Shown here: positions 1 to 64,000 of the stretch, piece by piece
Layout of the letters: every line of letters begins with the position of its first letter
How positions within the stretch are numbered: the stretch's first letter is position 1
Source: a bacterium
Lineage (GTDB): Bacteria > Desulfobacterota > Binatia > HRBIN30 > CADEER01
Direction: 5' to 3'
NCBI GenBank assembly: GCA_019637795.1
Contig: JAHBUY010000003.1
Coordinates: 7,409-71,408 of the forward strand
DNA: 64,000 bases
Program-made: the position numbers and the translations under genes
The notes under the pieces: model-generated
The model's database searches: none
What the model was told of the DNA's origin: nothing
The model's input: only the letters and a program-made list of their open reading frames with translations

Positions 1-2427
1 GTCCGTCGCGGCGAGCAACGCCGGCGGAAGAACATCACCATCGCGGATGCCGCGGATGCGGAGGCGATCGTCCTCGGCGCGTTGATCGGCAGCCGATGCG
101 TGCCACGTCACTCGCACCTTCCCATGATGCGCGCAGACGAGATACGCGACGAGGTCGAATTCGTCTTCGCTCAGGTCGAGGATCTCCAATTCGAGCTTCG
201 AGGGCGACGCTTCGCCAGTCGCTGCCGGGGCTGGCGCCTGGCCGATCGCCTCGAGCAGCTCACGCCATCGGCCGAGTAAGGCCGGATGATCCTGACGGTG
301 GCGCCCGAGCACGGCGAACATGCCCAGCGTGCTCGCCAACTCGTGGCGAAAGCCCGCCCGCCGCTGCCCCCCCCCGCTGGGGTAGAGCTGGTGGCGCGGC
401 AGCCAGGCACCATTGGGGGCCTTCGCCAGATCGCGTCGCGCGGGACGTCCTGCGCCGACAATGGAGCCCTGGAAGGCTTCGTGTCGCTTGCCGAGATCGT
501 GCCATCGACCAGCGAGGTCCAGGAGGTGCTCCCGGCCGGGCAGCAGCGTTCGGCCGAACTCCGCCGCCAGGCGCCCAACCTGCTGCCCGTGCACGGCGAT
601 GGTCTGCCACGGATAGGCGCTCAGCGCCTCGTCGTCCTCGCTGGAATCCGCCAGCTCTTCGGGCGAGAGAGCCGGCGGCGCCACCGGCTCGACTGTTGCG
701 CGGCTGCGCGGTGACCATCCCATGGTCGCGGAATACCCGCCGACGTCGGCTGCCACGAGAACGGTCTGCCCTGGGTACAGGTCACGCCGCACCGCCGGGC
801 GCCAGATGCCATCCAGCCAGCTCCAGACCCACGCGCGCACACCGGGAAGGAGACGCGGCGCGCGCTGCTTGCCAGCCTCTTTGCCACACAACCAGTCCCG
901 CGCCCGCAGAAACGGCACGGCACAGAGCGCGGCGCGCGCGGGGCGCAGCGTCGGTTCGGGCGTCGCGCCAGCGGGGACCCGCTCCCAGAACACCTGGAGG
1001 TCGCGCTCCTCCCCGCTGCGAATGAAGCGGCTGATGTCGACATCGGCGCCAGAGAGATCTGGGGTGGTATCGAAGAGGTCGTCCACCTCATGCCGCAACA
1101 GCAGGTGCTTCGGCGCGTAAGGATACAGCCGGGGCAGCAGATCTCGATGCGCATCCTCGAAACGCTCGAGTGCAGCGGGTGACACGTCGGCCAGATGACG
1201 CAAGGCCTCGCGGGCGGAGTCGATCTCGCTCTTTGCGTAGGGCGCGGCCGTCCTTTCGTCAGCGGGTTGCGGGTCGATGATCACGACGTCGGCAGCCCCC
1301 CCCCATCGAGCCGCCCGGCCGAATCGCTGCACCAGGCTCGTCCATGGAGCGAGTGCCGTCACCAGGACCGTGGCGGAGATGTCGACGCCGGCCTCGATGA
1401 CCTGAGTGGCGACGATGATGCGGTCCGTTCCGCGCCCGCAGAAGGCCCGGTCGAGGAACTCACGCCGCCAGGCCTCGCGCTCGTGCGGGCGGAAGCGGCT
1501 GTGGATCAGCCGGATGTCCGTGCCCTGCAGCCGGCGGTCGCGTTGGATCGCCTCGAAGGTCTCGCACGCGTCGTCGACCCGGTTCAGCACCACGAGTGTC
1601 GGCCCGTCCTTGCCCTTGCCGCGCTCGAGATGCGCCGCGATCACCGTGTCGGCGACCGACTTCGCGCCATCGGCCTCGACGACGCGCACCGGCTTTTCGA
1701 CGTCCTCCCACAGGTGGCCGTGGCGAGCAGGTGCGGCGATGTTCGTCAGGGAGATGGTTTCGCTGAAGCCTCGCGTCTCGGGACTCGCTGCAAGCCATTC
1801 GCGCTGAAGCGTGGCGCTCATCCACCATGTGGCGCACGGGCGAAACGCCTTGCGGCCCTCCTCGCGGCGGAAGGCGTGGAGCTGTCCCGAGGTGGCGAGG
1901 CCGACGTCCATGAGCTGCACCTCGTCCATCACCCACAGCGCGTCGTGGTTGAGGAGCCCGAACTCCATCGGCCAGCGCGCCCGCGGACTCCCGTAACCGC
2001 GATTGAGGGCGCGCGAGAGCAACATGTCCTGCGTGCCGATCAGTACCGCGCAGTCTTCCGGGTGGAGATGCCACTCGCCCGCATCGGCACCGCCCATGAG
2101 AACGTACACGCCAACGCCGTGGTGCGGCGCAGCGCCCTCCCGGAGAAGGGCGAGCCGGCGGAGACTCGCGCGCACTTCGTCGGCGGTCTGCTCGACCAAC
2201 ACCCGCATCGGCAGGCACCACACGAGTCGGCGCGGCCACCCGTCATCGTCGCGTTCTACGCGGTGCCACAGCCAGGCCGACAACACCCCAGCAGTCTTGC
2301 CGAAGCCAGTCGGGATGCGGATCAGACGCTCCGATGACAGCGGCTCACCGGCCAACTCCTCCTGCCACGGGTAGGAGCCCGCCTCGATCCCGGTTACGCG
2401 TGCGAAATAGCGCCGAAAGTCACTCAC
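1..2427 (-). CDS. cas3: Cas3 helicase-nuclease with C-terminal HD domain (3' end runs off the left edge). Start is approximate: GTG near 2427 or TTG near 2492.
   Basis: My minus-strand translation gives Walker A IPTGFGKT (around 2290), a DEAH-like DEVQ motif, and helicase motif VI QRFGRAARWG (around 1290). An HD motif WHDLGKRHEAFQ sits near the 3' end (around 500). Helicase before HD is the type I-G/I-U arrangement. Confidence 0.85.
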   Translation of the reverse strand, partial: MSDFRRYFARVTGIEAGSYPWQEELAGEPLSSERLIRIPTGFGKTAGVLSAWLWHRVERDDDGWPRRLVWCLPMRVLVEQTADEVRASLRRLALLREGAAPHHGVGVYVLMGGADAGEWHLHPEDCAVLIGTQDMLLSRALNRGYGSPRARWPMEFGLLNHDALWVMDEVQLMDVGLATSGQLHAFRREEGRKAFRPCATWWMSATLQREWLAASPETRGFSETISLTNIAAPARHGHLWEDVEKPVRVVEADGAKSVADTVIAAHLERGKGKDGPTLVVLNRVDDACETFEAIQRDRRLQGTDIRLIHSRFRPHEREAWRREFLDRAFCGRGTDRIIVATQVIEAGVDISATVLVTALAPWTSLVQRFGRAARWGGAADVVIIDPQPADERTAAPYAKSEIDSAREALRHLADVSPAALERFEDAHRDLLPRLYPYAPKHLLLRHEVDDLFDTTPDLSGADVDISRFIRSGEERDLQVFWERVPAGATPEPTLRPARAALCAVPFLRARDWLCGKEAGKQRAPRLLPGVRAWVWSWLDGIWRPAVRRDLYPGQTVLVAADVGGYSATMGWSPRSRATVEPVAPPALSPEELADSSEDDEALSAYPWQTIAVHGQQVGRLAAEFGRTLLPGREHLLDLAGRWHDLGKRHEAFQGSIVGAGRPARRDLAKAPNGAWLPRHQLYPSGGGQRRAGFRHELASTLGMFAVLGRHRQDHPALLGRWRELLEAIGQAPAPAATGEASPSKLELEILDLSEDEFDLVAYLVCAHHGKVRVTWHASAADQRAEDDRLRIRGIRDGDVLPPALLAATD

Positions 2428-2758
2428 CGGACAGTATCCCAGACCTTTCGAGGTCCACCCACGCCAGGATCGCCGAACGGTGGGCTGGAGACCCAACCGC
2501 GCCGATCCTTCGCATTCACAGACCTCGGCTGGTTATCGACCTCATCCCGCTTCTGCAAGCTTCTTCGCGCCAGTCATGGTCCGGGCCCGACAGCGGCTGT
2601 CTGCGCGCCGCGAACCATTGAGCCTCGACGCCGGCGAGAGCTGCCCCACACAGCCCCGAGCGGATTCCACTGAGCGCATCTCGCGCTCGATGCCGCGCAG
2701 TATTCGCTCGCGGTGGTGGCGTCAGCGGCGTGGGGCGAATATTTGAGAGTCATCCACG

Positions 2759-2992
2759 ATGATGCCGAAGGAACACCAACGCGTCGTCCTGACCGCCCCT
2801 ATTCCCGCTGAGGGCCTGGAGCCCGGCGACGTCGGCACGGTGGTCCATGTCTACGGGGACGGCGCGGCCTGCGAGGTCGAGTTCGTGACGCTGGGCGGTG
2901 AGACCGCGGCGGTGGTGACGGTGGACCACTCAGAGTTCCGTCCGATCTCCCCCGGCGAGATCACCCACGCGCGCGAGCGCCGCGCCTCCTGA
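2759..2992 (+). CDS. DUF4926-family small protein (77 aa) wedged between cas3 and cas2
   Basis: ORF translation ...GDVGTVVHVYGDGAACEVEFVTLGGETAAVVTVDHSEFRPI matches the DUF4926 pattern from memory. Composition is normal, unlike the surrounding junk ORFs. Confidence 0.55.
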   Translation: MMPKEHQRVVLTAPIPAEGLEPGDVGTVVHVYGDGAACEVEFVTLGGETAAVVTVDHSEFRPISPGEITHARERRAS

Positions 2993-3180
2993 GCGGCAAC
3001 CAGGCCCACGCGCGCCGGCAGGTCTCCCAGCGGCCCTGCCCGAACGCCCAGGCGCGCCGGACGCCAGGCGCCACCACCGCCACGCCCGGTGACGCCCGGC
3101 GCGCGCCCCTCCTGGCTGGGCGCCCGGCGCGACCGGCGGGGATGGCGCTGGACGGGTTCTTGCTCCCCGCCGGTCCCGCC

Positions 3181-3483
3181 ATGCGCAACACGTTTCTCGT
3201 CTGCTACGACATCTGCGACGACAAACGCCTGCGCGCGGTCCACAGGACCATGCGCGATTTCGGCGATCACCTGCAGTACTCGATCTTCGAGTGCCAGTTC
3301 ACCGAGAGCGATCTGCTGCGCTGCCGGCACGCGCTGAGCGAGATCATCGACCACCGCGACGACCAGGTGCTGTTCGTCGACCTCGGCCCGTCGGCGGGGC
3401 GCGGCGAGCGGGTCATCACCGCCGTCGGCCGGGCCTACTCGCCGATCGACAGCCCCTGCCTGGTGATCGACGGACGGGAGTGA
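3181..3483 (+). CDS. cas2: CRISPR-associated endoribonuclease Cas2 (alternative start 3142)
   Basis: MRNTFLVCYDICDDKRLRAVHRTMRDFGDHLQYSIFECQF carries the Cas2 signature (VxYDI ... QYSVFEC). Its stop lies 5 nt before the cas4-cas1 start. Confidence 0.85.
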   Translation: MRNTFLVCYDICDDKRLRAVHRTMRDFGDHLQYSIFECQFTESDLLRCRHALSEIIDHRDDQVLFVDLGPSAGRGERVITAVGRAYSPIDSPCLVIDGRE

Positions 3484-3488
3484 CGCCC

Positions 3489-5321
3489 ATGGCCCCGGAT
3501 CAACCCGCGGCGGCCGCTGCCGATGCGCCGGACCACGCCACGCCGGCATCGCCCGCCTACGTGCCGGCGCGCATGCTCAACGAGGTCGTCTACTGCCCGC
3601 GCCTCTTCTTCTACGAGTGGGTCGAGGGCGTGTTCGTCCACAACGCCGACACCGTCGAGGGCGCCCTCCGCCACGAGAAGCTCGAGCGCAAGGAGGACCC
3701 GCTGCCCACAGCGGCCGAGGCGGAGACCGGCGAGTCGATCCGCGCCCGCTCGGTGGAGCTGGCCAGCGATCGGCTCGGCATCATCGCCCGCATCGACCTG
3801 GTCGAGGGCGAGGGCGGCACGCTCTCCCCCGTCGACTACAAGAAGGGCGCGCCGCGCCAGGGCGACGACGGCAGCCCAGAAGCGTGGCCCGCCGATCGCG
3901 TCCAGGTCGGCGCCCAGGCGCTCATCCTGCGCGACAACGGCTACGCCTGCGACGAGGCGGTCCTCTACTACAGCGCCACCCGGCAGCGGGTCCGCGTCGC
4001 GCTCGACGCCGCCCTGGTCGACGAGATCACCGCCGCCATCGCCACCGCCCGCGCCCTGGCGGCCGGCGGCCGCATCCCGCCACCGCTGGTCGACAGCCCC
4101 AAATGCCCGCGCTGTTCGCTGGTCACCATCTGCCTGCCGGACGAGACCCGCGCCGCGGCGACGCTGCCCGCCGAGCCGGACGACGCCGCGCAGCTCGCGC
4201 TCTTCGCCACCGACGAGCCGCCGCGCGCCGCCGCGGAGGCCGACGGCGACGGGCTCGGCGAGGTGCGCCGCCTGATGCCGGCCCGCGACGACCTGCGCCC
4301 GCTCTACCTCACCGGCCACGGCCTCACCGTCGGCAAGAGCGGCGAGGTGCTGCAGGTACGCGAGTACGGCCGCGCCAAGGGCGCGCCGTCGAAGCTGATC
4401 CAGGAGGTGCGCCTCAACGAGATCTCGCAGATCAACCTGTTCGGCAACGTGCAACTGACGCCCGCCGCCGTTCAAGGTCTGTGCGCCGCCGAGAAGCCGG
4501 TCGCGTACTTCTCGTTCGGCGGCTGGTTCTACGGCCTGACGCAGGGGCTCGGCCTGCGCAACGTGTTCCTGCGCCGCGAGCAGTTTCGCCGCGCCGACGA
4601 TCCGCGCTTCGCCCTGCGGGTGGCGCGCGACCTCGTCGCGAGCAAGATCCGCAACCAGCGCACGCTGCTGCAGCGCAACCACGTCGAGCCGCCGCCGGTC
4701 GCGCTGCTGCGCCTGAAGCGCCTGGCGCAGCAGGCGCAGGCGGCCACCGCGCTCGACGAGCTGCTCGGCATCGAGGGCACGGCGGCGCGCCTCTACTTCG
4801 AGCACTTCGCCGGCATGCTCAAGGTCGAGGACGGCGACGGCGGCGCGCCCGCCTTCGACTTCCGCACCCGCAACCGCCGCCCGCCGCGCGATCCGGTCAA
4901 CGCGCTGCTGTCGTTCGCCTACGCGCTGCTCAGCAAGGATCTGATGATCACCTGCCACGGCATCGGCTTCGACCCGTTCGTCGGCTTCTATCACCAGCCG
5001 CGATACGGCCGCCCCGCCCTCGCCCTCGACCTGATGGAGGGCTTCCGCCCGCTGGTCGCCGACTCCGCCGTGCTGACGGCGATCAACAGCCGCATGGTCG
5101 GCGACACCGACTTCATCCGCGCCGGCGACGCCGTCGCGCTCACCCCCGCCGGCCGCAAGGGCTTCATTCGCGCCTACGAGCAACGCATCGACACCCTGGT
5201 CACCCATCCGCTGTTCGGCTATCGCGTCACCTACCGCCGCGTGTTCGAGATCCAGGCCCGTCTCCTGGCCCGCTTCATCAGCGGCGAGATCCTCCGCTAT
5301 CCCGGATTCGAAACCCGATGA
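3489..5321 (+). CDS. cas4-cas1: Cas4-Cas1 fusion protein (610 aa)
   Basis: The N-terminal half has the Cas4 RecB-like nuclease fold with Cys at YCPRLFFYEW and a C-terminal CPRCSLVTIC cluster. The C-terminal half is Cas1 (LYLTGHGLTVGKSGEVLQV ... NALLSFAYALL ... DLMEGFRPLVAD). It is one uninterrupted ORF. Confidence 0.9.
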   Translation: MAPDQPAAAAADAPDHATPASPAYVPARMLNEVVYCPRLFFYEWVEGVFVHNADTVEGALRHEKLERKEDPLPTAAEAETGESIRARSVELASDRLGIIARIDLVEGEGGTLSPVDYKKGAPRQGDDGSPEAWPADRVQVGAQALILRDNGYACDEAVLYYSATRQRVRVALDAALVDEITAAIATARALAAGGRIPPPLVDSPKCPRCSLVTICLPDETRAAATLPAEPDDAAQLALFATDEPPRAAAEADGDGLGEVRRLMPARDDLRPLYLTGHGLTVGKSGEVLQVREYGRAKGAPSKLIQEVRLNEISQINLFGNVQLTPAAVQGLCAAEKPVAYFSFGGWFYGLTQGLGLRNVFLRREQFRRADDPRFALRVARDLVASKIRNQRTLLQRNHVEPPPVALLRLKRLAQQAQAATALDELLGIEGTAARLYFEHFAGMLKVEDGDGGAPAFDFRTRNRRPPRDPVNALLSFAYALLSKDLMITCHGIGFDPFVGFYHQPRYGRPALALDLMEGFRPLVADSAVLTAINSRMVGDTDFIRAGDAVALTPAGRKGFIRAYEQRIDTLVTHPLFGYRVTYRRVFEIQARLLARFISGEILRYPGFETR

Positions 5322-5537
5322 CCGACTCCCGCGAGCCCGCTCTCGCCAACCCGCCCGACCGCGCGAGCGCCTCGGTGACGGCGATTCCCCGGCCCCCGCT
5401 CGCGCCGAGAATCCGTTGCCCCCACCAACCCTTGCAGCACCGCGCGCCACGGACTACTGCACGTCCCCGCGCGTCGCCCCGAGCCGCTCGCAATCCGCAC
5501 CCGTGGTCTTTGACTTTCGACAACTTGCAGTGGAACT
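5322..5537 (+). promoter_or_regulatory. CRISPR leader (216 bp between cas4-cas1 stop and first repeat)
   Basis: Position only. The degenerate terminal repeat is at the far end of the array, so this end is the leader-proximal side. Confidence 0.5.
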
Positions 5538-7904
5538 CCTTCCGCGGCTGAACAGCCGCGGCCTCATTGAAGCGACGCCGGTCTGCGCCTGGTGGAGGAC
5601 AAGGTCCGCCCTTCCGCGGCTGAACAGCCGCGGCCTCATTGAAGCCTGCGCGGCCGCGAGATGTCGGTCCGCCTGATTCTCCCTTCCGCGGCTGAACAGC
5701 CGCGGCCTCATTGAAGCGTGATCGCGCCATCGACCCCGAGGATCCGCGCCAACGCCCCTTCCGCGGCTGAACAGCCGCGGCCTCATTGAAGCCTGCAGCC
5801 GTCCGTAGTCGAGGGCCTTCGCGTCGCCTTCCGCGGCTGAACAGCCGCGGCCTCATTGAAGCGCGGGCTTGCTCGCAATCCATGGTCCGCTGCGGCACCC
5901 TTCCGCGGCTGAACAGCCGCGGCCTCATTGAAGCGCGAAGAGCCGCCCCGGCGCCTCACTCCACAAGAACTCCTTCCGCGGCTGAACAGCCGCGGCCTCA
6001 TTGAAGCCCGATCTCGTGCGCTTCGGGCGGTATCGCGACACGCCGCCCTTCCGCGGCTGAACAGCCGCGGCCTCATTGAAGCACGCCCGGCGCGGGCGGC
6101 ACGGCCACGCCGAAGCCGCCTTCCGCGGCTGAACAGCCGCGGCCTCATTGAAGCACCGCCGCCTCGTCCGCCGCGCTCATCGCTGCACCTCCGCCTTCCG
6201 CGGCTGAACAGCCGCGGCCTCATTGAAGCGACACCTATCGCTTCGGCGTCACCAACGACACCTGCCTTCCGCGGCTGAACAGCCGCGGCCTCATTGAAGC
6301 ACCTGCTCGGGGCCCAGCTCGCCCAGAAGGCTCCCCACCTTCCGCGGCTGAACAGCCGCGGCCTCATTGAAGCTCGCGGCAACCGACGCGGATGGAGAGC
6401 ACGCCATCGCGCCTTCCGCGGCTGAACAGCCGCGGCCTCATTGAAGCCTCACCTTCGCCGCGCAGGGCATCTACGCGACGCCGACCTTCCGCGGCTGAAC
6501 AGCCGCGGCCTCATTGAAGCCACCCACCACAATCGGCGGTTCAATCCGCTAGAAAGGCCTTCCGCGGCTGAACAGCCGCGGCCTCATTGAAGCCGCCTGC
6601 ACCGCGACATGGGCGCGCGATGGATCGACCTTCCGCGGCTGAACAGCCGCGGCCTCATTGAAGCGAGCCAGCGTTGCGCGTTGGCGAAGCCGCGCAACGC
6701 CTTCCGCGGCTGAACAGCCGCGGCCTCATTGAAGCCTCCTCATAGATCCGCCGCGTCTCGGCCGGCAGCGTCGACCTTCCGCGGCTGAACAGCCGCGGCC
6801 TCATTGAAGCCGCGCACGCAAGCGCCGTCTGCCGCGTATCTCAATTATCCTTCCGCGGCTGAACAGCCGCGGCCTCATTGAAGCCTGCTCGGTGTCGTGA
6901 CGATAGCCGTCGATCGCACCCTTCCGCGGCTGAACAGCCGCGGCCTCATTGAAGCGCGCCGTCGAGGCTGGCGCCGACGAGGCTGGCGCGGACCCTTCCG
7001 CGGCTGAACAGCCGCGGCCTCATTGAAGCCTGGCAAGCTGACACGGACACTTACGAGATCGTCGACCCTTCCGCGGCTGAACAGCCGCGGCCTCATTGAA
7101 GCCAGCCCCCTCATTTCCGCTCCCTGAGTCACGACTCCCACCTTCCGCGGCTGAACAGCCGCGGCCTCATTGAAGCACGGTCACGCGCGGCCCATCCTTC
7201 TTGGCCGTGCCCGGCCTTCCGCGGCTGAACAGCCGCGGCCTCATTGAAGCCGGCCTACCCTGGCGGCCTCGATCTGCCCCACGGCTCCTTCCGCGGCTGA
7301 ACAGCCGCGGCCTCATTGAAGCGCGCGCTCGACCCACGGTACATCTTGGAGTTCACGGGGCCTTCCGCGGCTGAACAGCCGCGGCCTCATTGAAGCCAGA
7401 TTGTCGGTGAGGTGGTGTCGGGTCTCCGCACCCTTCCGCGGCTGAACAGCCGCGGCCTCATTGAAGCCAGCTCGGCGGCTTTCTGCTGCGCCGCGTTCTT
7501 GTCCTTCCGCGGCTGAACAGCCGCGGCCTCATTGAAGCAACAAGATAAACTTTACGTGCCAGTGGAAACTGAGGTACCTTCCGCGGCTGAACAGCCGCGG
7601 CCTCATTGAAGCAGCCTCAGGCGTTCCCACGTCGCGTCGCGCGAGCCACCCTTCCGCGGCTGAACAGCCGCGGCCTCATTGAAGCATCGCCGCCATCCCT
7701 CACCTCCATTCAAAAAGGGGCCGGCCTTCCGCGGCTGAACAGCCGCGGCCTCATTGAAGCGCTGCCACCGCTCTCACCACCGCTGACGAATGCGGCCTTC
7801 CGCGGCTGAACAGCCGCGGCCTCATTGAAGCCACTCGACGCTGGTGCAGGCAGACCTCGACCAGAAGCCCTTCCGCGGCTGAACAGCCGCGGCCTCAATT
7901 AGGT
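5538..7904 (+). CRISPR. CRISPR array: 33 repeats of 36 bp (CCTTCCGCGGCTGAACAGCCGCGGCCTCATTGAAGC) and 32 spacers of 34-39 bp. The last repeat is degenerate (…CCTCAATTAGGT).
   Basis: Repeat starts counted directly at 5538, 5610, 5682, 5757, 5827, 5899, 5972, 6047, 6119, 6194, 6265, 6338, 6412, 6485, 6558, 6629, 6700, 6775, 6849, 6920, 6994, 7067, 7141, 7215, 7287, 7361, 7432, 7503, 7577, 7650, 7725, 7796, 7869. The repeat has an internal 7-bp palindrome GCGGCTG/CAGCCGC and an ATTGAAGC 3' tail. Confidence 0.97.
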
Positions 7905-8121
7905 CAAGCCGGCCGTCTGGGCGCCGCGAGCGGCGCCCAGACGGAGAAGCGCGGTCCGCGTGCTGCGCGTGCGCGGGCCTTCCAGGTGGGACGGACGCGG
8001 TGGCGCGCCGCAGCGTCGGCGCTGCGCGTTCGTTCTCGGCGCCGGGCTTGCCACGCGGCGGCGGCGGGCGGTCGCGCGGGAGCGCGGCCCGCCAGGGCGC
8101 CAACGCCGCGCGGGGCCCGGG

Positions 8122-9000
8122 TCAGATGGCGTCGCTGACGCCGCGCACGAACAGGGGCTCGATGGCGTAGCGCGCCGCGTCGGCGCGCAGCGCGTCGTCG
8201 GCGGGGGCGGGAGCCGGTTGGAAGGCGGCGACGAGGATCGGCCGCAGCAGCGTCGCGTCGCTCGAGCTGTTGAGGAAGAGGCCGGGGCGCGCCAGCACGA
8301 AGCTGACGGCGCGGGCGATCGCGTCGGCATCGCGCAGCGGCTCGTACCAACTGAAGCGATGGCTGGTGTCGTCCTCGCGCCAGCGGCGCCGCGCCACCGA
8401 CTTGATGGTCTGCACCGCGACGCCGCGCTCGCCGCACAGGGCGAGCAGGGCCTCGAGGTCGGCGGCGTAGACGGGATCCTGCAGCAGGCTGAAGTTGTAG
8501 GGCACCAGCACGCTGTCGAAGGGGAAGCGCTCGAGACTGCGGCGGTGCATCGCCGGCGCCCAGGTGCCGTGGCCGGTGACGCCGAGGAAGCGCACCGTCC
8601 CCCGTTCGCGCGCTTCCACCAGGGCCTCGAGCGCGCCGCCGGGGCCCATCGCCGCGCGCCAGTCGTCCTCGTCGACCAGGTTGTGGAGCTGGACGAGGTC
8701 GAGCTGCTCGACCCGCAGCCGCTGCCGCGACCGCTCGATGCTGGCCCGTGCCCCCGCGGCGGTGCGCTCGCCGGTCTTGGTGGCGAGGAAGAAGCGGTCG
8801 CGATGGCGCGCCATCCACGGCCCGATGCGCAGCTCGGCGTCGCCGTAGGAGGCGGCGGTGTCGATGTGGTTGACGCCGAACTCGAGCAGGAGCTCGAGCA
8901 CCTGGTCCGCCCGGTCCTGGCGCATGGCGGCGAGCGCCGCGGCGCCGAACAGCACCCGCGAGCTGTCGTGCCCCGTGCGCCCGAATGGGATGCGCTGCAT
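8122..9000 (-). CDS. aldo/keto reductase family oxidoreductase
   Basis: MQRIPFGRTGHDSSRVLFGAAALAA ... EFGVNHIDTAASYGDAE ... LATKTGERT shows AKR motifs. The ATG position was checked at 9000. Confidence 0.85.
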   Translation of the reverse strand: MQRIPFGRTGHDSSRVLFGAAALAAMRQDRADQVLELLLEFGVNHIDTAASYGDAELRIGPWMARHRDRFFLATKTGERTAAGARASIERSRQRLRVEQLDLVQLHNLVDEDDWRAAMGPGGALEALVEARERGTVRFLGVTGHGTWAPAMHRRSLERFPFDSVLVPYNFSLLQDPVYAADLEALLALCGERGVAVQTIKSVARRRWREDDTSHRFSWYEPLRDADAIARAVSFVLARPGLFLNSSSDATLLRPILVAAFQPAPAPADDALRADAARYAIEPLFVRGVSDAI

Positions 9001-9161
9001 GGCCGTACCACACCACGATCGCGGCGCGTGGTAAAGGTCGAAGCGACGGAGGCAGGGAGGATCCGGACCGATCGGTCGATCGGCGGCGGCGTCGTGCGAC
9101 ATGGACCATGGAAGCCCGAGACCATGCCGACGGCCGACCGCCGTTCGAAAGGAGATGCCGC

Positions 9162-9519
9162 AATGGCCAACTACGTGGATGGATTCGTCCTGCCGGTGCC
9201 GCGCAAGAACATCGCCGCCTACCGCGCCCTGGCGCGACGGGCCGGCAAGGTCTGGCGCGAACACGGCGCGCTCGCCTACGTCGAGTGCGTCGGCGACGAC
9301 GTCAGGCGCGGCAAGCACACCTCGTTCCCGAAGAGCGTGAAGCTGAAGCCCGGCGAGGTGGTGTGGTTTTCGTGGATCGTCTACAAGTCGCGTCGCCATC
9401 GCGATGCCGTGCTCGCCAGAGTGATGAAGGATCCGCGCCTGTGCGGCACGTCTGCGGCGATGCCCTTCGACGGCACGCGGATGATCTACGGCGGCTTCAA
9501 GGTCGCCGTGGAGTTGTAA
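9162..9519 (+). CDS. DUF1428 family protein
   Basis: MANYVDGFVLPVPRKNIAAYRALARRAGKVWREHGALAYVECVGDDV ... is typical of DUF1428 (from memory). Confidence 0.7.
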
Positions 9520-9635
9520 CCCCCGGGCGCGGCCAGTGACCCGTAACCGGTCGCGATCGGTCGGGGCGCGCCGATGCGGCATCGCGCGCCACCCGGCGAG
9601 TCACCTGACACCGCTACCGGACAAGCGCCGCCACG

Positions 9636-10460
9636 ATGGACACGAGGGAGGATACGATGCGATTCGGAGCGGACGTCACGGCGGTGGTCACCGGCGCCGG
9701 CGGCGGCATCGGGCGCGGGTTGGCGCTGGAGATGGCGCGCCGCGGCTGCGCGGTGGCGCTGGTCGACATCGACGGCGAGGGGCTGGCCGAGACGCAGCGC
9801 CTGATCGCCACCCGCAGCAGCGCGCACCGCGTCGACGTCGCCGACCGCGACGCCATGGCCGCCCTGCCCGAGGCGGTGCGCGCCGCCCACGGCGGCGCCC
9901 AGGTGCTGCTCAACAACGCCGGGGTCTCGGTCGCGGCGCCGGTCGCCGAGTTGCCGCTCGCCGATCTCGAGTGGCTGATGGGGGTCAACTTCTGGGGCAC
10001 CGTCCACGCCTGCAAGTTCTTCCTGCCGCTGCTGCTGGCGGCGCCGGCGGCCCGCATCGGCACCGTGCTGTCCGACTTCGCCCTGTTCAGCCTGCCGACC
10101 AAGTCGGCGTACTGCGCCTCGAAATTCGCGCTGCGCGGCTTCAGCGAGTCGCTGCGCGCCGAGCTGGTCGGCACCGGCGTGCGCCTCACCTGCGCCTATC
10201 CGGGTCCGGTGGCCACCGGTCTGGTGGCGCGCGGCCGCGCCTGGGATGCCGCCAAGCAGGCGATGGAAGCGCAGTTCGTCGCCGCCCGCGCCCTGCCGGT
10301 CGCCACCGTCGCCCGCCGCATCTGCGACGCCGTCGAACGCGGCCGGCCGCGCGTCCTCATCGGCCGCGAGACGCACGCCATCGATCTGGCGATGCGCCTC
10401 ATGCCCGCCGCCACCGGCACGCTCATCGGCCGTTTCAAGGGACGGATCCCCTTCCTCTGA
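9636..10460 (+). CDS. SDR family short-chain dehydrogenase/reductase (alternative start 9657)
   Basis: TGAGGGIGRGLALEMARRG is the Rossmann motif. NNAG and the catalytic triad YCASK are present. Confidence 0.9.
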   Translation: MDTREDTMRFGADVTAVVTGAGGGIGRGLALEMARRGCAVALVDIDGEGLAETQRLIATRSSAHRVDVADRDAMAALPEAVRAAHGGAQVLLNNAGVSVAAPVAELPLADLEWLMGVNFWGTVHACKFFLPLLLAAPAARIGTVLSDFALFSLPTKSAYCASKFALRGFSESLRAELVGTGVRLTCAYPGPVATGLVARGRAWDAAKQAMEAQFVAARALPVATVARRICDAVERGRPRVLIGRETHAIDLAMRLMPAATGTLIGRFKGRIPFL

Positions 10461-10490
10461 TGCGCCGCCCCGCAGGCCGCCCGCGCCGCG

Positions 10491-11064
10491 TCACGCCGCC
10501 GCCCGCCGCCACGAGCGATACTGGCCGACCCCCTCGCGGCCGCGCTGCCGCGCCGCGACGGCCAGCAGCAGCGGCATGGCGATCGCCCACACGACGCCGA
10601 GCGACAGCAGGCTGCGCCACATGGCGGGGTGGAAGGCGACGACGCCGAGGCGCTGCCCGGCGAGGAAGGCCAGCGGGCCGCCGCAGGCGCCGAACAGCGC
10701 CGCGGTCCACGGCCGACCCTGCAACCACTGCAGCGAGTAGTGGAAGGTGGCGGCGAACTGCGCCCACAGCACGATCAGCCACACCGGCGGCAGGACGCCG
10801 AACAGCGTGCCGGTGGGAAAGCGGAGCAGGCCGGCGGCGATCTGCAGCGTGTCGGCGACCAGTCCGATGACCGCGGCGGTCGCCATCAGCGCCAGCTCGT
10901 CGCGCCGCCGCCGCACCAGGGCGAGATGGCAGGCGACGAACGCCAGCGCGATCGCCGTCCCGGTCCACGGGTACCCCCAGGCCGGGCCGAGCACGCAGGC
11001 GAACCAGCCGGCGTAGTAGAGCGCGAAGTTGAGGCCGCGGCCGAAGCGCACGCCGGGCCTCACG
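10491..11064 (-). CDS. DUF2878-like small membrane protein (last gene of the EPS operon)
   Basis: The hydrophobic ORF tail (LNFALYYAGWFACVLGPAWGYPW ...) suggests a membrane protein. Its GTG start overlaps the upstream gene's TGA (GTGA). Confidence 0.5.
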
Positions 11065-11557
11065 AGTCCGGCGGCGCCAGCCGCCCCTTCACCAGGCCGG
11101 TGAGCCAGCGCAGCACCGGCACCTGGTCGTAGACGACGCCGAGGTCGAAGTAGTCGCGCTCGTCGTAGACGCGGTCGCGGATGCGCAGATGGCTGACGCC
11201 GTCGACCGCCGGCCCGCCGCCGGCCGGCACCATGGTCCAGAAGACGACGGCGTTGCCGGGCTGGATCACCGTGTCGGTGATGACGAAGCGGGCGCCGCCG
11301 GCGGTCTCGCCGAAGTGCGCCAGGTAGCGCCGCAGCGGCGCGATCCCGACGACGCTGGTGAGCGGATCGCGGAAGGCGACATCGGCGCTGTACAGCGCCT
11401 CCAGCTCCTCGCCCATCTCCGGCCCGACCCGCGCGAAGCGGGCCGCGAAGCGGTCGACGATCAGCCGCGTCTGCTCGAGGCTGCCCGGCGGATGCTCGAC
11501 CTCGGCCGACGCGGCCGCGGCGGCCAGCAGCAACGCGAGCACGGCTCTGCCCTTCAT
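11060..11557 (-). CDS. secreted NTF2-like (SnoaL-like) family protein
   Basis: It has a signal peptide, MKGRAVLALLLAAAAASA. The size and pattern are consistent with an NTF2-like fold. Confidence 0.45.
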   Translation of the reverse strand: MKGRAVLALLLAAAAASAEVEHPPGSLEQTRLIVDRFAARFARVGPEMGEELEALYSADVAFRDPLTSVVGIAPLRRYLAHFGETAGGARFVITDTVIQPGNAVVFWTMVPAGGGPAVDGVSHLRIRDRVYDERDYFDLGVVYDQVPVLRWLTGLVKGRLAPPDS

Positions 11558-11668
11558 GCTCCACAGTCATCCATGGACGGCGGAGCTTGAACAGGGGCCG
11601 AGCCCTGGCGGCGACGGATTTTCCGGCGCCCCCCGCCGGCGCGGGGCGCGACGCCGGCGCCGGGCGGG

Positions 11669-12847
11669 TCAGTCGCGGCGCGGGTGCGCGGCCAGGGGCC
11701 GGCGCGGCGTCCCGCCGCCGCCGCGACTGGCCGGCCCGTTGTTGGTCACCCACCGCAGGTGGTCGCGGAGGGTCGCCAGGTCCTGCCAGCTCGCCGGCCC
11801 GCCGCCGCGGGCGTCCCACTGGATGTCGGGATCGCCGAGCTCGGCGAGGACGGTGATGCCGCGGCCGCCGCGGTCGACGACGTAGGCGCCGTAGTCCTGC
11901 AGCGCCCGCGCGATCACCCGCCCGGCGCGGGAGAGCCCGAGCCGCTCGACGTCGACGTCGGGCGGGATCGCCAGCAGCGCGCCCATCGGCAGCGCGCCCG
12001 AGTAGCCGGAGTCGCGGTCGAAGGCGTAGGCCGGCCATACCGCCTGGCGCTTCAGCAACGACGGCGGAACCTGCAGGGCGAGGGCGTGCGGAATGCGGCC
12101 GGCGGCGATCTCGCCGGCGCGGATCAGGCCGGCGAACGACGGCAACATGCTGGCGCGGCGGCCGTTCCACCACCCCGTGCCGTCGCCGCGGGCGTCGATC
12201 CAGCTCGCCATCGTGCCCACCACCTCGCCGCTCGACAGCACGACGGCGGCGTAGATGTCGATCACCCAGCCGTCGGGCTGGAACACCGCCATGAGCCCGT
12301 CCGAGTCGGGCGACGGACAGGCGCCCGCCGGGAGGCGGAACGTGCCGCGCCAGTCGGCGGTCGCCGGATGGTAGCCGGACGGCCCCACCCAGCGGTGGTC
12401 GTTGGCCGCCGCGGTGGTCGAGTAGTAGTTCATCGCCGTCGGCGGCGGCGACGCCGCGGCGGCGCGCCGCAGGGCGCGCTCGGCGGCGGCGGGGTTGCCG
12501 CAGTTGGGGTGGCCGCGGTCGAGGAAACTCCACGACGACGTCGGGCCCCAGTTGGGGCTGAACAGCATCGCCACCGTCGGATCCTCCGCGCTCGCGATGA
12601 CGACCGACGCCGTCCACCGGCCTTCGTAGTTGAAGCCGATCGGCACCGCCGACAGGCCGGGCACCGGCGCGTACGCGGCGGCGCTGCCGAGCGGATGGTT
12701 CCACGGCGAGCGGCGGCTGAACGGCTGCTGGCGCCAGTCGCGGCCCGGCGCCGTGGCGGGCTGGGTGGCCGCGGACTGCGCCGCCGCCGCGCCCGCGGCG
12801 AGGAGGACGAGCAGCGCCAGCGGCGGGCAGGCGCGCCGGCGGCTCAT
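11669..12847 (-). CDS. secreted hypothetical protein (392 aa)
   Basis: The true start is at M154 of the long ORF (ATG checked at 12847). The signal peptide is MSRRRACPPLALLVLLAAGAAAAQSA. The ATGA overlaps the upstream GT2 stop. Confidence 0.55.
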   Translation of the reverse strand: MSRRRACPPLALLVLLAAGAAAAQSAATQPATAPGRDWRQQPFSRRSPWNHPLGSAAAYAPVPGLSAVPIGFNYEGRWTASVVIASAEDPTVAMLFSPNWGPTSSWSFLDRGHPNCGNPAAAERALRRAAAASPPPTAMNYYSTTAAANDHRWVGPSGYHPATADWRGTFRLPAGACPSPDSDGLMAVFQPDGWVIDIYAAVVLSSGEVVGTMASWIDARGDGTGWWNGRRASMLPSFAGLIRAGEIAAGRIPHALALQVPPSLLKRQAVWPAYAFDRDSGYSGALPMGALLAIPPDVDVERLGLSRAGRVIARALQDYGAYVVDRGGRGITVLAELGDPDIQWDARGGGPASWQDLATLRDHLRWVTNNGPASRGGGGTPRRPLAAHPRRD

Positions 12848-13932
12848 GCGCGGCGCGGCGTCCCGACCAGCCGGCCGTAGGCGCCGCGCAGGGCGACGCG
12901 TCCGAGGCGATAGGGCAGCGTCCGCGCCGGCGGCGGCAGGACCAGCGCCAGCGCGTGCAGGCCGGCCATCGCCAGCCCGCGCGCGTCGCCCAACACGCTC
13001 CCCGGCGAAGCGCGCAGCGCCGCCGCCAGGATGCGGCGCGACAGCGCCACGTCGCCGCTGGAGAACGCCTTGCGGCTGAGCACCCGCAGGTGCAGCGCCC
13101 AGGTGCGCGCCGCCTCGCGGTCGCCGTAGCCGGGCACGTAGCTGCGGTAGCGCTCGAGGTAGGCGCGGCTGCCGGCGATGTAGCTGTCGAAGGTGTGCAT
13201 CTGGCTGCCGGCGCGCACCCGATAGCCGGTCAACGGCTCGGGCACCAGGCGGAAGGCGTGCGGCGCGCGCACCGAGAGGCGGGTCCACATTTCGGCGTCC
13301 TCGCAACTCGCCAGCGACTCGTCGAACAGGCCGGCGGCGGCGAAGCAGGCGCGGCGCACGATCGCGGTGCTGCCGTTGCCGATGTGGTTGCGGGCGATCA
13401 GGTCGCGCGTCGTCGGCCGCCGGCAGCGGCTGACCAGGAGCTGGCCGGTGGGCGTTCCGCTCTCGTCGAGATACGCGGAATGGGAGAACGTCAGGCCGAC
13501 CCCGGGGTCGGCGTCCATCACCGCCACCTGCTTCGCCGCCTTCTCCGGGAACCAGACGTCGTCGCCGTCGCAGAAGCCGATCAGCGGCGCCCGCGCCTGC
13601 GCGATGCCGGCGTTGCGGGCCGCGGCGAGGCCACGGTTCGCCTGCGTCACCACCGTCAGGCGCGGGTCGGCGACCGCCAACAGGTGCGCCAGGGTGTCGT
13701 CGGTCGAGCCGTCGTCGACCGCGATCACCTCCAACGCCGTGAGCGTCTGGCCCAGCAGCGACGCCACCGCCGCGGCGGCGAGCCGGCCGACGTTGTAGCA
13801 GGGCACCACCACCGAGAGGCGCAGCGCCGCGCCGGCGATGGCGGCGGCGCGCACCACGCCGGGATGGTGGAGCGGCCGCGGCGGCAACGGCGGCACCCGC
13901 GGCGGCGGCGCGGCGCCGGCGGCGGCGCTCAT
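12844..13932 (-). CDS. family 2 glycosyltransferase
   Basis: LSVVVPCYNVGRL ... VIAVDDGSTDDT ... FCDGDDVW ... are GT2 DxD-type motifs. The start was checked at 13932. Confidence 0.9.
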   Translation of the reverse strand: MSAAAGAAPPPRVPPLPPRPLHHPGVVRAAAIAGAALRLSVVVPCYNVGRLAAAAVASLLGQTLTALEVIAVDDGSTDDTLAHLLAVADPRLTVVTQANRGLAAARNAGIAQARAPLIGFCDGDDVWFPEKAAKQVAVMDADPGVGLTFSHSAYLDESGTPTGQLLVSRCRRPTTRDLIARNHIGNGSTAIVRRACFAAAGLFDESLASCEDAEMWTRLSVRAPHAFRLVPEPLTGYRVRAGSQMHTFDSYIAGSRAYLERYRSYVPGYGDREAARTWALHLRVLSRKAFSSGDVALSRRILAAALRASPGSVLGDARGLAMAGLHALALVLPPPARTLPYRLGRVALRGAYGRLVGTPRRA

Positions 13933-15128
13933 CGTCCCCCCTCCCCGGCGGCGCCGTCGCCGAGGGCCCAGGCGGCCGCCCCCGGGGATGCGCGCCGGCG
14001 CGCCACCAGCCGCTCGTAGAGGCGCTCGGTGCGCTCGGCGATCGCCGGCCAGGAATGGGCGCGGCGGATGTGCGCCTGGGCGCGCCGCGCCACCGGCAGG
14101 TAGTGGTCGCGCCGCGCCAGCAGGCGGCGCAGGCGGTCGCGCAGCGCGGCGACGTCGCCGGCCGGGAAGAAGAGGTCGTAGCCGGCGATGCCGTCGAGCA
14201 GCTCGTGGTGCACCGGCAGGCCGGAGACGATCGACGGCACCCCCATCTCCAGCGCCTGCAGCAGCGCCATCGACATGCCCTCGAGCTCCGACGGCAGCAC
14301 GAAGGCGGCGGCGCCGCGGAAGAGCGACTCGACGTGCTGGCGCGGCTGCACGCCGGTGAAGACGACGCGCCCGTCGGCGGCCGCCTCGCGGCGCAGGCCG
14401 GCGGCGTAGGCGTCGGTGTGGCTCGAGTCGCCGACGATCGCCAGGCGCGCCGCGGTGTCGACGCCGCGGAAGGCGCGGATCAGGTCCTCGACGCGCTTCT
14501 CCGGCACCAGGCGGGCGACGAACAGCACGTAGTCGCCGGCGGTCAGCCCGAAGCGCCGCAGCAGCGCCGCGTCGAGCGGCGCCTCCGGCGTCAGGTCGGT
14601 GCCGTTCGGGATCAGCGTCGAGCCGCGCCCGTAGGTGGTCCGGTAGTACGTCTCGAGATCGCGCGACACGGTGATCAGCTCGTCGACGCTGCGCACCAGC
14701 CAGCGTTCGGCGCGGCGCAGGACGCGCGCCCCCAGGCCGCGCCACTTGGCGCGCTGCCAGTCGATGCCGTGGACCGTCGCCACGGTCGGCACGCCGGCGC
14801 GGCGGTGCAGCGGCGCCGCCAGCCCGGGGGCGAGGGCGTGCAGGTGCACGACGTCGTAGCCGCCGCGCCACAGCGCGTGGGCGCTGCTGGTGAAGACGTG
14901 CGACACCGTCCCCAGGCTGCGGCCGTTCAGCGCCGGCGTGCGCAGCAGCCGCATGCCGCGGTAGCGCTGCGGCGAGCGCGGCGCGTATTCGGGCCGGCAG
15001 TAGACGGTCACCTCGTGGCCGCGCGCCGCCAGCGCCCCGTACAGGCTCTCGGTCACCCGCTCGACGCCGCTGTAGGCGCTCGGAATGCCGCGCGGCCCGA
15101 TGACCGCGATGCGCAGTGGTCGTGACAT
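13929..15128 (-). CDS. family 4 (GT-B) glycosyltransferase
   Basis: The N-terminus is MSRPLRIAVIGPRGIP. Near the C-terminus is the GT4 E-x7-E region (FVLPSELEGMSMALLQALEMGVPSI). Confidence 0.85.
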   Translation of the reverse strand: MSRPLRIAVIGPRGIPSAYSGVERVTESLYGALAARGHEVTVYCRPEYAPRSPQRYRGMRLLRTPALNGRSLGTVSHVFTSSAHALWRGGYDVVHLHALAPGLAAPLHRRAGVPTVATVHGIDWQRAKWRGLGARVLRRAERWLVRSVDELITVSRDLETYYRTTYGRGSTLIPNGTDLTPEAPLDAALLRRFGLTAGDYVLFVARLVPEKRVEDLIRAFRGVDTAARLAIVGDSSHTDAYAAGLRREAAADGRVVFTGVQPRQHVESLFRGAAAFVLPSELEGMSMALLQALEMGVPSIVSGLPVHHELLDGIAGYDLFFPAGDVAALRDRLRRLLARRDHYLPVARRAQAHIRRAHSWPAIAERTERLYERLVARRRASPGAAAWALGDGAAGEGGR

Positions 15129-15191
15129 GACGCTCCCCTCCTCCCGACGGCGGCGCGGCGCCCCGGGCACCCCATCGCTGGCGGCGGTGCC

Positions 15192-16292
15192 TCAGGGCGG
15201 GGCGGCGCCGTCCCGCACGTAGTGGCGCCAGTGGCGCCGGTAGTACGCCGTCGTCCGCTCGACGCCGGCGCGCAGGTCGACCCGCGAGCGCCAGCCGGTG
15301 AGCTGGCGCAGGCGGCTGAGGTCGGCGACCACGTCGCCGGTCTCGATCTTCTCGTACGCCGCCGGCCACGGCACGTAGTCGATGCGGCCGCGGCCGACCA
15401 CCTCGACCACCGTCTCGACCATGTCGCGGAAGCGGGTCGGCACGCCGGAGCCGATGTTGACGACGCCGCCGATCGCCTGCGGCGAGACGGCGCAGCGCAG
15501 GAACGCCTCGGCGAGGTCGTCGATGTAGACGTAGTCGCGCCGCTGCTGGCCGTCGCCGAACACCTGGATGGTGCGGCCCTCCAGCGCCTGGCGGATGAAC
15601 CAGCCGACCATGCAGTAGCGGTTGTGGTGGATCTGCTGCCGCGGCCCGTACGGGTTGGTGATGCGCAGGGCGATCGTCGGCAGGCCGAAGTTCTGGTGGT
15701 AGATCGCCAGGTACTTCTCCGAGGCGAGCTTGTGGACGCCGTAGAGGCTGACCGGATTGGCGGGCGACTCCTCGCTGACGCAGGCCTCGGCCACCTTGCC
15801 GATCACCATGCGGCTCGACGCCAGCACGATCACCGGCGCGACCCGGAGCTGGCGGCACTCCTCGAGCAGTTGCAGGGTCAGGCCGGCGTTCAGCATGAGG
15901 TCCTCGAACGGCATGCTGAGGCTGTCGATGTACGCCACCTGCGCCGCCAGGTGGAACACGAAGTCGGCCGCGGCGAGATGCGGCCGCACCGCGCCGAGAT
16001 CGCGCAGGTCGTGGACCAGCGTGGTCAACCGCTCGCCGTCGACGTCGTGGACGTTGAACCAGTTGCCGCCGTAGCGCGGATCGAGCGAGTCGATCACCGT
16101 CACCTCGGCGCCGTAGCCGCACAGGCGGTGCGCCAGCGTGCTGCCGAGGAAACCGAGGCCGCCGGTGATGAGCACGCGCCGGTCGCGGTAGCGCGCCGCG
16201 AGGTCGGGCTCCGGCGGCGGCGGCGCGACGGCGAGGGCGGGCGCGCCGTTGACGTACGGCACGGCATCGGGCTGCGGGTGGGGAGTGATCAT
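15192..16292 (-). CDS. NAD-dependent epimerase/dehydratase (UDP-sugar 4-epimerase-like)
   Basis: VLITGGLGFLGSTLAHRL is the Rossmann motif and YGVHKLASE is the catalytic YxxxK. Confidence 0.9.
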   Translation of the reverse strand: MITPHPQPDAVPYVNGAPALAVAPPPPEPDLAARYRDRRVLITGGLGFLGSTLAHRLCGYGAEVTVIDSLDPRYGGNWFNVHDVDGERLTTLVHDLRDLGAVRPHLAAADFVFHLAAQVAYIDSLSMPFEDLMLNAGLTLQLLEECRQLRVAPVIVLASSRMVIGKVAEACVSEESPANPVSLYGVHKLASEKYLAIYHQNFGLPTIALRITNPYGPRQQIHHNRYCMVGWFIRQALEGRTIQVFGDGQQRRDYVYIDDLAEAFLRCAVSPQAIGGVVNIGSGVPTRFRDMVETVVEVVGRGRIDYVPWPAAYEKIETGDVVADLSRLRQLTGWRSRVDLRAGVERTTAYYRRHWRHYVRDGAAPP

Positions 16293-17563
16293 CGGGGCAC
16301 CTCCGCGGCAACGGCAATGGATCGGCGATAGGCCCACGCGTAGGCGAGCCCGGAGAGGACGGAGCAGCCGGCGAGCGCGACCACCGCGCCCCAGACGCCG
16401 GCGAGACACGTCCCGGCGGTGATGAGGAGCAGGAAGACCAGCAGCTTGGCGCCGCCCAGCCAGGTGACCGCGTCGACCCGCCCGACGGCGCGCAGCGCCT
16501 GCCCGAACAGGTAGCTCTCGTACCGCCACGGCAGCGCGGCGGCGAGCACGGCCATCAGCGGCGCCACCGCCGGCACGTGGAAGAAGCCGTAGGCGAGCAC
16601 CGTCGCGCCGACCAGCAGCGCCGCGGCGACGCCCAGCGCCATGCGCCGCACCTGTCCGTGCACGCGGCCCACCAGCGCCGGCCCGCGCTCGACCATCTCG
16701 GGGTACTTCGACTGCACGAAGGTCCAGCACGCCGAGTCGGCGGCCATCAGCAGTTGCTGGCAGAGACGGAAGACGCCGAGCTCGCCGCGCGCGACGACGG
16801 CGCCGAGCACCAGCGGCGCCGCCTGCTCGCCGAGCAGGCCGAGCAGGTCCGGGGCGAGCCAGCGCGCGCCGTCGCGGGCGATGGCGCCGACGCGGCGCAG
16901 CGGCAGGCGCTCGAGGCGGAAGCCGCCCCAGATCAGCAGCACCGAGCCGACGCGGGCCGCGAGCAGGGTCAGCGCCAGCGCCGGCGCGCTGGCGCACCAC
17001 AGCCAGCCGACGAGCAGGCCGGCGGTCTCGCACAGCGGCGCGATCAGACCCGGGTGGAAGCGCCGGATCATGATCGACAGCATCATGCCGAGGTTCTGCA
17101 GGCCGATGAAGAAGCCGCTCAGGGCGACGACGAAGATCACCAGCCATTCGCCGCGGTCGTGCGCCTGCGCGGTCGCGTAGAGCGCCAGCAGCGGCACCAC
17201 CAGCGGCAGTTGCACGAGGAACAGCAGCAGCGCCGCGAAGCACGACTGGCCGTGCGACTGTCGCTGCCGCGGCAGGTAGGCGCCGAGGCCGAGCGCGCAT
17301 ACCGTCGCCAGGATGTTCACCGCCGCGATGCCGAGCGCGAAGGCGCCGACGGTGGCGAGGCCGAAGCGCTGCACGAGCACGATCGACAGCAGCAGCCCGT
17401 TCACCAACTGCACGCCGCGCCCGACGAGCAGCAGCAGCGAGCCCCGCTGCTCGGCGGGAATGTCGATCGCCCACGAGCGCGGCGCGCGGCGCGGGCGCCC
17501 CGCCCGCAGCGCGGCGGCCGGCATGACGAGCACGTCGGGATCGTCCGGCGGCAGCTCTCGCAT
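16289..17563 (-). CDS. wzx: polysaccharide flippase (Wzx/MOP family)
   Basis: The 424-aa ORF is polytopic and hydrophobic. Its position and pattern match oligosaccharide flippases. Confidence 0.7.
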   Translation of the reverse strand: MRELPPDDPDVLVMPAAALRAGRPRRAPRSWAIDIPAEQRGSLLLLVGRGVQLVNGLLLSIVLVQRFGLATVGAFALGIAAVNILATVCALGLGAYLPRQRQSHGQSCFAALLLFLVQLPLVVPLLALYATAQAHDRGEWLVIFVVALSGFFIGLQNLGMMLSIMIRRFHPGLIAPLCETAGLLVGWLWCASAPALALTLLAARVGSVLLIWGGFRLERLPLRRVGAIARDGARWLAPDLLGLLGEQAAPLVLGAVVARGELGVFRLCQQLLMAADSACWTFVQSKYPEMVERGPALVGRVHGQVRRMALGVAAALLVGATVLAYGFFHVPAVAPLMAVLAAALPWRYESYLFGQALRAVGRVDAVTWLGGAKLLVFLLLITAGTCLAGVWGAVVALAGCSVLSGLAYAWAYRRSIAVAAEVPR

Positions 17564-17570
17564 CGCGCGC

Positions 17571-18527
17571 TCAGCCCCCCGCGCCGCGGGCGGGACGCCG
17601 CCGCTCCCAGTACCCGTAACCGGCGAGCAGCGGCAGGGTCAGCGCCGCCACCAGGCGCCGGTCGCGGGGCGCCATCTGCGACCGCCACGCCTCGTCGGGG
17701 CGGATCGCGACCTCGCCGACGAGGAAGCGGGTCGGGTTGCCCGACGCCGTGTGGTTCGGACGCAGCGTCGCCGTCGCGCCGCGCAGGAACGGCAGCGCCG
17801 GCGGCTCGCCGATCGCCGTCAGGATGCGGCGCAGCACCGCCGCCGGGTCGCGGGCGAAGTCCTCGTAGGCGACGCGCACGGCGCGCGCCGCCGTCCAGCG
17901 GAAGACGTGGCAGAGGCCGTTGAAGACCGCCCACCACGCCGCGCTCTGCGCCGCCGAGTAGCGGTGCATGTAGGCGCGCTTCCAGTGGACGTCGGGAATC
18001 TCCTTGCGCTTCATCCAGGAGAAGGCGACGGCGCGGCTGTCGCGCACCAGGTGCACCACCGACAGGCGCACCCCCGGCAGGGTGGCGAGCAGGAAGGCGT
18101 AGGAGGGCTCCTTCGACGAGTCGATCAGCCAGCGGCAGCCCGACACCTGGCGGATGGCGCGGTAGAGCGGCAGCAGCGCGGCGGCGAAGCGGGCGTGGTC
18201 GCGCCGATAGGCGGCGCTCGGCCGCAGCGTCAGGTAGGGGATGTAGCGGGTGCGGTTGACGCGCCGCGACAGCGCCACCAGGTCGCCGCCGTCGACGCGG
18301 TCGATGCCGCCGAACGCGACCGCCATCACCTCGCGCCAGAAGGCGCAGTCGCGGAACGGCACGCCGCAGCCGCAGAGCTGGTTCTGCACCACGCCGCGCT
18401 CCCAGACGTGGCGCAGCTCGCCGGCGGCGCAGAAGCCGTCGAGCTGGCCGAGGCAGCGCTCGACCAGCGTGCTGCCGCTGCGGCCGAAGCCGCCGATGTA
18501 GAGGATGTCGAGGGGGGCGTCCGACAC
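17571..18527 (-). CDS. sulfotransferase family protein
   Basis: The N-terminal PAPS-binding 5'-PSB motif is ILYIGGFGRSGSTLVERCLGQ. The length is 318 aa. Confidence 0.75.
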   Translation of the reverse strand: MSDAPLDILYIGGFGRSGSTLVERCLGQLDGFCAAGELRHVWERGVVQNQLCGCGVPFRDCAFWREVMAVAFGGIDRVDGGDLVALSRRVNRTRYIPYLTLRPSAAYRRDHARFAAALLPLYRAIRQVSGCRWLIDSSKEPSYAFLLATLPGVRLSVVHLVRDSRAVAFSWMKRKEIPDVHWKRAYMHRYSAAQSAAWWAVFNGLCHVFRWTAARAVRVAYEDFARDPAAVLRRILTAIGEPPALPFLRGATATLRPNHTASGNPTRFLVGEVAIRPDEAWRSQMAPRDRRLVAALTLPLLAGYGYWERRRPARGAGG

Positions 18528-18566
18528 GGGAGCCTCCGGGGTGCGCGGGATGCGGTGGGGTCGCCT

Positions 18567-19640
18567 TCAGGGCTCGGCCGCGGGTCGCGGACGGGTCGCC
18601 AGGACGGCGTGGAAGCCGGCGCGCATGGCGCCGCGGACGGCGCGGTAGAAGCGCTGCTGTCCGGCCGGCGGCAGCGGCCAGGCGCCGAGGTGCAGGGCGA
18701 GCATGCCGAGCGCCCGCCAATCGCGCAGCGGCAGGGTCGGCGCCTGGCGCAGGGCGGCGGCGAAGAGCTGCCGCGAGCGCGCCACCTGGCCGTTGGAGAA
18801 CGCCTTGCGGCTGGCGATGCGCAGGCCCTCGGCGTGGCTGCGCGCCGCGTCGCGGGCGGTGAAGCCGGGCACGTAGGCGCGGAAGCGCTCGAGGGCGCGG
18901 ACGTAGCCGCGGACGAAGTCGTCGTAGGTGGTCGACATGCTGCCGGCGCGCACCCGGTAGCCGGTGAGCACCGCCGGCAGCAGGCGGACCTCGTAGCCGC
19001 TGCACGCCGCGGCGCGCACCCACATCTCGAAGTCCTCGCAGCTCCCCAGCGACTCGTCGAACAGGCCGGCGCGGGCGAACACCTCGCGCCGCGCCACCAC
19101 CGTGCTGCCGTTGCCGACGTGGTTGCGGCGGATCAGGTCGCGCGCCGACGGCGCCCGGCAGCGCGACAGCAGGTACTGGCCGGTGCGGGCGCCGCGCTCG
19201 TCGAGGTAGGCGGAGTGCGAGAAGGTGAGGCCGACGCGCGGCGCGGCGGCGAGCAGCGCCAGGTGCCGCTCCGCCTTGCGGGCGAACCAGAGATCGTCGG
19301 CGTCGCAGAAGCCGATCAGCGGCGCGCGCGCCAGCAGCAGGCCGCTGTTGCGGGCGCCGGCGAGACCGCGGTTCGCCTGCACGGCGACGGTGAGGCGCGG
19401 GTCGGCGATGCCGGCCAGCACCGCGAGGCTGTCGTCGCGCGAGCCGTCGTCGACCACCACCACCTCGAGATCCGGCATGGTCTGCGCGAACAGCGACGCC
19501 AGGGTGTCGCGGACGTAGGGCGCGGTGTCGTAGCTGGGCACGATCACGGAGAGGCGCAGGCGCCGCGCCGGCACCGCCGCCCGGCGGAGGACGGTGAGCT
19601 GGCGCGGCAACGGGCCGGGGTCGCGGAGGGCGGCGGTCAC
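18567..19640 (-). CDS. family 2 glycosyltransferase, paralog of 12844..13932
   Basis: LSVIVPSYDTAPY ... VVVVDDGSRDDS ... FCDADDLW. About 60% of the aligned residues are identical to the first GT2. The GTG start at 19640 overlaps the upstream TGA. Confidence 0.85.
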   Translation of the reverse strand: MTAALRDPGPLPRQLTVLRRAAVPARRLRLSVIVPSYDTAPYVRDTLASLFAQTMPDLEVVVVDDGSRDDSLAVLAGIADPRLTVAVQANRGLAGARNSGLLLARAPLIGFCDADDLWFARKAERHLALLAAAPRVGLTFSHSAYLDERGARTGQYLLSRCRAPSARDLIRRNHVGNGSTVVARREVFARAGLFDESLGSCEDFEMWVRAAACSGYEVRLLPAVLTGYRVRAGSMSTTYDDFVRGYVRALERFRAYVPGFTARDAARSHAEGLRIASRKAFSNGQVARSRQLFAAALRQAPTLPLRDWRALGMLALHLGAWPLPPAGQQRFYRAVRGAMRAGFHAVLATRPRPAAEP

Positions 19641-21022
19641 GTGGCGGAGGCGAGGAGGCGGGGGCGGAGCGCGGCGGCGAGCGGGGCGCGCGCCGGCCGC
19701 GGCGCGCTCAGCGCGTCGAGCGCGACGCCGAGCCAGAGGAAGGCGTAGAGGGTCGGCACGACCAGGCTGTAGAGGCCTTCGCCGATGCCCGTGAGGGCCA
19801 CGGCGGCGAGCAGCATGAGGGTGTTCCGCCGCAGCGCCGGCGGCCCGGGGGCGCGCGCGACCAGCCAGGCGGTGCGCAGCAGGGCGAAGAGGAAGGCGGC
19901 GAGGGTGAGCGCGCCGCCGAGGTACATGAGGCCGAGGTAGGTCGAGTGGCTGCCCGGCACCATCGTGCCGCCACCGGCCATCACCTGCGGGAAGTCCTCC
20001 GGGTACACCGGATCGCCGGGCCAGCCGTGGCCGAGCAGCGGCGCCGTCGCCAGACCCTCGCGGGTGGCCAGGTAGACGAGATCGCGCGAGCGGGTGGCGC
20101 TCGGCCGCAGGTCGTCGAAGCGCTCGTGCACCCGGTCGACCAGCGCCGTCGGCGTCCCCCAGCCGATGGTGCCGACGATCCCGATCGCCGCGCCGGCGGT
20201 GACCCCAGCGGCCACCAGCAGCCCCTGCACGGCGCGCGGCCAGTCGAGGAAGCGGCGCAGGCCGGCGGTGAGGATGAGCAGCAGCGCCGCCAGGCGGCTC
20301 ATGCTGGCGGCGACCATGAAGAGGCCGCAGCCGATCGCCAGTCGGCGCCGCCAGCGCGCCGGCTCGTTGGCGGCGACGAAGATCAGGCACAGGCCGCCGA
20401 AGCCCATGGCGGTGGTCCACGGGAAGAGCAGCGACAGGCGCGGCAGGAGGACGCCGAACAGCTCCTCCCAATTGTAGAGCAGCATGCCGAAGTAGAACGA
20501 GGTCGACGGCAGGCTCACCGGCAGCAGGCGGCCGATCGGGGTCAGCACGTGCAGGTACTGCCAGCCCTGCGCCAGCGCCAGCGGGTAGAGCACCAGCGCC
20601 AGGGCGGCGCAGGCGTAGCCCACCCGCGCGGCGGCGCGCAGCAGGCGCTGGGCGTCGAGCACGCCGCTGGCGCCGATGGCGATGCAGGCGCCGAGCATCA
20701 GCCAGCCGAGCACGTAGCTGGCGAGCGCGTGGCGCACGATGAGGAACGGCGGCTGCCCGGCGGCGATCAGGTTGGCGCCCGACGAGAGCAACTGGCAGGC
20801 GGCGACCGCGAGCCACGGCCAGGCGAATCCCCAGGCGCGCGGCGACCGCACCGCGAACAGCGCCGTGCCGCCGATCAGCAGCACCGCGCACGGCAGCACC
20901 AGCCCGATCGCCCACAGCAGCGGCAGGGCGGTGAAGTAGGCGACGATCAGCCGCTCGGGGAGCGAGGACCGGCGCATCGGGCGCGGCGCGGGCGCCGCCG
21001 GCGCTGGGGCGCGACCGTCCAT
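19637..21022 (-). CDS. wzy: O-antigen ligase / Wzy-like polymerase family membrane protein
   Basis: The 461-aa polytopic ORF starts at the ATG checked at 21022. The ATGA overlaps the upstream stop. Confidence 0.7.
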   Translation of the reverse strand: MDGRAPAPAAPAPRPMRRSSLPERLIVAYFTALPLLWAIGLVLPCAVLLIGGTALFAVRSPRAWGFAWPWLAVAACQLLSSGANLIAAGQPPFLIVRHALASYVLGWLMLGACIAIGASGVLDAQRLLRAAARVGYACAALALVLYPLALAQGWQYLHVLTPIGRLLPVSLPSTSFYFGMLLYNWEELFGVLLPRLSLLFPWTTAMGFGGLCLIFVAANEPARWRRRLAIGCGLFMVAASMSRLAALLLILTAGLRRFLDWPRAVQGLLVAAGVTAGAAIGIVGTIGWGTPTALVDRVHERFDDLRPSATRSRDLVYLATREGLATAPLLGHGWPGDPVYPEDFPQVMAGGGTMVPGSHSTYLGLMYLGGALTLAAFLFALLRTAWLVARAPGPPALRRNTLMLLAAVALTGIGEGLYSLVVPTLYAFLWLGVALDALSAPRPARAPLAAALRPRLLASAT

Positions 21023-22431
21023 CAGTAGGCGTTCTGCCGCGACAGCACCGCGGGGATGGTCTGCGCCAGGATCTTCAGATCGAGCGCCAGCGACCAGTTG
21101 TCGATGTACTCCATGTCGGAGCGGATCCAGGCGTCGAACTCCGGCGTGCGGCGGCGCACCTGCCACAGACAGGTGATGCCGGGCTTCACGCTGAAGCGGC
21201 GCTTGTGCCAGCGCACGTCGATGCGCTCGACGTCGCGCACCGGCAGCGGCCGCGGCCCGACCAGGCTCATCTCGCCGCGCAGCACGTTCACGAGCTGCGG
21301 CAGCTCGTCGAGGCTGGTGGCGCGCAGCCAGCGCCCGAGGCGGGTGACGCGCGGATCGGCCCTGATCTTGAACACCGGCCCCTCGGCCTCGTTGCGCGCC
21401 TCGAGCGCCGCCTGCAGGCGCTCGGCGTCGGGCACCATGGTGCGGAACTTGAGGGCGCGGAAGCGGCGGCGGTTCAGGCCGATGCGCTCCTGGGCGAAGA
21501 TCACCGGCCCGGGCGAGTCGAGCTTGATGGCGATGGCGATGGCGAGCAGCGCCGGCGCCAGCAGCGCCAGGCCGGCGAGGGCGCCGGCGAGGTCGATCAG
21601 CCGCTTGGCGGCGAGCAGGGCGGCATCGTCGGGGCCGCTGCCGATGGTCATCACCGCGCGCCCGACCAGGCTGTCCGCCGCCGCCCAGGCGCCGGGGACG
21701 ACGCTGAGGTCGGCGAGCAGCCGCACCAGCACGCCCTGCTCCTCGCACAGCGACACCATCTTCGCGACCACCGGCTGCGAGCGGTCGAGCGGGAAGGCGA
21801 GGAAGACCTCGTCGATCGGCTGCCGGTCGAGCGCCGCCTCCAGGCGCACCAGCGCCGCCTGCGCCCGCGCCGCCGCGGTGTCGCCGCTGCCGGCGGCGTC
21901 GATGACCTCGACGATGCGGTAGCCGAGCGTCCCGCGCGCCCCGAGGTCATCGGCGGCGCGGCGCGCCGCCTCGCCCTCGCCGGCGACGATGACGTCGCGC
22001 AGATTGCGCCCGGCGCGGCGCGCCAGCGCGCCGACGGCGCGCAGCAGGCGGCGGCCGGCGGCCAGCAGCAGCACGCTCAGCGCCCACAGCGTCACCGCCA
22101 GCGCGCCGCCGAGGCGCTGGTAGCCGAGCAGCGCGCCGAGCAGCGGCACCGGCGCGGCGGCGAGCGCGGCGGCGAAGGCGACGTCGCGCAGCTCGCGGCT
22201 GGCGGTGGCCAGGCGATACGAGCCGTAGAGCCCGATGCTGGCCAGCGCCAGGTGCCAGTAGAAGAGGTACAGCGCCAGCAGCAGCACCTCGGCGAGGCTC
22301 AGCGAGCGCTCCAGCAGCCCGGGGAGCGGCAGCCCGGCGCTGAGCGCCAGCGCTGCGGCGATGGCGCAGAGCACCAGCAGCAGGTCGACGGCGCCCAGTC
22401 CGGTGAGCAGCATCTGGCGACGTGGGGTCAT
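21022..22431 (-). CDS. exopolysaccharide polyprenyl glycosylphosphotransferase (WbaP/CpsE-type priming sugar transferase)
   Basis: The C-terminal domain is ...FKIRADPRVTRLGRWLRATSLDELPQLVNVLRGEMSLVGPRP ... with TM helices at the N-terminus. Confidence 0.9.
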   Translation of the reverse strand: MTPRRQMLLTGLGAVDLLLVLCAIAAALALSAGLPLPGLLERSLSLAEVLLLALYLFYWHLALASIGLYGSYRLATASRELRDVAFAAALAAAPVPLLGALLGYQRLGGALAVTLWALSVLLLAAGRRLLRAVGALARRAGRNLRDVIVAGEGEAARRAADDLGARGTLGYRIVEVIDAAGSGDTAAARAQAALVRLEAALDRQPIDEVFLAFPLDRSQPVVAKMVSLCEEQGVLVRLLADLSVVPGAWAAADSLVGRAVMTIGSGPDDAALLAAKRLIDLAGALAGLALLAPALLAIAIAIKLDSPGPVIFAQERIGLNRRRFRALKFRTMVPDAERLQAALEARNEAEGPVFKIRADPRVTRLGRWLRATSLDELPQLVNVLRGEMSLVGPRPLPVRDVERIDVRWHKRRFSVKPGITCLWQVRRRTPEFDAWIRSDMEYIDNWSLALDLKILAQTIPAVLSRQNAY

Positions 22432-22460
22432 GCCTCCTCCTCCGTGCGGCCGCGGCCGGT

Positions 22461-22997
22461 TCAGGTGTCGCGGCCCGTCAGCACCACGCCGACGGTGACG
22501 CAGCCGCCCTCGCGCGCGCGCTCGGCGGCGGCGCGCAGGGCGGCGCGCGTGGTGACGCCGGTCTCGGCGACCAGCAGCAGGCCGTCGCAGGCGCCGGCCA
22601 GGAGCACGGCATCGAGCGAGCGCTGGAGCGGCGGCGCCTCGATCAGGCGCAGCGGCGCCGGCGGCTGCGCGTCCAGCCAGGCGCGCAGCGCCGCGCCGAG
22701 CTCCGGCCCGTCGAGCGGCAGCGGCAGTGGCGCCGCGTCGCCGTCGCGCGCCCGGAGCAGCGGCGCGTCAAGTCCGGTCGCGCCCGGCGACGGCGAGCGC
22801 CACCCGCCGTTCCGGCGCCGCCGGCGTAAACCGAAAGAGGTCGGGTGGCGCGCGCCGCGGCTGCAGCGCGTCGACCGAAAGTGACCACCGGTGGGAGAGG
22901 CGCACGGCGCGCCGTCGCGGCGGGCGAGCGCGCAGCCGATCGAGCAGCGCGTCGAGTCTCGGTTTGAGTGGCGGGCGCGGTCGCCGGTCGCCGCCAT
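22461..22997 (-). pseudogene. degenerate BY-kinase-like (CpsD/EpsG-type) C-terminal fragment lacking a Walker A
   Basis: LRLIEAPPLQRSLDAVLLAGACDGLLLVAETGVTTRAALRAA ... VGVVLTG resembles the Walker B to C-terminus of tyrosine autokinases. No P-loop is found in any frame upstream to 23144. Confidence 0.3.
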
Positions 22998-23143
22998 TCA
23001 CGCCGGCGCCGGGTGGCGTCAGGTGTCGCGCGCCGCGAGCGGCTCGCCGCGATCGTTGCCGGCGCCGCGTGGCGCCCGCGGCGCCGGCGGCGCCGCCATT
23101 CGTCCCTCGCGCTCCAGTCGTCGCAAGGCTCGCATGTACGTGC

Positions 23144-23425
23144 TCATCCCTCGTCCCCCTGCCGGTTGGCGGCCGGCGGCACGCGCAACGTGTCGCCGGC
23201 GGTGAGGCGATCGCCGCCGCGCAGCTCCGGATTGGCGGCGCGCAGGCGGCGCACCGCCGCCGGGCCGCCGCTGCCGTAATGGCGGCGGGCGATCGACGAC
23301 AGCGTCTGTCCCTTCCGCACCACCACCACCTGGTCGCCCGGCGGCGGCGGCGCGGCGAGACCCGATTCGAGCCCGGCGTCACCGCCCGGCGCCGGCGCGG
23401 CGGGCGCGGCGGATGCGACCGACAC
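23144..23425 (-). CDS. LysM domain protein
   Basis: VVVRKGQTLSSIARRHYG ... ANPELRGGDRLTAGDTLRVP is a LysM motif. Confidence 0.75.
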   Translation of the reverse strand: MSVASAAPAAPAPGGDAGLESGLAAPPPPGDQVVVVRKGQTLSSIARRHYGSGGPAAVRRLRAANPELRGGDRLTAGDTLRVPPAANRQGDEG

Positions 23426-23567
23426 GGCCGCGGGCGCGGCTGGCGGCGGTGGCGCGCGCAGCGAGCTGAGCGCCGTCGCGGACGCCCGCCGCCGCCAGCA
23501 CGCCGGTGCGGCGCCGCCCAGGCGGCGCCGCGCCGCGCCCGTCGCGGCAGCCAGCGCGCGATCGCCG

Positions 23568-24368
23568 TCAGCGGCGGCTGGCGCGCATCGCCGCCCAGAC
23601 GTCGCCGGCGCGCACGCGCCGGGCGCCGCGGCCGTAGGCGGAGAGCAGCGCGGTGTGCGCCAGGACGTTCAGGCGGCGCGGCAGGCCGCGCGCGGCGACG
23701 ACGAGCAGCGCCCGCGCCGCGGGCGTGAGCAGCGCCGGCGGCGCCCCGGCGCGCGCCAGGCGGTGCGCCAGGTAGCGCGCCGCCTCGCCGGCGGCGAGCG
23801 GCCCCAGGGCGCAGCGATGGGCGACGCGCTCGTTCACCTGGCGCAGGGCCGGGCGGCGCAGGATGGCCGCCAGCTCCGGCTGGCCGACGAGAACGACCTG
23901 CAGCAGCTTCGCCGAGTACGTTTCGAAGTTGGTGAGCAGCCGCACCTGCTCGAAGGCATCGGCGTCGAGGTGCTGCGCCTCGTCGATGACCAGCGCCGCG
24001 ATGCGGCCGTCTTCGGCGCAGCGGCGCAGGAACGCGTGCAGCGCCGCCAGCATCGCCGCCCGGTCGCCGCCGTCGCAGGGCACGCCCCAGTCGGCGAGCG
24101 CCTGCCGCAACAGCGCCGCAAAGCCGAGGCTGGGGTTGGCGAGGTAGGCGGCGGCGATCGCCGGCTCGGCGTCGCGCAGCAGGGCGTAGAGCAGCGTCGT
24201 CTTGCCGGTGCCCACCTCGCCGATCAGGGTCGCCAGGCCGCGCCGGCTCGCCAGCGCGATGCGCAGGCCGGCCAGCGCCTCGGCGTGCGCCGGGCTGGGA
24301 TAGAGGAAGGCCGGATCCGGCGACAGCGAGAAGGGATCGGCGGTGAGCCCGAAATGCGCCTCGTACAT
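23568..24368 (-). CDS. ExeA/GspA-like AAA ATPase (secretion ATPase as in PEP-CTERM/EPS loci)
   Basis: P-loop GEVGTGKTTLL and Walker B LVIDEAQHL are present. The start was checked at 24368. Confidence 0.8.
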   Translation of the reverse strand: MYEAHFGLTADPFSLSPDPAFLYPSPAHAEALAGLRIALASRRGLATLIGEVGTGKTTLLYALLRDAEPAIAAAYLANPSLGFAALLRQALADWGVPCDGGDRAAMLAALHAFLRRCAEDGRIAALVIDEAQHLDADAFEQVRLLTNFETYSAKLLQVVLVGQPELAAILRRPALRQVNERVAHRCALGPLAAGEAARYLAHRLARAGAPPALLTPAARALLVVAARGLPRRLNVLAHTALLSAYGRGARRVRAGDVWAAMRASRR

Positions 24369-24379
24369 GCGCCCCTCCC

Positions 24380-25873
24380 TCACGCCGGCACGCGGCCGAG
24401 CACCGGCAGGCCGCTCGCCGCCTCGGCGTCGCGCGGGCCGCGGATGGTGGGATCGAGCAGCTCGAGCAGCAGCGCGGCGGCGACGGCGAGGCCGAGGCTC
24501 AGGATGCCGGCGAGCACGACGAGCAACAGCCCGTGCGACCGCGCCGGCCGATCGGGCACGACCGCCGGCTCGACCACCGCCAGGTTGACGAGGTGCGAGG
24601 CGTCGAGGGCGCTGCCGAGGCGCGCCTGCTCCTGCTTGCGGGTGTACGTGAGGAAGGCCTCGTTCGCCGCCGCCAGCTCCTGGTCGAGGCGGCTGTTCTC
24701 CGCCGCCACCTGATCGAGGCGGTCGAGCGCCGCCCGGGCCGAGGCGATCTGCGCCCGCAGCGCCTCGGCATGCGCCTGCCGCGCCGCCGCGTCCACCGTC
24801 GCCTGCGCCAGGTCGCCGTCGAGCTGCTGATAGGTCGGGTTCATCGTCGTCGTCGTCTCGGCGATCGTCGCCTGCTCGCGGGCGAGGAGCCGGCGCGCCG
24901 CGGCGAGCTCGCGCTCCACGTCCTGCACGCGGCTGCTGGTCGGCGCGTAGCGCGACAGCAGCTCGTCGCGCTCCATCTCCTTCTCCAGGACGCGCGGCTT
25001 GATGAACTGCACCGCCTGGTTCTGCGCCTGGCGCACCTCCTTGGAGACGGTCTGCGGATGCCGCCGGATCTCGCGCTGCAGGCTGGCCACCCGCGCCGAG
25101 GCGCTGGCCAGCCCGGCCTCGGCGTCCTCCAGGCCGACGCCGAGCTCGATCAGGCGGGCGCGGAGCTGGGCTCGCTGATCGGGCACCGCGTCGAGCCCCT
25201 CGCGGACGAAGAACGCCCGCTTCGCCTGCTCCGCCGCCTGCACGCGCGCCGTCAGCAGGCCGCGCTGCTCGGCGAAGAACGACGACGCCCGCTCCTGCTG
25301 GCTCGCCGCCCCCTGCTGGCTCAGGGCGGCGTCGACCAGGCCGTTGACGAACGCCGCCGCCCACGCCGGGTCGACGCCGCGCTGGCGATAGGCGACGTCG
25401 ATCAGGTTCGTCTTCTTGCGCACCGCCACCGCCAGGTGCTCGGCGACGTCGTCGGTCCACTGGTCGAGCGGGCTCGGCGCCGGTACGCCGTGCAGCAGGC
25501 GGTGCAGGGCGCGCGCCAGCTCGCGCGGCGCGCCGAGCAGCCGCGACAGCAGCCCGCGCGGCGGCATCTGGTCGAGCTGCGGTTCGAGCACGCGGCGGAT
25601 GAGCAGCGGGCTCTGCAGCAGCTCGGCCTGCGAGTTGAGATCCTCCTCGGCCACCCGGTCGATCAGCGGCATCGCCTCGGCGTCGGGCGAGATCGACCGC
25701 GAGCGGGCGGCCGTGACCAGCAGGGTCGCGGTGGACTCGTAGGTCGGCGCCATCGCCAGCGCCAGCGCCGCCATCAGCAGCACGCCGCCGACGCCGACGC
25801 GCAGGATCAGCGCGCGGCGGCGGCGCAGGCCGTCGATCAGGTCGCTCCAGGTGAGCAGCTCGAGCTCGCGCAC
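24380..25873 (-). CDS. wzz: polysaccharide chain length determinant (Wzz/GumC-like), no kinase domain
   Basis: TM helices sit at the N-terminus (LRVGVGGVLLMAALALAMAP) and the C-terminus (LLLVVLAGILSLGLAVAAALL). Between them is a long coiled-coil periplasmic region. Confidence 0.85.
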   Translation of the reverse strand: MRELELLTWSDLIDGLRRRRALILRVGVGGVLLMAALALAMAPTYESTATLLVTAARSRSISPDAEAMPLIDRVAEEDLNSQAELLQSPLLIRRVLEPQLDQMPPRGLLSRLLGAPRELARALHRLLHGVPAPSPLDQWTDDVAEHLAVAVRKKTNLIDVAYRQRGVDPAWAAAFVNGLVDAALSQQGAASQQERASSFFAEQRGLLTARVQAAEQAKRAFFVREGLDAVPDQRAQLRARLIELGVGLEDAEAGLASASARVASLQREIRRHPQTVSKEVRQAQNQAVQFIKPRVLEKEMERDELLSRYAPTSSRVQDVERELAAARRLLAREQATIAETTTTMNPTYQQLDGDLAQATVDAAARQAHAEALRAQIASARAALDRLDQVAAENSRLDQELAAANEAFLTYTRKQEQARLGSALDASHLVNLAVVEPAVVPDRPARSHGLLLVVLAGILSLGLAVAAALLLELLDPTIRGPRDAEAASGLPVLGRVPA

Positions 25874-25883
25874 GTCGGCCTCC

Positions 25884-26606
25884 TCAGAAGGGCGTGATCC
25901 CGATGCCCAGACTGTTCACCGGGATGTTGTTGCGGATGTACTGCTCGACGAGGACGTTGATGTTGGCGATCTGCGTCTTCGGCACGTAGATCTGGTCGAG
26001 CGCCTGCAGCGTCACGTCGTCCTGCGGCTGCTGGCCGGATTCCACCGCCTCCAGGTCGACGGCGTGGCCGCTCACCGTGCCGTCGCCGTGGTGGCGGATG
26101 ACGATCACCTGGGCGCGATTGGCGGTCTTGAGGAAGCCGCCGGCGTGGTGGATCGCCTGCGACAGCGTCAGCCCGTGCAGCAGCGGCTGCACCCCCGGCT
26201 GCGCCACCTCGCCGGCGACCGACACCCGGTGCCGGGTGAAGGTGCGGACGCCGACCGTGACCTGCGGATGCGCGAGCTCCCCGGCGTAGGCCTGCGCGAG
26301 CTGCGCGGCGAGCGCCGCCGGCGTCAGTCCGGCGGCCGCGACCTCGCCGACCAGTTGCGGCGCGATCATGCCGTCCGGCCGCACCACCAGGGCGTCCTCG
26401 TTGAGCTCGGGGTTGCGCGCGAAGCGCAGCGTCAACGTGTCGCCGGGTTCGATCACGTACGGCCCGGCGGGCTCCGGCGGCGGCAGCGGCGCCGCCGGCG
26501 GCGCGCTCGCGCAGCCGCCGAGCAGGCCCACGAGCACGGCGACGCGCGCGGCGCGGCGCAGCGGGCGCGGCGCGGCGCCGCGCGGCCAACGAATGATCGT
26601 CATCAC
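25884..26606 (-). CDS. wza: polysaccharide export outer-membrane lipoprotein (Wza/EpsE-like, SLBB domain)
   Basis: Lipoprotein signal LLGGCAS is followed by the PES motif region YVIEPGDTLTLRF and an SLBB-like C-terminus. Confidence 0.85.
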   Translation of the reverse strand: MMTIIRWPRGAAPRPLRRAARVAVLVGLLGGCASAPPAAPLPPPEPAGPYVIEPGDTLTLRFARNPELNEDALVVRPDGMIAPQLVGEVAAAGLTPAALAAQLAQAYAGELAHPQVTVGVRTFTRHRVSVAGEVAQPGVQPLLHGLTLSQAIHHAGGFLKTANRAQVIVIRHHGDGTVSGHAVDLEAVESGQQPQDDVTLQALDQIYVPKTQIANINVLVEQYIRNNIPVNSLGIGITPF

Positions 26607-27091
26607 AGCCTCCTGACCCAGCGCTCCGGCAGCTCGACCGACGTCTGGCGTTGCAGCAGCTCCATCAGCACCCGCACCCGGTCGCCGGCGGCGAGCCGCT
26701 CGGTGACCACCGCGGTGAGGCCGCGGAACGGACCGTCGACGATGCGCACCGCGGCGCCGCCGCTCGGCTCGCCGCAGCGGATGACGCCGTCCGCGCCCTC
26801 GCGCGTCTGCAGGAAGGCGACGACCTCGTCCCGCACCGGAACCGGCTCGCCGCCGAAGGCGACGAACGCCTTGACCCCGTTGCTGCGCAGCACCTGGTGC
26901 CCCTGCTCACCGAAGGCGACCCGCACGAAGAGATAGCCGGGGAAGAGCGGCGCCACCGCCGACCCGACGGCGGGCCGCGGCCACTGCCGCACGCGCGGCA
27001 GGTAGCTGGTGATGCCGCGGTCGGCGAGCACCGCGCGCGCCACCAGCTCGCGATGCCGCTGCGTCTCCACCACGTACCACGCCGCCGCCAT
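26603..27091 (-). CDS. NusG-paralog transcription antiterminator (UpxY/RfaH/TaA-like) heading the EPS operon
   Basis: AWYVVETQRHRELVARAVLADRGITSYLP ... PLFPGYLFV is an NGN domain, followed by a KOW-like C-terminus. The start was checked at 27091. Confidence 0.8.
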   Translation of the reverse strand: MAAAWYVVETQRHRELVARAVLADRGITSYLPRVRQWPRPAVGSAVAPLFPGYLFVRVAFGEQGHQVLRSNGVKAFVAFGGEPVPVRDEVVAFLQTREGADGVIRCGEPSGGAAVRIVDGPFRGLTAVVTERLAAGDRVRVLMELLQRQTSVELPERWVRRL

Positions 27092-27945
27092 CACGCGCCC
27101 CGCCTCGCGGATGCCGATGGCGACCGGAGCCACAGCTCCGCCCGACGAGCCGGACTCCCCTTCCGGCCGCCGGGGAACGTCCGTACGCGCCCCTGCCGCT
27201 CCCGCTGCAATGCTTCCGCCGGCGTGAAGCCCGCTCCACGCCTGCTCCCAATCCGCTCCGCCCCGCGGCGGAACGCCTCGCCCCGCTGCCGCCCCGCGCG
27301 TCACGCGCGCGGCGGCGATCGGCGATCAGCGCCGATCGTCTCGCCTCACCTCCGCCTCATGCCCCGCGTCGTTGCCACTCCCGTACCAGCGCGACCGCCC
27401 CCGCGATCGCGCATCGGATCACGCACGCCGCTCGCGTGCGGAGGGCCGCCTGCCCGAAAGTTGCCCAGTGCTGATGCTGTCGTGGGCAGCCGGCACTCTC
27501 GCGTCCATGATTCACCTGCATCGCTGCATGTTACGTTTGCTGCGCTCGCCGTCTCGACAGCGTCAGAGATGACCGATTGCGCCATGGTTGCTGCACTCGT
27601 TCACAAATTATCTTCGCTGACAAGATACAATTTGCATGTAATTTCATCCTGCCGCGCATCATACATGCACGGTGCCGCAGCAATGTGGCGTCTCGCGCGC
27701 GCTGCCATGGCGCGACGCACCGCATCGCGGCGGCGCGCGCCGCCGCACGCGACGGATTGCGGCGTCGCGTCTCGCGCGCTGCGCGCACTCGCGACGTTGG
27801 TCGCGCATGCCGCGCGGCGCGCGATGCCCTGCGCATCGACGCGGTGAATGCCCGCCATCGGCGCGGCCGATGACATCGACGCGACGCTGAGGCACGGCGG
27901 CGGCGCCGCGGCGCTGCGCGGACGTCCCCGCGCGGATGCTGTGCG
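27092..27945. promoter_or_regulatory. 850-bp divergent intergenic region with a locally AT-rich block (27598..27670); promoter and long leader for the NusG-paralog/EPS operon and for the histidine kinase
   Basis: ttcacaaattatcttcgctgacaagatacaatttgcatgtaatttcat stands out against about 70% GC flanks. Confidence 0.4.
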
Positions 27946-29970
27946 ATGCCCGCCGCCGGGGCACATCGCTTGCTCCCCTCCGCGGCGATGGCTGCCACCG
28001 CCTCCCTCGCCGCGCCGCGCGTCGCCGCGCCGCCCGCGCCCGACCTGCTCGCCGCCGCGCTGCAGGATCTGCCGGACGGCATCGCCCTGATCGAAAGCGC
28101 CGACGACCGCGTGGTCGCCGTCAATCGCGCCGTGCGCCAGCTCCTCGGCTACGAGCCGGCCTGGCTGGTGGGCCGTTCGCTCGGGCTGCTGCGGCCGCCG
28201 GGATCGCCGTCGGTGGCCGCCCGCGCCTGGCGCCACGGCCTGGTGGTGGAGGATTGCGAGCTGCGGCGCATCGACGGCTCGCGCTGCCCGATCCAGTTGC
28301 GGGCGCGGCCGACGACGGTCGACGGGCGCGAGCTCGTGCTGGTGACGCTGCGTGACATCCGCGAGCGCCGCCGCGCCGAGGAGCAGCACCGCAGCATCTT
28401 CGAGAACGCGATCGAGGGCATCTTCCAGACCACGCCGGACGGCCAGTATCTCACCGCCAATCCGGCGCTGGCGCGCATCTATGGATACGCCTCGCCGGCG
28501 GAGCTGATGGCGCACCTCACCGACATCGCCGAGCAGTTGTACGTCGACGCCGGGCGCCGCCGCGAGTTCCGCCGCCTGCTGGAGGAGCGCGACGCGGTGC
28601 AGAGCTTCGAATCCGAGGTGCGGCGCCGGGACGGAGCGGTGGTATGGATCTCCGAGAACGCGCGCGCCGTGCGCGACGCCGACGGCCGGCTGCGCCACTA
28701 CGAGGGCACGGTCGTCGACATCACCGCCCGCAAGCACGCCGAAGCCGCCGAACGCGAGGAGGCGGCGGTCGCGGCGGCCCTGGTGCGCGTCGGCGAGGCG
28801 CTGATCGCCTCGATCAACTCGCCCGCCATCCTCGAACGCCTGTGCGAGGTCACGCTCGACGCCCTCGCGTGCGACTGGAGCCACACCCTGCTCTGGCTGG
28901 CGGCGCGCGACGCCTACGTGCCGGTCGCGGCCGCCGACCGCGAGGCGGGCGCCGCCCCGGCCGCGACGCCGGTGTCGCCGGCGGCGCTGGCGCCGCTGCT
29001 CGAGCGCCTCGCCCGCGACGAGGTGGTGGTGCTCGACGCCGCCGCCTGCGCGGCGCTGCCGGCGGCGCTGCGCCCCGGCGGACGGCCGTGCGGCGCGGCG
29101 ATCTTCTTCCCGATCCGCCGCGGCGACGCCTGCGACGGCGTGCTGATGGCCGGCGGCCGCGAGCGCCGGCGGCCGTTCACCGCCGCGGACGTGCGGGTGG
29201 CGCGCGGCATCGCCCATCTGGCGGCGATCGCGCTCGCCCACGCGCGCGCCCTCGAGGAGCTGGCGCGCGCCAACCGCGTGAAGTCCGAGTTCGTCGCCAC
29301 CATGTCGCACGAGCTGCGCACGCCGCTGAACATCATCCTCGGCTACACCGAGCTGCTGCGCGGCGGCAGCTTCGGCGACGTCACCGCGGAGCAGCGCGAG
29401 GTGCTGGCGCGGGTGGCGCGCAGCGGCGACGAGCTGCTGGAGCTGATCACCGCCACCCTGGACCTCAGCCGACTGGAATCGGGGCGGGCGACGCTCGATC
29501 TCGCCCCCGTGGACCTGCCGGCCCTGCTCGCCGCCGTCGCCGGCGAGGCGCGCGAGCTGCTGCGCGACAAGCCGGCGGTGGCGCTGCGCTGCGCGCTCGC
29601 CCCCGACCTGCCGCGGCTGCGCACCGACGCGGCGAAGTTGAAGGTGGTGGTGAAGAACCTGGTGAGCAACGCGGTGAAGTTCACCGAACGCGGAGCGGTG
29701 AGCCTCGGCGCGGCGCGGCGCGACGACGGCATCGAGGTGGTGGTCGCCGACACCGGCATCGGCATCGCCCCCGAGGCGCTGCCGATCATCTTCGAGGCCT
29801 TCCGCCAGGCGGACAGCTCGATGACCCGCCGCTACGGCGGCGTCGGCCTCGGCCTGCACGTCGTGCGCCGCCTCCTGTCGATGCTCGGCGGCGCGGTCAG
29901 CGTCGAGAGCGCGCCCGGCGCCGGTTCGACCTTCCGCGTCTGGCTGCCGACCGCCGGCCCGCCGGCGTGA
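27946..29970 (+). CDS. cytoplasmic PAS-PAS-GAF sensor histidine kinase
   Basis: H-box MSHELRTPLN is present. The HATPase motifs are N (VVKNLVSNAVKF), G1 (DTGIGI) and G2 (GGVGLGL). Two PAS-like segments and one GAF-like segment precede them. Confidence 0.9.
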   Translation: MPAAGAHRLLPSAAMAATASLAAPRVAAPPAPDLLAAALQDLPDGIALIESADDRVVAVNRAVRQLLGYEPAWLVGRSLGLLRPPGSPSVAARAWRHGLVVEDCELRRIDGSRCPIQLRARPTTVDGRELVLVTLRDIRERRRAEEQHRSIFENAIEGIFQTTPDGQYLTANPALARIYGYASPAELMAHLTDIAEQLYVDAGRRREFRRLLEERDAVQSFESEVRRRDGAVVWISENARAVRDADGRLRHYEGTVVDITARKHAEAAEREEAAVAAALVRVGEALIASINSPAILERLCEVTLDALACDWSHTLLWLAARDAYVPVAAADREAGAAPAATPVSPAALAPLLERLARDEVVVLDAAACAALPAALRPGGRPCGAAIFFPIRRGDACDGVLMAGGRERRRPFTAADVRVARGIAHLAAIALAHARALEELARANRVKSEFVATMSHELRTPLNIILGYTELLRGGSFGDVTAEQREVLARVARSGDELLELITATLDLSRLESGRATLDLAPVDLPALLAAVAGEARELLRDKPAVALRCALAPDLPRLRTDAAKLKVVVKNLVSNAVKFTERGAVSLGAARRDDGIEVVVADTGIGIAPEALPIIFEAFRQADSSMTRRYGGVGLGLHVVRRLLSMLGGAVSVESAPGAGSTFRVWLPTAGPPA

Positions 29971-30566
29971 GCCGTCGCCGCGCCGGACGCGCGGCTCGTC
30001 GCCGTCCGCCTTGCCCATTCGCACGGCAGCAGCGCGCGCCGTGGGCAGCGGCGCCGCTGACGCGATGCGGCATGAGCAACGCTTCACATCGGCGAGGCGT
30101 TGGCCTGCCGGTTGCTCATCATGCGGGGCAGATGTCCGTCAGCGCGTGAGTGCGAATGCCAATGGTCAGCAGTAGCGAGCGCGATGCGCCCGCGACGCGA
30201 GTGGGGGTGGCGGTGTCGGAAGGAGCCGGGAAACGCATGGACGCATTCGAGACCCTCACCGCCGCGATGCTCGCGCCGGCGCCGGCGGGCAACGGGTTGC
30301 CCGCCGCGGCGCTCCCCTATCCGGAGCTCGCCGCGGCGCTGGCGTGGAGCCTCGCCGGCGCGCTGCTGTGCAGCGCCGCGGCGTTGGCGACGCAGGTGGA
30401 CGCCCTGCGCGCCTGGACCTTTCGACGTGTGCACGCGGTGCGTGCGGCCGCTCGGCGGCTGGCACCGCCGCGCCGCAGCAGAGCCGGCGGCAGCAACGGC
30501 CGTGTCCCCCCTCGGCCGGCCGCCGGCTCTCCCCCCCTCTGAGGTCGTCGGGCGGGCCGCCGCTGC

Positions 30567-31994
30567 TCAGTCCCAGACCGCCGGCCGGCGATCCTTCCAC
30601 GGCCGCGCCTGCTCGAGTTGACCGGCGAGGCGCAGCAGCGTCGCCTCGTCGCCCAGCCGGGCGCTGAACATGACCCCGACCGGCAGGCCGTCGGCGGTCC
30701 AGTGCAGGGGCAGCGAGATCGCCGGCTGGCCGGTGGCGTTCTGCAGCGGGGTGAAGGGCACGTAGTCGATGATCGGCGCGAACGCCTTGAGCACGTCGCG
30801 CTCGTCGATGTCGATGGTGCCGAGGGCGATCGGCGGCGCGGCGAGCGTCGGCGCGAGCCAGGCGTCGTAGCGCTCGTGGAACTGGCCGACCGCTCGCCCG
30901 GTGATCTGCAGCATCGCCAGCGCCAGCAGGTACTGCGACCCGGTCACCTGCCGGCCCTGCTGATACAGCGACCAGGTGAGGCCCTCGAAGTCGGCCTCGC
31001 GGATCGCGCGCCCGGCCAGCATCGACACGGCCTCGATCTGCATCGCCAGGCCGGCGGTCCACAGCGCCATGAACGACTGCGAGAACTGGCCCGGATCGAC
31101 CGGCGGCGCCGCCTCCTCGACGACGTGGCCGAGCTCCTCGCACAGCCGGGCGGTCGCCTCGACCGCGGCCACGCACTCGGGATGGATCGCGACGCCGCCG
31201 GGCGCCCGGGTGGCGAAGGCGAGGCGCAGTCGGCCGGGCGGCGTGCGCGCCTCCTCGGCGAACGGGCGCGCCGGCGGCGCCACCATGTAGGGATCGCCGG
31301 GCTCCGGTCCGGCGGTGCAGTCGAGCAGCGCCGCGGTGTCGCGCACGCTGCGGCTGACGACGTGCTCGGCGATCAGGCCGCTCATGATGTCGCCGAGCAT
31401 CGGGCCGAGGGGATTGCGGGCGCGGCTCGGCTTGAGGCCGACCAGGCCGCAGCACGAGGCCGGGATGCGGATCGAGCCGCCGCCGTCGTTGGCGTGCGCC
31501 AGCGGCACGATGCCGGCGGCGACCGCCGCCGCCGAGCCGCCGCTCGAGCCGCCGGTCGAGTGGCGGGGGTTCCACGGATTGCGCGCCGGACCGTAGAGCG
31601 CCGATTCGGTCGTCGGCAGCAGGCCGAACTCCGGCACGTTGGTCTTGCCGAGCGGCACCAGGCCGGCGGCGCGGAAGCGGACGACCAGCGTGTCGTCCTG
31701 GGCGCTCGGCAGGTCGACCAGGAAGCGGGCGCCGCTCTGCGTCGGCACGCCGGCGAGGTTGCCGAGGATGTCCTTGAGCAGGAACGGCACGCCGCGGAAC
31801 GGACCGCCGCCCGGCGCCGCCGCCACGCCGCGGCCGTAGTCGAAGAGCGGGCGGATGACCGCGTTGAGCGTCGGGTTGTGCTTCTCGATGCGGGCGATGG
31901 CCGCCTCGGCGAGCTCGATCGGCGTCACCTGCCTGGTCGCCACCAGCTCGGCGAGGCCGAGTCCGTCGTACTGGGCGTATTCCGCGAATGCCAT
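30567..31994 (-). CDS. amidase (amidase-signature family)
   Basis: [14 protein letters not shown] ... GSIRIPAS is the AS-family signature. Confidence 0.9.
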
Positions 31995-32089
31995 GCCGAT
32001 CTCCTACGTCGCCGGCGCGCGGGGTGGCAACACCCGGCGGGATCGCGCCACGCTGGTGAGACGCGCGGCGACGCGGTACGGACGGGATC

Positions 32090-32986
32090 GTGGGCATCGG
32101 GGGGAGACAGGCCGCGGCGCGCGGCGCGCTCGCCGTCGCCCTGCTGGCGCTGGCGAGCGGCTGCGGGGACGGCGGCGGCGGCGGCGCGCCGCAGGGGCGG
32201 ATCGCGGTGTTGAGCGCCTTCCCGGGCGAGTTGGCGGCGGTGCTGGCGCGGATGACGATCGAGGATCACGTGACGATCGCCGAGCGCAACGTCCGGGTCG
32301 GAACGCTCGGCGGCACCCCGGTGGTGGCGGCGATGACCGGCATCGGGCTGGTCAACGCCGCCACCACCACCGCCGCGGTGCTGGCCGCGTTCGACATCCG
32401 CGGCGTGGTGGTCTCGGGCGTCGCCGGCAGCCCGCTCAACGTCGCCGACGTCGTCGCCGTCACCACCTGGGCGCTGCCCGACGGCAGCCGCTATCCGGTC
32501 GATCCCCGCTACCAGCGACTCGCCCGGCGCCTGGCGGCGCGCGACGCCGTCGCCTTCGCCCGCTGCACGCTGGTGCCCAAGCACTCGCCGGACCCGGTGT
32601 GCCTGGCGAGCCCGCCGGTGCTGGTCGTCGGCGGCGCGGGGATGAGCGACGATCCGTTCGGCGGCGCCTTCCGCTGCTCGCGCAACGCCGGCAGCCTGGC
32701 GGACGTCTACGGCTGCGACGCCGCGGATCCGGCGGCCGCCGCCGCGGCGGCGCCGCGCGGCGGCGCCGGCGATGCGCTCGAGATCCTGATCCAGGACATG
32801 GAGAGCGCCGCCGTGGCGCGCGTCGCCGCCGAGCACGGCCTGCCCTTCATCGCCTTCCGCGGCGTCTCCGACGGCGCCGGCGATCCGCTCGACCTGCCGG
32901 GCTTCCCGGAGCAGTTCTACGCCTACTACCCGCTGGCCGCGCACAACGCGGCGGCGGCGGCGGCGGCATTCGTCGCCGACCTGTAG
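32090..32986 (+). CDS. phosphorylase-family (PNP/MTAN-like) lipoprotein
   Basis: Lipobox LASGCG is present. ...[20 protein letters not shown] ... FRGVSD resembles the PNP_UDP_1 fold. Confidence 0.6.
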
Positions 32987-33119
32987 CGGCGCGCGCCACC
33001 TGAAACGCCGCGGCGAGCGCCGCCGCCGCGGGCCCTCCGCCGCGACGCCGGCGGCGCGGCGACCAGAGGCCCGCGGCGACGGCTGGACCGAGCGCCCGCG
33101 CCCTGTATGCTGGCAGGCC

Positions 33120-35792
33120 TTGTCTGCCGATCCACATCACGCCGCGCCGCCGGCGCGCGCCGGGTGGCTGCTGGCGCTGCTGCCCCTGGCGGCGTTCGCC
33201 GGCTTCGCGACCCAGATCGCGCCCGTGGTCGCGGGCGCGACGCCGCGGCTCGCGCTCGCCTGGGTGCCGAGCCTCGACGTCGCGTTCAGCCTCCAGCTCG
33301 ACGGCCTGAGCCTGCTGTTCGCCCTGCTCATCTCCGGCATCGGCACGCTGATCACCATCTACGCCGGCGGCTACCTCTCCGGCCATCCGCAGCTCGGCCG
33401 CTTCTACGCGCTGCTGCTGCTGTTCACCGTCGCCATGGTGGGTCTCGTCTGCGCCGGCGACGTCATCACCCTCTTCGTCTTCTGGGAGCTGACCAGCATC
33501 AGCTCGTATCTGCTGATCGGCTTCGATCACGAGCGCGCGGCGGCGCGCGCCGCCGCCCTGCAGGCGCTGCTGGTCACCGGCGGCGGCGGCCTGGCGCTGC
33601 TCGCCGGCCTCCTGCTGCTGCGCCAGGTCGCCGGCGGCGGCGAGCTCTGGCGCCTGAGCGAGCAGGCGGCGGCCATCCACGCCAGCGCGCTCTACCTGCC
33701 CATCCTCCTGCTGGTGCTCGCCGGCGCCTGCACCAAGTCGGCGCAGGTGCCGTTCCACTTCTGGCTGCCCGGCGCGATGGAAGCGCCGGCGCCGGTCAGC
33801 GCCTACCTGCACTCGGCGACCATGGTGACCGCCGGCGTCTACCTGCTCGCCCGCCTGCAGCCGGCGCTCGGCGGCTCGCCGGCCTGGCACTACCTCGTCA
33901 GCCTCGCCGGCGCGGCGACGATGGTGACCGGCGCGGTCCTGGCGCTGGCCCAACGCGATCTGAAGCGGCTGCTCGCCTACTCGACGGTGAGCGCGCTCGG
34001 CACCCTGGTGCTGCTGCTCGGGCTGGGCACCGCCCTGGCGGCGCAGGCGGCGATGCTCTTCCTGGTCGTGCACTCGCTCTACAAGGGCGCGCTGTTCATG
34101 GTCGCCGGCGCGGTCGACCACGAAACCGGCCGCCGCGACGTCACGGCGCTGGGCGGCCTGCGCCGCGCCATGCCCTGGCTCGCCGCCGCGGCGCTGGCCG
34201 CCGGCCTGTCGATGGCCGGGCTGCCGCCGCTGCTCGGCTTCATCAGCAAGGAACTGCTGTACGAAGCGAAGTTGCAGGCGCCCGCCGCCGCGGCGTGGAT
34301 CACCGCCGCGGGCGTGCTCGCCAACGTCCTCACCGTGGCCGTCGCCGGCGCCGTCGCCGTGCGGCCGTTCTGGGGAGCGGCGCGCGGCGCGCCGCCGGGC
34401 GCGCACGAGCCGCCGCTCGCCCTGCTCCTCGGACCGCTGGTGCTGGCGGCGCTCGGCCTGGTCATCGGCGCCGCGCCCGATGCGCTGCTGGCGCCGCTGA
34501 TCGCGGCCGCCGCCGGGGCGGTGCGCGGCGAGCCGACCACGATCGCGCTGGCGCTGTGGCACGGCCTCAACCCGGTGCTGGCGCTGAGCGCCGTCACCAT
34601 CGCGGCCGGCGTCGCGCTGCACGCCGTCGACGCGCGGCGGCGCGCCGAGCAGGTGGCGACGGGACTGCGGTCGTGGGCGTGGCTGACCCCGGGGCGCGCC
34701 TACCAGCGCGCCGTCTCCGGCCTGCTGGCGGTCGCCGGCATGCAGACCCGGGTGCTGCAGAGCGGCTCGTTGAGCGCCTACGTGCTGATCGTCTTCGCGA
34801 CCCTGCTGGCGACCGTCGGCACGGCGGTGCTGTGGCACCCGATCTGGTGGCGGCGGCTGATGCTGGCGCCGGTCAACCTGCCGGAAGTGGCGGTCTGCCT
34901 GATGATGATCGCGGCGGCGCTGGCGGCGACGCGGACGACCTCGCGGCTGGCGGCGATCGCCGCGCTCGGCGCGGTCGGCTACGGCATCGCGCTGCTGTTC
35001 GTCTTCTTCGGCGCCCCGGATCTGGCGTTGACCCAGTTCGCGATCGAGACCCTCACCGTCATCCTGTTCCTGCTCGTGATCTATCGCCTGCCGCCCTTCT
35101 CGCTGCTCTCCTCGCCGGCGGTGCACCGCCGCGACGCGCTGCTGGCGGGCGGCGTCGGCGCCCTGATGGCGGCGCTGGTGCTGGTCGCCTCGGCCTCGCC
35201 CCTGCCGTCGCGCCTGGCGCCCTACTTCGCCGCCCAGAGCGTGCCCGGCGGACACGGCGGCAACGTCGTCAACGTGATCCTGGTCGACTTCCGCGCCCTC
35301 GACACGCTGGGCGAGAGCGTGGTGCTGGCGGTCGCCGCCATCGGCGTGTGGTCGCTGATGCGGCTGCGCCGCGACGCGGCGCCAATGGCGCCGGCGCCGG
35401 CTTTCCCGCCGTCGCTGCTCTTCCGCATCGCCACCCGCTACGTGTTCCCGCTGCTGCTGCTGTTCTCGATCTTCCTGCTGCTGCGCGGCCACGATGCGCC
35501 CGGCGGCGGCTTCGTCGGCGGCCTGACGGCGGCGGCCGCCTTCGCCCTCTATCTGCTCGCCTTCGGCACCGCCGCGGCGCGGCAGCGGCTGCGCGTCGCG
35601 CCGCAGGCGCTGATCGGCGGCGGCCTGCTGTTGGCGGGCCTGAGCGGCCTGCCGGCGATGGCCGTCGGGCAGCCCTACCTGACGGGGCTGTGGGCCGGCG
35701 CGCTGGGGACGCCGCTGCTGTTCGACGGCGGCGTCTACCTGGTGGTGGTTGGCGTCGTGCTGCTGATGCTGTTCAGCCTGGCGGAGGACTGA
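33120..35792 (+). CDS. mrpA: Na+/H+ antiporter subunit A (MrpA with fused MrpB-like C-terminus), TTG start
   Basis: The 890-aa polytopic ORF carries NuoL-like motifs ([29 protein letters not shown]). Confidence 0.9.
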
Positions 35793-35793
35793 G

Positions 35794-36141
35794 GTGGCGC
35801 TGCTGCTCGCGGTCACGGTCGGCGTCCTCTACGCCTGCGGCGTGTATCTCATGCTGCGCCGCAGCCTGGTGAAACTGATCATCGGCCTGGTGCTGCTCGG
35901 CCACGCCGCCAACCTGTTGATCGTCGGCGCCGCCGGCATCACCCACGGCCGGCCGCCGCTGGTCGCCGAGGGCGCCACCGCGCTGCTGCCGCCGTACGCC
36001 GATCCCCTGCCCCAGGCGCTGGTGCTCACCGCCATCGTCATCGGCTTCGGGGTGCAGGCGTTCGCCCTCGTCCTCCTGAAGCGCGCCTACCAGGCGGTGG
36101 GCAGCGACGATCTCGACGCCATGCGCTCGACCGACCACTGA
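35794..36141 (+). CDS. mrpC: Na+/H+ antiporter subunit C
   Basis: 115-aa NuoK-like ORF with a GTG start. Confidence 0.85.
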
Positions 36142-36151
36142 CGCCGCCGCG

Positions 36152-37651
36152 GTGACGCACGACATGCCGCTCCTCGTCCTGCCCATCCTCATTCCCTTCG
36201 CCTGCGCGGTGGCGTCGCTGCTGGCGCGGCGATCGCTCGCGACGCAGCGGCTGCTGAGCGTCGCCGGATCGGTGGCGCTGCTGGCCGCCGGCGTCGCCCT
36301 GCTGGCCTCCGTGCGGACCCACGGGATGCTGGTGCTGCAGGCCGGCAACTGGCCGGCGCCGTCCGGCATCACCCTGGCGGCCGACCTGTTGAGCGCCATC
36401 ATGGTGCTGCTGGCCGGCGTGATGGCGGTGGCGGTGGCGGTGTTCGCGCTCGGCAGCCTCGACGCCGAGCGCGAGCGCTTCGGCTACTACCCGTTGTTCC
36501 ACGTGCTGCTGATGGGGGTCTGCGGCGCCTTCCTCACCGGCGACCTGTTCAACCTCTACGTCTGGTTCGAGGTGATGCTGATCGCCTCCTTCGTCCTCCT
36601 GGTGCTCGGCGGCGAGCGGGCGCAGCTCGAGGGCGGGGTGAAGTACGTCACCCTCAACCTCATCGCCTCGGCGGTGTTCCTCGCCGCCGCCGGCATCACC
36701 TACGGCACCGTCGGCACGCTCAACTTCGCCGACCTCGCGCAGCGCCTGCCGACGCTGCCCGGCGGCGGGGTGGCGCGCACCCTGGCGCTGCTGCTGTTGG
36801 TCGCCTTCGGGCTGAAGGCGGCGATCTTCCCCCTCTTCTTCTGGCTGCCGGCCTCGTACCACACGCCGCCGGTGGCGGTGACGACGCTGTTCTCCGGCCT
36901 GCTCACCAAGGTCGGCGTCTACGCGCTGATCCGCGTCTTCACCCTCGCCTTCCCGATCGACGACGGCATGCGGACGCTGCTGCTCGCGGTCGCCGGGCTG
37001 ACCATGGTCAGCGGCGTGCTCGGCGCCGTCGCCCAGCAGGACATGCGGCGCCTGCTCGCCTTCCACGTCGTCAGCCAGATCGGCTACCTCATCATGGGGC
37101 TCGGCCTCGCCTCGCCGCTGGCGCTGGCCGGGGCGGTGTTCTTCCTCGTCCACGTCACGCTGGCGAAATCGGCGCTGTTCCTGGTCGGCGGCATCGCCGA
37201 GCGGCTGTGCGGCAGCTTCGAGCTGGCCCGACTGGGCGGCCTCTATCGCGACCACCCCTGGGTGTCGCTGCTCTTCCTCGTGCCGGCGCTGGCGCTCGCC
37301 GGGGTGCCGCCGCTCTCCGGCTTCTGGGCCAAGCTGCTGCTGATCGACGCCGGCCTCGCCGGCATGTACTGGGCCGCGACGGCGACGGCGCTGGGGGTCA
37401 GCCTGCTGACGCTCTTCTCGATGACCAAGATCTGGGCGGCGGCGTTCTGGTCGCCGCGCCCCGACGGGGTCGCGCCGGCGCGGCTCGACCGTCGCGCCGC
37501 GCTCCTCCTCGGCGCCCCGACCGCGGCGCTGGCGCTGTTGACGGTGGCGATGGGCCTCGCCGCCGAGCCGGCGGTGGCGCTGGCGCGGCAGACGGCGGCG
37601 CAACTGCTCGATCCCGCCGTCTACGTCGCGGCGGTGCTGGAGGCGCGATGA
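36152..37651 (+). CDS. mrpD: Na+/H+ antiporter subunit D
   Basis: 499-aa NuoN/NuoL-like ORF. Confidence 0.9.
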
Positions 37652-37986
37652 ACGGCCTGCGCCGGATCGGCCGGGGCATCGGCTTCGCGTGCTTCTTCGC
37701 CCGCGAGCTCCTGCTCGCCAACCTGCGGGTCGCCTGGTTGGTGCTCAGCTCGCACCGGCACCTGCGGCCGGCGATCGTCGCCGTGCCGCTCGACGTGCGC
37801 AGCGACCTGGCGATCCAGACCTTCGCCGCCACCATCACCCTCACCCCGGGGACGCTGAGCATCGACGTCGCCAGCGACCGGCGCACGCTCTACGTGCACG
37901 TCGCCCACGTCGGGGACGACGTCGACGCCTTCGTCCGCGACCTCAAGGGGACGTTCGAACGCCGCATCAAGGAGCTCTGCGAATGA
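37648..37986 (+). CDS. mrpE: Na+/H+ antiporter subunit E
   Basis: [33 protein letters not shown] ... The ATGA overlaps the mrpD stop. Confidence 0.8.
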
Positions 37987-38258
37987 TGACCTCGCTGGCG
38001 ATCTGGTACGCGGCGCTGCCGATGCTCTGCGCCGCCGCCGTGCTGGCCACCGCGCGCCTGCTGCGCGGCCCCAGCCTGCCCGACCGCGCCGTGGCGCTCG
38101 ACCTGCTGGCGATCATCGTCATCGGCATCCTCGCCGCCTTCGCGGTCGGCGTCGGCGAGGCGGTGTTCCTCGACATCATCCTCGCGGTCGGGCTCGTCAC
38201 CTTCCTCGGCACCGTCGCCTTCGCCTTCTACGTCGAACGGACCAGCGGCGATGGCTGA
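37985..38258 (+). CDS. mrpF: Na+/H+ antiporter subunit F
   Basis: [42 protein letters not shown] ... Confidence 0.8.
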
Positions 38259-38598
38259 CCTGCTCGTCGCCGCGCTCTTCGTCGTCGGCGCCGCCTTCAT
38301 CCTGCTGGCGGCGATCGGCCTGCTGCGCATGCCGGACCTGTTCCTGCGCATGTCGTGCAGCACCAAGGCCTCGACCCTCGGCATCGTCGCCTGCCTGCTC
38401 GGCGCGGCGCTGCACTTCGGCGCCCTCGGCGCCGCCGCGCGCGCCGGCGCCGGGGCGCTGTTCCTGCTCCTCACCGCGCCGGTGGCGGCGCAGGTGATCG
38501 GCCGCGCCGCCTATCTCGTCGGCGTGCCGCTGTGGCGCGGCACGATCGCCGACCAGTTGCGCGGGCGATACGAGCGCGCGCGCGGCACGCTGCGTTGA
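38251..38598 (+). CDS. mrpG: Na+/H+ antiporter subunit G
   Basis: MADLLVAALFVVGAAFILLAAIGLLRMPDLFLRMSCSTKASTLG ... Confidence 0.8.
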   Translation: MADLLVAALFVVGAAFILLAAIGLLRMPDLFLRMSCSTKASTLGIVACLLGAALHFGALGAAARAGAGALFLLLTAPVAAQVIGRAAYLVGVPLWRGTIADQLRGRYERARGTLR

Positions 38599-38629
38599 AC
38601 CCCCTACCCCCCTATGGTACCGACCGCGC

Positions 38630-38917
38630 ATGGCGATCACGCGCGAGGAGGTCCGGCACATCGCGCTCCTGGCGCGCCTGCCGCTGAACGCGGACGAGGA
38701 GATCGCCTTCGCGCAGCAGCTCGATCACATCCTCGCGGCGTTCACCAACCTCGACCGGCTCGACACCACGGGCGTCGAGCCGACGGCGCACATCGCGCCG
38801 CTGGCGACGCCGTTCCGCGACGACGTGGTCAGCACCACGCCCGACCCCGACGCCTGGCTCGCCAACGGCCCGGCGCGCGACGGGCGCTTCTTCAAAGTGC
38901 CGAAGATCATCGAATGA
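38630..38917 (+). CDS. gatC: Asp-tRNA(Asn)/Glu-tRNA(Gln) amidotransferase subunit C
   Basis: [38 protein letters not shown] ... [10 protein letters not shown]. Confidence 0.9.
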
Positions 38918-40416
38918 CGACGCCCGCCACAGGGGGCGGCGGCGGCGCGCCGGGGTCGGCGCTGGTCGACCTCACCATCGACGCCGCGGCGGCCGCGCTG
39001 CGCGCCCGCCGCGTCTCCTCGACGGAGCTGACGACCGCCGCCCTGGCCCGCATCGAGGCGACCGAACCGACGCTGCACAGCTTCATCACCGTCACGCCCG
39101 AGCTGGCGCTGGCGCAGGCGCGGGAGGCCGACGCGCGCCTGGCCGCCGGCGCGCCGCGCGGACCGCTCGACGGCATCCCGCTCGCGATCAAGGACATCAT
39201 CAACACCCGCGGCGTGCGCACCACCGCCGGCTCGCGCATCCTCGAGCAGTTCGTCTCGCCCTACGACGCGACGGTCACCCAGCGGCTGCGCGCCGCCGGC
39301 GCGGTCTGCGTCGGCAAGGCCAACTGCGACGAGTTCGCGATGGGCTCGTCGAACGAGAGCTCGGCCTACGGCGGGGCCCGCAATCCGTGGGATCCGACGC
39401 GCGTGCCGGGCGGCTCGTCCGGCGGCTCGGCGTCGGCGGTGGCGGCGCGGCAGTGCCTGGGCGCGCTCGGCACCGACACCGGCGGCTCGATCCGCCAGCC
39501 GGCGGCGCACTGCGGCATCGTCGGGCTGAAGCCGACCTACGGGCGGGTGAGCCGCTACGGCGTCATCGCCTACGCCTCGTCGCTCGACCAGGTGGGCCCG
39601 ATGGCGCGCACCGTGCGCGACTGCGCCCACCTGCTCGGCGGCATCGCCGGCCACGACCGCTTCGACTCGACCTCGGTGCCGCGCCCGGTGCCGGACTACG
39701 CGGCGGCGCTCGACGGCGGCGTGCGCGGCCTGCGCATCGGGCTGCCGAAGGAGTACTTCGTCGAGGGCATGTCGCCCGAGGTGGCCGACGCGGTGCGCGG
39801 CGCGGTGCGCCAGCTCGAAGCGCTCGGCGCGGTCGTCGAGGACGTCTCGCTGCCGCACACCGAGTACGCGGTCGCGGCGTACTACCTGATCGCCACCGCC
39901 GAGGCGAGCTCGAACCTGGCGCGCTACGACGGCACCCGCTACGGCCTGCGCGTCGACCGCGGGCAGGGGCTGCTCGACATGTACCAGCAGACCCGCGGCG
40001 CCGGCTTCGGCGCCGAGGTGAAGCGCCGCATCATGCTCGGCACCTACGCCCTGTCGGCCGGCTACTACGACGCCTTCTACCTGAAGGGACAGCAGGTCCG
40101 TACCCTGATCCGCCGCGACTTCGAGCAGGTCTTCTCGACCTGCCAGGCGATCGTCACGCCGACCGCGCCGACCACGGCCTTCAGGCTGGGCGAGAAGATC
40201 ACCGATCCGCTGGAGATGTACCTGTCCGACATCTTCACCATCTCGGTGAACCTGGCCGGCCTGCCGGGGCTGTCGCTGCCGTGCGGCTTCGACCGCCAGG
40301 GCTTGCCCATCGGCCTGCAGATCATCGGCCGGCCCTTCGACGAGGAGACCGTGCTGCGCGCGGCGCACGCCTACGAACAGTCCACCGACTGGCACCAGCG
40401 CCGCCCGGACCTATGA
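38912..40416 (+). CDS. gatA: Glu-tRNA(Gln) amidotransferase subunit A
   Basis: Amidase-signature [13 protein letters not shown] ... GSIRQPAA. The ATGA overlaps the gatC stop. Confidence 0.95.
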
Positions 40417-40498
40417 ACGGAGAACGTCACCACGGAGGCACGGACACACGGAGCACGGGACTCACCTCCGTGTCTCCGTGCCTCCGTGGTGAGAAATC

Positions 40499-41944
40499 AT
40501 GACGGATTACGAAGCGGTCATCGGGCTGGAAGTGCACGCCGAGCTGCTCACCGAGTCGAAGATCTTCTGCGGCTGCTCGGCGAAGTTCGGCGCGGCGCCG
40601 AACGAGAACACCTGCCCGCTCTGCCTGGCCCTGCCGGGGGTGCTGCCGGTGCTCAACCGGCGGGTGGTCGAGTTCGCGATCAAGGCCGGCCTGGCGACCC
40701 ACTGCGCGATCGCGCCGCTCAGCCGCTGGGCGCGCAAGAACTACTTCTACCCCGACCTGCCGAAGGGCTATCAGATCAGCCAGTACGAGCTGCCGATCTG
40801 CCTCGACGGACGGATCGACATCGAGGTCGACGGCACCACCCGCCCGGTGCGCCTCACCCGCATCCACATGGAGGAGGACACCGGCAAGAACATCCACGAC
40901 CAGCACGGCGACGCCAGCCTGGTGGACTACAACCGCTGCGGCGTGCCGCTGCTCGAGATCGTCAGCGAGCCCGACCTCCGCACCCCGGCGGAGGCCGGCG
41001 CCTACCTGCGCAAGCTGCGCCAGATCCTCCAGTACCTCGAGGTGTGCGACGGCAACATGGAGGAGGGCAGCTTCCGCTGCGACGCCAACATCTCGGTGCG
41101 GCCGCGCGGCACCGCGGCGTTCGGCACCAAGGCGGAAGTGAAGAACATGAACTCCTTCCGCGCCGTCGAGAAGGCGATCGAGCACGAGATCGAGCGCCAG
41201 ATCGACCTCGTCCGCCACGGCGAGAAGGTGGTCCAGGAGACGCGGCTGTGGGATCCCGACCGCGAGGAGACGCGCTCGATGCGCTCCAAGGAGTCGGCGC
41301 ACGACTACCGGTACTTCCCCGATCCCGACCTGCTGCCGCTGGAAGTCTCGCGCCAGTGGATCGCGGACGTGCAGGCGACCATGCCCGAGCTGCCCGACGC
41401 GCGCCGGGCGCGCTTCGCCAGCGCCTACGGCCTGCCCGCCTACGACGCCGAGGTGCTGACCGCGCGCAAGGACATCGCCGACTATTTCGAGACCGCGGTG
41501 CGCGCCGGCGGCAGCGCCAAGGCGGTCAGCAACTGGGTGATGGGCGACATCCTGCGCATCGTCCGCGAGCGCAAGCTCGACGAGGCGCTGGTCATCCGCG
41601 ACTGGCCGGTGTCGCCGGCGCATCTCGCGGAGATGCTGACGCTGATCGACGACGACACGATCAGCGGCAAGATCGCCAAGACCGTGTTCGAGCAGATGGT
41701 CGCGACCGGCAAGGCGCCGGCGGCGATCGTCGCCGAGCAGGGCCTCAGCCAGGTCAGCGACAGCGGCGCCATCGAGGCCGCCATCGCCGCGGTGCTCGAT
41801 GCCAATGCCGACAAGGTGGCCGAGTACCGCGCCGGCAAGGACAAGCTCTTCGGCTTCTTCGTCGGCCAGGTGATGAAGGCCACGCAGGGCAAGGCGAATC
41901 CGGGGAAGGTGAACGAGCTGCTCAAGCAACGGTTGGCAGAATGA
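40499..41944 (+). CDS. gatB: Glu-tRNA(Gln) amidotransferase subunit B
   Basis: [27 protein letters not shown] ... is the GatB N-terminal signature. Confidence 0.95.
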
Positions 41945-41946
41945 CA

Positions 41947-42060
41947 GGTTGTTAGGTTGCTAGTTGTTAGGTTGTTAGGTTGTTAGGTTGTTAGGTTTTC
42001 CGGGCGACTCATACTGATAACCTAACAACCTAACAACCTAACAACCAACAACCTAACAAC
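41947..42060. repeat. AT-rich inverted repeat whose arms are tandem octamers ((GTTGTTAG)n ... loop ... (CTAACAAC)n); long hairpin between gatB stop and cysK RBS
   Basis: Left arm 41947..41997 has 6 units (one variant GTTGCTAG). The loop is ttttccgggcgactcatactgat. Right arm 42019..42060 has 5 units (one missing a T). RBS aaagggagg sits at 42067 and the cysK ATG at 42079. Confidence 0.85.
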
Positions 42061-42078
42061 TTGCTAAAGGGAGGCGTC

Positions 42079-43011
42079 ATGGCCCGCTTGCACAAGGACA
42101 TCACCGAGACCATCGGCCACACGCCGCTGATCCGGCTCAATCGGGTCGCCGCCGGCGTCGGGGCGGAGATCTACGCCAAGTGCGAGTTCTTCAACCCGCT
42201 GTCGAGCGTCAAGGACCGCATCGGCGTCAACATGATCGACGCCGCCGAGCAGGCGGGGCGCATCGACCACGACACGGTGATCATCGAGCCGACCAGCGGC
42301 AACACCGGCATCGCGCTCGCCTTCGTCTGCGCCGCGCGCGGCTATCGACTGATCCTCACCATGCCGGACTCGATGAGCATGGAGCGGCGCAAGCTGCTGC
42401 ACTTCCTCGGCGCCGAGCTGGTGCTGACGCCCGCCGCCGAGGGCATGACCGGCGCCATCCGCAAGGCTGAGGAGCTGGCGCGCCAGCACGGCAAGTCCTT
42501 CATCCCGCAGCAGTTCCAGAATCCCGCCAATCCCGACGTGCACCGCCGCACCACCGCCCTCGAGCTGTGGGACGACACCGACGGGCGCATCGACGTCCTG
42601 ATCAGCGGCGTCGGCACCGGCGGCACCATCACCGGCGTCGCCGAGGTCCTCAAGCAGCGCAAGCCGTCGTTTCGCGCCGTCGCCGTCGAGCCGAGCAAGT
42701 CGCCGGTGCTCTCCGGCGGCCAACCCGGCCGGCACGCCATCCAGGGCATCGGCGCCGGCTTCGTGCCGGCCATCCTCAACACCGGCATCATCGACGAGAT
42801 CGTCCAGGTCGCCGACGACGACGCGCTGGCCATGGCGCGCCGCGTCGGCCGCGAGGAAGGCATCCCCTGCGGCATCTCCAGCGGCGCCGCCGTCTGGGCC
42901 GCGCTGCAGGTCGCCGGCCGGCCGGAGAGCGCCGGCAAGCTGATCGTCGCCGTGCTCGCCAGCTCCGCCGAGCGCTATCTCAGCACCGCCCTGGTCGAAG
43001 GCCTCGGCTGA
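42079..43011 (+). CDS. cysK: cysteine synthase A (O-acetylserine sulfhydrylase)
   Basis: [10 protein letters not shown] has the PLP lysine. [10 protein letters not shown] and GTGGTITG are present. Confidence 0.95.
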
Positions 43012-43050
43012 GCGCACGCGGCGCGGCGGGCGCGGCCCGTCGATCGCTCG

Positions 43051-44253
43051 ATGACAGACGCAGTCGCAGCGCCCGCCGCCGAGCGCCCGGTCGGAGTCGG
43101 GCGCGCCCACCGCTACCTCCCCGAGCTCGAGGCGCTGCGCGGCTGGGCCATGCTGTTGGTCTACGCCTTCCATCTCAACGGCACCGTCGTCCGCCGCTCG
43201 GCGGGCACCGCCGACGAACCGACGCCGCTGACCGCGTTCGTGCTCGCCGGCCACACCGGCGTCAGCCTGTTCTTCGTCCTCAGCGCCTTCCTGTTGGCGC
43301 TGCCGTTTCTCGCCGAGGCGGACGGCGGACGGCACGTGTCGCGGCCCGCCTACGCGAGCCGCCGGGCGCTGCGCATCCTGCCGCTCTACTGGTTCGCGAT
43401 CGCCGTCGCCACCATCCTCACCGCCGAGCGACTGGTCGATCTGGCGCGCGCCCTGCCCTACATGTTCTTCCTCAACTCGGTCACCGACTGGTCGACGCCG
43501 ATGCTGCCCTACAGCGGCGCCTGGTGGAGCCTGGGGACGGAGGCGCAATTCTACCTCGTCCTGCCGCTGCTGCCGCTGCTCCTGGCGACGCGCGCCGGGC
43601 GGATCGCCGGCGTCGTGCTGCTGCTCGCCTGGCTCGCCGCGTACGGCGCATTCCTCACCCGCGCCCTGCGCATGGACACCCTCCCCGGACAGGTGCGCCT
43701 CGCCTACTCGCTGCTCGGACGCGCGCCGCTGTTCCTGTGCGGCATCGCCGCCGCCGCGCTCTATCGCCGACACGGCGCCGCCTGGCGGCAGCGGCTCGCG
43801 GCCCGACCGCTGCTGCGCCGCGGCGGCGCCGACGCCATCCTGCTCGCCGTGCTGCTCGCGCTCGGCCTGCTGCTGCAATGGGTGATCGTCGGCACGCCGA
43901 CGCGGGCCGAGGCGCCGCCGCGGCACGTCTGGCACGTCCTGGAAGGCGCGCTGTGGGCGTCCGTCGTGCTCCTCGTCCTCGTCGCGCCGCTGCGCAGCGC
44001 GCGCCTGATCACCAACCGCGCCACCATCTGGCTGGGCGTGCTCTCGTACTCGGTCTACATCTGGCACCTGCCGATCCAGCAGTTCGCCTTCCGCTGGACC
44101 CGCCAGCTCGGCATCCCCCTGCCGCTCGCCTGGAACGCCCGCACGATCGCCGTCGCGGCGGTCGCGACCGCCGCCTGCCTCGCCGTCTCGACCCTCACCT
44201 ACCGCTGGATCGAGCGCCCGTTCCTGACCCGCAAGGAACGGGTGGCCGACTGA
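43051..44253 (+). CDS. acyltransferase family 3 (OafA-like) membrane protein
   Basis: ELEALRGWAMLLVYAFHL ... FFVLSAFLL ... The ORF is 400 aa and polytopic. Confidence 0.85.
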   Translation: MTDAVAAPAAERPVGVGRAHRYLPELEALRGWAMLLVYAFHLNGTVVRRSAGTADEPTPLTAFVLAGHTGVSLFFVLSAFLLALPFLAEADGGRHVSRPAYASRRALRILPLYWFAIAVATILTAERLVDLARALPYMFFLNSVTDWSTPMLPYSGAWWSLGTEAQFYLVLPLLPLLLATRAGRIAGVVLLLAWLAAYGAFLTRALRMDTLPGQVRLAYSLLGRAPLFLCGIAAAALYRRHGAAWRQRLAARPLLRRGGADAILLAVLLALGLLLQWVIVGTPTRAEAPPRHVWHVLEGALWASVVLLVLVAPLRSARLITNRATIWLGVLSYSVYIWHLPIQQFAFRWTRQLGIPLPLAWNARTIAVAAVATAACLAVSTLTYRWIERPFLTRKERVAD

Positions 44254-44298
44254 CCGCGGCCGCGTCCCCGCGAGCGCGGCGAGCGCCAGGTCCTCGCC

Positions 44299-45459
44299 TC
44301 ACTGGCCGGCCATCGTGAACAGCGGCCGCCCCTCGCCCAGTTCGTCGAGCGGCACCGCCTCGACCCGCTCCGCCAGCGCGAAACGCTTGCCGCCGGGGTA
44401 GACCACCGCTACCCGTGCCAGACCGAGATCGTCGAGCGCGATGCGAATGGACGGCGTCAGCCGCGGCGCATCCGTGCGTTTGCACTCGATGCCCAGCAAG
44501 GTGTCGCCGCGACGCAAGAGCAGGTCGATCTCGGCCCCCTGGTGCGTCGCCCAGAAGAACGCCTCGTCGTGCGCTTCGATCGCCAGCACCTGCTCGATCA
44601 CGAATCCCTCCCAGGATGGCCCGATGGCGGGATGGCTCAGCAAGGCCTTGTCGCTGGCGATGCCCAGGAGTTGGTGCAGCAAGCCGCTGTCGCGCACGTA
44701 CACCTTCGGCGCCTTCACCTGGCGCTTGCGCAGGTTGGCGTGCCAGGGCTGGAGCTGTCGAACCATGAAAGCGTCGACGAGTAGGTCGAGGTAGCGGCGC
44801 GCGGTCGATTCGCTCACCCCCAACGCCCGCGCTGGCACGGCGGCGTTCCATAGCCGCCCATGATAGTGCGCCAGCATCGTCCAGAAGCGGTGCAGCGCGA
44901 CCGCCGGCACCCGAACGCCCCACTGCGGCAGGTCGCGCTCCAGCAACGTCTGGATGAGCTGCTTGCGCCAGGCCAGGCTGTCCGCCTCGCTCGCCGCCAG
45001 GTACGACCGCGGCAGCCCGCCGCGGCGCCACAAAACCTGCGCCCCCTCGGCCCCCACCTCGGCCAGCGAGAAGCCGCCCATGGCGATGCGTTCGACCCGC
45101 CCGGCCAGGCTTTCCGAGCTCTGGCGCAACAGATCGCCCGAGGCACTGCCCAGGATCAGGAAGCGCGCCGGCGCCGCGCGCCGGTCCGCCAACACCCGCA
45201 ACGCGGGAAACAGCTCCGGCCGCCGCTGCACCTCGTCAATCACCACCAGACCCTTGAGCGGCCGCAGCGCCGTCATCGGCTCGTCCAACCGCGCCAGGCT
45301 GGCGGGATCCTCCAGATCGAAGTAATTGGCGGACTCCTCGCTCAACAGCTCGCGCGCCAGCGTCGTCTTCCCGCACTGCCTCGGCCCGACCAACAAGACG
45401 ATCCGGCTGCGCTGCAGCGCGGCGGTCAGAGCCGTGAGGAGAATGCGGCGAGTGACCAT
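44299..45459 (-). CDS. AAA-family ATP-binding protein with DUF4143 C-terminal domain
   Basis: P-loop GPRQCGKTTLA and Walker B LVVIDEVQ are present. The ORF reaches 45477; the start is probably M7. Confidence 0.8.
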   Translation of the reverse strand: MVTRRILLTALTAALQRSRIVLLVGPRQCGKTTLARELLSEESANYFDLEDPASLARLDEPMTALRPLKGLVVIDEVQRRPELFPALRVLADRRAAPARFLILGSASGDLLRQSSESLAGRVERIAMGGFSLAEVGAEGAQVLWRRGGLPRSYLAASEADSLAWRKQLIQTLLERDLPQWGVRVPAVALHRFWTMLAHYHGRLWNAAVPARALGVSESTARRYLDLLVDAFMVRQLQPWHANLRKRQVKAPKVYVRDSGLLHQLLGIASDKALLSHPAIGPSWEGFVIEQVLAIEAHDEAFFWATHQGAEIDLLLRRGDTLLGIECKRTDAPRLTPSIRIALDDLGLARVAVVYPGGKRFALAERVEAVPLDELGEGRPLFTMAGQ

Positions 45460-45696
45460 GGACCCAGAACATACCACGAAAATCGATCATCATGAGGCGG
45501 ATTTTCATGGGTGAGCCATCCGGGGATCGCAAAGGGCCGCTGGCGACCGCCGCTTGACGCGCAATCCGGATCTCTCCGGTCCGTCGCGGCCACGCAGGCC
45601 CGTCCCTCGCCGCCCCGGGGTCGTGAGCGGCGCGGCACCCGCCACCGTGCGCGCGGCCGATCATTCGCTGGTGCCAACAGTGCCCGCCGTGTGACA

Positions 45697-48312
<2,616 letters not shown>

Positions 48313-48530
48313 GAGACCACCGCGGTTGGGGCGTGCGACCGCGCGGAGCGCGGCCTTCGACCAGCGCGTCGACCGCCACGCCGGATCGCGGTCGGCGTCG
48401 CCGCGACGGCCGACGCGCGACGTAGTGGGGCGGAAAATCTCCGAAATCCGCGCGCCTTCTTTGCCCTTGATCTTGACTTTCCGACCCCCATTCAACGAAA
48501 CTGCGCGCCGCTGGGCTGGTTGAGGGGTAC

Positions 48531-50561
48531 ATGACCAAGTACGCGACGCGCTTGCTCCTGGCCGCCGCCATGGCGGCGCTCGTACCGGCCCATGCCGGGG
48601 CGCTCGAACGCGCCATCTACCTGCTGAGTCAGACGGCGCGCGGCTATGCCGCCGAGGGGCGCAGCGAGGGGACGGCGGTCGACGGCAACGGGCTGCTGAG
48701 CGTCTACAACTCCAACGCCATCAACCTGACCTCGCCACCGCAGACGACCTCGCGCAATCAGGTCTACCTGCGCGACCTCGACGAAACCGCCTCGTCGCTG
48801 GTCAGCAAGGCGCCGGACGGCAAGGCCGGCAACCGCCCCAGCCAGTCGGGGGGCTTCGCGCCGGGCATCAGCGCCGACGGGCGGTTCGTCGCCTTCTCGT
48901 CGCAGGCCACCAACCTGGTGCCCGACGACACCAACGGCCTCGAGGACGTCTTCGTGGCCAACGTCGCCACCGGCGAGGTCGAGCTCATCAGTCGCGGCAT
49001 CGACGGCCCGGCCAACGGGGTCAGCGGCTTCCCGCGCCTGAGCGCCGACGGCCGCTACGTCGTCTTCCAGTCGGCGGCCAGGAACCTGGTGGCCGACGAC
49101 ACCAACAACGTCACCGACATCTTCCTCTACGATCGCGCCGAAGGGATCATGCGCCGGGTCAGCGTCGGCAGCGACGGCGCCCAGGCCAACGGCGCCAGCA
49201 TCACGCCGGCGATCAGCGACGACGGCCGCTACGTCGCCTTCGCCTCGCGCGCCACGAATCTGGTGAACCCGTCGCCGAGCGACGCCTTCGAGCAGATCTA
49301 CGTCGCCGACTGGGAGACGCAGTCGGTGCAACTGGGGTCGGTGAACGACCAGGGCCAGGCCGCCAATGCGCGAAGCTTCCTGCCCGACCTGACCGCCGAC
49401 GGCGGCGAGGTGGCGTTCAAGTCGGAAGCGTTCAACCTGGTTCCCAACGACACCAACGGCGTGCCCGACGTCTTCGTCCGCAACCTCACCACCAACACCA
49501 CGCAGCGGGTGAGCGTCGACGACTTCGGCAACCAGTCGAACGGCCTCAGCGGCGGTCCCGGCATCAGCGCCGATGGCCGCTTCGTCGCCTTCGCCTCGTT
49601 CGCCTCGAACTTCGTGCCCGACGACGGCAACGGCTTCAGCGACGTCTACGTGTACGACCGCTTCCCGCCGGGACGGAACCAGGGCCGGATCGCCCGCGTG
49701 ACCATCGCGTACAACAACTTCGGCGAGCCCGACCAGGGCGTCGCCGACTTTCCGGTCAGCATCAGCGCCGACGGCCGCTGGATCGGCTTCGCCTCCGCCG
49801 CCTCGAACCTGGTGCCGAACGATCTCAACAACGATCTCGACGCCTTCCTCGCCTGCAACCCGTTCGACGCCTTCCAGTGCGCGGCGCCGACGCCGACCCC
49901 GACGCCGACGGAGCCGCCGGCGGAGCTGCCGTGCGTCGGCGACTGCAGCGGCGACGATCAGGTCACCATCGACGACCTCATCCGCATGGTGAACATCGCC
50001 CTCGGCCTGCGCGGCGTCTGCGGCGACGACCAGGGCATGGGCGCCTGCCTGGCCGGCGACGCCAACTGCGACTGCCAGATCACCGTCGAGGAGATCATCC
50101 AGGCGGTGAACAACAGCCTCATGGGCTGCGCGACCTTCGACGTCTGCCCGCTCGCCGAGCACGAGATGATCTGCTGCGCCGGCGGCCCGGCGACGCCGAC
50201 GGCGACCCGCACCGCGACCATGACGCCGGACGGCGGCGCGCCGACCGCCACCGCGACGCCGACGCCGCCGGCCACGCCGACCGCGACGACGAGCGGCCCG
50301 AGCGGCCCCTGCGTCGGCGATTGCAACGGCAACGGCACGGTGACCGTCGACGACCTGATCCGCATGGTCAACATCGCCCTCGACCTGCAGCCGTTGTGCC
50401 CCGGCGAGGGCGGCGGCGGCTGCCTGGCGGGCGACGCCAACTGCGACTGCCGCATCACCGTCGACGACATCATCCGCGCCGTGAACAACAGCCTGGGCGA
50501 CACGTGCACCGACTTCGGCGCCTGCCAACTGTCGGAGCACGCGGCCCAGTGCTGCGGCTAG
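48531..50561 (+). CDS. secreted protein with PD40/TolB-like beta-propeller repeats and two C-terminal dockerin-like modules
   Basis: A signal peptide is present. More than 6 repeats follow the pattern GxSxDGRxVAFxSxAxNLVPxDTNxxxDVFV. After Thr/Pro-rich linkers come two modules, each with paired Ca-loop-like segments (GDCSGDDQVTIDDLIRMVNIAL and GDANCDCQITVEEIIQAVNNSL). Confidence 0.7.
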   Translation: MTKYATRLLLAAAMAALVPAHAGALERAIYLLSQTARGYAAEGRSEGTAVDGNGLLSVYNSNAINLTSPPQTTSRNQVYLRDLDETASSLVSKAPDGKAGNRPSQSGGFAPGISADGRFVAFSSQATNLVPDDTNGLEDVFVANVATGEVELISRGIDGPANGVSGFPRLSADGRYVVFQSAARNLVADDTNNVTDIFLYDRAEGIMRRVSVGSDGAQANGASITPAISDDGRYVAFASRATNLVNPSPSDAFEQIYVADWETQSVQLGSVNDQGQAANARSFLPDLTADGGEVAFKSEAFNLVPNDTNGVPDVFVRNLTTNTTQRVSVDDFGNQSNGLSGGPGISADGRFVAFASFASNFVPDDGNGFSDVYVYDRFPPGRNQGRIARVTIAYNNFGEPDQGVADFPVSISADGRWIGFASAASNLVPNDLNNDLDAFLACNPFDAFQCAAPTPTPTPTEPPAELPCVGDCSGDDQVTIDDLIRMVNIALGLRGVCGDDQGMGACLAGDANCDCQITVEEIIQAVNNSLMGCATFDVCPLAEHEMICCAGGPATPTATRTATMTPDGGAPTATATPTPPATPTATTSGPSGPCVGDCNGNGTVTVDDLIRMVNIALDLQPLCPGEGGGGCLAGDANCDCRITVDDIIRAVNNSLGDTCTDFGACQLSEHAAQCCG

Positions 50562-50582
50562 GCCGGGTTAGAGGAGGCTCCC

Positions 50583-51494
50583 ATGAAGCGTCTCGCAGGC
50601 GTCGTCGGCACCGTCGCGGCGGTGCTGTTCTGTTCCGCCGCCGCCCGCGCGGCGATCATCTCCTGTGGCAGCGTCACTGCCGTGCGCGGCAGCTCCGCTC
50701 CGGTGACGATCTCCCTCCAGCTCGAGGGAGACGAGGTCGTCGCCGGCACCCAGAACGACCTCCAGTTCGACAGCGACGCGTTCGACATCGCGCCGCGGGA
50801 CTGCGTCATCAATCCCGCCATCGGACCCGACACCGAGGCCGACAAGACCCTGAGCACCAGCCTGCCGCCGGGCGAGATCCCGAGCGTGCGCAACCTGGTG
50901 GTGGCGCTCGACAACACCAACGCCATTCCCTCCGGAGCGCTCTACACCTGCAGTTTCCACGTCCGCGGCAGCGCCGAGCTCGGCGAGCACGTCCTCACCA
51001 ACGTCAACGTCCGCGCCAGCAACCCGCAGGGCATGGTCGTCCCGACCACCGCCGGCGACTGCACGATCACCGTGCAGGACGTGTCGCCGACCCCGACTCC
51101 GCGCTGCACCAACGACGACGACTGCCCGAGCGGCGAGGTGTGCGTGAACAACACCTGCGTCACCGCCACGCCGACCAGGACCCCGATCGGCTACTGCACC
51201 GGCGACCGCGACTGCCCCAACGGCCAGGTGTGCGTGAACAACATGTGCGTCACCCCGACGCCGACCCGCACCCCGATCGGCTACTGCACCGGCGACCAGG
51301 ACTGCCCCAACGGCCAGGTGTGCGTGAACAACATGTGCGTCGCCGTCACGCCCACCGCGACGAGGAAGAGCGGCGGGGGCGGGGGGTGCAGTTGCGAGAT
51401 CGATCCCGGCGCCCGCGGCCGCAGCGGCGACGTGCTGGCGGTGCTCCTGCCGGCGCTGATCCTGGCGCTGCGCTGGCGGCGGCGCCGCGCCTGA
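50583..51494 (+). CDS. cell-surface protein: cohesin-like N-terminal domain, three Cys-rich repeats, MYXO-CTERM-like sorting tail
   Basis: A signal peptide is followed by a cohesin-like beta-sandwich segment (SAPVTISLQLEGDEVVAGTQNDLQFDSDAFDI ...). Three copies of CTxDxDCPxGxVCVNNxCV are separated by TPTPTRTP linkers. The tail is GGGGGCSCEID ... VLAVLLPALILALRWRRRRA. Confidence 0.65.
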   Translation: MKRLAGVVGTVAAVLFCSAAARAAIISCGSVTAVRGSSAPVTISLQLEGDEVVAGTQNDLQFDSDAFDIAPRDCVINPAIGPDTEADKTLSTSLPPGEIPSVRNLVVALDNTNAIPSGALYTCSFHVRGSAELGEHVLTNVNVRASNPQGMVVPTTAGDCTITVQDVSPTPTPRCTNDDDCPSGEVCVNNTCVTATPTRTPIGYCTGDRDCPNGQVCVNNMCVTPTPTRTPIGYCTGDQDCPNGQVCVNNMCVAVTPTATRKSGGGGGCSCEIDPGARGRSGDVLAVLLPALILALRWRRRRA

Positions 51495-51540
51495 GAGCGC
51501 TCGCGCCGCGGCGTGGCGGGCCGGCGGGCCCGCCACGGGG

Positions 51541-51759
51541 TCAGGTGTTGCGGTAGACGATCAACCCGTGGGTGGGGTCGTACGGCGACACGGCGACGGT
51601 CACCCGATCGCCGGGAATGACCTTGATGTGGTAGCGCCGCATGCGGCCGCTGATCTTGGCCGTGAACTGCTGCCCCTTGTCGGACTCGATCTTGAAGAGG
51701 CCGCCGGTCATCACCTCTTTGACGGTGCCTTCGATCTGAATCAGGTCGTCTCGCGCCAC
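51541..51759 (-). CDS. infA: translation initiation factor IF-1 (start probably the GTG at V16 of the ORF)
   Basis: ARDDLIQIEGTVKEVMTGGLFKIESDKGQQFTAKISGRMRRYHIKVIPGDRVTVAVSPYDPTHGLIVYR is the IF-1 S1-fold. Confidence 0.9.
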   Translation of the reverse strand: MARDDLIQIEGTVKEVMTGGLFKIESDKGQQFTAKISGRMRRYHIKVIPGDRVTVAVSPYDPTHGLIVYRNT

Positions 51760-51911
51760 ACGGTGCTCCTCTGGCTGGGAAAGGTATCCCTCACCGCCTA
51801 GCACACCCGCACCCGCCGCGCCTAGCCAAGAACCACCAAGAACCGCGGATGCAGGACTGACCCCTGCCGAGGGCGCGGAGAGGATCCGTGCTCATCGGCG
51901 GCCAGCGGCGT

Positions 51912-52889
51912 TCATCCGTGGCGCAGCAGCCTCGCCGCCTCGCGGGCGTAGTACGTCAGGATCAGATCGGCGCCGGCGCGGCGGATGGCGGTCAGGGTCT
52001 CCAGCATCACCCGCTCCTCGTCAAGCCAGCCATTCCGCGCCGCCGCCTTGATCATCGCGTACTCGCCGCTCACCTGGTAGGCGGCGACCGGGTAGCCGAA
52101 GTGCTCCTTCACCCGCCAGACGAGATCGAGGTAGGGCAGCGCCGGCTTCACCATGACGATGTCGGCGCCCTCGTTGATGTCCATCTCGACCTCGCGCAGC
52201 GCCTCCTGGGCGTTGGGCGGATCCATCTGGTAGCCGCGCCGGTCGCCGAACTGCGGCGTCGACTCCGCCGCCTCGCGGAACGGGCCGTAGAACCCGGAGG
52301 CGAACTTGGCGGCGTAGGACATGATCGCCACCTGGTCGAAGCCCTCCTCGTCGAGCGCCTCGCGGATCGCGTTCACCCGCCCGTCCATCATGTCCGACGG
52401 CGCCACCAGGTCGGCGCCGGCACGGGCGTGCGTCAGCGCCTCCTTGGCGAGCAGATCGAGGGTGGCGTCGTTGTCGACCTCGCCCTCGGCGATGACGCCG
52501 CAGTGGCCGTGATCGGTGTACTCGCACAGGCAGACGTCGGTGATCACCACCAGGTCCGCGACCGCCTGCTTGATCGCGCGCACCGCCTGCGGCACCACGC
52601 CGTCGTCGCGGTAGGCGTGCGAGCCGGTGGCGTCCTTCTTCTCGGGAATGCCGAACAGGATCACCGCCGGGATGCCGAGATCGCGCGCCTCGCGACAGGT
52701 CTCGGTCAGCCGGTCCACCGACTGCTGCGCCACCCCGGGCATCGAACCCACCGGATGCTCGACGCCGCGCCCCGGCACCGCGAAGAGCGGCAGGATGAGG
52801 TTGTCGACGCTGAGCCGCGTCTCCCGCACCATCCGCCGCAGCGTCTCCGTGCGCCGCAGCCGGCGCGGGCGATAGATGGGGAATTCCAT
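51912..52889 (-). CDS. hemB: porphobilinogen synthase (delta-aminolevulinic acid dehydratase)
   Basis: [14 protein letters not shown] and the active-site Lys region [10 protein letters not shown] are present. The Cys cluster [12 protein letters not shown] is the Zn site. Confidence 0.95.
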
Positions 52890-52894
52890 GTCGT

Positions 52895-53035
52895 TGCGCT
52901 AACCACAGATGAACACGGATGGCCACAGATCAACACGGGTCCGCCCCCCTCCCCGCCGGCTGGGGTGGGAGGCGGACCCGTGTTCATCTGTGGCCATCTG
53001 CGTTCATCTGAGGCTTCCGGAGGTACGTCTCGATC
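52895..53035. terminator. long imperfect palindrome between the cobA-hemD 3' end and hemB. It has two copies of each arm and could form alternative stems.
   Basis: Left arm ggccacagatcaacacgggtccgcc (52921..52945) pairs with ggcggacccgtgttcatctgtggcc (52971..52995) with 1 mismatch. A second left copy cacagatgaacacgg (52904..52918) is the perfect complement of the right arm. The loop is itself quasi-palindromic. An extra gttcatctg lies at 53001..53009. Confidence 0.6.
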
Positions 53036-54528
53036 GCCGCGGTGAACGCCGCGATCGTGTACGTGCTCGGTTGCACGACGACCTCGAGCCCAGCCTCGCG
53101 GGCGGTGTCGGCGGTGATCGGCCCGATGCAGGCCGCGCGGACGCCGGCGAGCAGTGAGGGGGCGTCGGCACCGAGCAGGGCGACGAAATTGCGCACCGTG
53201 CTCGAGCTGGTGAAGGTGACGAGGTCGACGGCGCGGCGCGCCAGGCGGTCGCGCAGCTCGCCGAGATCGATCCGCGCCGGCACCGTCTCGTAGGCGGGCA
53301 CTTCGTCGACGTGCGCGCCGGCGGCGCGCAGGGTCACCGGCAGGATCTCGCGCGCCACCGCGGCGCGCGGCAGCAGGACGCGCGCGCCGGCGACGCCGGC
53401 GGCGCACATCGCCGCCGCCACCGCCTCGGCGCGAAATTCCTCCGGCACGACGTCGACCTGCAGGCCGCGCTCGGCGATCGCCGCCGCGGTCTCGGAGCCG
53501 ACGGCGGCGATGCGCGCCCGGTGCAGCGAGCGGACGTCGCGCCGCCGCGCGCGCAGCCGGTCGAAGAACATGGCGACGCCGTTGACGCTGGTCAGCACCA
53601 GCCAGTCGTAGGCGTCGAGGCGCTCGATGGCGTCGTCGAGCGGCGCCCAGGACGCCGGGGGCACGATCTCGATCGTCGGACACGGCAGCACGTCGGCGCC
53701 GAGATCGGTCAGGGCGTCGATGAACCCGGCCGCCTGGGCGCGCGGTCGGGTGACGACCAGCGAACGGCCGAACAGCGGTTTGCGCTCGTACCAGGCGATC
53801 GTCTCGCGCAGGCGCACCACCTGGCCGACCACCGCGATCGCCGGCGGCTGGAGCTGCCGCGCCGCGACCGCGGCCGCGATGGTGGCGACCGTGCCGACCA
53901 CCGTCGCCTGCTCGCCCACCGTCCCCCAGCGGATCACCGCCGCCGGCGTGTCCGGCGCCAGGCCGTGCGCCACCAGCTTCGCCATGTTGGCGGCGAGCTG
54001 CCGCGTCGTCATCAGGAACACCAGCGTGTTGCCGCGCTGCGCCACCGCGTCCCAGTGCACCGCCATCTCCGGCTTGTCGGGATACTCGTAGCCGGTGAGC
54101 ACGGTGAAGGACGAGGCGAGCTCGCGGTGGGTGAGCGGAATGCCGGCGTACGCCGGCACCGCGATCGCCGAGCTGACGCCGGGCACGATCTCGAAGCGGA
54201 TGCCCGCCGCCGCCAGCGCCTCCGCCTCCTCGCCGCCGCGGCCGAACACGAAGGGATCGCCGCCCTTCAGGCGCACCACCGTCCGCCCGGCGCGCGCGTG
54301 CTCGAGCAGCAGCGCGGTGATCACCGGCTGCTCGGTGCGCTGGCCGCCGCCGTGCTTGCCGACCAGGATGCGGGCGGCCTGCGGCGGCGCGTGCTCGAGC
54401 AGGCGCGGGTTCGCCAGATAGTCGTAGATGACGACGTCGGCGCGGCCGAGGGCGCGCGCGCCGGCCAGCGTGATCAGCTCGGGCGCGCCCGGCCCGGCGC
54501 CGACCAGATACACCGTGCCGGGCGTCAT
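52984..54528 (-). CDS. cobA-hemD: uroporphyrinogen-III C-methyltransferase fused to uroporphyrinogen-III synthase
   Basis: The N-terminal SUMT domain starts VYLVGAGPGAPELITL ... and the C-terminal HemD domain follows. The start was checked at 54528. Confidence 0.9.
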   Translation of the reverse strand: MTPGTVYLVGAGPGAPELITLAGARALGRADVVIYDYLANPRLLEHAPPQAARILVGKHGGGQRTEQPVITALLLEHARAGRTVVRLKGGDPFVFGRGGEEAEALAAAGIRFEIVPGVSSAIAVPAYAGIPLTHRELASSFTVLTGYEYPDKPEMAVHWDAVAQRGNTLVFLMTTRQLAANMAKLVAHGLAPDTPAAVIRWGTVGEQATVVGTVATIAAAVAARQLQPPAIAVVGQVVRLRETIAWYERKPLFGRSLVVTRPRAQAAGFIDALTDLGADVLPCPTIEIVPPASWAPLDDAIERLDAYDWLVLTSVNGVAMFFDRLRARRRDVRSLHRARIAAVGSETAAAIAERGLQVDVVPEEFRAEAVAAAMCAAGVAGARVLLPRAAVAREILPVTLRAAGAHVDEVPAYETVPARIDLGELRDRLARRAVDLVTFTSSSTVRNFVALLGADAPSLLAGVRAACIGPITADTAREAGLEVVVQPSTYTIAAFTAAIETYLRKPQMNADGHR

Positions 54529-55444
54529 CCGCTCCAGCCCAGCTCGCGCAGCACCGCGGCGCCGCCCTCGGCGAGCAGCGCCCGCGCCAGCTCGGCGCCG
54601 AGTCGGGCGCCGTCGGCGACGGCGCCGCTGCGCTCGCCGCGCACCACCGGCCGACCCGACGGATGCGCGATCGCGGCGCGCAGGGTGAGGCGCGCGCCGT
54701 CGATCTCGGCGTGGCCGGCGAGCGGCGTCGTGCAGGTGCCGCCGATGGTGGTGAGGAAGGCGCGCTCGGCGTCGATCGCCTGCCGGGTCGGCGCGTGCTC
54801 GACGGCGCGCAACTGCGCCACCACCGCGCCGTCGCCGCTCTCCAGGGCCAGCGCGCCCTGCCCGATCGCCGGCAGGAACTGGCGCGGGTCGCACGGCAGG
54901 GCGTGCGGCGGCGCGACGCCGAGGCGGCGCAGGCCGGCGGCGGCGAGGACGATGCCGTCGACCTCGCCGCGCTCGAGCTTGGCGAGCCGCGTGTCGACGT
55001 TGCCGCGCAGGTCCACCACCGCGAGCCCCGGATACAGCGACCGCAGCAGCGCCGCCCGGCGCGGGCTGGAGGTGCCGACCCGCGCCCCCGGCGCCAGCGC
55101 CGCGAAGCCGCCGCCGGCGCGGGTGATCATGATGTCGCGCGCGTCCTCGCGCTCGGGCACGGCGGCGATGCACAGTCCCGGCGCCAGCTCGCCGGGCACG
55201 TCCTTCAGCGAGTGCACCGCGGCCTCGATGCGGCCCTCGAGCAGCGCCGTCTCCAGCTCCTTGACGAACAGCCCCTTGCCGCCGACCTGGTGCAGCGGCA
55301 CGTCGACGATGCGATCGCCCGAGGTGCGGATCACCACCAGCTCGGCGCGCAGGCCGGGGTTGGCCGCCTCGATGCGGCGGCGGATCCACTCCGCCTGGGC
55401 GAGCGCCAGCTTGCTGCCGCGGGTGCCGATGCGCAGGACGGCGG

Positions 55445-55448
<4 letters not shown>
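54525..55448 (-). CDS. hemC: hydroxymethylbilane synthase (porphobilinogen deaminase)
   Basis: LRIGTRGSKLALAQA ... is the HemC N-terminus. Confidence 0.95.
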
Positions 55449-56727
<1,279 letters not shown>

Positions 56728-56731
<4 letters not shown>

Positions 56732-57534
56732 CCGAACGACCTCCCGTGCGGCAGGCCGAGGTTGAGGCTGATCAGCGACACCACCAGCAGCGCGAAGCCG
56801 ACCAGGGTGAGCGTCGCCGCCCGCCGCCCGCGCCAGCCGATCGAGCGCGCCTGCAGCAGCACCGCGTAGAGCAGCCAGGCGAGCACCGACAGCACCTGCA
56901 CCGGCTCCCACGACCAGAAGGTGCCCCAGGCCGCTTTCGCCAGCAGCGAGCCGGTGACGATGCCGATGGTGAAGAGGGCGAAGCCCCAGGCGACGCAGCG
57001 GTAGTTGAGGTTGTCGAGCGTCTCCAGCGAGGGCAGGCGGAAGCGGCCGCGCCGCTTCGCCTTCAACTGCCGCTCCTGCAGCAGGTAGACGAGGCTGACG
57101 CAGGAGGCGAGGGCGAAGATGGCGTAGCCGAGGAACGCCGGCGCGACGTGCGCCGGCAGCCAGGCGGTGTCGAGCTCGGCCGGCAGGCGGTCGGCGCCCG
57201 AGAACACGATGTAGGACGAGAGCGTCAGCAGGAACGCGAGCGGCGTCACCAGGGCGCCGAGCACCGCCAGCGGCGCCCGCCACTGCAGGCCGAGGTAGAG
57301 GCCGACGATCAGCCAGGCGAGCAGCGAGAGCTGGTCGTGGAAGGTGCCGAGCGCGCCGAGGCCGACGCTGTGCAGGCGCAGCACGACGGCGACGGTGTCG
57401 AGCGCGAAGGCGGCGGTGAGCGCCACCAGCGCGATGCGATGGGCGAGGACGCGGCCGCTGGTGATGTGGGCGACGAACGCCGCCGCGGAGGTCAGGTAGA
57501 GGCCCAGGCTGAGGGCGAAGAGGAGCAGCTCCAT
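56728..57534 (-). CDS. cytochrome c assembly protein (CcsA/HemX-like membrane protein)
   Basis: 268-aa polytopic ORF with W-rich segments (WGTFWSWEP), lying between sirC and hemA. Confidence 0.7.
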
Positions 57535-57546
57535 GAGCGGTCCGGC

Positions 57547-58209
57547 TCAGAGATGGGCGCCGAGGCTGGCGAGCGACACCTGCGCCCCGGCGTGGGCGGC
57601 GAGCAGGCGATCGACCGCCGCCGCATCGGGGCGGCGCAGGCATTCGAGGAGGTCCGAGGCCACCAGCGCGCGCAGGATGCGTTGCCGCTCGGCGCTGGGT
57701 AAGTCCCGCGCCTGCAGGTGGGCGCGCAGGCGGGCGAGGACGTCGAGCGCGCGCTCGTACTCGGGACCGAGCAGGCGGTCGATCTCGTCGCGGACCCGCC
57801 CGGCCAGGGCGGGGCTGCCGCCGCCCGTGGAGACCGCCACCGCGAGCTCGCCCCGACGCAGCACCGCCGGAACGATGAAGCGGCACCATTGCGGCCGGTC
57901 CACCACGTTCAGCAGCACGCCCGCCGCCTCGGCTGCCCGCGCCAGCTCGGCGTGCAGCGCCTCGTCGTCGGTGGCCGCGTAGGCGAGCCGGGCGCCGTCC
58001 AGGTCGCCGTCCTGGTACGTCCGGTGGAAGTGGCCGATCTCACCCCGCGCCAGCCGCTCGGCCAGACCGGGGGTCAGGGAGGGCGCCACCACCGTCACCC
58101 GCGCCCCCGCGGCCAGCAGGGACTCGACCTTGCGCTCCGCCACCTCCCCGCCGCCGATGACCACGCAACGCTCCCCCGCCATCTGCAGGAAGACCGGATA
58201 GTAGGCCAT
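57547..58209 (-). CDS. sirC: precorrin-2 dehydrogenase / sirohydrochlorin ferrochelatase (siroheme synthase N-domain, SirC/CysG-N)
   Basis: MAYYPVFLQMAGERCVVIGGGEVAERKVESLLAAGARVTVVAP is the Rossmann motif. The start was checked at 58209. Confidence 0.85.
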   Translation of the reverse strand: MAYYPVFLQMAGERCVVIGGGEVAERKVESLLAAGARVTVVAPSLTPGLAERLARGEIGHFHRTYQDGDLDGARLAYAATDDEALHAELARAAEAAGVLLNVVDRPQWCRFIVPAVLRRGELAVAVSTGGGSPALAGRVRDEIDRLLGPEYERALDVLARLRAHLQARDLPSAERQRILRALVASDLLECLRRPDAAAVDRLLAAHAGAQVSLASLGAHL

Positions 58210-58508
58210 TGCCGGACCGTAGCACAGGAGGCCGACGCGGCGCACCGAAGCCGCCGCCCGGGACCGCGGGCGTCTCGCCCGCACCGCAGCGCGCAACGTG
58301 CGAGCGCCGCCGCCCTTCCGCTCGTCCCCGAGCCGCTGTGCTGCGTATGCGTCGCACGCACGAGCAACCGATGATCACCAAGCGCGATCTGCGCATTGCG
58401 TGCCGGCTCAGCAGCAGCGCGGCGGGCGCCGTCGCCATCGCCAAGCCGGGTCGCCGCGCGAGACGCACCCACGCCGCAGGCGCCCGCAGCGGGACTCGCG
58501 CGCACGCG

Positions 58509-58775
58509 CTATGCCGCGCTGCCTGCCCTGGATCGCACCGATCGCCTCGGGGTGGCCCGTCTCGCCAGCGCGGCCACCTGGACGAGCGCCCGCAGCCCCT
58601 CGTTCACGGCCCGCGCGTTGCCGAAGTAGGGCCACAGCTCGGGGTCGACCACCACCGCATGCGCCTGGCGCGGGAAACGGGCGGCATAGCGTCCGCGGCT
58701 CGCCCTGCTCCAATCGTAGCGTTCGAGTGAATCCTCCGCCGGTCGCTTGCGGCGGCTAGCCGATGCCTTCTTCAT
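58509..58775 (-). CDS. brnA: BrnA-type antitoxin (DUF4415-like)
   Basis: ...YDWSRASRGRYAARF ... NARAVNEGLRALV follows the BrnA pattern. It overlaps the brnT 3' end by 20 nt. Confidence 0.6.
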   Translation of the reverse strand: MKKASASRRKRPAEDSLERYDWSRASRGRYAARFPRQAHAVVVDPELWPYFGNARAVNEGLRALVQVAALARRATPRRSVRSRAGSAA

Positions 58776-59043
58776 ATCTTCTCCTCTGCGCCGCGGACGC
58801 CTTCCGGGCGCTGATCAGGCGGATTCGCTCACCTCTCTCGGCGTGGACCACGAACAAGACGCGTTGTCGGGACGAGCAGCCGATGATCACGAAGCGGCTG
58901 GGAACGAAGCGATCCGGCGCATCGATCGCATTGGGGTCGGAGAACACGGTCAGCGCCTCCGGAAAGGACACCCCGTGCTTGACCAGATTCGCGCGCGCCT
59001 TGGCGTCGTCCCATTCGAAATCGCCATAGACCGCCCGCCCCAT
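58756..59043 (-). CDS. brnT: BrnT-type toxin (DUF497)
   Basis: FEWDDAKARANLVKHGVSFPEALTVFSDPNAI ... RFVIIG ... HAERGERIRLISARKA is the DUF497/BrnT signature. Confidence 0.75.
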   Translation of the reverse strand: MGRAVYGDFEWDDAKARANLVKHGVSFPEALTVFSDPNAIDAPDRFVPSRFVIIGCSSRQRVLFVVHAERGERIRLISARKASAAQRRRYEEGIG

Positions 59044-59152
59044 GCGCCCACACGCTATACCAGCGGCCCGCCGAGGCGAGAAACCGACATCGCGGCGGCC
59101 GAGCCGCGGCGGCGAGCCCATGCAGCCGACGGCGCCGCACGCCGGCAACCGA

Positions 59153-59515
59153 TCAGCGGCCGCCGATCACGACCGGCGCCCGGCCGCTGCCGAGCCGCAG
59201 CACGGTCCAGCCACCGGCCAGCGCCCGTTCGACCATGCGCGTCTCGCGCGCCAGGGAAAAACCGGCGGTCAGCGCGTAGCCGAAGCGCGGGATGCGCGCC
59301 GGGCGCAGGTCGAGGGCCCGTTGCGCCAGCAGGCGCTGCGGCCCGAGCAGCTCGACGTAGCGGCCCCGGCCGGAGCTGTGCTGGCGCAGCTCGCGCTGCA
59401 GCTCCAGCAGCTTGGACTCGGCGTCGATCTCGAAGGCCAGGGCGTTGAGCGTGTTGCGCTTGCTGCGCCGGCAGGCGCGGTAGTGCCGCCACAGGTCGGC
59501 GAAGGAGACGTCCAT
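59153..59515 (-). pseudogene. truncated reverse transcriptase (DGR/retron-type RT), N-terminal about 55 aa only, then unrelated sequence
   Basis: MDVSFADLWRHYRACRRSKRNTLNALAFEIDAESKLLELQRELRQHSSGRGRY matches the conserved N-terminus of DGR RTs (FxNLxxAxxxAxxGKR ... F ... LQxEL ... Y). No downstream RT motifs are found in any frame. Confidence 0.5.
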
Positions 59516-59570
59516 GGCAAGTGTGGCGGGCGCCGCCGGGGCGGCGCCCGCCACGGGGCCGATCACGATC

Positions 59571-59707
59571 CGCTACGCACGGCGCCAACGTAGTTGTTGT
59601 TGGTGCGGTTGTTCGCGTTCACGTTCCCATCGTTGAAGTTCGCGATCCACGCGTTGTCCGGATTGGGCGCGTAGGTAGTAGCAGACCAGTAGTTGTTGGA
59701 CTGCGTC
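59571..59707 (-). repeat. DGR template-repeat (TR)-like copy of the 3' end of the DUF1566 gene; extremely AAC-rich
   Basis: The coding-sense translation is TQSNNYWSATTYAPNPDNAWIANFNDGNVNANNRTNNNYVGAVRSGS*, with 12 AAC codons in 46. It is homologous to 60184..60324. It lies between the avd stub and the RT stub. Confidence 0.65.
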
Positions 59708-59723
59708 GCCCTCGCCGCTTGTG

Positions 59724-59893
59724 CCCGCCGCCGATGACCACGCAACGCTCCCCCGCCATCTGCAGGAAGACCGGGTAGTAGGCCATTGCCGGACCGTAGC
59801 ACAGGAGCCCGATGCGGCGCACCGAAGCCGCCGCCCGGGACCGCGGGCGTCTCGCCCGCAGCGCAGCGCGCAACGTGCGAGCGCCGCCGCCCT
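59724..59893 (-). repeat. 170-bp near-identical (about 97%) direct duplicate of the sirC promoter and first 21 codons (58147..58316), inserted where avd should be
   Basis: Base-by-base comparison gives about 5 mismatches in 170. It includes the sirC ATG copy at 59779..59781. Confidence 0.9.
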
Positions 59894-60057
59894 CGTTCCG
59901 GTTGCCTACCGAGGAACCTCCCGTCGCTTCGAGCTGGGTCGTCCCGACACGATCCGCGTGGAGGGCGCCGCTGGTCGGAGACTCCGACGGCGCTGCGCTG
60001 CGGGCGAGACGCCCGCGGTCCCGGATGGGTGCAGGGAGGTGGCGCAGGCCGACGCGG

Positions 60058-60120
60058 CTCGAAGTACAGGCAGAGATCGTAGGCGGCCTTGTAGATGGGA
60101 AGGTGCTCGCTCTGCGCCAT
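60058..60120 (-). pseudogene. avd: N-terminal stub (about 21 aa) of an Avd-like four-helix-bundle protein (PF05635 / 23S rRNA IVS family)
   Basis: MAQSEHLPIYKAAYDLCLYFE resembles the conserved N-terminus of four-helix-bundle/Avd proteins. The frame then runs into unrelated duplicated sequence. Confidence 0.45.
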
Positions 60121-60180
60121 CGGCCCGGTGTGGGGGGCTCCCGCCCCACACCCCCCCGTATCAAATGGTCCAATGATCGA

Positions 60181-61359
60181 TCACGAGCCGCTACGCACAG
60201 CGCGAACGTAGTAGCTGCTGGTGCGGCCGCCCAAGTCCACGTACCCATGGCCGAAGGACGGCAGCCACACGTAGAGCGGATCGGGCGCGGAGGTAGTAGC
60301 AGACCAATGGTGGCTGGACCGCGTGCACGAGCACGCCGCGTTCGTGATGTCGGCGCACGCAACGCCGCAGCTCCCGCCGTCGAAGGCCACGTCGACCACC
60401 GGCGGCGTGGTGTCGGCATAGTCGAGAATGCCCTGCAGCTCCTGCAGCCTCGGCACGCGCCAGTCGTTGTGGCCGGCGAAGTTGGCGCTGTTGAGATCGG
60501 CGGCCCAGGTCCAGATAGTGGTCGACTGGTTGCAGGTGCCGTCGCCGCCGGTGCACTCGTCGCAGCCGGTGGTGCCGCCCTCGGCGTTGGCGGCGCACAG
60601 CGTCGCCGCCGCCGCCGCCGGCTGGCAGAACTTGCTGGTGTTGACCGTGCAGGTGCCCGACCACGGGTAGTAGTTGTCGGCGTCGTGCGGGTTGGCGAAG
60701 TCCGGGTTGTAGTCGAGCTTGACCTTCTTCTCCCACTGCAGGCCGCTCTGGTTGTCGGTGACCGTCCCGTCGGCGTTGTCGGCGAAGCGGGCGTTCCAAC
60801 AGCCGCTGGTGTCGAAGACGCAGCCGCTGCCGCAGCGCAACACGCCCCCGACGTAGCCCTCGGTGGCGCAGGTGGCGCCGTTGAGGGTCCCCAGATCGCA
60901 CTGCTCGCCGCCGTCGATGGCGCCGTTGCCGCACAGCTCGGCGGCCACCAGGTCGGTCTCGCAGGTGTCGAGGTCGGTGGTGCAGGTGGTCAGCTCGTCG
61001 TTGCACTGCTGCACCGGCGGCGGCAGGCCGCCGCCGGCCAGCGCCGTCGCCAGCGCGTCGGTGTACTCGCCGATGAACGCCTGGATCGCCGCCTGGTCGC
61101 CGTTCGACGGGCACATGCCGCCGCCCGCCGCCTCGGTCTTGCCCCACTTGCCGGCGAATCCGGCGTCGCACTTCGAGAAGTCCGGCGCCCCGCCGCTCTG
61201 CGCCGCCTTGGCCTCCGCCTTCAGGCGGCAGAAGTCGTACTTGCCGGCCAGCTTCAGCTTGCCGGCCTGGCACTTCTCGGCCGGCGTCACCGCGCCAGCG
61301 CCGCCGGCGAGCGCCAGGCTCGCCAGGACAAACCCGTACCGCAGCAGATGTTCCATCGC
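60181..61359 (-). CDS. secreted/lipoprotein with Myxococcus-type cysteine-rich repeats and C-terminal DUF1566 (Lcl-like, C-type-lectin-fold) domain; putative DGR target protein
   Basis: Signal peptide MEHLLRYGFVLASLALAGGAGA. Repeats CGNGAIDGGEQCDLGTLNGATCATEGY ... CGSGCVFDTSGCW. DUF1566 motifs TVTDNQSGLQWEKK, NYYPWSG and DWRVPRLQELQGILDYA, ending ...HHWSATTSAPDPLYVWLPSFGHGYVDLGGRTSSYYVRAVRSGS. Confidence 0.75.
   Translation of the reverse strand, partial: AMEHLLRYGFVLASLALAGGAGAVTPAEKCQAGKLKLAGKYDFCRLKAEAKAAQSGGAPDFSKCDAGFAGKWGKTEAAGGGMCPSNGDQAAIQAFIGEYTDALATALAGGGLPPPVQQCNDELTTCTTDLDTCETDLVAAELCGNGAIDGGEQCDLGTLNGATCATEGYVGGVLRCGSGCVFDTSGCWNARFADNADGTVTDNQSGLQWEKKVKLDYNPDFANPHDADNYYPWSGTCTVNTSKFCQPAAAAATLCAANAEGGTTGCDECTGGDGTCNQSTTIWTWAADLNSANFAGHNDWRVPRLQELQGILDYADTTPPVVDVAFDGGSCGVACADITNAACSCTRSSHHWSATTSAPDPLYVWLPSFGHGYVDLGGRTSSYYVRAVRSGS
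60184..60324 (-). other. variable-repeat (VR)-like 3' segment of the DUF1566 gene (partner of the TR-like copy)
   Basis: Aligned with 59571..59707, there are about 33 differences in 137 nt. About 22 fall where the TR copy has A (coding sense), and every AAC codon of the TR is changed. A GC hairpin (60127..60152) lies 29-54 nt downstream of the stop. Confidence 0.6.
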
Positions 61360-61787
61360 GTTCCCCCTCCAGGCAGTGTCAGTGATCGCCGACCCGATGC
61401 CTCTCATCGGGCGCTCATCTTTCTCTCATCCAGCGTCGCGGGGAAGGCAACCTAGGGAAAACCCTGATCACCGCGAGAGCCGGCCGGGGATGCTCGAGCG
61501 TCGGTCGCGAGCCCGGGCGCTGCCGGGCGGTCGATCACGACGGTCACCTGGAGGACCGCGCCGGGGACGAGACGGTCGGCCAGGGCGCCGCGCCGCGTGG
61601 CCGCGCCGCACTCCGGGCGCGGTCGAACGGCAACCGCCGGCGGCGCCCGGCGGACCTGGAGACCCGCGCTGCGGCCCCGCCCCGCCCGCTGTCCCCCGCC
61701 GGCGGGCGAAAGGTTTGCCAACCCCCACCTGGCCTGGTACTGCTGCTCTTTAATTTTTGCCCCACCCCCTCATCAAAAGGAGAGCCT

Positions 61788-62656
61788 TCGTGAAAGCACA
61801 ACTGCAGCGGATCGGGTTCCTCGCCGTGGCCGTGGCCGGCATGGCCTACGCGACGGCGGCCCTGGCGGACGACGCCACCAACCAGAAGATCATCGACTAC
61901 TACCGGCGCAAGTCGAACCTGCCGCCGGAAGTGGCCGTGACGGTGACCAACGTCACCGACGCCAAGATCCCCGGCGCCAAGCAGGCGACGTTGAACCTGT
62001 CGCGCGGCGGCCAGACGCAGACCGAGGAGATCCTCATGTCCGCCGACGGCCGCTACGTGGTCTTCGCCGAGGTCGAGGACATCACCTCCGATCCGTTCAA
62101 GGCGATCGCGTCGAAGATCAAGACCGACAACTCGCCGGTCCGCGGCCCGAAGGACGCGAAGGTCACGATCGTCGAGTTCTCCGACTTCCAGTGCCCGTAC
62201 TGCGCCCGCGCCCATCAGACGATGAGCGAGCAGGTGATGAAGGAGTACGACGGCAAGGTGAAGCTGGTGTACAAGAACTTCCCGCTCGGCTTCCACAAGT
62301 GGGCCGAGCCGGCCGCCATCGCCGGCGCCTGCGCCTACCAGCAGGATCCCGCCGCCTTCTGGACGTTCTACGACTACATGTTCAACAACCAGCAGCAGAT
62401 CACGCCCGAGAACGTGAAGGAGAAGTCGCAGGAGGCGCTGAAGGGCACGAAGGTCGACATGGCGAAGTGGAACGACTGCTTCGACAACAAGAAGACCCTC
62501 GAGAAGGTCAAGGCGGACATGGCCGAGGGCGGCGCCGTGGGCGTCACCGGCACGCCGGCCTTCATCATCAACGGCCGCAAGATCAGCGGCGCCCAGCCGT
62601 TCCAGAACTTCAAGGCCGTCATCGACGACGAGCTGGCGCGCTCCGGCAAGAGCTGA
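61788..62656 (+). CDS. DsbA-family thiol:disulfide oxidoreductase (GTG start after AAGGAG RBS)
   Basis: CPYC active site (FSDFQCPYCARAH), a signal/anchor sequence, and a thioredoxin-fold C-terminus. Confidence 0.85.
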
Positions 62657-62809
62657 GCGCTGCGCGGCATGCCACACCGCACGACGGGCCGGGAGGAGCA
62701 GTCCTCCCGGCCCGTCCCTTTTTGGGCGGCCGGCGTCGGCGCTCGGCAGGCAGCGGCCGGTCGGCGCGCCGCGTGGCCGACGGCTGGCGCTTCGTAAGCT
62801 CGCCGCCGC

Positions 62810-64000
62810 ATGGTCTCGCCGCGGCGTCGCCCCGTCGAGGTGGTCGAGTCCGGCGCCGCCGGCGCCCGCCTCGCCGCCGCCGAGGCGTTCCTCGACCGCG
62901 TCGCCGCCGATGGCGAGGTGGTGATCGTCGGCGCCTCGCGCGACGCGGCCGACGAGCTGGCGCGGCGCGTCGCGCGCCGCCGCCGGGCCGCCGTCGGCCT
63001 GCACCGCTTCACCCTGACGCAACTGGCCGCCCGCCTGGCGGCGCCGGCGACCAGCGCCGCCGGCCGCGCCCCCTGCACGGCGCTGGCGGCGCACGCGGTG
63101 ACGGCGCGGGCCGCCTTCGACGCGCTCGCCGCCGGCCGCCTGCCCTACTTCGCGCCCGTCGCCGAGACGCCCGGGTTCACCCGCACCCTCGCCGACACGA
63201 TCGGCGAACTGCGCGCCGCCGGCCTCGACGCCGCCGCGCTGGCCGCCGCGCCGGCGCCCGTCGACCAGCTCGCCGCCGTCCTCGCCGCCTACCAGGCGCA
63301 GCTCGCGACCGCCGGGCTCGCCGATCGCGCGGCGCTCCTCGCCGCCGCCGGCGCCGCCGTCGGCGGCGCGCCCGCCGATCCGCTGATCGGCCTGCCGCTG
63401 CTGCTGCTCGACGTGCCGTTCGACAGCCGCGCCGAGCGCGCCTTCGCGGAGCGCCTGGTGGCCGCCGCGCCGCGGGCGCTGATCACCCTCCCGGCGGGCG
63501 ACGACTCGCCCTGGCGCGCGGCGGCCGCGGCCGACGAGCCGGCGCCCGCCACCAGCCTCGCCCGCCTGCAGCGCTACCTGTTCGCCGACAGCGAGCCGCC
63601 CCCCGCCGAGCCGGACGATTCGCTGCAGCTCTTCTCCGCTCCCGGCGAGGGCCGCGAGGCGGTCGAGATCGCCCGCCGGGTGCTCGCCGAGGCGCGGGCC
63701 GGCACGCCGTTCGACCAGATGGCCGTGTTCCTGCGCGCCCCCGAGACCTACGCGGCGCTGCTCGAGACGGCGCTGCGCCGCGCCGGCGTGCCGGCGTGGT
63801 TCGCCCGCGGCACGCGCCGCCCCAACCCCGCCGGTCGCGCCTTCCTCGCCCTCCTCGCCTGCGCCGGCGAGCGGCTCTCGGCCCGGCGCTTCGCCGAATA
63901 CCTCTCGCTCGGCCAGGTGCCGCGCGACGCCCCCGCCGCGGCGTGGGTGCCGCCACGGGACGAGGCGCTCGCGGTCGGCCCGACGCCAGCCGAGGCGGCG
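62810..64000 (+). CDS. AddB-like PD-(D/E)XK helicase-nuclease family protein, N-terminal part (runs off the right edge)
   Basis: My own translation from the ATG at 62810 resembles alphaproteobacterial-type AddB N-termini (VVIVGASRDAADEL, PGFTRTLADTIGELRAAGLD, QMAVFLRAPETYAALLETALRRAGVPAWFARG). There is no stop before 64000. Confidence 0.5.
   Translation, partial: MVSPRRRPVEVVESGAAGARLAAAEAFLDRVAADGEVVIVGASRDAADELARRVARRRRAAVGLHRFTLTQLAARLAAPATSAAGRAPCTALAAHAVTARAAFDALAAGRLPYFAPVAETPGFTRTLADTIGELRAAGLDAAALAAAPAPVDQLAAVLAAYQAQLATAGLADRAALLAAAGAAVGGAPADPLIGLPLLLLDVPFDSRAERAFAERLVAAAPRALITLPAGDDSPWRAAAAADEPAPATSLARLQRYLFADSEPPPAEPDDSLQLFSAPGEGREAVEIARRVLAEARAGTPFDQMAVFLRAPETYAALLETALRRAGVPAWFARGTRRPNPAGRAFLALLACAGERLSARRFAEYLSLGQVPRDAPAAAWVPPRDEALAVGPTPAEAA

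Follow-up and report, generated by a model that had tools for sequence, protein, structure and literature searches.

The left end of the window, the 64-kb stretch of DNA analysed as a whole, very probably belongs to a complete and apparently intact chromosomal type I-G CRISPR-Cas system (formerly I-U; Csx17/Cas8g1 kind) organized in two divergent operons, with a putative FicT/FicA-like pair built into its cas3 gene; taken jointly, this is the best explanation of the data. The leftward operon, cas3g-cas8g1-cas7g(csb1)-csb2, reaches into the window with only the first 809 codons of cas3, and the rightward operon comprises DUF4926-cas2-cas4/cas1-leader-array (Table 1). All elements reported by the initial annotation in positions 1-7904 were found, in place or displaced by a few bases. 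The left flank was read on the public contig L001 (L001 position = window position + 7242), which is another assembly of the same sequence and not the window itself; over the overlap, 4,907 of 4,907 nt are identical, with 0 mismatches. The truly unusual feature of the locus is the Fic domain of Cas3 together with an ORF nested out of frame beside it, and both were missed earlier because they lie outside the window.

Table 1. Features of the type I-G locus in window coordinates; negative positions were read on L001.
Feature	Position	Strand or direction	Evidence
csb2	-4225 to -5832	leftward operon	TIGR02165 178 bits
csb1/cas7g	-3223 to -4221	leftward operon	TIGR02570 82 bits
cas8g1/csx17	-956 to -3226 (L001 4016-6286)	leftward operon	TIGR04113 553 bits
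cas3 stop	-959	-	read on L001
Fic domain of Cas3g, aa 979-1079	about -507 to -809	-	Pfam Fic 34.8 bits (cut-off 24 bits)
HD-Fic linker with nested ORF, 69 aa, +1 frame	about -214 to -423	-	read on L001
cas3g, first 809 of 1,128 codons	1-2427 (GTG start 2427, runs off left edge)	-	TIGR02621 667 bits (cut-off 400 bits); PADLOC Cas3g 712 bits
cas3g HD nuclease, aa ~604-793	49-618	-	Pfam Cas3_HD
cas3g SF2 helicase, aa 3-590	658-2421	-	Pfam DEAD, Helicase_C, Cas3-like_C_2
Region separating the cas3 operon from the divergent DUF4926/cas2 operon	2428-2758		between-gene gap
DUF4926 ORF, 77 aa	2759-2992	+	Pfam PF16277 68.5 bits
cas2 (Cas2g)	3142-3483	+	Pfam CRISPR_Cas2 63.8 bits; PADLOC Cas2g 92.7 bits
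cas4-cas1 fusion (Cas4g/Cas1g), 610 aa	3489-5321	+	NF049935 733.5 bits (cut-off 560 bits); PADLOC Cas1g 565 bits
Leader, 216 nt	5322-5537	+	between cas4/cas1 and first repeat
CRISPR array	5538-7904	+	33 repeats of CCTTCCGCGGCTGAACAGCCGCGGCCTCATTGAAGC, 36 nt, 32 spacers

The Fic domain of Cas3g and the ORF nested in its linker

On L001, the full Cas3g comprises 1,128 aa, and its C terminus is formed by a Fic domain of the AMP-transferase type, joined to the rest of the protein by a linker of roughly 70 residues. This domain matches FICD (E = 1.7e-7), and its AF2 model (pLDDT 92) aligns with FICD, VbhT and EcFicT at TM 0.7-0.76. Its motif, of the form HPFxDFNGRxxR, reads HPFADFNGRTTR here; compared with HxFx(D/E)GNGRxxR, the His, Asp, Asn, second Gly, R1 and R2 are kept, while the first Gly is replaced by Phe. 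The form with Phe is invariant in the family. HPFxD(F/L)NGR is present in 112 of 120 homologues, and no changes occur in the motif residues of the helicase, HD and Fic domains among 25 homologues. Since the motif contains F-N-G and not the canonical GNG, the chemistry of the domain may differ from AMPylation. Among 80 related genome loci, 35 encode a Cas3 with a C-terminal Fic domain. In the closest relative, L029, the catalytic part of Fic has been lost, and the domain is therefore dispensable for I-G function.

The +1 frame of the linker between the HD and Fic domains contains an ORF that occurs in 34 of the 35 Fic loci and is absent from all 45 Fic-less loci and from all 80 metagenome loci. 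Its ATG is conserved, and in most loci, including this one, GGAG is located 7-12 nt upstream. Over Cas3g aa 878-922, the codon position with the highest variability becomes the wobble position of the nested frame. In the nested protein, S36 and E40 are invariant and G41 nearly so (SMAFEG); they are located at a predicted helix end and match the Fic-inhibition motif [S/T]xxxE[G/N] of the FicA/VbhA antitoxins, a motif so short that it is expected in about 6% of random 69-aa peptides by a rough estimate that was not computed.

The Fic domain and the nested protein are best read as a putative toxin-antitoxin pair of the class I FicT/FicA-like kind that has become part of cas3. In this reading, the Fic domain tethered to Cas3 would be held inactive by the small protein, and loss of the latter, or target-bound activation, would release growth-arresting Fic activity. 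The function of such a pair would be locus addiction or an abortive-infection back-up. No description of a Cas3-Fic protein with a conserved antitoxin-like gene nested out of frame in its linker was found in the literature.

A less likely but still sizeable possibility is that the nested ORF is real and its product acts not as a Fic antitoxin but in regulation, as an adaptor connecting Cas3-Fic with Cascade, or in a separate CRISPR-related role. Neither sequence nor fold similarity of the nested protein to FicA/VbhA was detected, with a monomer model that is only moderately confident (pLDDT 69). The ORF also remains intact in L029 and L165-L168, where the Fic catalytic part is gone, so that a role of its own is possible. 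Antitoxins can, however, outlive their toxins, and among the 80 genome loci the ORF co-occurs strictly with the Fic domain. Moreover, the S-x3-E-G stretch is the only strongly conserved block of the protein besides two Trp, and the position of the ORF matches that of FicA relative to FicT.

The Cas3-Fic fusion itself could be a gene-calling artefact, with cas3, a small antitoxin gene and a separate fic gene following one another and frame 0, that of cas3, open by chance in G+C-rich DNA. The nested ORF does begin where Fic-less Cas3g proteins end and stop at the Fic start, as in a three-gene operon; the frame-0 amino-acid sequence of the linker is itself not under selection, and a separate internal start for Fic is conceivable. 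Against this, frame 0 is open across the nested ORF in 34 of 34 loci, at 58% to 71% G+C in this stretch, whereas after synonymous shuffling of the nested ORF it stays open in just 0.25-55% of trials, 12.5% on average, and more than 100 database clusters have a length of about 1,130 aa. With no stop codon in the way, ribosomes on cas3 must read through into Fic, and an artefact appears improbable.

Effector genes, subtype and array

The genes cas8g1/csx17, csb1/cas7g and csb2 are located directly downstream of cas3 on L001, and the four interference genes abut or overlap each other. Gene calling revealed only these four contiguous interference genes; Csb2 is a Cas5-Cas6 fusion, and there are no separate cas5, cas6 and cas11. 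The initial annotation had placed any interference genes past the left edge, downstream of cas3, which is where they lie; the flank encodes the I-G effector module and not one of another type. Its statement that no Cascade genes occur nearby is, by the same finding, false for the genome and reflects the position of the window edge.

Within the 64-kb window, no cas5, cas6, cas7 or cas8 was detected, either between cas3 and the array or elsewhere. Three ORFs to the right of the array gave no NCBIfam Cas match, and ten large ORFs further right contain only housekeeping Pfam domains. Taken by itself, this lack of effector genes in the window would suit a decayed or orphan system, consisting of adaptation genes, an array and a stray cas3, with its effector missing or borrowed from a distant locus. 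Such an origin is very improbable, given that cas8g1, cas7g and csb2 adjoin cas3 on a contig that shows no mismatch to the window across the overlap, that every ORF is intact and that the repeats are homogeneous; it counts as refuted provided that the chromosome of the window matches L001 and MBX3025230.1 left of position 1.

All cas genes of this locus were typed as I-G by subtype-specific HMMs, and Cas3g, Cas2g and Cas1g were called by PADLOC. Full-length Cas3g scores 721 bits with TIGR02621, and the other three interference proteins likewise exceed the NCBIfam cut-offs (Table 1). The two features on which the I-G typing had originally been based were both recovered: a Cas3 with the helicase preceding HD, and a Cas4-Cas1 fusion of the I-G kind, which covers the whole NF049935 model and comprises Cas_Cas4 (aa 30-217) and Cas_Cas1 (aa 273-566) domains by Pfam. 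The typing was right, as TIGR02621, NF049935, PADLOC and the repeat family agree, and Cas3 and Cas1 pass I-G-specific models and not those of another subtype. The Cas1 part also matches the I-D, I-C and MYXAN Cas1 models (223-293 bits), as might a misassigned system of another subtype (I-C, I-B, I-D) or a hybrid, but these scores are under the cut-offs of those models, while the I-G models for Cas3g, Cas4g/Cas1g, Cas8g1, Cas7g and Csb2 all pass theirs and both the PADLOC subtype models and the repeat family give I-G, making a different subtype hardly credible.

The ATG of cas4-cas1 was read at 3489 and not at 3486. The true start of cas2 is probably the ATG at 3181, giving a protein of 100 aa; relatives with 81% and 64% identity begin at the corresponding Met.

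The array comprises 32 identical repeats and a last one with 4 mismatches, separated by unique spacers of 34-39 nt. The leader was placed between cas4/cas1 and the first repeat because the degenerate repeat stands at the far end of the array. The repeat RNA is predicted to form an 8-bp stem capped by a GAAC loop and followed by a 3' tail of 12 nt (-15.5 kcal/mol). Most repeats of related I-G loci are 36-37 nt long, and most terminate in GGCCTCATTGAAGC or a very similar sequence; on a Cereibacter plasmid, a similar repeat adjoins cas genes annotated as type I-U. The comparison proposed earlier assigns the repeat to the I-G family: its length is within 36-37 nt, it has an internal hairpin, and its 3' end, ...ATTGAAGC, corresponds to an 8-nt handle. 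Searches of phage, plasmid and viral contig sequences yielded no protospacers that would show the targets of the array spacers or the TTN PAM expected of type I-G.

By family membership and published work on Geobacter sulfurreducens and Thioalkalivibrio sulfidiphilus, new spacers would be inserted at the leader-proximal repeat by Cas4/Cas1-Cas2, and Csb2 would cut each repeat with its Cas6-like domain so that the 8-nt handle ATTGAAGC remains. The crRNA would be bound by Csb2, Cas7g and Cas8g, with Cas3g as an integral subunit expected to nick and unwind the targeted DNA.

Module order and the junction between operons

The layout features of the locus are not exceptional among I-G relatives. 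The canonical colinear order cas3-cas8-cas7-csb2-cas4/1-cas2-array, which is typical of the subtype and not defining, does not apply, the operons being divergent and cas2 first. The three departures listed by the initial annotation are real but not unusual. Among related loci, the adaptation module diverges from cas3 in 9 of 46 from genomes and 6 of 34 from metagenomes, and the same divergent cas2-cas4/1-array arrangement occurs in L077, L102, L085 and L148. Placement of cas2 before cas4/cas1 is shared by all 73 of 73 related modules of this adaptation-module lineage. That no Cascade genes separate cas3 from the array is a consequence of the divergent layout and not an oddity in itself.

The layout is a recombinant of modules. 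GC3 is 0.77-0.80 in the interference genes versus 0.93-0.94 in cas2 and cas4/1, and L029, the closest relative, has a colinear locus whose module junction carries toxin-antitoxin genes. The cas2-first adaptation module is a member of a large lineage, and its codon usage resembles that of the host; the interference operon, with its lower GC3, is inverted relative to the colinear locus of L029.

The region between the two operons contains no credible ORF in any frame. It presumably carries divergent promoters; a sigma-70 consensus scan found nothing in it and is uninformative at 70% G+C. The DUF4926 ORF described earlier is present and is a clear member of its family, which is reported as the conserved downstream partner of DUF6883/BECR-Tox3 toxins (bioRxiv 10.64898/2026.08.28.747851). 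In DUF6883/DUF4926 pairs the toxin gene is located directly upstream, whereas no DUF6883-like ORF was found upstream of DUF4926 here in any frame, and this copy is therefore an orphan. This immunity- or antitoxin-like ORF is a remnant left at the module junction by a toxin-immunity pair, and none of the 160 related loci contains DUF4926. The junction that holds it is where other I-G loci carry toxin-antitoxin genes.

Comparison with described systems

The I-U/I-G locus of G. sulfurreducens has a leader of about 205 bp and a repeat ending in ...AGC (Almendros et al., 2019, PMC6547450). Like the present locus, it comprises cas3, a cas8 large subunit, cas7, cas5/6 (csb2), a cas4/cas1 fusion and cas2; unlike it, the Geobacter locus has a colinear order in which cas4/1 precedes cas2, and its large subunit is called cas8u2 instead of belonging to the Csx17/Cas8g1 family. 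The cas locus of G. sulfurreducens has also been noted to contain a Fic/DOC toxin gene together with an antitoxin (PMC3936711); Fic is reported there as a separate gene, whereas it is fused to cas3 here.

The I-G effector of T. sulfidiphilus consists of Csb2, Cas7, Cas8g (Csx17) and Cas3 as an integral subunit, and toxin-antitoxin genes lie between its interference and adaptation modules (Shangguan et al., 2022, PMC9638904; Shangguan and White, 2023, PMC10482374). Both systems share this set of effector proteins, a repeat length of 36 nt and an 8-nt 5' handle, which is predicted for the present locus. In these papers, two active sites are described for the T. sulfidiphilus Cas3, those of the helicase and of HD, and Fic is not mentioned; the present locus differs in its third Cas3 domain (Fic), the nested ORF and the divergent operons.

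FicA and VbhA are small helical antitoxins carrying [S/T]xxxE[G/N] at a helix end and encoded just upstream of, and overlapping, the toxin start (PMC5033356). The class I modules VbhT/VbhA and EcFicT/EcFicA resemble the proposed pair in the modelled fold of the Fic domain (TM 0.76 to VbhT and 0.71-0.74 to EcFicT), in the conserved catalytic His, Asp, Asn, R1 and R2, and in a small, predicted-helical protein upstream of the toxin part with the motif at its helix end. In contrast to these modules, the toxin part here is fused to the C terminus of a CRISPR nuclease-helicase, and the gene that resembles an antitoxin overprints the fusion linker in a different reading frame. The Fic motif is D-F-N-G-R in place of (D/E)-G-N-G-R, and the nested protein has no detectable sequence homology to FicA/VbhA.

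Among defence-related models in PADLOC, the Fic domain of Cas3g matches PDC-S04 nearly end to end (positions 19-202 of 205, 47 bits) and scores 41 bits with the SoFic defence system. PDC-S04 and SoFic are stand-alone defence or candidate-defence Fic genes, whereas in the locus studied here Fic is a domain of Cas3.

Composition and typing of the locus

The elements that the initial annotation had named at window positions 1-7904, as a type I-G-like CRISPR-Cas system with a split and divergent layout, were confirmed almost to the base by ORF, HMM and array reading (see the table below). Cas3 scores 667 bits within the window against the type I-G Cas3g model TIGR02621 (cut-off 400), and Pfam places its DEAD, Helicase_C and Cas3-like_C_2 domains ahead of HD. 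The PADLOC subtype models independently give Cas3g, Cas2g and Cas1g, and, as the proposed typing predicts, the Cas profiles matched across the locus are I-G models. In the array, 32 of the repeats are identical, the final one carrying 4 mismatches, and all 32 spacers, of 34-39 nt, are unique. In the folded repeat RNA, an 8-bp stem is followed by a 12-nt 3' tail. Beyond the last repeat, at a distance of 9 nt (7913-7944), is an almost perfect inverted repeat rich in G+C, CCGTCTGGGCGCCGC-GAG-CGGCGCCCAGACGG, which has no T-run and may be a terminator or barrier ending the array.

Coordinates and supporting evidence for the features of the type I-G locus (L001, public contig matching the window)
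Feature	Position	Strand	Evidence or description
cas3g	GTG 2427 to beyond the left edge of the window; 809 codons in window	-	ORF, TIGR02621
DUF4926 ORF	2759-2992	+	Pfam, 68.5 bits
cas2	3142-3483	+	start in relatives corresponds to Met encoded at 3181
cas4-cas1 fusion	3489-5321, starts at ATG	+	NF049935 Cas4g/Cas1g, 733.5 bits (cut-off 560)
leader	216 nt between cas4-cas1 and array
CRISPR array	5538-7904		33 repeats of 36 nt, CCTTCCGCGGCTGAACAGCCGCGGCCTCATTGAAGC
cas8g1/csx17	L001, directly downstream of cas3		TIGR04113, 553 bits
csb1/cas7g	L001, off-window		TIGR02570, 82 bits; Pfam Cas_GSU0053, 122 bits
csb2 (Cas5-Cas6 fusion)	L001, off-window		TIGR02165, 178 bits
nested ORF	L001 7028-6819, about 214-423 nt left of window position 1		product MKSVDWEQAIQAWRMLPEDEKHRRRWQRIPANVAASMAFEGEPVSLEMLEAEHARRPIPPVTSRHDSES

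Exact-sequence look-up of the DUF4926 protein in Logan contigs retrieved a public contig, L001, which overlaps the window over 4,907 nt with 0 mismatches and reaches 7,242 nt further left. This contig carries the three interference genes directly after cas3, the boundaries of all four genes abutting or overlapping. The reported lack of Cascade genes nearby was therefore an effect of the window edge, and the accompanying suspicion that interference genes lie beyond it, downstream of cas3, proved right. Because cas8g1/csx17, csb1/cas7g and csb2 directly follow cas3 on the matching contig, the system is, by computation, a complete I-G locus. The full-length Cas3 is identical to NCBI protein MBX3025230.1, encoded on a 944-kb MAG contig. 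Adjoining csb2, at L001 90-1310 (+), about 5.9-7.2 kb left of window position 1, is a gene for an AAA_14/DUF4143 ATPase that matches the PADLOC candidate defence family PDC-S01 with 231 bits; the CRISPR locus thus lies within a small defence island.

No second effector module was found elsewhere in the window, where the sampled ORFs are housekeeping and polysaccharide genes (reductases, a polysaccharide cluster, a histidine kinase, an Mrp antiporter and GatB). Two repeat structures were observed in this part. At 41946-42060, between the gatB stop and the start of the next gene, about 6.6 tandem AGGTTGTT units are followed by a loop of about 20 nt and the reverse complement (AACCTAAC and AACAACCT units), forming a long A+T-rich hairpin in a genome of about 72% G+C. 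Three tandem 90-nt units with an 86% match occupy 51089-51356 inside a + strand ORF (50562-51494) that follows a gene for a PD40/EF-hand protein; by our translation, the consensus unit encodes a Cys-rich repeat.

Protospacers were not found: the whole array had no match in phage records, its plasmid matches all fell in other arrays whose repeats are similar, and neither of two spacer seeds matched a viral contig. Self-targets were absent from the window and from every fetched locus. Promoter and terminator consensus scans were uninformative.

Gene order and modular history

Cas genes were mapped by tblastn in 80 genome loci, the best of those that encode relatives of Cas3g, and most of these loci are colinear (cas3-cas8g-cas7g-csb2-(gap)-cas4/1-cas2-array). 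Where cas1 was detected (46 loci), 9 loci have their adaptation module upstream of cas3 and on the opposite strand; one of the 9, in a Planctomycetota MAG (L077), has cas2, cas4/1 and array in exactly the order seen here. In a second set, of 80 metagenome loci from a Cas2 scan (Cas2 69-90% identical), cas2 comes first in 73/73 loci with cas4 detected, including one coordinate overlap that the script had scored as an exception. In this set 28 loci have cas3 on the same strand and 6 have it on the opposite one, and three of these six (L102, L085, L148) have a closely related cas3. The cas2-first order characterizes a large lineage of adaptation modules, and the divergent orientation is a recurrent rearrangement. 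The three layout features initially regarded as non-canonical are present, but with cas2 first in every scored metagenome locus and a divergent module in about a fifth of the genome loci with cas1 detected they are not exceptional.

The closest relative overall, L029 (Cas3 70% and Cas2 81% identical), is colinear, and by our reading of its ORFs toxin-antitoxin genes separate csb2 from cas2. In the model locus of T. sulfidiphilus, toxin-antitoxin genes likewise occupy the junction of interference and adaptation modules. Most repeats of related I-G loci measure 36-37 nt, and most have GGCCTCATTGAAGC or a near variant at the end, as here, so that comparison of repeats also agrees with the proposed subtype. 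On a Cereibacter plasmid, a similar repeat adjoins genes annotated as type I-U.

GC3 values (window 1-5321 and L001 1410-9669) are 0.77-0.80 for cas3, cas8g, cas7g and csb2 and 0.93-0.94 for cas2 and cas4/1, with host genes at about 0.95. The interference operon and the adaptation module seem to differ in history, and the locus looks as if recombination had brought the two together. Many other cas2-first modules (L092, L095, L098, L110, L112, L129, L142 and others) are located about 5 kb downstream of a cas3 whose product is 25-29% identical to the present one, and tblastn detected no cas8g, cas7g or csb2 between that divergent cas3 and the module. Such loci may represent a more divergent I-G-like system or a different effector module sharing the present adaptation lineage.

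A preprint reports DUF4926 proteins to be the conserved downstream partners, and presumed immunity proteins, of DUF6883/BECR-Tox3 RNase toxins (bioRxiv 10.64898/2026.08.28.747851). No DUF6883-like ORF was found upstream of the DUF4926 gene in any frame, and DUF4926 was found in 0/160 related loci. The ORF is therefore most likely an orphan, left over at the module junction from a toxin-immunity pair, rather than a component of the CRISPR system.

Overall, what is odd in the layout of this ordinary, complete type I-G locus is either a trait of the lineage or a rearrangement that recurs: the flagged locus adds one more complete system of this subtype, its odd order being a recurrent variant from module shuffling.

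A Fic domain and a nested gene in cas3

The full Cas3g comprises 1,128 aa, compared with 884-898 aa in the listed Fic-less relatives, and its residues 979-1079 match Pfam Fic with 34.8 bits (cut-off 24). The C terminus also matches human FICD in PDB (E = 1.7e-7), and the AlphaFold model of residues 935-1128 (pLDDT 92) gives TM scores of 0.7-0.76 to FICD, VbhT and EcFicT. PADLOC assigns the domain, nearly end to end, to the candidate defence gene PDC-S04, and to SoFic too. The active-site motif is HPFADFNGRTTR; of the 120 best homologues in the database (53-63% identical), 112 contain HPFxD(F/L)NGR. An alignment of 25 sequences shows no variation at H1061, D1065, N1067, G1068, R1069 and R1072, nor at the helicase and HD motif residues. 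The Cas3-Fic fusion is thus established computationally. A Fic match at the Cas3 C terminus was found in 35 of the 80 genome loci (34 full length), which span Gammaproteobacteria, Burkholderiales, Acidobacteriota, Nitrospirales, Rhodothermales and one cyanobacterial MAG. Among their hosts are the isolates Thiocapsa roseopersicina DSM 217 and T. marina 5811. The present Cas3 record and several others are named "Fic family protein" at NCBI, an annotation pitfall that hides cas3 in these records. A classical inhibitory motif was sought in the Cas3-frame sequence N-terminal of Fic and rejected, the candidate Glu of T-R-x-x-E-T not being conserved.

Clustering of non-cas ORFs across loci revealed a top cluster occurring only in Fic loci and located inside cas3. 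This nested ORF of 69 codons, in the +1 frame, starts at about cas3 residue 880, where Fic-less Cas3g proteins end, and stops at about residue 948, a few codons into the Fic domain. It was detected by tblastn in 34/35 Fic loci, 0/45 Fic-less I-G genome loci and 0/80 metagenome loci. The ORF is intact in 33 of the 35 Fic loci, plus the present genome's own locus; in the other two (L019, L040) it is deleted or decayed. Its ATG start is conserved and preceded by GGAG 7-12 nt upstream in most loci, the present one included.

The most variable codon position along cas3 is the third; within residues 878-922 it is the first, corresponding to the nested frame's wobble position (diversity 0.47-0.52 at cas3 position 1 versus 0.16-0.41 at position 3). 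The cas3 frame is without a stop in 34/34 loci, and after synonymous reshuffling of the nested ORF it stayed open in a mean of 12.5% of trials. Since variability shifts to the nested wobble position, yet the cas3 frame is always open, both frames are under selection and this stretch of the linker is dual-coding. The nested-protein family comprises 651 database clusters, of which the best 120 contain no Pfam domain and, where named, are called "hypothetical protein".

In L029 (12345-13164; Cas3 protein P0002, 1,031 aa) the Fic catalytic motif is lost and the nested ORF intact. Four further loci, L165 (5523-6450), L166, L167 (both, like L165, from Nitrospira MAGs) and L168 (6001-6269), have lost the interference operon and retained the small ORF. 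In L165-L167, cas3 codons 1-121 (in L165 also 845-880) are joined to an intact nested ORF, followed by the first 37 or so Fic codons, the last 65 or so csb2 codons, and then cas4/1-cas2.

A possible toxin-antitoxin pair and known systems

The nested protein has invariant W6, W13, L16, P30, S36, E40, E42 and V44, with G41 nearly so, and its structure model places S36-x3-E40-G41 at the C-terminal end of a predicted helix. [quoted passage not shown] Because motif, upstream position and R1072 parallel FicA/VbhA, cas3 appears to have absorbed a FicTA-like module. Pfam, PDB profile and Foldseek searches gave no significant match for the nested protein, and no likeness in sequence or fold to FicA/VbhA. 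The retention of the nested ORF where the Fic catalytic part is lost (L029, L165-L168) fits antitoxin retention and also allows an independent role.

We infer a toxin-antitoxin mechanism with a role in defence, in which the inhibitor would be translated from the overprinted +1-frame gene inside the fusion linker and CRISPR interference, or retention of the cas operon, would be coupled to a post-translational growth-arrest switch. For known FicT toxins, the AMPylated targets are gyrase and topoisomerase IV (PMC5033356). There is perhaps an even chance that a large, phylum-spanning I-G subfamily (35 of the 80 closest genome loci, >100 protein clusters) has such a FicT/FicA-like pair built into cas3, with the C-terminal domain of Cas3g as toxin and the linker gene product as inhibitor. 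If true, toxin-antitoxin or abortive-infection logic would be wired straight into a type I effector, a new arrangement that is testable in the cultured Thiocapsa hosts of the same fusion.

In open-access papers, no description was found of a Cas3-Fic fusion or of a nested gene in the cas3 linker, an earlier report elsewhere being possible. The Cas3g subfamily that combines a third domain, Fic, with an overprinted antitoxin-like gene is widespread and apparently undescribed. For T. sulfidiphilus, both papers give Cas3 two active sites, with Fic unmentioned (PMC9638904; PMC10482374). The nearest precedent is a 2014 survey that noted ten free-standing Fic/DOC genes in cas loci of type I, the one in G. 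sulfurreducens adjoining an antitoxin (PMC3936711), whereas in the present locus Fic is fused to Cas3.

Follow-up and report, generated by a model that had tools for sequence, protein, structure and literature searches.

What is an AT-rich hairpin with arms made of tandem octamers doing between two genes of a genome with a GC content of 73%? The question is raised by the gatB–cysK spacer of the window, by which we mean the whole 64-kb stretch of DNA analysed here. A sequence-only reading of the window described a long hairpin filling this gap and offered several identities for it: a terminator of gatCAB, a structured 5' element of cysK, a protein-binding array and a slippage-prone, phase-variable repeat. 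The element is unusual for a genome of this composition, and its nature is examined here through its fold, its orthologues in related bacteria, its occurrence in metagenomes and phages and its likeness to repeats already described.

The hairpin between gatB and cysK

Sequence reading, Tandem Repeats Finder and folding have shown that the gatB–cysK spacer is an AT-rich hairpin of about 46 bp (41945-42063), consisting of about six GGTTGTTA units followed by about five complementary units. Tandem Repeats Finder reports a 5' array at 41946-41997 with 6.6 copies of the 8-nt unit AGGTTGTT (91% matches) and a 3' array at 42019-42060 with 5.4 copies of the complement AACCTAAC (94% matches), and an inverted-repeat search gives arms of 50 nt each (41945-41994 and 42014-42063) that are 90% complementary. 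The left arm runs from GTTGTTAG through the 7-mer variant GTTGCTA and four perfect copies of GTTGTTAG to a degenerate GTTTTCCG, and the right arm runs from a degenerate CTGATAAC through three perfect copies of CTAACAAC and the 7-mer CAACAAC to a further CTAACAAC. The 7-mers GTTGCTA and CAACAAC occupy mirror positions in the two arms, and a 3x3 internal loop of the fold coincides with the 7-nt unit in each arm. The identities of gatA, gatB and cysK have been confirmed with NCBIfam.

The free energy of the RNA fold is -80.1 kcal/mol, compared with -41.1 +/- 4.1 kcal/mol in dinucleotide shuffles (z = -9.6), and none of 200 shuffles folds as well. The fold has an outer helix of 14 bp and an inner helix of 32 bp, with the 3x3 internal loop between them and an apical loop of 19 nt. 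The local GC content at the hairpin is 41–47%, compared with 73% for the window. A search of the 64-kb window for the 16-mer GTTGTTAGGTTGTTAG with up to three mismatches gives nine matches, all inside this element, where 0.01 are expected; the unit motif is found nowhere else in the 64 kb. The long repeat-armed stem filling the gap is thus confirmed, both by its arrays and by the fold that the sequence-only reading had asked for, and so are its counts of six and five units; its other measures need correction, in that the loop is 19–27 nt depending on its definition rather than 23 nt, the right arm ends 8 nt rather than 6 nt before the GGGAGG of cysK, and the background is 73% GC rather than 70%.

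Table 1. Coordinates of the hairpin features in the window
Feature	Position	Strand	Remarks
gatB stop codon TGA	41942..41944	+	hairpin begins 1-3 nt downstream
5' arm, about 6.6 GGTTGTTA units, one of them GTTGCTA; four perfect units in a row at 41963-41994	41945..41997	+	
Apical loop region, edges resembling the degenerate units GGTTTTCC and CTGATAAC	41998..42018	+	
3' arm, about 5.4 units of the complement CCTAACAA, including the 7-nt CAACAAC	42019..42063	+	
cysK Shine–Dalgarno (SD) sequence GGGAGG (42069-42074) and ATG (42079-42081)	42069..42081	+	both just outside the stem
Second hairpin, gatA–gatB spacer	40427..40492	+	27-nt arms, 96% complementary
Third hairpin, 14 nt upstream of the hemB ATG (52889)	52903..53013	-	arms of about 50 nt
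Fourth hairpin, a decayed and GC-enriched copy from the same unit family, hemB–infA spacer	51820..51912	-	intact in L370, 18752-18862

Two further hairpins with tandem-repeat arms are present in the window, one with CACGGAG units in the gatA–gatB spacer and the other upstream of hemB (Table 1). An inverted-repeat scan and a sliding fold regressed on GC content have shown that these two and the gatB–cysK hairpin are the strongest fold outliers of the 64 kb. The gatA–gatB hairpin has the layout TCAC-CACGGAGG-CACGGACA-CACGGAG / loop / CTCCGTGT-CTCCGTGC-CTCCGTG-GTGA and an RNA fold of -54 kcal/mol (z = -7.7), and its TCAC-CACGGAG termini recur in viral contigs. The arms of the hemB hairpin consist of units of about 10/20 nt, CACAGATGAA / CACGGATGGC, placed around an inner CCCCTCCCC/GGGGAGGGG hairpin; its RNA fold is -104 kcal/mol (z = -12.9), and the open reading frame upstream of hemB terminates at 52984, within a hairpin arm. 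Such a tandem-repeat-armed hairpin (TRH) is defined here as an array of 3–10 units of 7–10 nt and its complementary array, lying in an intergenic spacer and separated from each other by a short loop or by another hairpin nested there. Hairpins of this kind occupy the gatA–gatB, hemD–hemB, hemB–infA and mrpG–gatC spacers, and across the Binatia loci each of the five positions at which a TRH occurs is flanked by co-directional genes from a conserved cluster.

The gatB–cysK element belongs to no known RNA family and is neither a promoter nor a terminator of the U-tract type. Rfam at the gathering threshold reports CRISPR repeats only in the window and nothing at the hairpin, and below the threshold the only matches at the hairpin are to eukaryotic miRNA precursors. 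An attC site is an imperfect hairpin whose outer ends carry core sites of the form 5'-RYYYAAC ... GTTRRRY-3'; the element does contain GTTAGGT and ACCTAAC but in the wrong order, with GTT... at the 5' side and ...AAC at the 3' side on both strands, and the attC identity is rejected.

Conserved pairing and replaced units in related bacteria

The comparison set consists of contigs encoding a GatB protein 88–92% identical to that of the window, and the named relatives whose GatB is 76–91% identical are Candidatus Binatia. A hairpin is present in all seven orthologous gatB–cysK spacers from Candidatus Binatia relatives, where it begins at the gatB stop codon or within 4 nt of it and finishes 9–20 nt before the cysK ATG. 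The order gatB–hairpin–cysK is conserved as a unit in these relatives, the cysK SD sequence is kept in all orthologues, and the gatB stop codon of the orthologues, TAG, doubles as the end of a repeat unit.

The units of the arms differ among these spacers. Arms of the GTTGTTAG type are found in the window (6/5 units) and in L366/369, L370 and L375-380 (about 4/4 units), with a hairpin GC content of 0.37–0.43, whereas arms of the GGCTGTYG type are found in L367/368 (GC content 0.57) and arms of the GGGGTTRN type in L365 and L371-373 (GC content 0.67–0.70). The switch between types at this spacer runs from GTTGTTAG to GGGGTTAG; in the gatB tree, each of the four clades has the AT-rich type, and there were three independent origins of GC-rich types. 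The pairing persists through these replacements. A structural alignment by RNAalifold contains 24 pairs, nine of them with double compensatory changes; 92.5% of the alignment cells are paired, compared with 80.6% in shuffles, and 19 cells carry double changes, compared with 6.9 in shuffles, neither value being reached in any of 500 shuffles. Control alignments in which the sequences were slid are only 23–50% paired. The structure is therefore conserved at gatB–cysK but the sequence is not: the units vary in sequence and number, and the hairpin varies in GC content. Since this unit replacement leaves the pairing intact, it argues against sites for a sequence-specific regulator here and favours a role of the structure itself, whether in RNA or in single-stranded DNA.

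The sequence of the hairpin changes unusually fast in related bacteria. Over 9.5 kb, L371 and L375 share 98.97% identity, and the gatB–cysK hairpin is the sole stretch with less than 85% identity when blocks of 100 columns are compared. In the mrpG–gatC spacer of the same two contigs, the loop is homologous and every unit carries the same substitution, CACAGAGG in one and CGCAGAGG in the other, with the complementary change in the opposite arm. With the loop homologous, this is a concerted change in place that raises the GC content, and not an unrelated cassette newly inserted.

Lineages differ in copy number, whereas each population is uniform. The six and five units of the window, with four perfect units in a row, against about four and four in its relatives indicate a history of slippage, and to that extent the slippage-prone element suggested by the sequence-only reading is supported. 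No copy-number variation is found within populations: the six assemblies L375-380 are identical at this hairpin, as are the three assemblies L371-373, and four pairs of metagenome contigs over the same locus carry identical copies. The comparison of repeat copy number recommended by that reading thus detects no variation among the metagenome assemblies compared.

Hairpins also turn over at neighbouring sites. The gatA–gatB hairpin, which belongs to class 2 described below, is common to the window, L370, L371-374 and L375-380, with arms almost unchanged and with loops and flanks that differ. This copy has been lost in L365, L366 and L369, where only a GC-enriched remnant of the right arm is left, and the gatA–gatB spacer of L367 holds a different hairpin with ACGCGAAG units instead. 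The hemD–hemB hairpin is intact in the window and is a one-armed remnant in L370, and conversely the hemB–infA hairpin is decayed in the window and intact in L370. The one-armed remnants in the gatA–gatB spacers of L366 and L365 and in the hemB–infA spacer of the window have drifted to high GC content, and intact AT-rich hairpins are accordingly maintained against the compositional pressure to which such remnants give way.

Occurrence in metagenomes and phages, and described counterparts

The gatB–cysK hairpin is one copy of a widespread, dispersed class of intergenic hairpins with short tandem-repeat arms. A metagenome scan for three GTTGYTAG units gives at least 120 stretches, and a complementary array lies just downstream in at least 43 of them among the matches listed. 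Nearly all of these 43 paired copies are in contigs of 60–70% GC, in all 43 the G/T-rich array comes first, on the 5' side, and none of the contigs that carry them encodes gatB or cysK. A GGTTGTTA-type contig is Binatia-like, a GGTTGCTA-type contig belongs to the Acidobacteriota (Thermoanaerobaculia), and a gammaproteobacterial metagenome-assembled genome carries a ACACGGGGA hairpin in its own gatA–gatB spacer. The presence of the same kind of hairpin in four other spacers and of the unit family at no fewer than 43 loci lacking gatB and cysK speaks against the structured 5' element specific for cysK that had been suggested. Contigs with one TRH carry many that differ in unit type, 41 of them in 0.42 Mb, against five in 1.3 Mb taken from the gatB loci of 80 diverse genomes. 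Crude frame calls based on GC3, which are indicative only, place the metagenome TRHs between co-directional genes in 13 cases, divergent genes in seven and convergent genes in five.

In viral contigs, three consecutive CTCCGTG units (CACGGAG on the other strand) are found in 44 stretches and three CTTCGTG units (CACGAAG) in 32, compared with three stretches for a shuffled unit and one for GTTGYTAG, so that CACGRAG units are enriched 10-15-fold over the shuffled unit. The viral CACGGAG copies share the termini T(T/C)CAC/CACGGAG ... CTCCGTG/GTGA(A/G), which extend beyond the search pattern, and in many of them the loop encloses a further hairpin built from a different unit type. The generic pattern of three GTTGYTNN units gives at least 119 stretches in viral contigs, almost all of them unpaired, unrelated arrays, with two paired copies among the matches listed. 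One contig is that of a genuine phage, encoding portal and capsid proteins; successive gaps between its structural genes are occupied by different TRHs, and such gaps are where phages place RNA processing or stability hairpins. The class thus spans several phyla and phages. Other searches were less informative: neither a BLAST comparison of the element with plasmids nor one of a class 2 copy with cultured phages yielded a useful match, probably owing to masking of the arms as low complexity, and a fold-based hairpin census at 18 bp or more is far too permissive in DNA of 73% GC.

Pairs of short tandem arrays on opposite strands and at variable distance have been described in Geobacter metallireducens as "predicted global regulator binding sites" (Aklujkar 2009, BMC Microbiol 9:109, PMC2700814). 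Class 1 consists of four tandem octanucleotides with the consensus GTTGCTYN (24 pairs), with insertion sequences of the IS110 and IS481 families at a fixed distance, class 2 of three repeats of TCTCCGTS[Y] (21 pairs), and class 3 of five heptanucleotides MTYCTGA (8 pairs), the elements in the printed alignment being 75–115 nt long (PMC2700814). The pairs are often inside operons, as at proB–proA, at the junction between pyruvate dehydrogenase E1 alpha and beta and at heterodisulfide reductase B–A, and DNA-binding "global regulators" similar to IHF/HU were proposed for them by Aklujkar et al. (PMC2700814). The gatB–cysK hairpin resembles the class 1 paired sites in its inverted arrays (41945-41997 / 42019-42063) in an intergenic spacer, and its unit GTTGTTAG / GTTGCTAG is close to GTTGCTYN as compared with the published consensus only; in that comparison, the window units GTTGTTAG (five copies) and GTTGCTA(G) match five to six of the six fixed positions and have A instead of Y at position 7. 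The right arm of the gatA–gatB hairpin (40427-40492), CTCCGTGT CTCCGTGC CTCCGTG, matches the class 2 consensus, and the left arm is its complement; read as CTCCGTGT CTCCGTG CCTCCGTG, the right arm fits TCTCCGTS[Y], again by comparison with the published consensus. The class 3 elements are of the same size as the gatB–cysK element. Geobacter belongs to the Desulfuromonadota, whereas the window comes from a Binatia-like lineage.

Xanthomonas genomes carry arrays of the heptamer GGGAATC, of which 70–75 convergent inverted pairs per genome are mostly intergenic and transcribed, and in two species the type of array, single or inverted pair, is preserved and the lengths differ (Rehm 2015, PLoS One, PMC4692102). 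As in the window, an array of tandem repeats on the plus strand is followed by one on the minus strand; however, in Xanthomonas a single G-rich unit, studied for its formation of G-quadruplexes, predominates genome-wide, whereas many unit types occur here and the one at gatB–cysK is AT-rich. With these descriptions from Geobacter and Xanthomonas, in 2009 and 2015, the kind of element is already known, and its members were at that time guessed to be binding sites of regulators. The occurrence of a generic, REP-like element at many loci, which the sequence-only reading had held to count against its own proposals, is essentially what is found; the 64-kb window itself contains a single copy of the focal unit type.

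The REP, BIME and REPIN elements of Enterobacteria and Pseudomonas are dispersed intergenic hairpins, often between co-transcribed genes, which stabilise the upstream mRNA and are targets of the IS110 family. REPINs are hairpins of about 100 nt made from two inverted halves. In REPs each arm is an imperfect palindrome of 20–40 nt that ends in a conserved GTAG or CGTC tag, not a tandem repeat, and one genome has one or a few sequence families, tied to a RAYT (REP-associated tyrosine transposase). The arms of the gatB–cysK hairpin, unlike these, are tandem octamers without internal palindromy and without such a tag. The TAACTGA repeats of Beggiatoaceae (MacGregor 2015, PMC4679880) and the cyanobacterial STRR (short tandemly repeated repetitive sequences) form short arrays of 7-nt units between genes, many of which stop a few nucleotides short of a start codon, and both occur patchily across lineages. 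They are direct repeats only; MacGregor counted one inverted case in 170 sets. These arrays form no hairpin, unlike the element analysed here. One hairpin found in this work, L035, uses the heptamer TTGGTCA, which we take to be the STRR2 heptamer. The intercistronic RNase III hairpins of phage T7 and similar processing sites of operons have long stems placed exactly between cistrons and leave the downstream ribosome-binding site free. The arms of these hairpins are not tandem repeats, and their cleavage has been demonstrated by experiment.

Possible roles of the hairpin

A plausible hypothesis, to which we give slightly less than an even chance, is that the element acts as an intercistronic stem-loop in a gatCAB–cysK mRNA and affects its processing, stability or insulation. 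This proposal draws on the extreme fold, on the pairing kept through compensatory changes while the units are replaced, on the drift of one-armed remnants, on the positions between co-directional genes, on the TRHs between structural genes of the phage and on the lack of a promoter-like site, a U-tract terminator and an Rfam family at the hairpin. A near-perfect duplex of 30–46 bp between cistrons would block 3' exonucleases and could be cut by RNases specific for double strands, RNase III among them, and the hairpin would prevent the cysK ribosome-binding site from pairing into structure formed upstream, so that the stability and expression of the flanking cistrons would be uncoupled, as with REP/BIME elements and the phage T7 hairpins. 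The repeat arms may be a side effect of how the hairpin arises and grows, by slippage, with units and arms being homogenised against one another. Slippage would add or remove whole units, and pairing would be possible in several registers; new variants would then spread in concert through all units of both arms, and in a lineage of 73% GC this spread would run from AT-rich to GC-rich units.

Several observations fit the stem-loop hypothesis less well or bear on it in neither direction. Sense and antisense fold energies and G-U counts in eight orthologues reveal equal stability and no asymmetry, and hence give no pointer to the transcribed strand. Against the stem-loop stand the metagenome copies between divergent (seven) and convergent (five) genes and the losses at gatA–gatB, by which the hairpin is not indispensable at every site. 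Covariation of the arms would also arise from processes at the DNA level, for example by copying one arm from the other. Moreover, over-represented families with conserved termini are not explained by selection for structure alone, suggesting mobility or a sequence-specific factor.

Some families are over-represented, keep their termini and are found nested, features that point to mobility or to a factor that recognises them, and the main rival is accordingly a selfish, non-autonomous mobile hairpin similar to REPINs or MITEs. A putative enzyme would copy TRHs into intergenic hairpins or loops, and the copies would persist because new ones home into old ones and not because the host needs them. 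We regard it as unlikely, though it deserves serious weight and may coexist with a host function, as for REPs. Unit families recur at unrelated loci in distant taxa (Binatia-like bacteria, Acidobacteriota, Geobacter, the gammaproteobacterial metagenome-assembled genome and phages); the TCAC-CACGGAG...CTCCGTG-GTGA termini are conserved outside the pattern searched for, and CACGRAG shows its 10-15-fold enrichment; copies are nested in the loops of other copies or hairpins, including the hemB hairpin of the window; the relative L001 lacks both elements; and IS110 and IS481 sequences lie at a fixed distance from the Geobacter class 1 pairs, as with REPs. On the other hand, no target-site duplication is seen at any copy in the window, the orthologues or the viral contigs, no transposase candidate was identified, and copies within one genome or phage mostly differ in unit type instead of being near-identical. 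Moreover, genomes 99% identical differ by the same substitution in each unit around the homologous mrpG–gatC loop, and the gatB–cysK hairpin is present in all eight loci compared. The target-site duplication expected of a MITE is lacking, in that no direct repeat flanks the window, orthologous or viral copies. A bolder version, which we hold to be distinctly unlikely, is that TRHs of Binatia, Acidobacteriota, Geobacter, Xanthomonas-like Gammaproteobacteria and phages form a distinct class of self-propagating elements. Dedicated machinery, for which a hairpin-targeting recombinase, a Y1-type transposase or templated resynthesis of the arms would be candidates, would make or remodel TRHs, insert them into hairpin loops and could rewrite all units of both arms at once; if true, this would account for the termini being conserved, for the nested copies and for differences of whole arrays at 99% identity.

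The remaining identities carry little weight. An array of binding sites on DNA, with the octamer as a putative site for a nucleoid-associated or ribbon-helix-helix type regulator, seems improbable to us; the CACGGAG core is conserved and the spacer base between cores varies, sometimes without being mirrored between the arms, and contiguous arrays of 7-8-bp operators exist elsewhere, namely the metboxes of MetJ and the heptads of the omega repressor, but the orthologues replace the unit (GTTGTTAG, GGCTGTYG, GGGGTTRN) with pairing kept, which speaks against the protein-binding array suggested for this locus by the sequence-only reading. Unlike an operator, moreover, the arrangement tolerates inter-arm distances from 12 to more than 200 nt and nested hairpins, and dozens of unrelated unit types in one contig would each need a protein of their own. 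That the hairpin ends gatCAB as an intrinsic terminator with cysK transcribed independently is very improbable, in spite of a very stable stem-loop directly 3' of the gatB stop codon: the stem has 41% GC and is followed by CTTGCTAAAGGGAGG, there is no U-tract on either strand, a consensus scan of 38400-44400 finds no promoter- or terminator-like site near the hairpin, the 8 nt to the cysK SD sequence leave no room for a promoter, the cysK SD and ATG follow directly in an arrangement conserved as a unit, and a hairpin of this kind also occurs within the operon, in the gatA–gatB spacer. Least credible, and close to negligible, is a hypermutable contingency repeat whose copy number switches cysK expression. 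Its unit length is not a multiple of three, the copy number is 6/5 in one lineage and 4/4 in another, and whole-array unit differences separate 99%-identical genomes; against this, the copies are identical across samples (within L375-380, within L371-373 and within each of the four metagenome contig pairs). Because the array sits between the stop codon and the SD sequence, a change in its length shifts no reading frame, and it does not affect promoter spacing either; the phase-variable element suggested earlier is therefore not upheld.

The intercistronic stem-loop thus remains our tentative reading, and the element is worth following for its conserved structure, its whole-array changes between 99%-identical genomes and its families common to bacteria and phages. 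The same spacer in close relatives provides a clean comparative series in which pairing persists while every unit of both arms can be replaced, and the regulator-site idea of 2009 fits the gatB–cysK locus poorly. The conserved termini of some families make a dedicated mobilising or recognising factor a testable question. For the high-GC uncultured lineages that carry them, TRHs are a source of strong intercistronic structure and are local hotspots of divergence, which could confuse assembly and strain typing.

Spacer hairpins of two close relatives

Two close Candidatus Binatia relatives that carry the orthologous gatB-cysK spacer, L371 and L375, are 98.97% identical across 9.5 kb, and in two spacer hairpins all of the repeat units in both arms differ between them. 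The unit contrasts are GTTGTTAG versus GGGGTTAG and CACAGAGG versus CGCAGAGG, and the L371 version has the higher GC content at both hairpins. One of the L375 hairpins is also an example of Russian-doll nesting, in which a tandem-repeat-arm hairpin occupies the loop of a second hairpin, either one of its own kind or a GC-rich one. Such nesting is also seen in L247 and in the viral contigs L206, L207, L212 and L235/L236. The portal and capsid genes of L212 indicate that this contig is a genuine phage, in which successive gaps between structural genes each contain a different hairpin.

Coordinates of the features (window or comparison contig)
Feature	Sequence	Coordinates	Remark
Compared hairpin 1	L371	10333-10440
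Compared hairpin 1	L375	11444-11541
Compared hairpin 2	L371	6830-6960
Compared hairpin 2	L375	7945-8060	nested
Large ORF	window	3093-5321	directly upstream of CRISPR array
CRISPR array	window	5533-7897	period 74 nt
ORF with coding repeat	window	50583-51494
90-nt coding repeat	window	51089-51356	3 copies
End of ORF upstream of hemB	window	52984	minus strand
Coding part of hemB hairpin 5' arm	window	52984-53013	final ~30 nt of ORF
Elements	L002	9880-9900, 5414-5514, 11568-11648	Ca. Binatia MAG
Hairpins without tandem-repeat arms	L017	12762-12834, 17770-17842	Desulfosarcina widdelii
Hairpin without tandem-repeat arms	L077	11485-11638
ACACGGGGA nonamer hairpin	L031	9859-9941	gatA-gatB spacer; gammaproteobacterial MAG 15dZY3.bin.69
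Hairpin with TTGGTCA x4 as 3' arm	L035	6679-6780	Proteobacteria MAG SZUA-178

Other repeats in the window

At the hemB hairpin, the third tandem-repeat-arm hairpin of the window, the end of the coding sequence of the upstream ORF makes up part of the 5' arm. The CRISPR array consists of about 30 repeats, 11 of which match Rfam CRISPR-DR16 (RF01330). Every copy of the 90-nt coding repeat (86% matches) specifies one Cys-rich module, ...IGYCTGD.DCPNGQVCVNNMCV... The protein that contains these modules looks secreted, and its orthologues show faint Pfam matches to EB, Dickkopf and DUF7107.

Hairpins in other bacteria

Upstream of gatB, L002 carries a CCCCTCACCCCGACCCTCTCCCAGAGGGAGAGGGGG element resembling the 'class 4' multicopy sequence of Geobacter. 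L002 also has two perfect hairpins whose arms, of 43 nt and 32 nt, lack tandem repeats. Further intergenic hairpin families without tandem repeats in their arms, such as ATGTCATTCCCGCGCAGGCGGGAATC, are repeated inside single loci, and those of L017 and L077 are presumably REP-like elements of the respective genomes. The L031 hairpin, from a distant bacterium, lies in the gatA-gatB spacer, as does the CACGGAG hairpin of the window, and has a similar unit. The TTGGTCA unit of the L035 hairpin is the cyanobacterial STRR2 heptamer, and its presence there hints at a relation between direct STRR arrays and inverted pairs.

Follow-up and report, generated by a model that had tools for sequence, protein, structure and literature searches.

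Two adjacent genes, here called A and B, in a 64,000-nucleotide stretch of DNA (hereafter the 64-kb window) from an uncultured Binatia-type bacterium raise the question of whether a cohesin-dockerin pair can operate outside a cellulosome and, if so, what such a pair might hold and where. The first-pass annotation of the window had read them as a two-gene surface-tethering system, and the analysis described below was conducted on the sequences, predicted structures and genomic settings of both genes and of their relatives.

Organisation of the operon and conservation of its locus

Both ORFs were found where the first-pass annotation had placed them, on the plus strand and in the same frame (Table 1), with GC3 values of 0.95–0.96 that are typical for genes of a window with a G+C content of 72%. 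The product of gene A is an exact match to the NCBI entry 'PD40 domain-containing protein [bacterium]', and that of gene B to 'hypothetical protein KF840_10210 [bacterium]'. The claim that B lies 22 bp downstream of A was right as to adjacency, although the gap itself is 21 bp, so that the ATG of B starts 22 nt past the stop codon of A. Sharing one strand, and separated by so short a spacer containing a GGAGG site, A and B form a two-gene operon, the neighbours of which in the window are gatA/B, hemB/C/D and infA.

Table 1. Coordinates of genes A and B and of their component features within the 64-kb window.
Feature	Coordinates	Strand	Description
Gene A	48531..50561	+	676 aa; coordinates include stop codon; secreted PD40 propeller plus two C-terminal dockerin-like modules
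Signal peptide of A (MTKYATRLLLAAAMAALVPAHAGA)	48531..48602	+	aa 1-24; basic N-terminus, hydrophobic core, AHA-G site; read by eye from sequence
PD40-type beta-propeller	48663..49865	+	Six clear blades plus one degenerate N-terminal blade; Pfam PF07676
Dockerin-like module 1	49926..50186	+	aa 466-552; 10 Cys; loops DCSGDDQVTIDD and DANCDCQITVEE; extra C-terminal Cys-rich helix
Inter-module linker of A	50187..50303	+	39 aa, Pro/Thr-rich; AF2 pLDDT <60; length varies among orthologs
Dockerin-like module 2	50304..50558	+	aa 592-676; 10 Cys; loops DCNGNGTVTVDD and DANCDCRITVDD
A-B intergenic spacer	50562..50582	+	21 bp; GGAGG ribosome-binding site at 50573-50577
Gene B	50583..51494	+	303 aa; coordinates include stop codon; cohesin, Cys-repeat stalk, Cys-type C-terminal anchor
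Signal peptide of B (MKRLAGVVGTVAAVLFCSAAARA)	50583..50651	+	aa 1-23; from sequence; low-confidence helix at aa 5-15 in model
Cohesin domain of B	50652..51077	+	aa 24-165, 142 aa; AF2 pLDDT 96-98, all-beta
Three Cys-rich repeats, predicted stalk	51096..51344	+	C-x5-C-x5-C-x4-C, Pro/Thr linkers between
C-terminal sorting-signal-like tail	51372..51491	+	GGGGG-CSC-EIDP, 9-aa spacer, LAVLLPALILAL, RWRRRRA

The architecture of A is kept in 40 orthologs of 650–720 aa, and that of B in full by about 80 relatives, several of which are named Ca. Binatia. At least 40 orthologs retain the loops, the tail and every Cys of the 10-Cys modules, which indicates that the feature is not a product of chance. For 27 pairs of A and B homologs the longest contigs are identical in size, two of these pairs also having adjacent NCBI locus tags, and adjacency was seen directly in loci L001–L004, L127 and L128, at B identities of 47%, 41% and 36%. 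The genes lie 22–26 bp apart in L001–L004; in L127 the gap is 65 bp, and in L128 it is 130 bp. The pair is always found downstream of gatB, with infA and hemB coming next in L001–L004 and L127. Where the pairs have diverged most, an A with a single dockerin accompanies a B with a single cohesin. The pairing is thus deeply conserved, down to 36% B identity, at a housekeeping locus (gatB...A-B-infA-hemB).

Elsewhere in Binatia, dockerin-bearing genes cluster around cohesin anchors with Cys tails. Locus L005 codes for a PD40 protein above the Pfam cut-offs for both Cohesin and Dockerin_1 (the latter 24.5 against 22.9 bits), followed after 34 bp by a two-cohesin protein with the tail GGGGGGGCNC...RRRRR, while in L006 a cohesin anchor with a DDGC...RRR tail is flanked by three dockerin-bearing genes. 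Cohesin and dockerin co-occur gene by gene in at least three different architectures. No glycoside hydrolase was found among ten dockerin-bearing or neighbouring proteins scanned, and a co-variation test performed no better than its negative control.

Domain assignments in A and B

The predicted structure of B was of high confidence throughout its N-terminal region, the pLDDT values of 96–98 extending over aa 22–165, and displayed the nine-stranded flattened beta-sandwich with jelly-roll topology, of about 140 aa, by which the cohesin fold is recognised. With the AF2 model as query, the best 50 Foldseek matches in the PDB were all cohesins, the top match of the N-domain being 6kgc_A (E 1.6e-10, TM 0.82), with target-normalised TM values of up to 0.84. 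A B-family profile run against PDB sequences retrieved only cellulosomal cohesins over this domain (best E 7.8e-4), and its identity to solved cohesins is 9–20%. The cohesin-like start ascribed to B by the first-pass annotation was therefore borne out by fold and by family HMM, PF00963 being matched by 47 of 69 B-family members at E<=0.01 (best 3.5e-7), but not by the window copy itself, which gave no Pfam Cohesin match at E<=1 and so lies below the gathering threshold. Assignment of the N-domain as a cohesin is supported at the family level and by its predicted fold.

With respect to gene A, the PD40/TolB-type propeller to which the dockerin-like modules were said to be joined was confirmed: Pfam PD40 (PF07676) scored 51.1 bits against a cut-off of 20.9 over four stretches, and the blade motif [ST][AD]DG..V.F.S recurs at aa 114, 171, 229, 288, 346 and 412. 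The PD40 family is a very large one (64,405 cluster representatives), and identity of A with TolB itself was rejected (TIGR02800, 24.2 bits against a cut-off of 343). The propeller is followed in turn by a Pro/Thr linker, module 1, a second Pro/Thr linker and module 2.

Two terminal dockerin-like modules, each with two loops and following helices, were found as previously claimed, and their reported richness in Cys proved to be exactly 10 residues per module. Each module presents two 12-residue loops with a helix after each in the AF2 model, and all four loops carry canonical Ca2+ ligands (D1, N/S3, D/N5, D/E12), in keeping with the two tandem loop-helix segments of about 22 residues, with ligands at positions 1, 3, 5 and 12, that characterise type I dockerins. 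Forty orthologs keep the loops and every one of the 10 Cys in each module, and a six-frame regex scan for the loop-helix motif returned four occurrences in 64 kb, all in gene A. The modules were modelled confidently as three-helix structures, module 1 (pLDDT about 79–95) comprising loop-helix, short helix, loop-helix and extra helix, and module 2 reaching 88–96. Dockerins accounted for 20 of the 21 PDB fold matches of the C-terminal model, albeit with weak E-values (0.09–5), and no calmodulin-type EF-hand protein was present among the 21. The dockerin HMM failed on the window copy (Dockerin_1, PF00404, 12 bits against a gathering cut-off of 22.9) and succeeded with the family, 39 of 75 related modules matching at E<=0.01 (best 1.8e-6). 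EF-hand_6 scored 23.1 bits on full-length A and 29.7 bits on its C-terminal fragment, and a module profile gave no significant hit to PDB sequences (best E 0.42). Among the modules recovered, every complete example of the 10-Cys subtype came from an A ortholog or a fragment of one. Identification of the modules as dockerins is supported, less strongly than that of the B N-domain as a cohesin. The first-pass annotation had tied its reading to HMM support for these domains and to related folds; support was found for both at the family level, and the predicted folds were that of a cohesin and, more tentatively, that of a dockerin.

The three Cys repeats reported for B (CTNDDDCPSGEVCVNNTC, CTGDRDCPNGQVCVNNMC and CTGDQDCPNGQVCVNNMC) were verified by TIGR04201 (Myxo_Cys_RPT, NCBIfam), which scored 30.5 bits over three stretches against a cut-off of 25, and by Pfam DUF7107 (70.5 against 24.6 bits). 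Matches were obtained for 62 of 69 B-family members. The repeats, which number 3–5 in orthologs, are small beta-hairpins in the model.

The tail, GGGGGCSCEIDPGARGRSGDVLAVLLPALILALRWRRRRA, has the form GGGGGCSCEIDP...LAVLLPALILAL-RWRRRRA. A motif of the CxC-EIDP type is present in 77 of 81 relatives, and all 77 have a Pro within the hydrophobic run, with at least three R/K thereafter; P290 of B is invariant in the family alignment. The tail contains the invariant Cys (often with a second), TM helix and Arg-rich end that together constitute a MYXO-CTERM signal, the pathway for which is described in PMC11980579, and many B homologs carry the JGI name 'MYXO-CTERM domain-containing protein'. TIGR03901 (MYXO-CTERM, NCBIfam) matched 39 of 69 B-family members at E<=0.1 (best 2.8e-5). 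The resemblance noted by the first-pass annotation hence holds, whereas membership does not: the window copy scored 15.3 bits, below the curated cut-off of 20, the Pro held by its hydrophobic helix breaks a stated MYXO-CTERM feature, and both this conserved Pro and the EIDP motif depart from the published definition. The host lies outside Myxococcota, and the 64-kb window contained neither a CPBP protease gene (myxosortase-type MrtX/MrtC/MrtP) nor a type II secretion gene. The tail resembles MYXO-CTERM as a variant with CxC-EIDP and a conserved Pro, and is not a clean member of that class.

A proposed envelope tether and its alternatives

The explanation that best accommodates these data, and which we regard as reasonably probable, is that the operon encodes a cohesin-dockerin tether at the cell envelope that is not part of a cellulosome. 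Since A has dockerins and B a cohesin on an anchor, this 'plug and socket', familiar from cellulose-degrading machines, probably hangs a non-enzymatic protein on the envelope. Both proteins would be exported by Sec. The hydrophobic segment near the C-terminus of B would at first retain that protein in the inner membrane, its Arg-rich end facing the cytoplasm. If B is handled as MYXO-CTERM proteins are, lipid may be attached to one of the conserved Cys pair in GGGGC[SN]CEIDP, a CPBP-type intramembrane protease may process the tail by cutting off the helix, and the lipid-anchored B may then relocate to the outer membrane or cell surface as its final destination. The 3–5 presumably disulfide-bonded Cys repeats, with their Pro/Thr linkers, would act as a stalk keeping the single N-terminal type-I-like cohesin off the membrane. 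Into this cohesin would plug the dockerins of A, envisaged as Ca2+-loaded F-hand pairs with up to five disulfides each and hence as Ca2+-dependent partners, so that docking would display the propeller, and any ligand that it may bind, on B. As its two dockerins are near-equivalent, A could bind two B molecules, with consequent avidity or cross-linking. Physical binding of A to B is suggested by genomic association, namely adjacency maintained to 36% B identity and recurrent dockerin clusters around cohesin anchors, and the two-gene tethering system originally proposed gains from the same observations, with A-B binding and surface exposure as its predicted elements.

The very abundance of dockerins raises the prospect that B is a general hub for the common 4-Cys dockerins, with A as one client, or that the dockerins of A dock on other cohesins such as those of adaptor-like cohesin-plus-dockerin proteins. 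The 4-Cys module, which shares about 55% identity with the A modules across the dockerin core, is borne by diverse cargo in 26 fetched loci (cytochromes, phosphoesterases, Kelch and FG-GAP propellers, beta-helix proteins); proteins combining a B-type cohesin with a dockerin occur in L091, L112, L118 and L006 (4932-5894), and several MAGs have at least 3–6 dockerin-bearing ORFs each. Since these genomes contain many other dockerin-bearing proteins, B is possibly not specific for A. However, the modules of A belong to a distinct, strictly conserved 10-Cys subtype confined in full form to A orthologs and their fragments, and a dedicated pair would be expected to look as this one does, with the genes still adjacent at 36% B identity and modules matched one to one where divergence is greatest. 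A hub is on this balance unlikely, although the two readings are compatible and not mutually exclusive. A reading with very little probability denies any direct contact between A and B, the dockerin-like parts being Ca2+-binding, disulfide-stabilised structural or ligand modules, the cohesin-like part an adhesin or spacer, and adjacency a matter of co-regulating two envelope proteins. Dockerin_1 does give the modules poorer scores than single-loop EF-hand models, the dockerin assignment has weak statistics in both sequence and fold comparisons, and many non-cellulosomal cohesin- and dockerin-like modules reportedly (Peer et al. 2009) have no demonstrated partner. Against this, the fold matches are to dockerins rather than calmodulin-like proteins, and gene-by-gene pairing of the partner domains in at least three architectures would be a curious accident were there no binding between them.

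Surface display of A is a separate matter, and counting against it is the classically periplasmic location of PD40/TolB-like proteins. The complex might accordingly reside in the periplasm on an inner-membrane tether, with the tail as a plain TM anchor, neither cleaved nor lipidated, by which B holds a TolB-like PD40 protein at a fixed distance. The weak NCBIfam match of A to TolB, the sub-threshold MYXO-CTERM score with its Pro in the helix, and the lack of a sorting protease or T2SS gene within 64 kb are all in line with this, and disulfide-rich domains would suit the periplasm equally well, a DsbA-like gene being located at 61757-62653. Such an arrangement nevertheless seems decidedly improbable: a mere membrane anchor has no need of a near-invariant GGGG-C-[SN]-C-EIDP, the Gly/Asp-rich run and Cys of unrelated cohesin anchors would be left unexplained, an invariant Cys beside a TM helix and Arg cluster is the signature of CPBP-processed sorting signals, and among the dockerin cargo of sister loci are subtilases and an MtrC/MtrF-like cytochrome of outer-surface type.

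Beyond the envelope tether itself, a wider proposal can be advanced tentatively, at somewhat less than even likelihood: that Binatia and a few related uncultured lineages operate a lineage-wide, disulfide-reinforced envelope cohesin-dockerin network on an undescribed class of Cys-type C-terminal sorting signal (Gly/Asp run, C(xC), spacer, Pro-containing Leu-rich helix, RRR), with A-B as its universally retained dedicated core. If so, anchors, adaptor-like cohesin-plus-dockerin proteins and dozens of dockerin-tagged cargoes would assemble modularly, the cargoes seen on dockerin modules including multihaem cytochromes, phosphoesterases, subtilases and several kinds of propeller, and the core pair would own an orthogonal 10-Cys dockerin subtype.

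Comparison with known systems

A cellulosome, in which a scaffoldin bearing several cohesins arranges carbohydrate-active enzymes by their dockerins, was rejected on the grounds that B has one cohesin, the cargo of A is a PD40 propeller, and the neighbouring genes are those of housekeeping functions listed above. A close likeness is to OlpA and OlpC of Clostridium thermocellum, single-cohesin anchoring proteins for enzymes with type I dockerins, in which one type-I-like cohesin on an envelope anchor captures single dockerin proteins, as B is predicted to do with A. The OlpA and OlpC cohesins (3ul4_A, 4dh2_A, 4dh2_C) are among the top fold matches of B, and duplicated Ca2+-loop/helix segments are common to C. 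thermocellum type I dockerins and the A modules. By way of contrast, B, in a host that is probably diderm, is anchored by a Cys-type C-terminal tail resembling a sorting signal, joined to a stalk of Cys repeats, rather than by an SLH module on a Gram-positive wall; in place of a carbohydrate-active enzyme its presumed cargo is a PD40 propeller; the A dockerins have 10 conserved Cys and an extra C-terminal helix; and partner and anchor are encoded in one operon. Two tandem dockerins at one C-terminus are also found in C. thermocellum Clo1313_0689 (PDB 8x39), the top PDB fold match of the C-terminal region of A (E 0.087, with an rmsd of 16 Å over the pair), but those of A are split by a 39-aa flexible linker instead of forming one packed unit in the model, and more divergent A orthologs have only one.

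TraA of Myxococcus xanthus, sorted by the myxosortase MrtX, resembles B in combining an N-terminal recognition domain, a TIGR04201 stalk and a Cys/TM helix/Arg-rich tail, and the TraA model (NF033759) weakly matched 41 of 69 B-family members via the repeat region. Identity of B with TraA was rejected (13.8 bits against a cut-off of 750, the match being limited to the Cys repeats at aa 170–271). The N-domain of TraA is PA14-like and variable where that of B is a predicted cohesin, its partner gene is TraB rather than a dockerin protein, and B differs further in its CxC-EIDP, the Pro in its helix and its non-myxobacterial host. Of the Cys-containing C-terminal sorting signals that include JDVT-CTERM/MrtJ (Haft, bioRxiv 10.1101/2023.06.07.544157), JDVT-CTERM shares with B a conserved Cys, a succeeding 'DP' and a Leu-rich hydrophobic segment, while the second Cys of B recalls the GCGC of MYXO-CTERM. 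NF033191 (JDVT-CTERM, NCBIfam) gave no match to B at E<=1, and the adjoining gene codes for a dockerin protein, not a CPBP protease. Combining features of both, the tail may represent a separate, undescribed class.

Non-cellulosomal cohesin and dockerin modules have reportedly been surveyed (Peer et al. 2009). In the literature searched, no paper connects Binatia or Binatota with dockerin, and the main Binatota genomics paper mentions neither cohesin nor dockerin. Comparable repertoires have been described from ANME archaea (PMC9012536) and, as the 'planctosome' hypothesis, from Planctomycetes (PMC6461901), and the present system shares with them the presence of modules on proteins unrelated to cellulose breakdown, together with lineage-wide expansions and varied cargo, including multihaem cytochromes and peptidases; the Archaeoglobus fulgidus cohesin 2xdh is the fifth fold match of B. 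It differs from them in that the A-B pair forms a fixed, syntenic core operon, the dockerins are disulfide-rich, and the anchor is a MYXO-CTERM-like tail as opposed to an S-layer, lamin-tail or transmembrane domain. The feature is real, and A-B is probably a novel form of non-cellulosomal cohesin-dockerin system.

Architecture of the two-gene operon

Genes A and B lie on the same strand and in the same frame, with GC3 values of 0.95–0.96 in a window of 72% G+C, and their codon bias is that of the real genes in the window. The open reading frames, modules, repeats and tail were all found as described by the first-pass annotation, which had portrayed A as a β-propeller protein ending in two dockerin-like modules and B as a cohesin-like segment followed by Cys-rich repeats and a sorting tail. 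All four loops of A retain Ca2+-ligand positions 1, 3, 5 and 12, with a helix after each loop and 10 Cys per module, and a six-frame scan of the whole window confined this loop-helix motif to gene A. Exact matches for both proteins are present at NCBI (B as KF840_10210), and relatives at 52–67% identity are labelled Candidatus Binatia.

In most orthologs of B the Cys-rich repeats number four (about 334 aa), rising to five in the most divergent, so that the predicted stalk length varies between lineages. A and B together contain about 40 Cys, probably engaged in disulfide bonds, for which the DsbA-like protein encoded 10 kb downstream may be relevant.

Features of the A–B operon, of the surrounding window and of loci (L-numbers) from other genomes and metagenomes
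Feature	Position	Strand	Details
Gene A	window 48531-50561	+	676 aa
A signal peptide	N-terminal		precedes the propeller
A PD40-type β-propeller			six clear blades plus a degenerate first; Pfam PF07676, 51.1 bits (cut-off 20.9)
A Pro/Thr linker	between propeller and module 1		
A modules 1 and 2	aa 466-552 and aa 592-676		about 86 aa each; 39-aa Pro/Thr linker between
A module 1 loops			DCSGDDQVTIDD and DANCDCQITVEE, 12 residues each
A module 2 loops			DCNGNGTVTVDD and DANCDCRITVDD, 12 residues each
Gene B	window 50583-51494	+	303 aa; 21 bp after A, GGAGG site in the gap
B signal peptide	N-terminal		followed by the 142-aa N-domain
B Cys repeats	window 51096-51344		three C-x5-C-x5-C-x4-C; TIGR04201, 30.5 bits (cut-off 25); DUF7107, 70.5 bits
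B tail	C-terminal		GGGGGCSCEIDPGARGRSGDVLAVLLPALILALRWRRRRA
Extra genes between PALP gene and A	window 43051-48312		Acyl_transf_3 protein; AAA_14/DUF4143 ATPase (minus strand); 933-aa flavin monooxygenase–α/β-hydrolase (esterase) fusion
Cas4-Cas1 fusion protein	window 3291-5321	+	Pfam Cas_Cas1, 281 bits; Cas_Cas4, 57.7 bits
CRISPR array after Cas4-Cas1	window 5538 to about 7900		33 copies of the 36-nt repeat CCTTCCGCGGCTGAACAGCCGCGGCCTCATTGAAGC; start-to-start period 70-75 nt
Polysaccharide-synthesis cluster	window 13929-25873		GT4 glycosyltransferase, Polysacc_synt flippase, sulfotransferase, Wzz-like chain-length protein
Lcl_C (DUF1566) protein	window 60181-61407	-	
DsbA-like thioredoxin-fold protein	window 61757-62656	+	Thioredoxin_4, 128 bits
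PD40 protein	L005:3463-7494		834 aa; Cys repeats, internal dockerin-like module, cohesin, C-terminal dockerin; the coordinates also take in the 497-aa two-cohesin protein
Four genes	L006:3556-9163		FG-GAP propeller + dockerin; 321-aa adaptor-like protein; cohesin anchor; Peptidase_S8 (subtilase) + dockerin
Multihaem cytochrome	L109:4327-6774	+	816 aa; C-terminal Pro/Thr linker followed by a 4-Cys dockerin
Cohesin-plus-dockerin proteins	L091:191-2260; L112:3856-5562; L118:4441-6285		β-helix or Cys-rich domain, candidate B-type cohesin, C-terminal dockerin
Lcl_C-type protein	L056:2075-4432	-	Binatia MAG; Lcl_C-type domain fused to a lectin-like domain, with an internal 4-Cys dockerin

Cohesin and dockerin identities

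Scans of the window copies alone would wrongly refute both assignments, the N-domain of B giving no match to the Pfam Cohesin model even at E ≤ 1 and A reaching a sub-threshold 12 bits against the Dockerin_1 cut-off of 22.9, so that family-level scans and predicted folds were needed. At the level of the families both assignments held, PF00963 being matched individually by 47 of the 69 B-family members (best 3.5e-7) and Dockerin_1 by 39 of 75 related modules (best 1.8e-6).

For B, comparison of the family profile with PDB sequences returned over the N-domain only cellulosomal cohesins, the best being 5n5p_A (E 7.8e-4), with 6kg8_A aligned to profile positions 21–173. When an AlphaFold2 model built from the 69-sequence alignment (pLDDT 96–98 over aa 22–165) was compared with the PDB by Foldseek, every one of the 50 best matches was a cohesin module. 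6kgc_A headed them (E 1.6e-10, TM 0.82), and among them were OlpA and OlpC, anchor proteins with a single cohesin, and 2xdh, a non-cellulosomal cohesin from Archaeoglobus. The predicted structure thus establishes a cohesin fold for a domain whose membership of the family, judged by sequence, is divergent, and the cohesin-like segment proposed earlier is borne out by both family matches and fold.

The dockerin identity of the A modules is the weaker of the two legs. A 33-module profile gave nothing significant against PDB sequences, a type I dockerin being the top match (E 0.42) in a list of dockerins, EF-hand proteins and noise attributable to Cys, for example muscleblind zinc fingers; single-loop EF-hand models were also matched by nearly all of the related modules, as expected for F-hand repeats. 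All 10 Cys per module and the loop-helix pattern are conserved across 40 A orthologs. The AlphaFold2 model (pLDDT about 88–96) shows a loop-helix, a short helix, a second loop-helix and an extra C-terminal helix bearing the last Cys. Of the 21 PDB structures that Foldseek matched to it, 20 were dockerins, the double-dockerin 8x39 first and then single type I dockerins (TM 0.55–0.68, identity 21–31%, probability up to 0.96), with no calmodulin-type protein among the 21. The corresponding E-values were only 0.09–5, weak values being usual for a domain of about 65 residues. Ligand positions, family matches and predicted fold together support, less strongly than for the cohesin, the description of the modules as dockerin-like. 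Modules 1 and 2 are 64–66% similar to each other, close to the 69–70% similarity of each to its positional orthologs, and this suggests that both have the same partner specificity.

Conserved pairing and the wider repertoire

In 27 pairs of A and B homologs the longest contigs were of identical size for both partners, and two of these pairs carry consecutive NCBI locus tags. Direct look-up of five homologous loci (L001–L004 and L127) gave the order gatA-gatB-PALP-(variable)-A-B-infA-hemB-cobA/hemD-hemC-hemA, with B identities of 47% and 41%, and in a sixth (L128, B 36% identical) the order gatB-A-B is still kept; from this conserved order, A and B form a core operon that has been passed on vertically within a housekeeping locus. 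The variable position is occupied in the window by about 5.3 kb of extra genes, a stretch absent from L003, L004 and L127; in L001 and L002 a BON-domain gene stands there instead. In the most divergent pairs, A carries a single Cys-rich dockerin module and B five Cys repeats, so that the smallest conserved unit comprises one dockerin and one cohesin, the two-module form of A being a later duplication.

Co-variation of cohesin and dockerin was considered as evidence of pairing and rejected: in a partial Mantel test controlled for propeller divergence, r was 0.36–0.38 (p about 0.001), the sorting tail compared with dockerin 2 as a negative control reached r 0.39 (p 0.0005), and a signal equalled by its control is residual phylogeny.

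Two further loci are independent recurrences of the same cohesin/dockerin logic. In a Ca. Binatia MAG (L005, isolate La2_metabat2.097) the PD40 protein passes both the Cohesin (28.5 against 24.1) and Dockerin_1 (24.5 against 22.9) cut-offs, and is followed after 34 bp by a gene whose 497-aa product bears two cohesin-like domains and a GGGGGGGCNC...RRRRR tail. In the other (L006, JGI 3300055072), three genes ending in dockerin modules lie around a cohesin anchor whose tail reads DEDDGC...WLLLVPAAALLWLRRRAR; one of the three encodes the adaptor-like protein, which has a cohesin-like start.

A simpler 4-Cys module (CVGDCNGDGxVTVDEILTMVNIALGN..C.AGDANxDGxITVDEILTAVNNALNGC) is abundant in Binatia-type sequences. 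A DNA scan of genome contigs with ATGGTSAACATCGCSCTSG returned at least 120 loci, of which about 94 of those listed were chance matches in other GC-rich phyla, making a per-genome dockerin count impossible. In this noisy scan genuine modules were present at no fewer than 26 loci, at least 19 of them labelled Ca. Binatia and at least three ‘Deltaproteobacteria’, and one MAG has at least six dockerin-bearing ORFs among the matches listed. Genuine 4-Cys modules also occur under the MAG labels Terriglobales, Phycisphaerae, Margulisiibacteriota and Myxococcales (L086, L089, L091 and L105), which could reflect real spread or mis-binned or mislabelled contigs. A profile search giving 64,405 matches was rejected as a dockerin survey, since its 659 full-length propeller positions recovered the PD40 family only.

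The dockerin cargo includes an MtrC/MtrF-like multihaem cytochrome, a phosphoesterase, DUF3604, Kelch and FG-GAP propellers, β-helix proteins, lectin/Lcl_C proteins and proteins that combine a B-type cohesin with a dockerin. The cytochrome (L109, Ca. Binatia isolate GcC5-6) has about eight CxxCH motifs and matches Pfam Cytochrome_C7 and the MtrC/MtrF domain II/IV model, which hints at a possible cohesin-dockerin assembly of extracellular electron-transfer proteins. The candidate cohesins of L091, L112 and L118 were judged by eye from a ...QND..FD...C..NP... signature in an adaptor-scaffoldin-like layout; a Pfam scan of the L091 protein gave no match. Given these wider 4-Cys modules and their varied cargo, the window operon is the conserved core within a wider cohesin-dockerin repertoire specific to the lineage, and the 10-Cys dockerins of A are a subtype of their own.

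Putative sorting tail, proposed attachment and known systems

The tail of B had been called MYXO-CTERM-type, and its tripartite layout of Cys, hydrophobic run and Arg cluster agrees, whereas the window copy scores below the NCBIfam cut-off (15.3 against 20 bits) and has a Pro within the run. Many B homologs are named MYXO-CTERM proteins by JGI, and 39 of 69 relatives match the model at E ≤ 0.1. In the description by Haft 2023 (bioRxiv 10.1101/2023.06.07.544157), the Cys of MYXO-CTERM is invariant, often within GCGC, and its transmembrane helix is free of charged and Pro residues; JDVT-CTERM has a single Cys and, ahead of its Leu-rich helix, DP. In the B family, C-[SNG]-C-E-I-D-P, a spacer of about nine residues and a Leu-rich run occur in 77 of 81 members, all 77 with a conserved Pro inside the run and at least three Arg/Lys after it. 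With its CxC-EIDP motif and its Pro, the tail has the tripartite Cys-bearing logic that defines both classes but is a clean member of neither, and it may represent a C-terminal sorting signal of a new class, found outside Myxococcota. Related tails terminate more distant cohesin anchors (e.g. ...DDDGC...WLLLxPAAxLLWLRRR). At one such locus (P0084, JGI 3300056388; anchor tail ...CDDGC...RRR) two genes of the Lgt family (PF01790) are located about 2 kb downstream, notable in that MYXO-CTERM cysteines have been proposed to be lipidated by an Lgt-like enzyme (PMC11980579).

We infer that B would be exported and anchored through its Cys tail after processing, its repeat stalk presenting the cohesin at the cell surface, and that the Ca2+-loaded, disulfide-locked dockerins of A would plug into that cohesin and so display the propeller to a putative ligand, two dockerins per A permitting bivalent attachment. 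Alternatively, B might be a promiscuous hub rather than the dedicated partner of A, a rather unlikely reading to be weighed alongside both the varied dockerin cargo of the lineage and the retention of the A-B order at 36% identity. That the complex is a periplasmic tether whose tail escapes processing is quite improbable; in its favour, the 64-kb window holds no CPBP protease or T2SS genes, and against it, the tail motif is kept in nearly all B-family members. It is highly improbable that A and B have no direct interaction. Direct attachment of A to an anchored B is the more likely reading. With anchor and partner encoded side by side, and kept so at as little as 36% identity, two small recombinant domains would allow a direct test of whether, and where, non-cellulosomal cohesins and dockerins bind each other.

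Few non-covalent interactions known between proteins are as strong as that of cohesin with dockerin, and synthetic biology makes wide use of it; to our knowledge, almost all that is known of it derives from Gram-positive cellulosomes, and non-cellulosomal binding has been verified in Archaeoglobus. Non-cellulosomal modules were surveyed by Peer et al. 2009 (as cited in PMC6461901 and PMC9012536), ANME archaea have large cohesin/dockerin repertoires (PMC9012536) and a hypothetical ‘planctosome’ has been described for Planctomycetes (PMC6461901). The literature searched contained no paper linking Binatia or Binatota with dockerin, nor does either cohesin or dockerin figure in the main Binatota genomics paper. 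The present locus offers a minimal, naturally paired, syntenic couple from an uncultured, probably diderm lineage, suggesting how Binatia may decorate their envelope, for example with the dockerin-tagged cytochrome, and its unusual, probably disulfide-locked dockerin is a candidate orthogonal, oxidation-stable binding pair. Membership of a cellulosome, for the A-B pair, and of TraA, for B, was considered and in each case rejected. Myxobacterial TraA has the same layout of Cys-repeat stalk and tail as B, and follows a pathway of Sec export, Cys lipidation, cleavage by a CPBP protease (myxosortase) and T2SS-dependent surface display (PMC11980579). Compared with known cohesin-dockerin systems, fixation as a syntenic two-gene core operon and the 10-Cys dockerin subtype appear to be new, as does the differing anchoring chemistry, a MYXO-CTERM-like Cys anchor on a TraA-like stalk.

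Follow-up and report, generated by a model that had tools for sequence, protein, structure and literature searches.

The 170-bp direct repeat on either side of a template repeat (TR) and a brnT toxin gene in this Binatia genome is probably the scar of DNA-level illegitimate recombination in an already decaying DGR, rather than a copy made by the DGR reverse transcriptase (RT). Ordinary recombination-mediated rearrangement had been named in the original prediction as the simpler alternative to reverse transcription, and it is supported by a microhomology junction and by the lack of an RT signature in the copy. Here, we describe the repeat, the DGR into which it is set, the short REP-like element beside it, and the explanations that we weighed.

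The direct repeat and the sirC promoter

The two copies of the repeat are at 58147-58316 and 59724-59893 of the window, by which we mean the whole 64-kb stretch of DNA that was analyzed. They have the same orientation and are identical at 166 of 170 bases (97.6%), bearing out both the exact coordinates and the identity of about 97% given in the original prediction, and there is no third copy within the window. The content of the repeat was also correctly described. Copy 1 (minus strand), the original, comprises sirC codons 1-21 (58147-58209, with the ATG at 58209) and 107 nt upstream, and copy 2 (minus strand), the derived one, comprises the sirC promoter, the ATG and 21 codons; weak similarity may continue beyond copy 2 as far as 59913.

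Strain L001, which is 92% identical, is collinear with the window across both borders of copy 1, so that copy 1 represents the resident, source context. Compared with L001, either copy is only 86-88% identical, so that the copies are closer to each other than to this strain and the duplication therefore postdates the strain split. The four inter-copy differences fall at G, G, C and T. Copy 2 keeps the L001 (ancestral) state at three of these four sites, which fits equally well a copy from another strain; the 3:0 split of derived states between the copies is not significant.

The source gene, sirC (precorrin-2 dehydrogenase/sirohydrochlorin ferrochelatase; 57547-58209, minus strand), matches the Pfam families NAD_binding_7 and Sirohm_synth_M and is identical to NCBI MBX3025279. 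It is the first gene of a sirC-ccsA-hemA-hemC cluster whose synteny is kept in 14 Binatia loci. Six nucleotides before its ATG there is an extended -10 box (TGC-TACGGT; 58216-58224, minus strand), in which the pattern TG-TA---T and its distance from the start codon are invariant across 10 aligned sequences from eight genomes. A consensus sigma-70 scan did not flag this box; its conservation suggests that it acts as a promoter, and the activity of its duplicated counterpart in copy 2 (59793-59801, minus strand) is likewise inferred from conservation. The sirC mRNA is probably leaderless. The copied segment had been equated with the 5' end of the sirC transcript. We consider it more likely to be promoter DNA, because it spans the conserved -10 box and reaches about 100 nt farther upstream.

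An island between dsbA and sirC

The original prediction proposed a comparison with related genomes that lack the insertion. In eight related Binatia genomes, dsbA and sirC are directly adjacent, 96-204 bp apart, which identifies the DGR with its brnT module as an island that was inserted at this point. In the Binatia lineage studied here, the dsbA/sirC interval holds the DGR (in the order target-avd-TR-RT) and then the brnT module, and all genes from the DGR target to sirC are co-directional. We found no genome with the immediate ancestral state, i.e. an intact avd at this locus. L001 was the sole closer ancestor strain in the protein collection, and its contig ends inside the RT.

The brnT gene (58756-59043, minus strand; gene call from the Logan contig L002) encodes a 95-aa toxin that matches Pfam BrnT_toxin (PF04365) with an E-value of 1e-24. 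Its stop is overlapped by an 88-aa ORF (58509-58775, minus strand), which we treat from its position as a putative antitoxin partner; a BrnA domain was not detected in it by Pfam at E ≤ 10 or by NCBIfam at E ≤ 0.1. The 1.4 kb between the repeat copies had been described as brnTA, an RT stub and the TR. The TR and brnT are indeed there, the supposed brnA is without a family match, and the RT is represented by a remnant that is not a simple stub, having arisen by an in-frame internal deletion.

Decay of the DGR

We measured decay against two intact related DGRs, L018 (with a 516-aa RT) and L022 (535-aa RT). The DGR target gene (Lcl_C/DUF1566, 391 aa; 60181-61356, minus strand) matches Pfam Lcl_C and equals the NCBI protein P0009. 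The alignment of VR with TR places the VR of this gene at 60178-60324 and the TR at 59560-59706 (minus strand); the TR is 78% identical to the VR and shares 138 of 147 positions with the TR of L018. There are 33 TR/VR mismatches, of which 22 fall at TR adenines (22 of the 40 TR adenines are changed in the VR). The remaining 11 are at non-adenine sites, compared with one in L018 and two in L022, and drift is seen in both the TR and the VR. A self-inverted match between the TR and the RT start (59523-59554) marks the DGR RNA spacer hairpin, which has an analog in L018 at 4100-4179.

Searches by tblastn with the RTs of L018 and L022 identified the RT remnant (59153-59515, minus strand; 120 aa, the 120/137-aa ORF). 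Amino acids 1-49 (59515-59369) are joined in frame to amino acids ~439-511 (59365-59153), with the fusion point at about 59365/59366 and a short G/C run at the deletion junction. The loss amounts to about 390 codons and takes with it all the catalytic motifs; the remnant has no RVT_1 match, nor any other in Pfam or NCBIfam. Strain L001 retains RT sequence upstream of this junction. A candidate separate gene upstream of brnT, truncated by the DGR, proved to be the RT C-terminus.

Only codons 1-21 of avd remain (60058-60120, minus strand), with 19 of the 21 residues identical to the 134-codon bAvd of L018 and L022. Across 59724-60057, none of the frames shows similarity to Avd, and homology to the two intact DGRs resumes at about 59731, 25 nt before the TR. 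The copy thus sits where the body of avd should be, as the original prediction stated. The 25 nt at 59707-59731 (minus strand), defined by alignment with L018, L022 and sirC, are the surviving end of the native avd-TR spacer. Of the upstream TR-flanking RNA segment, about 130 nt of which are common to L018 and L022, these 25 nt are all that is left, and the downstream palindrome is kept. Rfam gave no matches in 58000-60400 or in the REP-bearing loci described below.

Since the RT has lost the entire catalytic core and 21 codons are all that is left of Avd, the DGR cannot work in cis, and the 64-kb window holds no other RT or Avd genes able to act in trans. Among the hallmarks of a functional DGR, the TR/VR pair with adenine mismatches is present; a catalytic RT, Avd, current activity and the full set of TR-flanking RNA segments are not. 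Homing by this DGR seems to have ceased well before the duplication arose, because the non-adenine divergence between TR and VR (11/107) exceeds the divergence between the two repeat copies (4/170; p = 0.006).

Architecture of the patch

A 325-nt patch occupies the place of the DNA that would begin at avd codon 22 and end 25 nt short of the TR. From the avd side, it consists of 33 nt of filler (filler A, 60025-60057), a 35-mer, 96 nt of filler (filler B, 59894-59989) and the sirC copy. Filler A has no significant match and filler B none above shuffled controls. Their source was sought by Smith-Waterman alignment on the window, by exact matches in the 4-kb neighborhood and by blastn on 38 loci, and nothing rose above the shuffled controls; a 12-nt match of filler A to 58229-58240 was equalled in 11 of 200 shuffles and is not significant. 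At the junction between copy 2 and the native pre-TR sequence there is an 8-nt microhomology, GCGGCGGG (sense strand; 59724-59731), which is common to the pre-TR sequence and sirC codons 19-21. Microhomology is also plausible at the RT deletion.

A dispersed REP-like 35-mer

The original prediction reported a perfect inverted 35-bp piece of the repeat at 59970-60004. Such a sequence exists, its correct position being 59990-60024 (minus strand), with the end of the feature accordingly at 60024. It is a perfect inverted match to 59835-59869 (plus strand) in copy 2 and differs at one position from the version in copy 1 (58258-58292, plus strand), which has one derived mismatch, at 58284. The 35-mer is a palindrome with a 7-bp stem and a 3-nt loop. 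An exact 33-mer from it occurs in seven further metagenome contigs, where the 35-nt borders are the same and the flanks unrelated; these loci also contain diverged extra copies.

The 35-mer often occurs in inverted doublets, and we therefore describe it as REP/REPIN-like. Such doublets are found in the contigs L035 (202-236/267-301), L037 (799-833/877-911) and L033 (961-995/1036-1070); the spacers of the clear doublets are 30-43 nt long, compared with 120 nt for the pair in the window. Singletons are located 2-38 nt past stop codons in a fixed orientation, for example 2 nt past the stop of an aldehyde-dehydrogenase-like ORF (L036 and L038) and 38 nt past a Lactamase_B gene (L026). In the window, the 35-mer is located between the brnT module and the sirC promoter. 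Within the 64-kb window, the repeat is confined to this locus, where it has three copies; no further match reaches 27/35. A possible decayed second REP arm beside copy 1 was discarded, its best match being 20/35, a level found hundreds of times in the window.

By its sequence and borders, the inverted 35-mer is an independent member of this dispersed family. It had been interpreted as a piece of the 170-bp segment, a view that the existence of a dispersed family with exactly those 35-nt borders contradicts. The proposed potential for a large cruciform survives in part: extrusion from duplex DNA is unlikely across a 120-nt spacer, and for single-stranded DNA or RNA the predictions strongly favor a hairpin. 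To our knowledge, REPINs have not been described in the host phylum (Binatia).

Origin of the duplicated segment

In this strain, the RT has lost about 390 internal codons, and the 325-nt patch has taken the place of avd from codon 22 to 25 nt before the TR. The TR-proximal 170 nt of the patch faithfully reproduce the sirC promoter, ATG and first 21 codons, which are located 1.58 kb downstream. In the course of events that we favor, the junction between sirC codon 21 and the pre-TR sequence would have been formed in either of two ways. A microhomology-mediated tandem duplication of the segment from the TR to the 5' end of sirC may have come first, with avd and most of the upstream unit then lost in a deletion; alternatively, a break in avd may have been repaired in one step by microhomology-mediated template switching. 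The other 164 nt (filler, 35-mer and filler) would derive from a source carrying its own dispersed REP-like copy.

We regard it as unlikely that the two 170-bp copies are instead alleles of two strains, brought together by homology-facilitated illegitimate recombination. The donor would be DNA from a related strain carrying pre-TR-TR-RT remnant-brnT-sirC, and in the recipient, sirC would already have been preceded by target, truncated avd, filler, REP and filler; homology in sirC would have anchored one end, and the 8-nt microhomology in sirC codons 19-21 would have provided the joint at the other. In its favor, microhomology is seen at one junction only, and the far border of the repeat is simply the point from which the two flanks differ. 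The 2.4% divergence of the copies is within the strain-level range, and the outgroup states lie in copy 2, with the derived states in the ‘functional’ copy 1, though that split, as noted, lacks significance. What weighs against it is the need to postulate a recipient whose DGR was deleted still further, of which we found no example, and the fact that target/VR and TR match as a TR/VR pair even though they would stem from different strains.

A more active role for the patch seems quite improbable to us, namely that the captured sirC promoter and leaderless ATG drive a transcript of the TR, RT remnant and brnT behind a very stable 35-bp REP hairpin, with the 170-bp repeats making TR-brnT excisable and the toxin-antitoxin module stabilizing it. 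A rarer variant of this idea would have a still-active DGR RT make a non-mutagenic template switch on read-through RNA.

Very improbable, too, is that the structure is an artifact, i.e. a chimeric or duplicated join made at repeated sequence in a metagenome-assembled genome, which is what the source is. The avd-side half of the patch was not found in independent assemblies: contigs over the inverted arm and fillers were sought by exact-sequence look-up of ten predicted ORFs or unitig translations, and there are none in the collection. The REP-like repeats are also possible mis-join points, but a mis-join at the 35-mer leaves the other abnormal junctions (avd codon 21 to filler, and filler to copy 2) unaccounted for. 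The copies are separated by four fixed differences, and the contig L002 (SRR12908356) matches window positions 59753 to 58287 at 100% identity, spanning the junction of TR and copy 2. It ends exactly 30 nt inside each repeat copy, and L003 (SRR30849500) ends at the same base, 58287. In a k = 31 graph, breaks k-1 = 30 nt inside a repeat are the behavior of a genuine two-context repeat; these breaks, from two runs, together with the four differences make the collapsed-repeat error raised in the original prediction unlikely.

We consider it extremely unlikely that the copy arose when the DGR RT switched templates or made off-target cDNA, an origin suggested as one possibility in the original prediction. 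An active RT would have switched from TR RNA to a sirC-containing RNA, either sirC mRNA or an RT-brnT-sirC read-through transcript, and the chimeric cDNA would have integrated upstream of the TR. The orientation fits, as the patch directly follows the TR when the sense strand is read 3' to 5', and with all genes from target to sirC co-directional, a read-through RNA that includes the region upstream of sirC is conceivable. Against this, none of 13 sense-strand adenines and only one of 29 thymines differ between the copies, compared with 22 of 40 TR adenines in the VR (P about 3e-5 for 0/13 at the TR-to-VR rate; Fisher p = 2.7e-4). On non-DGR templates, too, bRT-Avd is inherently adenine-mutagenic, and the cDNAs that it makes from them measure only 5-35 nt (PMC6182149), compared with 170 nt for the copy. 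The copy also extends about 100 nt upstream of the ATG, which is probably leaderless, and takes in the conserved -10 box. Integration of cDNA upstream of the TR would lie outside the DGR pathways that we know of. Finally, to judge from the non-adenine TR/VR divergence, homing had ended long before the duplication took place, and the inverted 35-mer is a REP-family member rather than a snap-back product.

Equally little weight can be given to the movement of the inverted 35-mers and their spacer (59835-60024) as a REPIN-like unit by a RAYT-type transposase, carrying sirC-flanking DNA along: REPINs are known mobile units (PMC3116915, PMC3337134) and the pair shares the plus-then-minus arrangement of the L035 and L037 doublets, but homology to copy 1 continues past the 35-mer for 111 nt in one direction and 24 nt in the other, much farther than a REPIN would reach, the spacer measures 120 nt compared with 30-43 nt in the clear doublets, and copy 1 and L001 have a single 35-mer without a significant second arm.

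Consequences and significance

The patch has destroyed both avd and the conserved RNA segment upstream of the TR. An intact copy of the sirC promoter is now directed into the TR, RT remnant and brnT, whose transcription it may drive incidentally. Recombination between the 170-bp repeats could loop out the 1.4-kb segment with these three elements, a loss against which a toxin-antitoxin module in the segment would select.

The duplication in this dead DGR is of modest value in itself. The locus nevertheless provides a well-resolved example of the death of a chromosomal DGR beside a toxin-antitoxin module, through RT deletion, avd replacement and TR/VR drift. It also illustrates a simple adenine test that can rule out RT involvement in rearrangements beside a TR, and it cautions that rearrangements near retroelements should not be taken as retro-events. 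More useful than the duplication may be the 35-nt REP/REPIN-like repeat, of which several environmental Binatia-type contigs carry perfectly conserved copies.

Comparison with known systems

Bacterial microhomology-mediated tandem duplications have short-junction join points that are later remodeled by deletion, and replication template switching is a related route. The locus shares with them an A-B-A structure, a novel junction between sirC codon 21 and the pre-TR sequence that falls in a G/C-rich microhomology of 8 nt, another deletion close by, at a short G/C run in the RT, and faithful copying without base-specific bias; it differs in having 164 nt of filler, including a repeat element, at the other junction. 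With the cDNAs of the DGR RT-Avd complex (Handa et al., 2018; PMC6182149) it shares only the position beside the TR and the orientation, whereas the copy is without adenine mutagenesis, is 170 nt long, contains promoter DNA and lies upstream of the TR rather than at the VR.

The 35-mer resembles REP/REPIN elements (Bertels and Rainey, 2011, PMC3116915; PMC3337134) in its shortness, its palindrome, its fixed borders in unrelated flanks, its inverted doublets, and the closeness of its singletons to stop codons in a fixed orientation; the 120-nt spacer of the pair in the window sets it apart. The overlapping two-gene layout is the sole respect in which the 88-aa ORF fits the BrnA of BrnT/BrnA toxin-antitoxin systems.

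The island as a whole resembles degenerate or remnant DGRs, in which a TR/VR pair and a target persist after the loss of the RT, Avd or both. Its order is target-avd-TR-RT, the target is of the Lcl_C/C-type-lectin type and carries the VR at its C-terminus, the TR/VR mismatches are biased toward adenines, a spacer hairpin precedes the RT, and synteny with the intact L018 and L022 is close. It departs from them in the drift between TR and VR at 11 non-adenine sites and in the fate of the avd body, which here has been not merely deleted but replaced by host promoter DNA.

The direct repeat and its assembly support

The 64-kb window holds just one pair of 170-bp sirC-start copies. Both face the same way and agree at 166 of 170 bases, close to the roughly 97% identity given in the original prediction. 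Copy 1 (58147-58316) comprises, as described there, sirC codons 1-21 and 107 nt upstream; sirC itself (57547-58209; Pfam NAD_binding_7 and Sirohm_synth_M), like all genes of the DGR-sirC region, is on the minus strand. The sequence comes from a metagenome-assembled 'bacterium' at NCBI (locus tags KF840_102xx), the relatives of which are Candidatus Binatia.

A collapsed repeat had been named as the possible artefact. Four bases distinguish the copies, and so the repeat is neither a collapsed nor a duplicated pile of reads. Logan graphs are built at k = 31, and a true repeat that sits in two sequence contexts stops an assembly at k-1 bases. One Logan contig, L002 (from run SRR12908356), is 100% identical to window positions 59753..58287, crosses the junction between TR and copy 2 and ends exactly 30 nt within each copy; another, L003 (SRR30849500), also ends at base 58287. 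These stops and the four differences fit a genuine repeat. Within the patch that contains copy 2, the half nearer avd was found in no independent contig and is read from the MAG.

A DGR island between dsbA and sirC

In eight Binatia genomes (L004-L011), dsbA and sirC stand back to back, 96-204 bp apart, so that ~58250 to ~61570 represents an island inserted in the dsbA-sirC intergenic region. We recovered two intact DGRs, L018 and L022, with targets 54-66% identical; L018 consists of target, 134-aa bAvd, TR and 516-aa RT. Three blocks of the window align to them: target and avd codons 1-21 (61312..60057); the last 25 nt of spacer followed by TR and RT aa 1-49 (59731..59363); and RT aa ~439-511 (59365..59184).

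Where L018 has 496 nt between avd codon 22 and a point 25 nt before TR, the window has a 325-nt patch, which confirms that copy 2 sits in the place of the avd body. In gene orientation the patch runs from filler A (33 nt, 60057-60025) through a 35-mer (60024-59990) and filler B (96 nt, 59989-59894) to copy 2 (170 nt, 59893-59724). The junction of copy 2 with native pre-TR sequence falls inside GCGGCGGG, an 8-nt stretch common to sirC codons 19-21 and the DGR spacer (as in L018). Neither filler resembled anything in the window, its neighbourhood or any fetched locus above shuffled controls.

A 92%-identical strain, L001 (SRR12908347), shares the order brnT, 88-aa ORF, sirC and both flanks of copy 1, which makes copy 1 the resident original. 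As identity is 97.6% between the two copies but only 86-88% between them and L001, the duplication is later than the split from that strain.

Decay of the DGR

The 'RT stub' of the original prediction is a remnant, although one produced by an in-frame internal deletion that removed the whole catalytic core. The ORF at 59153-59515, annotated as the 120-aa hypothetical protein KF840_10260, fuses RT aa 1-49 in frame to aa ~439-511 at about 59365/59366. This deletion is absent from L001, which retains the RT sequence upstream of the junction, and is thus strain-specific. The sequence before brnT was also considered as a foreign gene; alignment to L018 and L022 identified it as the RT C-terminus.

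TR (59560-59706) and VR (60178-60324) differ at 22 of 40 TR adenines and at 11 non-adenine sites, against one such site in L018 and two in L022. At the 11 sites the L018 TR state is kept by TR at seven and by VR at three, so both have drifted since the last homing. Non-adenine TR/VR divergence (11/107) exceeds that between the copies (4/170; p = 0.006), by which the DGR seems to have been inactive before the duplication.

DGRs of this family recurrently adjoin toxin-antitoxin modules downstream. In the window, brnT (58756-59043) directly follows RT; L018 has a PIN/PhdYeFM module after the DGR (6178-6811); and loci L026-L029 (8001-8585) hold a second decayed DGR, in which brnT likewise comes straight after RT and an RT C-terminal remnant is fused to BrnT. 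Between the 88-aa ORF and copy 1, 36 nt (58349-58384), also found in L001, are 81% identical to brnT-internal 58861-58896 and encode RLVIIGCS versus RFVIIGCS in brnT; they could be what is left of another brnT copy. The L018 RT gene is bracketed by mutually similar palindromic elements of ~80 nt (4100-4179 and 5744-5848), and the long avd-TR spacer of L022 contains 82-nt inverted repeats (7863-8102).

The putative sirC promoter

In an alignment of ten sequences, TG-TA---T shows no variation and keeps a fixed distance, 6-8 nt, from the sirC start codon that follows it. The motif, TGnTAnnnT, occurs at 58216-58224 in the window and in all Binatia relatives (L004-L011). Its placement suggests an extended -10 box positioned for a leaderless sirC mRNA, and hence that the sirC-ccsA-hemA-hemC cluster is transcribed as a leaderless mRNA. 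On the side facing dsbA, the intergenic region carries a conserved TTGGCAAACC / GTACCAG motif. Copy 2 includes the -10 box together with some 100 nt lying upstream of it; the copied segment is therefore probably promoter DNA, not the transcript's 5' end as had been proposed.

A dispersed 35-mer

The inverted 35-bp copy matches 59835-59869 perfectly, at 59990-60024, 20 nt further on than originally placed. The unit, C[CT]GGGACCGCGGGCGTCTCGCCCGCAGCGCAGCGC, also occurs at 58258-58292. A search of a metagenome collection found its core 33-mer in seven contigs of mat, lake and soil origin; in these unrelated contigs (L032-L038) the element is perfectly conserved, with the same 35-nt borders and unrelated flanks. 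It contains a palindrome (7-bp stem, 3-nt loop). Inverted doublets are present in L033, L035 and L037; those of L035 and L037 have spacers of 30 and 43 nt and the '+ then -' order of the window pair. Further, diverged 35-mers lie close by in L032, L034 and L026-28. Single 35-mers stand in one orientation, 2-38 nt downstream of stop codons. Rfam gave no match for the element.

Judged by these sequence features, the 35-mer is a REP-like element. Being dispersed as such a family, it makes the inverted arm an independent member that arrived with the filler, rather than a piece of the 170-bp segment. The large cruciform once envisaged is unlikely in duplex DNA at a 120-nt spacer; folding predictions for single-stranded DNA and RNA give the two 35-mers a stem of 35 bp (z = -7.3 and -5.6).

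Origin and consequences of the repeat

At this locus a dead DGR contains a faithfully copied piece of DNA, of which one junction lies at an 8-nt microhomology, and close by a second deletion, in RT. We consider it probable that the repeat is the scar of DNA-level illegitimate recombination in a decaying DGR, with no retro-copy; the faithful copy and the microhomology junction favour the ordinary rearrangement first offered as the simpler alternative. The junction of sirC codon 21 with pre-TR sequence could have arisen if the TR-to-sirC-5' segment was duplicated in tandem through microhomology and a later deletion removed avd along with most of the upstream unit, or by one-step template-switch repair.

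Homology-anchored illegitimate recombination between strains is an unlikely source of the copies; it would account for the outgroup state of copy 2 at three of the four variable sites. Adenine mutagenesis by bRT-Avd is intrinsic, on DGR and non-DGR templates alike (Handa et al. 2018, PMC6182149), and non-DGR templates yield cDNAs of only 5-35 nt (PMC6182149). Although read-through RNA from the island may cover the promoter segment, synthesis of the copy as cDNA by the DGR RT, through template switching or off-target activity, is highly improbable: the four differences fall at G, G, C and T, none of 13 sense-strand adenines differs (P ~3e-5 at the TR-to-VR rate, 22/40 in TR), only 1 of 29 thymines does if the antisense were the template, the copy, with the -10 box and ~100 nt further upstream, is probably promoter DNA, and the DGR, with its 11 non-adenine TR/VR differences, seems to have died earlier.

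Illegitimate recombination at this site would have cost the DGR its avd gene as well as the conserved RNA segment that precedes TR. It would also have directed an intact sirC promoter copy (putative -10 box 59793-59801, ATG 59786) into TR, where the ATG would open a 55-codon out-of-frame ORF. Recombination between the repeats would remove TR, the RT remnant and brnT, a loss that the toxin-antitoxin module would counter-select.

Other features of the window

A CRISPR array at 5530-7900 has about 33 repeats of 36-37 nt (CCTTCCGCGGCTGAACAGCCGCGGCCTCATTGAAGC; Rfam CRISPR-DR16). Two AT-richer inverted repeats (41933-42067 and 52903-53013) interrupt a window of otherwise ~70% G+C: in one, the 50-nt arms are built of GTTAGGTT-type tandem units and are 90% complementary; the other forms a hairpin of 52 nt with 88% complementarity (CCACAGATGAACACGGATGG...) and lies just 3' of a cobA/hemD-like ORF. 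Diverged paralogous segments (13003-13566 and 18738-19301) are 73-76% identical and 5.7 kb apart. In-gene tandem repeats occur at 48823-49865 (period about 171-177 nt) and 51104-51373 (period 90 nt, cysteine-rich).

Comparison with known systems

The events at this locus are all of known kinds, and the by-products are of wider use: a REP-like family, and the repeated association of this DGR family with toxin-antitoxin modules. Compared with a functional DGR, the locus lacks the RT core, Avd and the RNA segment upstream of TR, and the 170-bp copy does not behave as a DGR-made cDNA; this is a degenerate DGR bearing an ordinary rearrangement scar. The 35-mer behaves as REP/REPIN elements do (PMC3116915, PMC3337134), resembling them in its fixed borders, palindrome, inverted doublets and places after stop codons.
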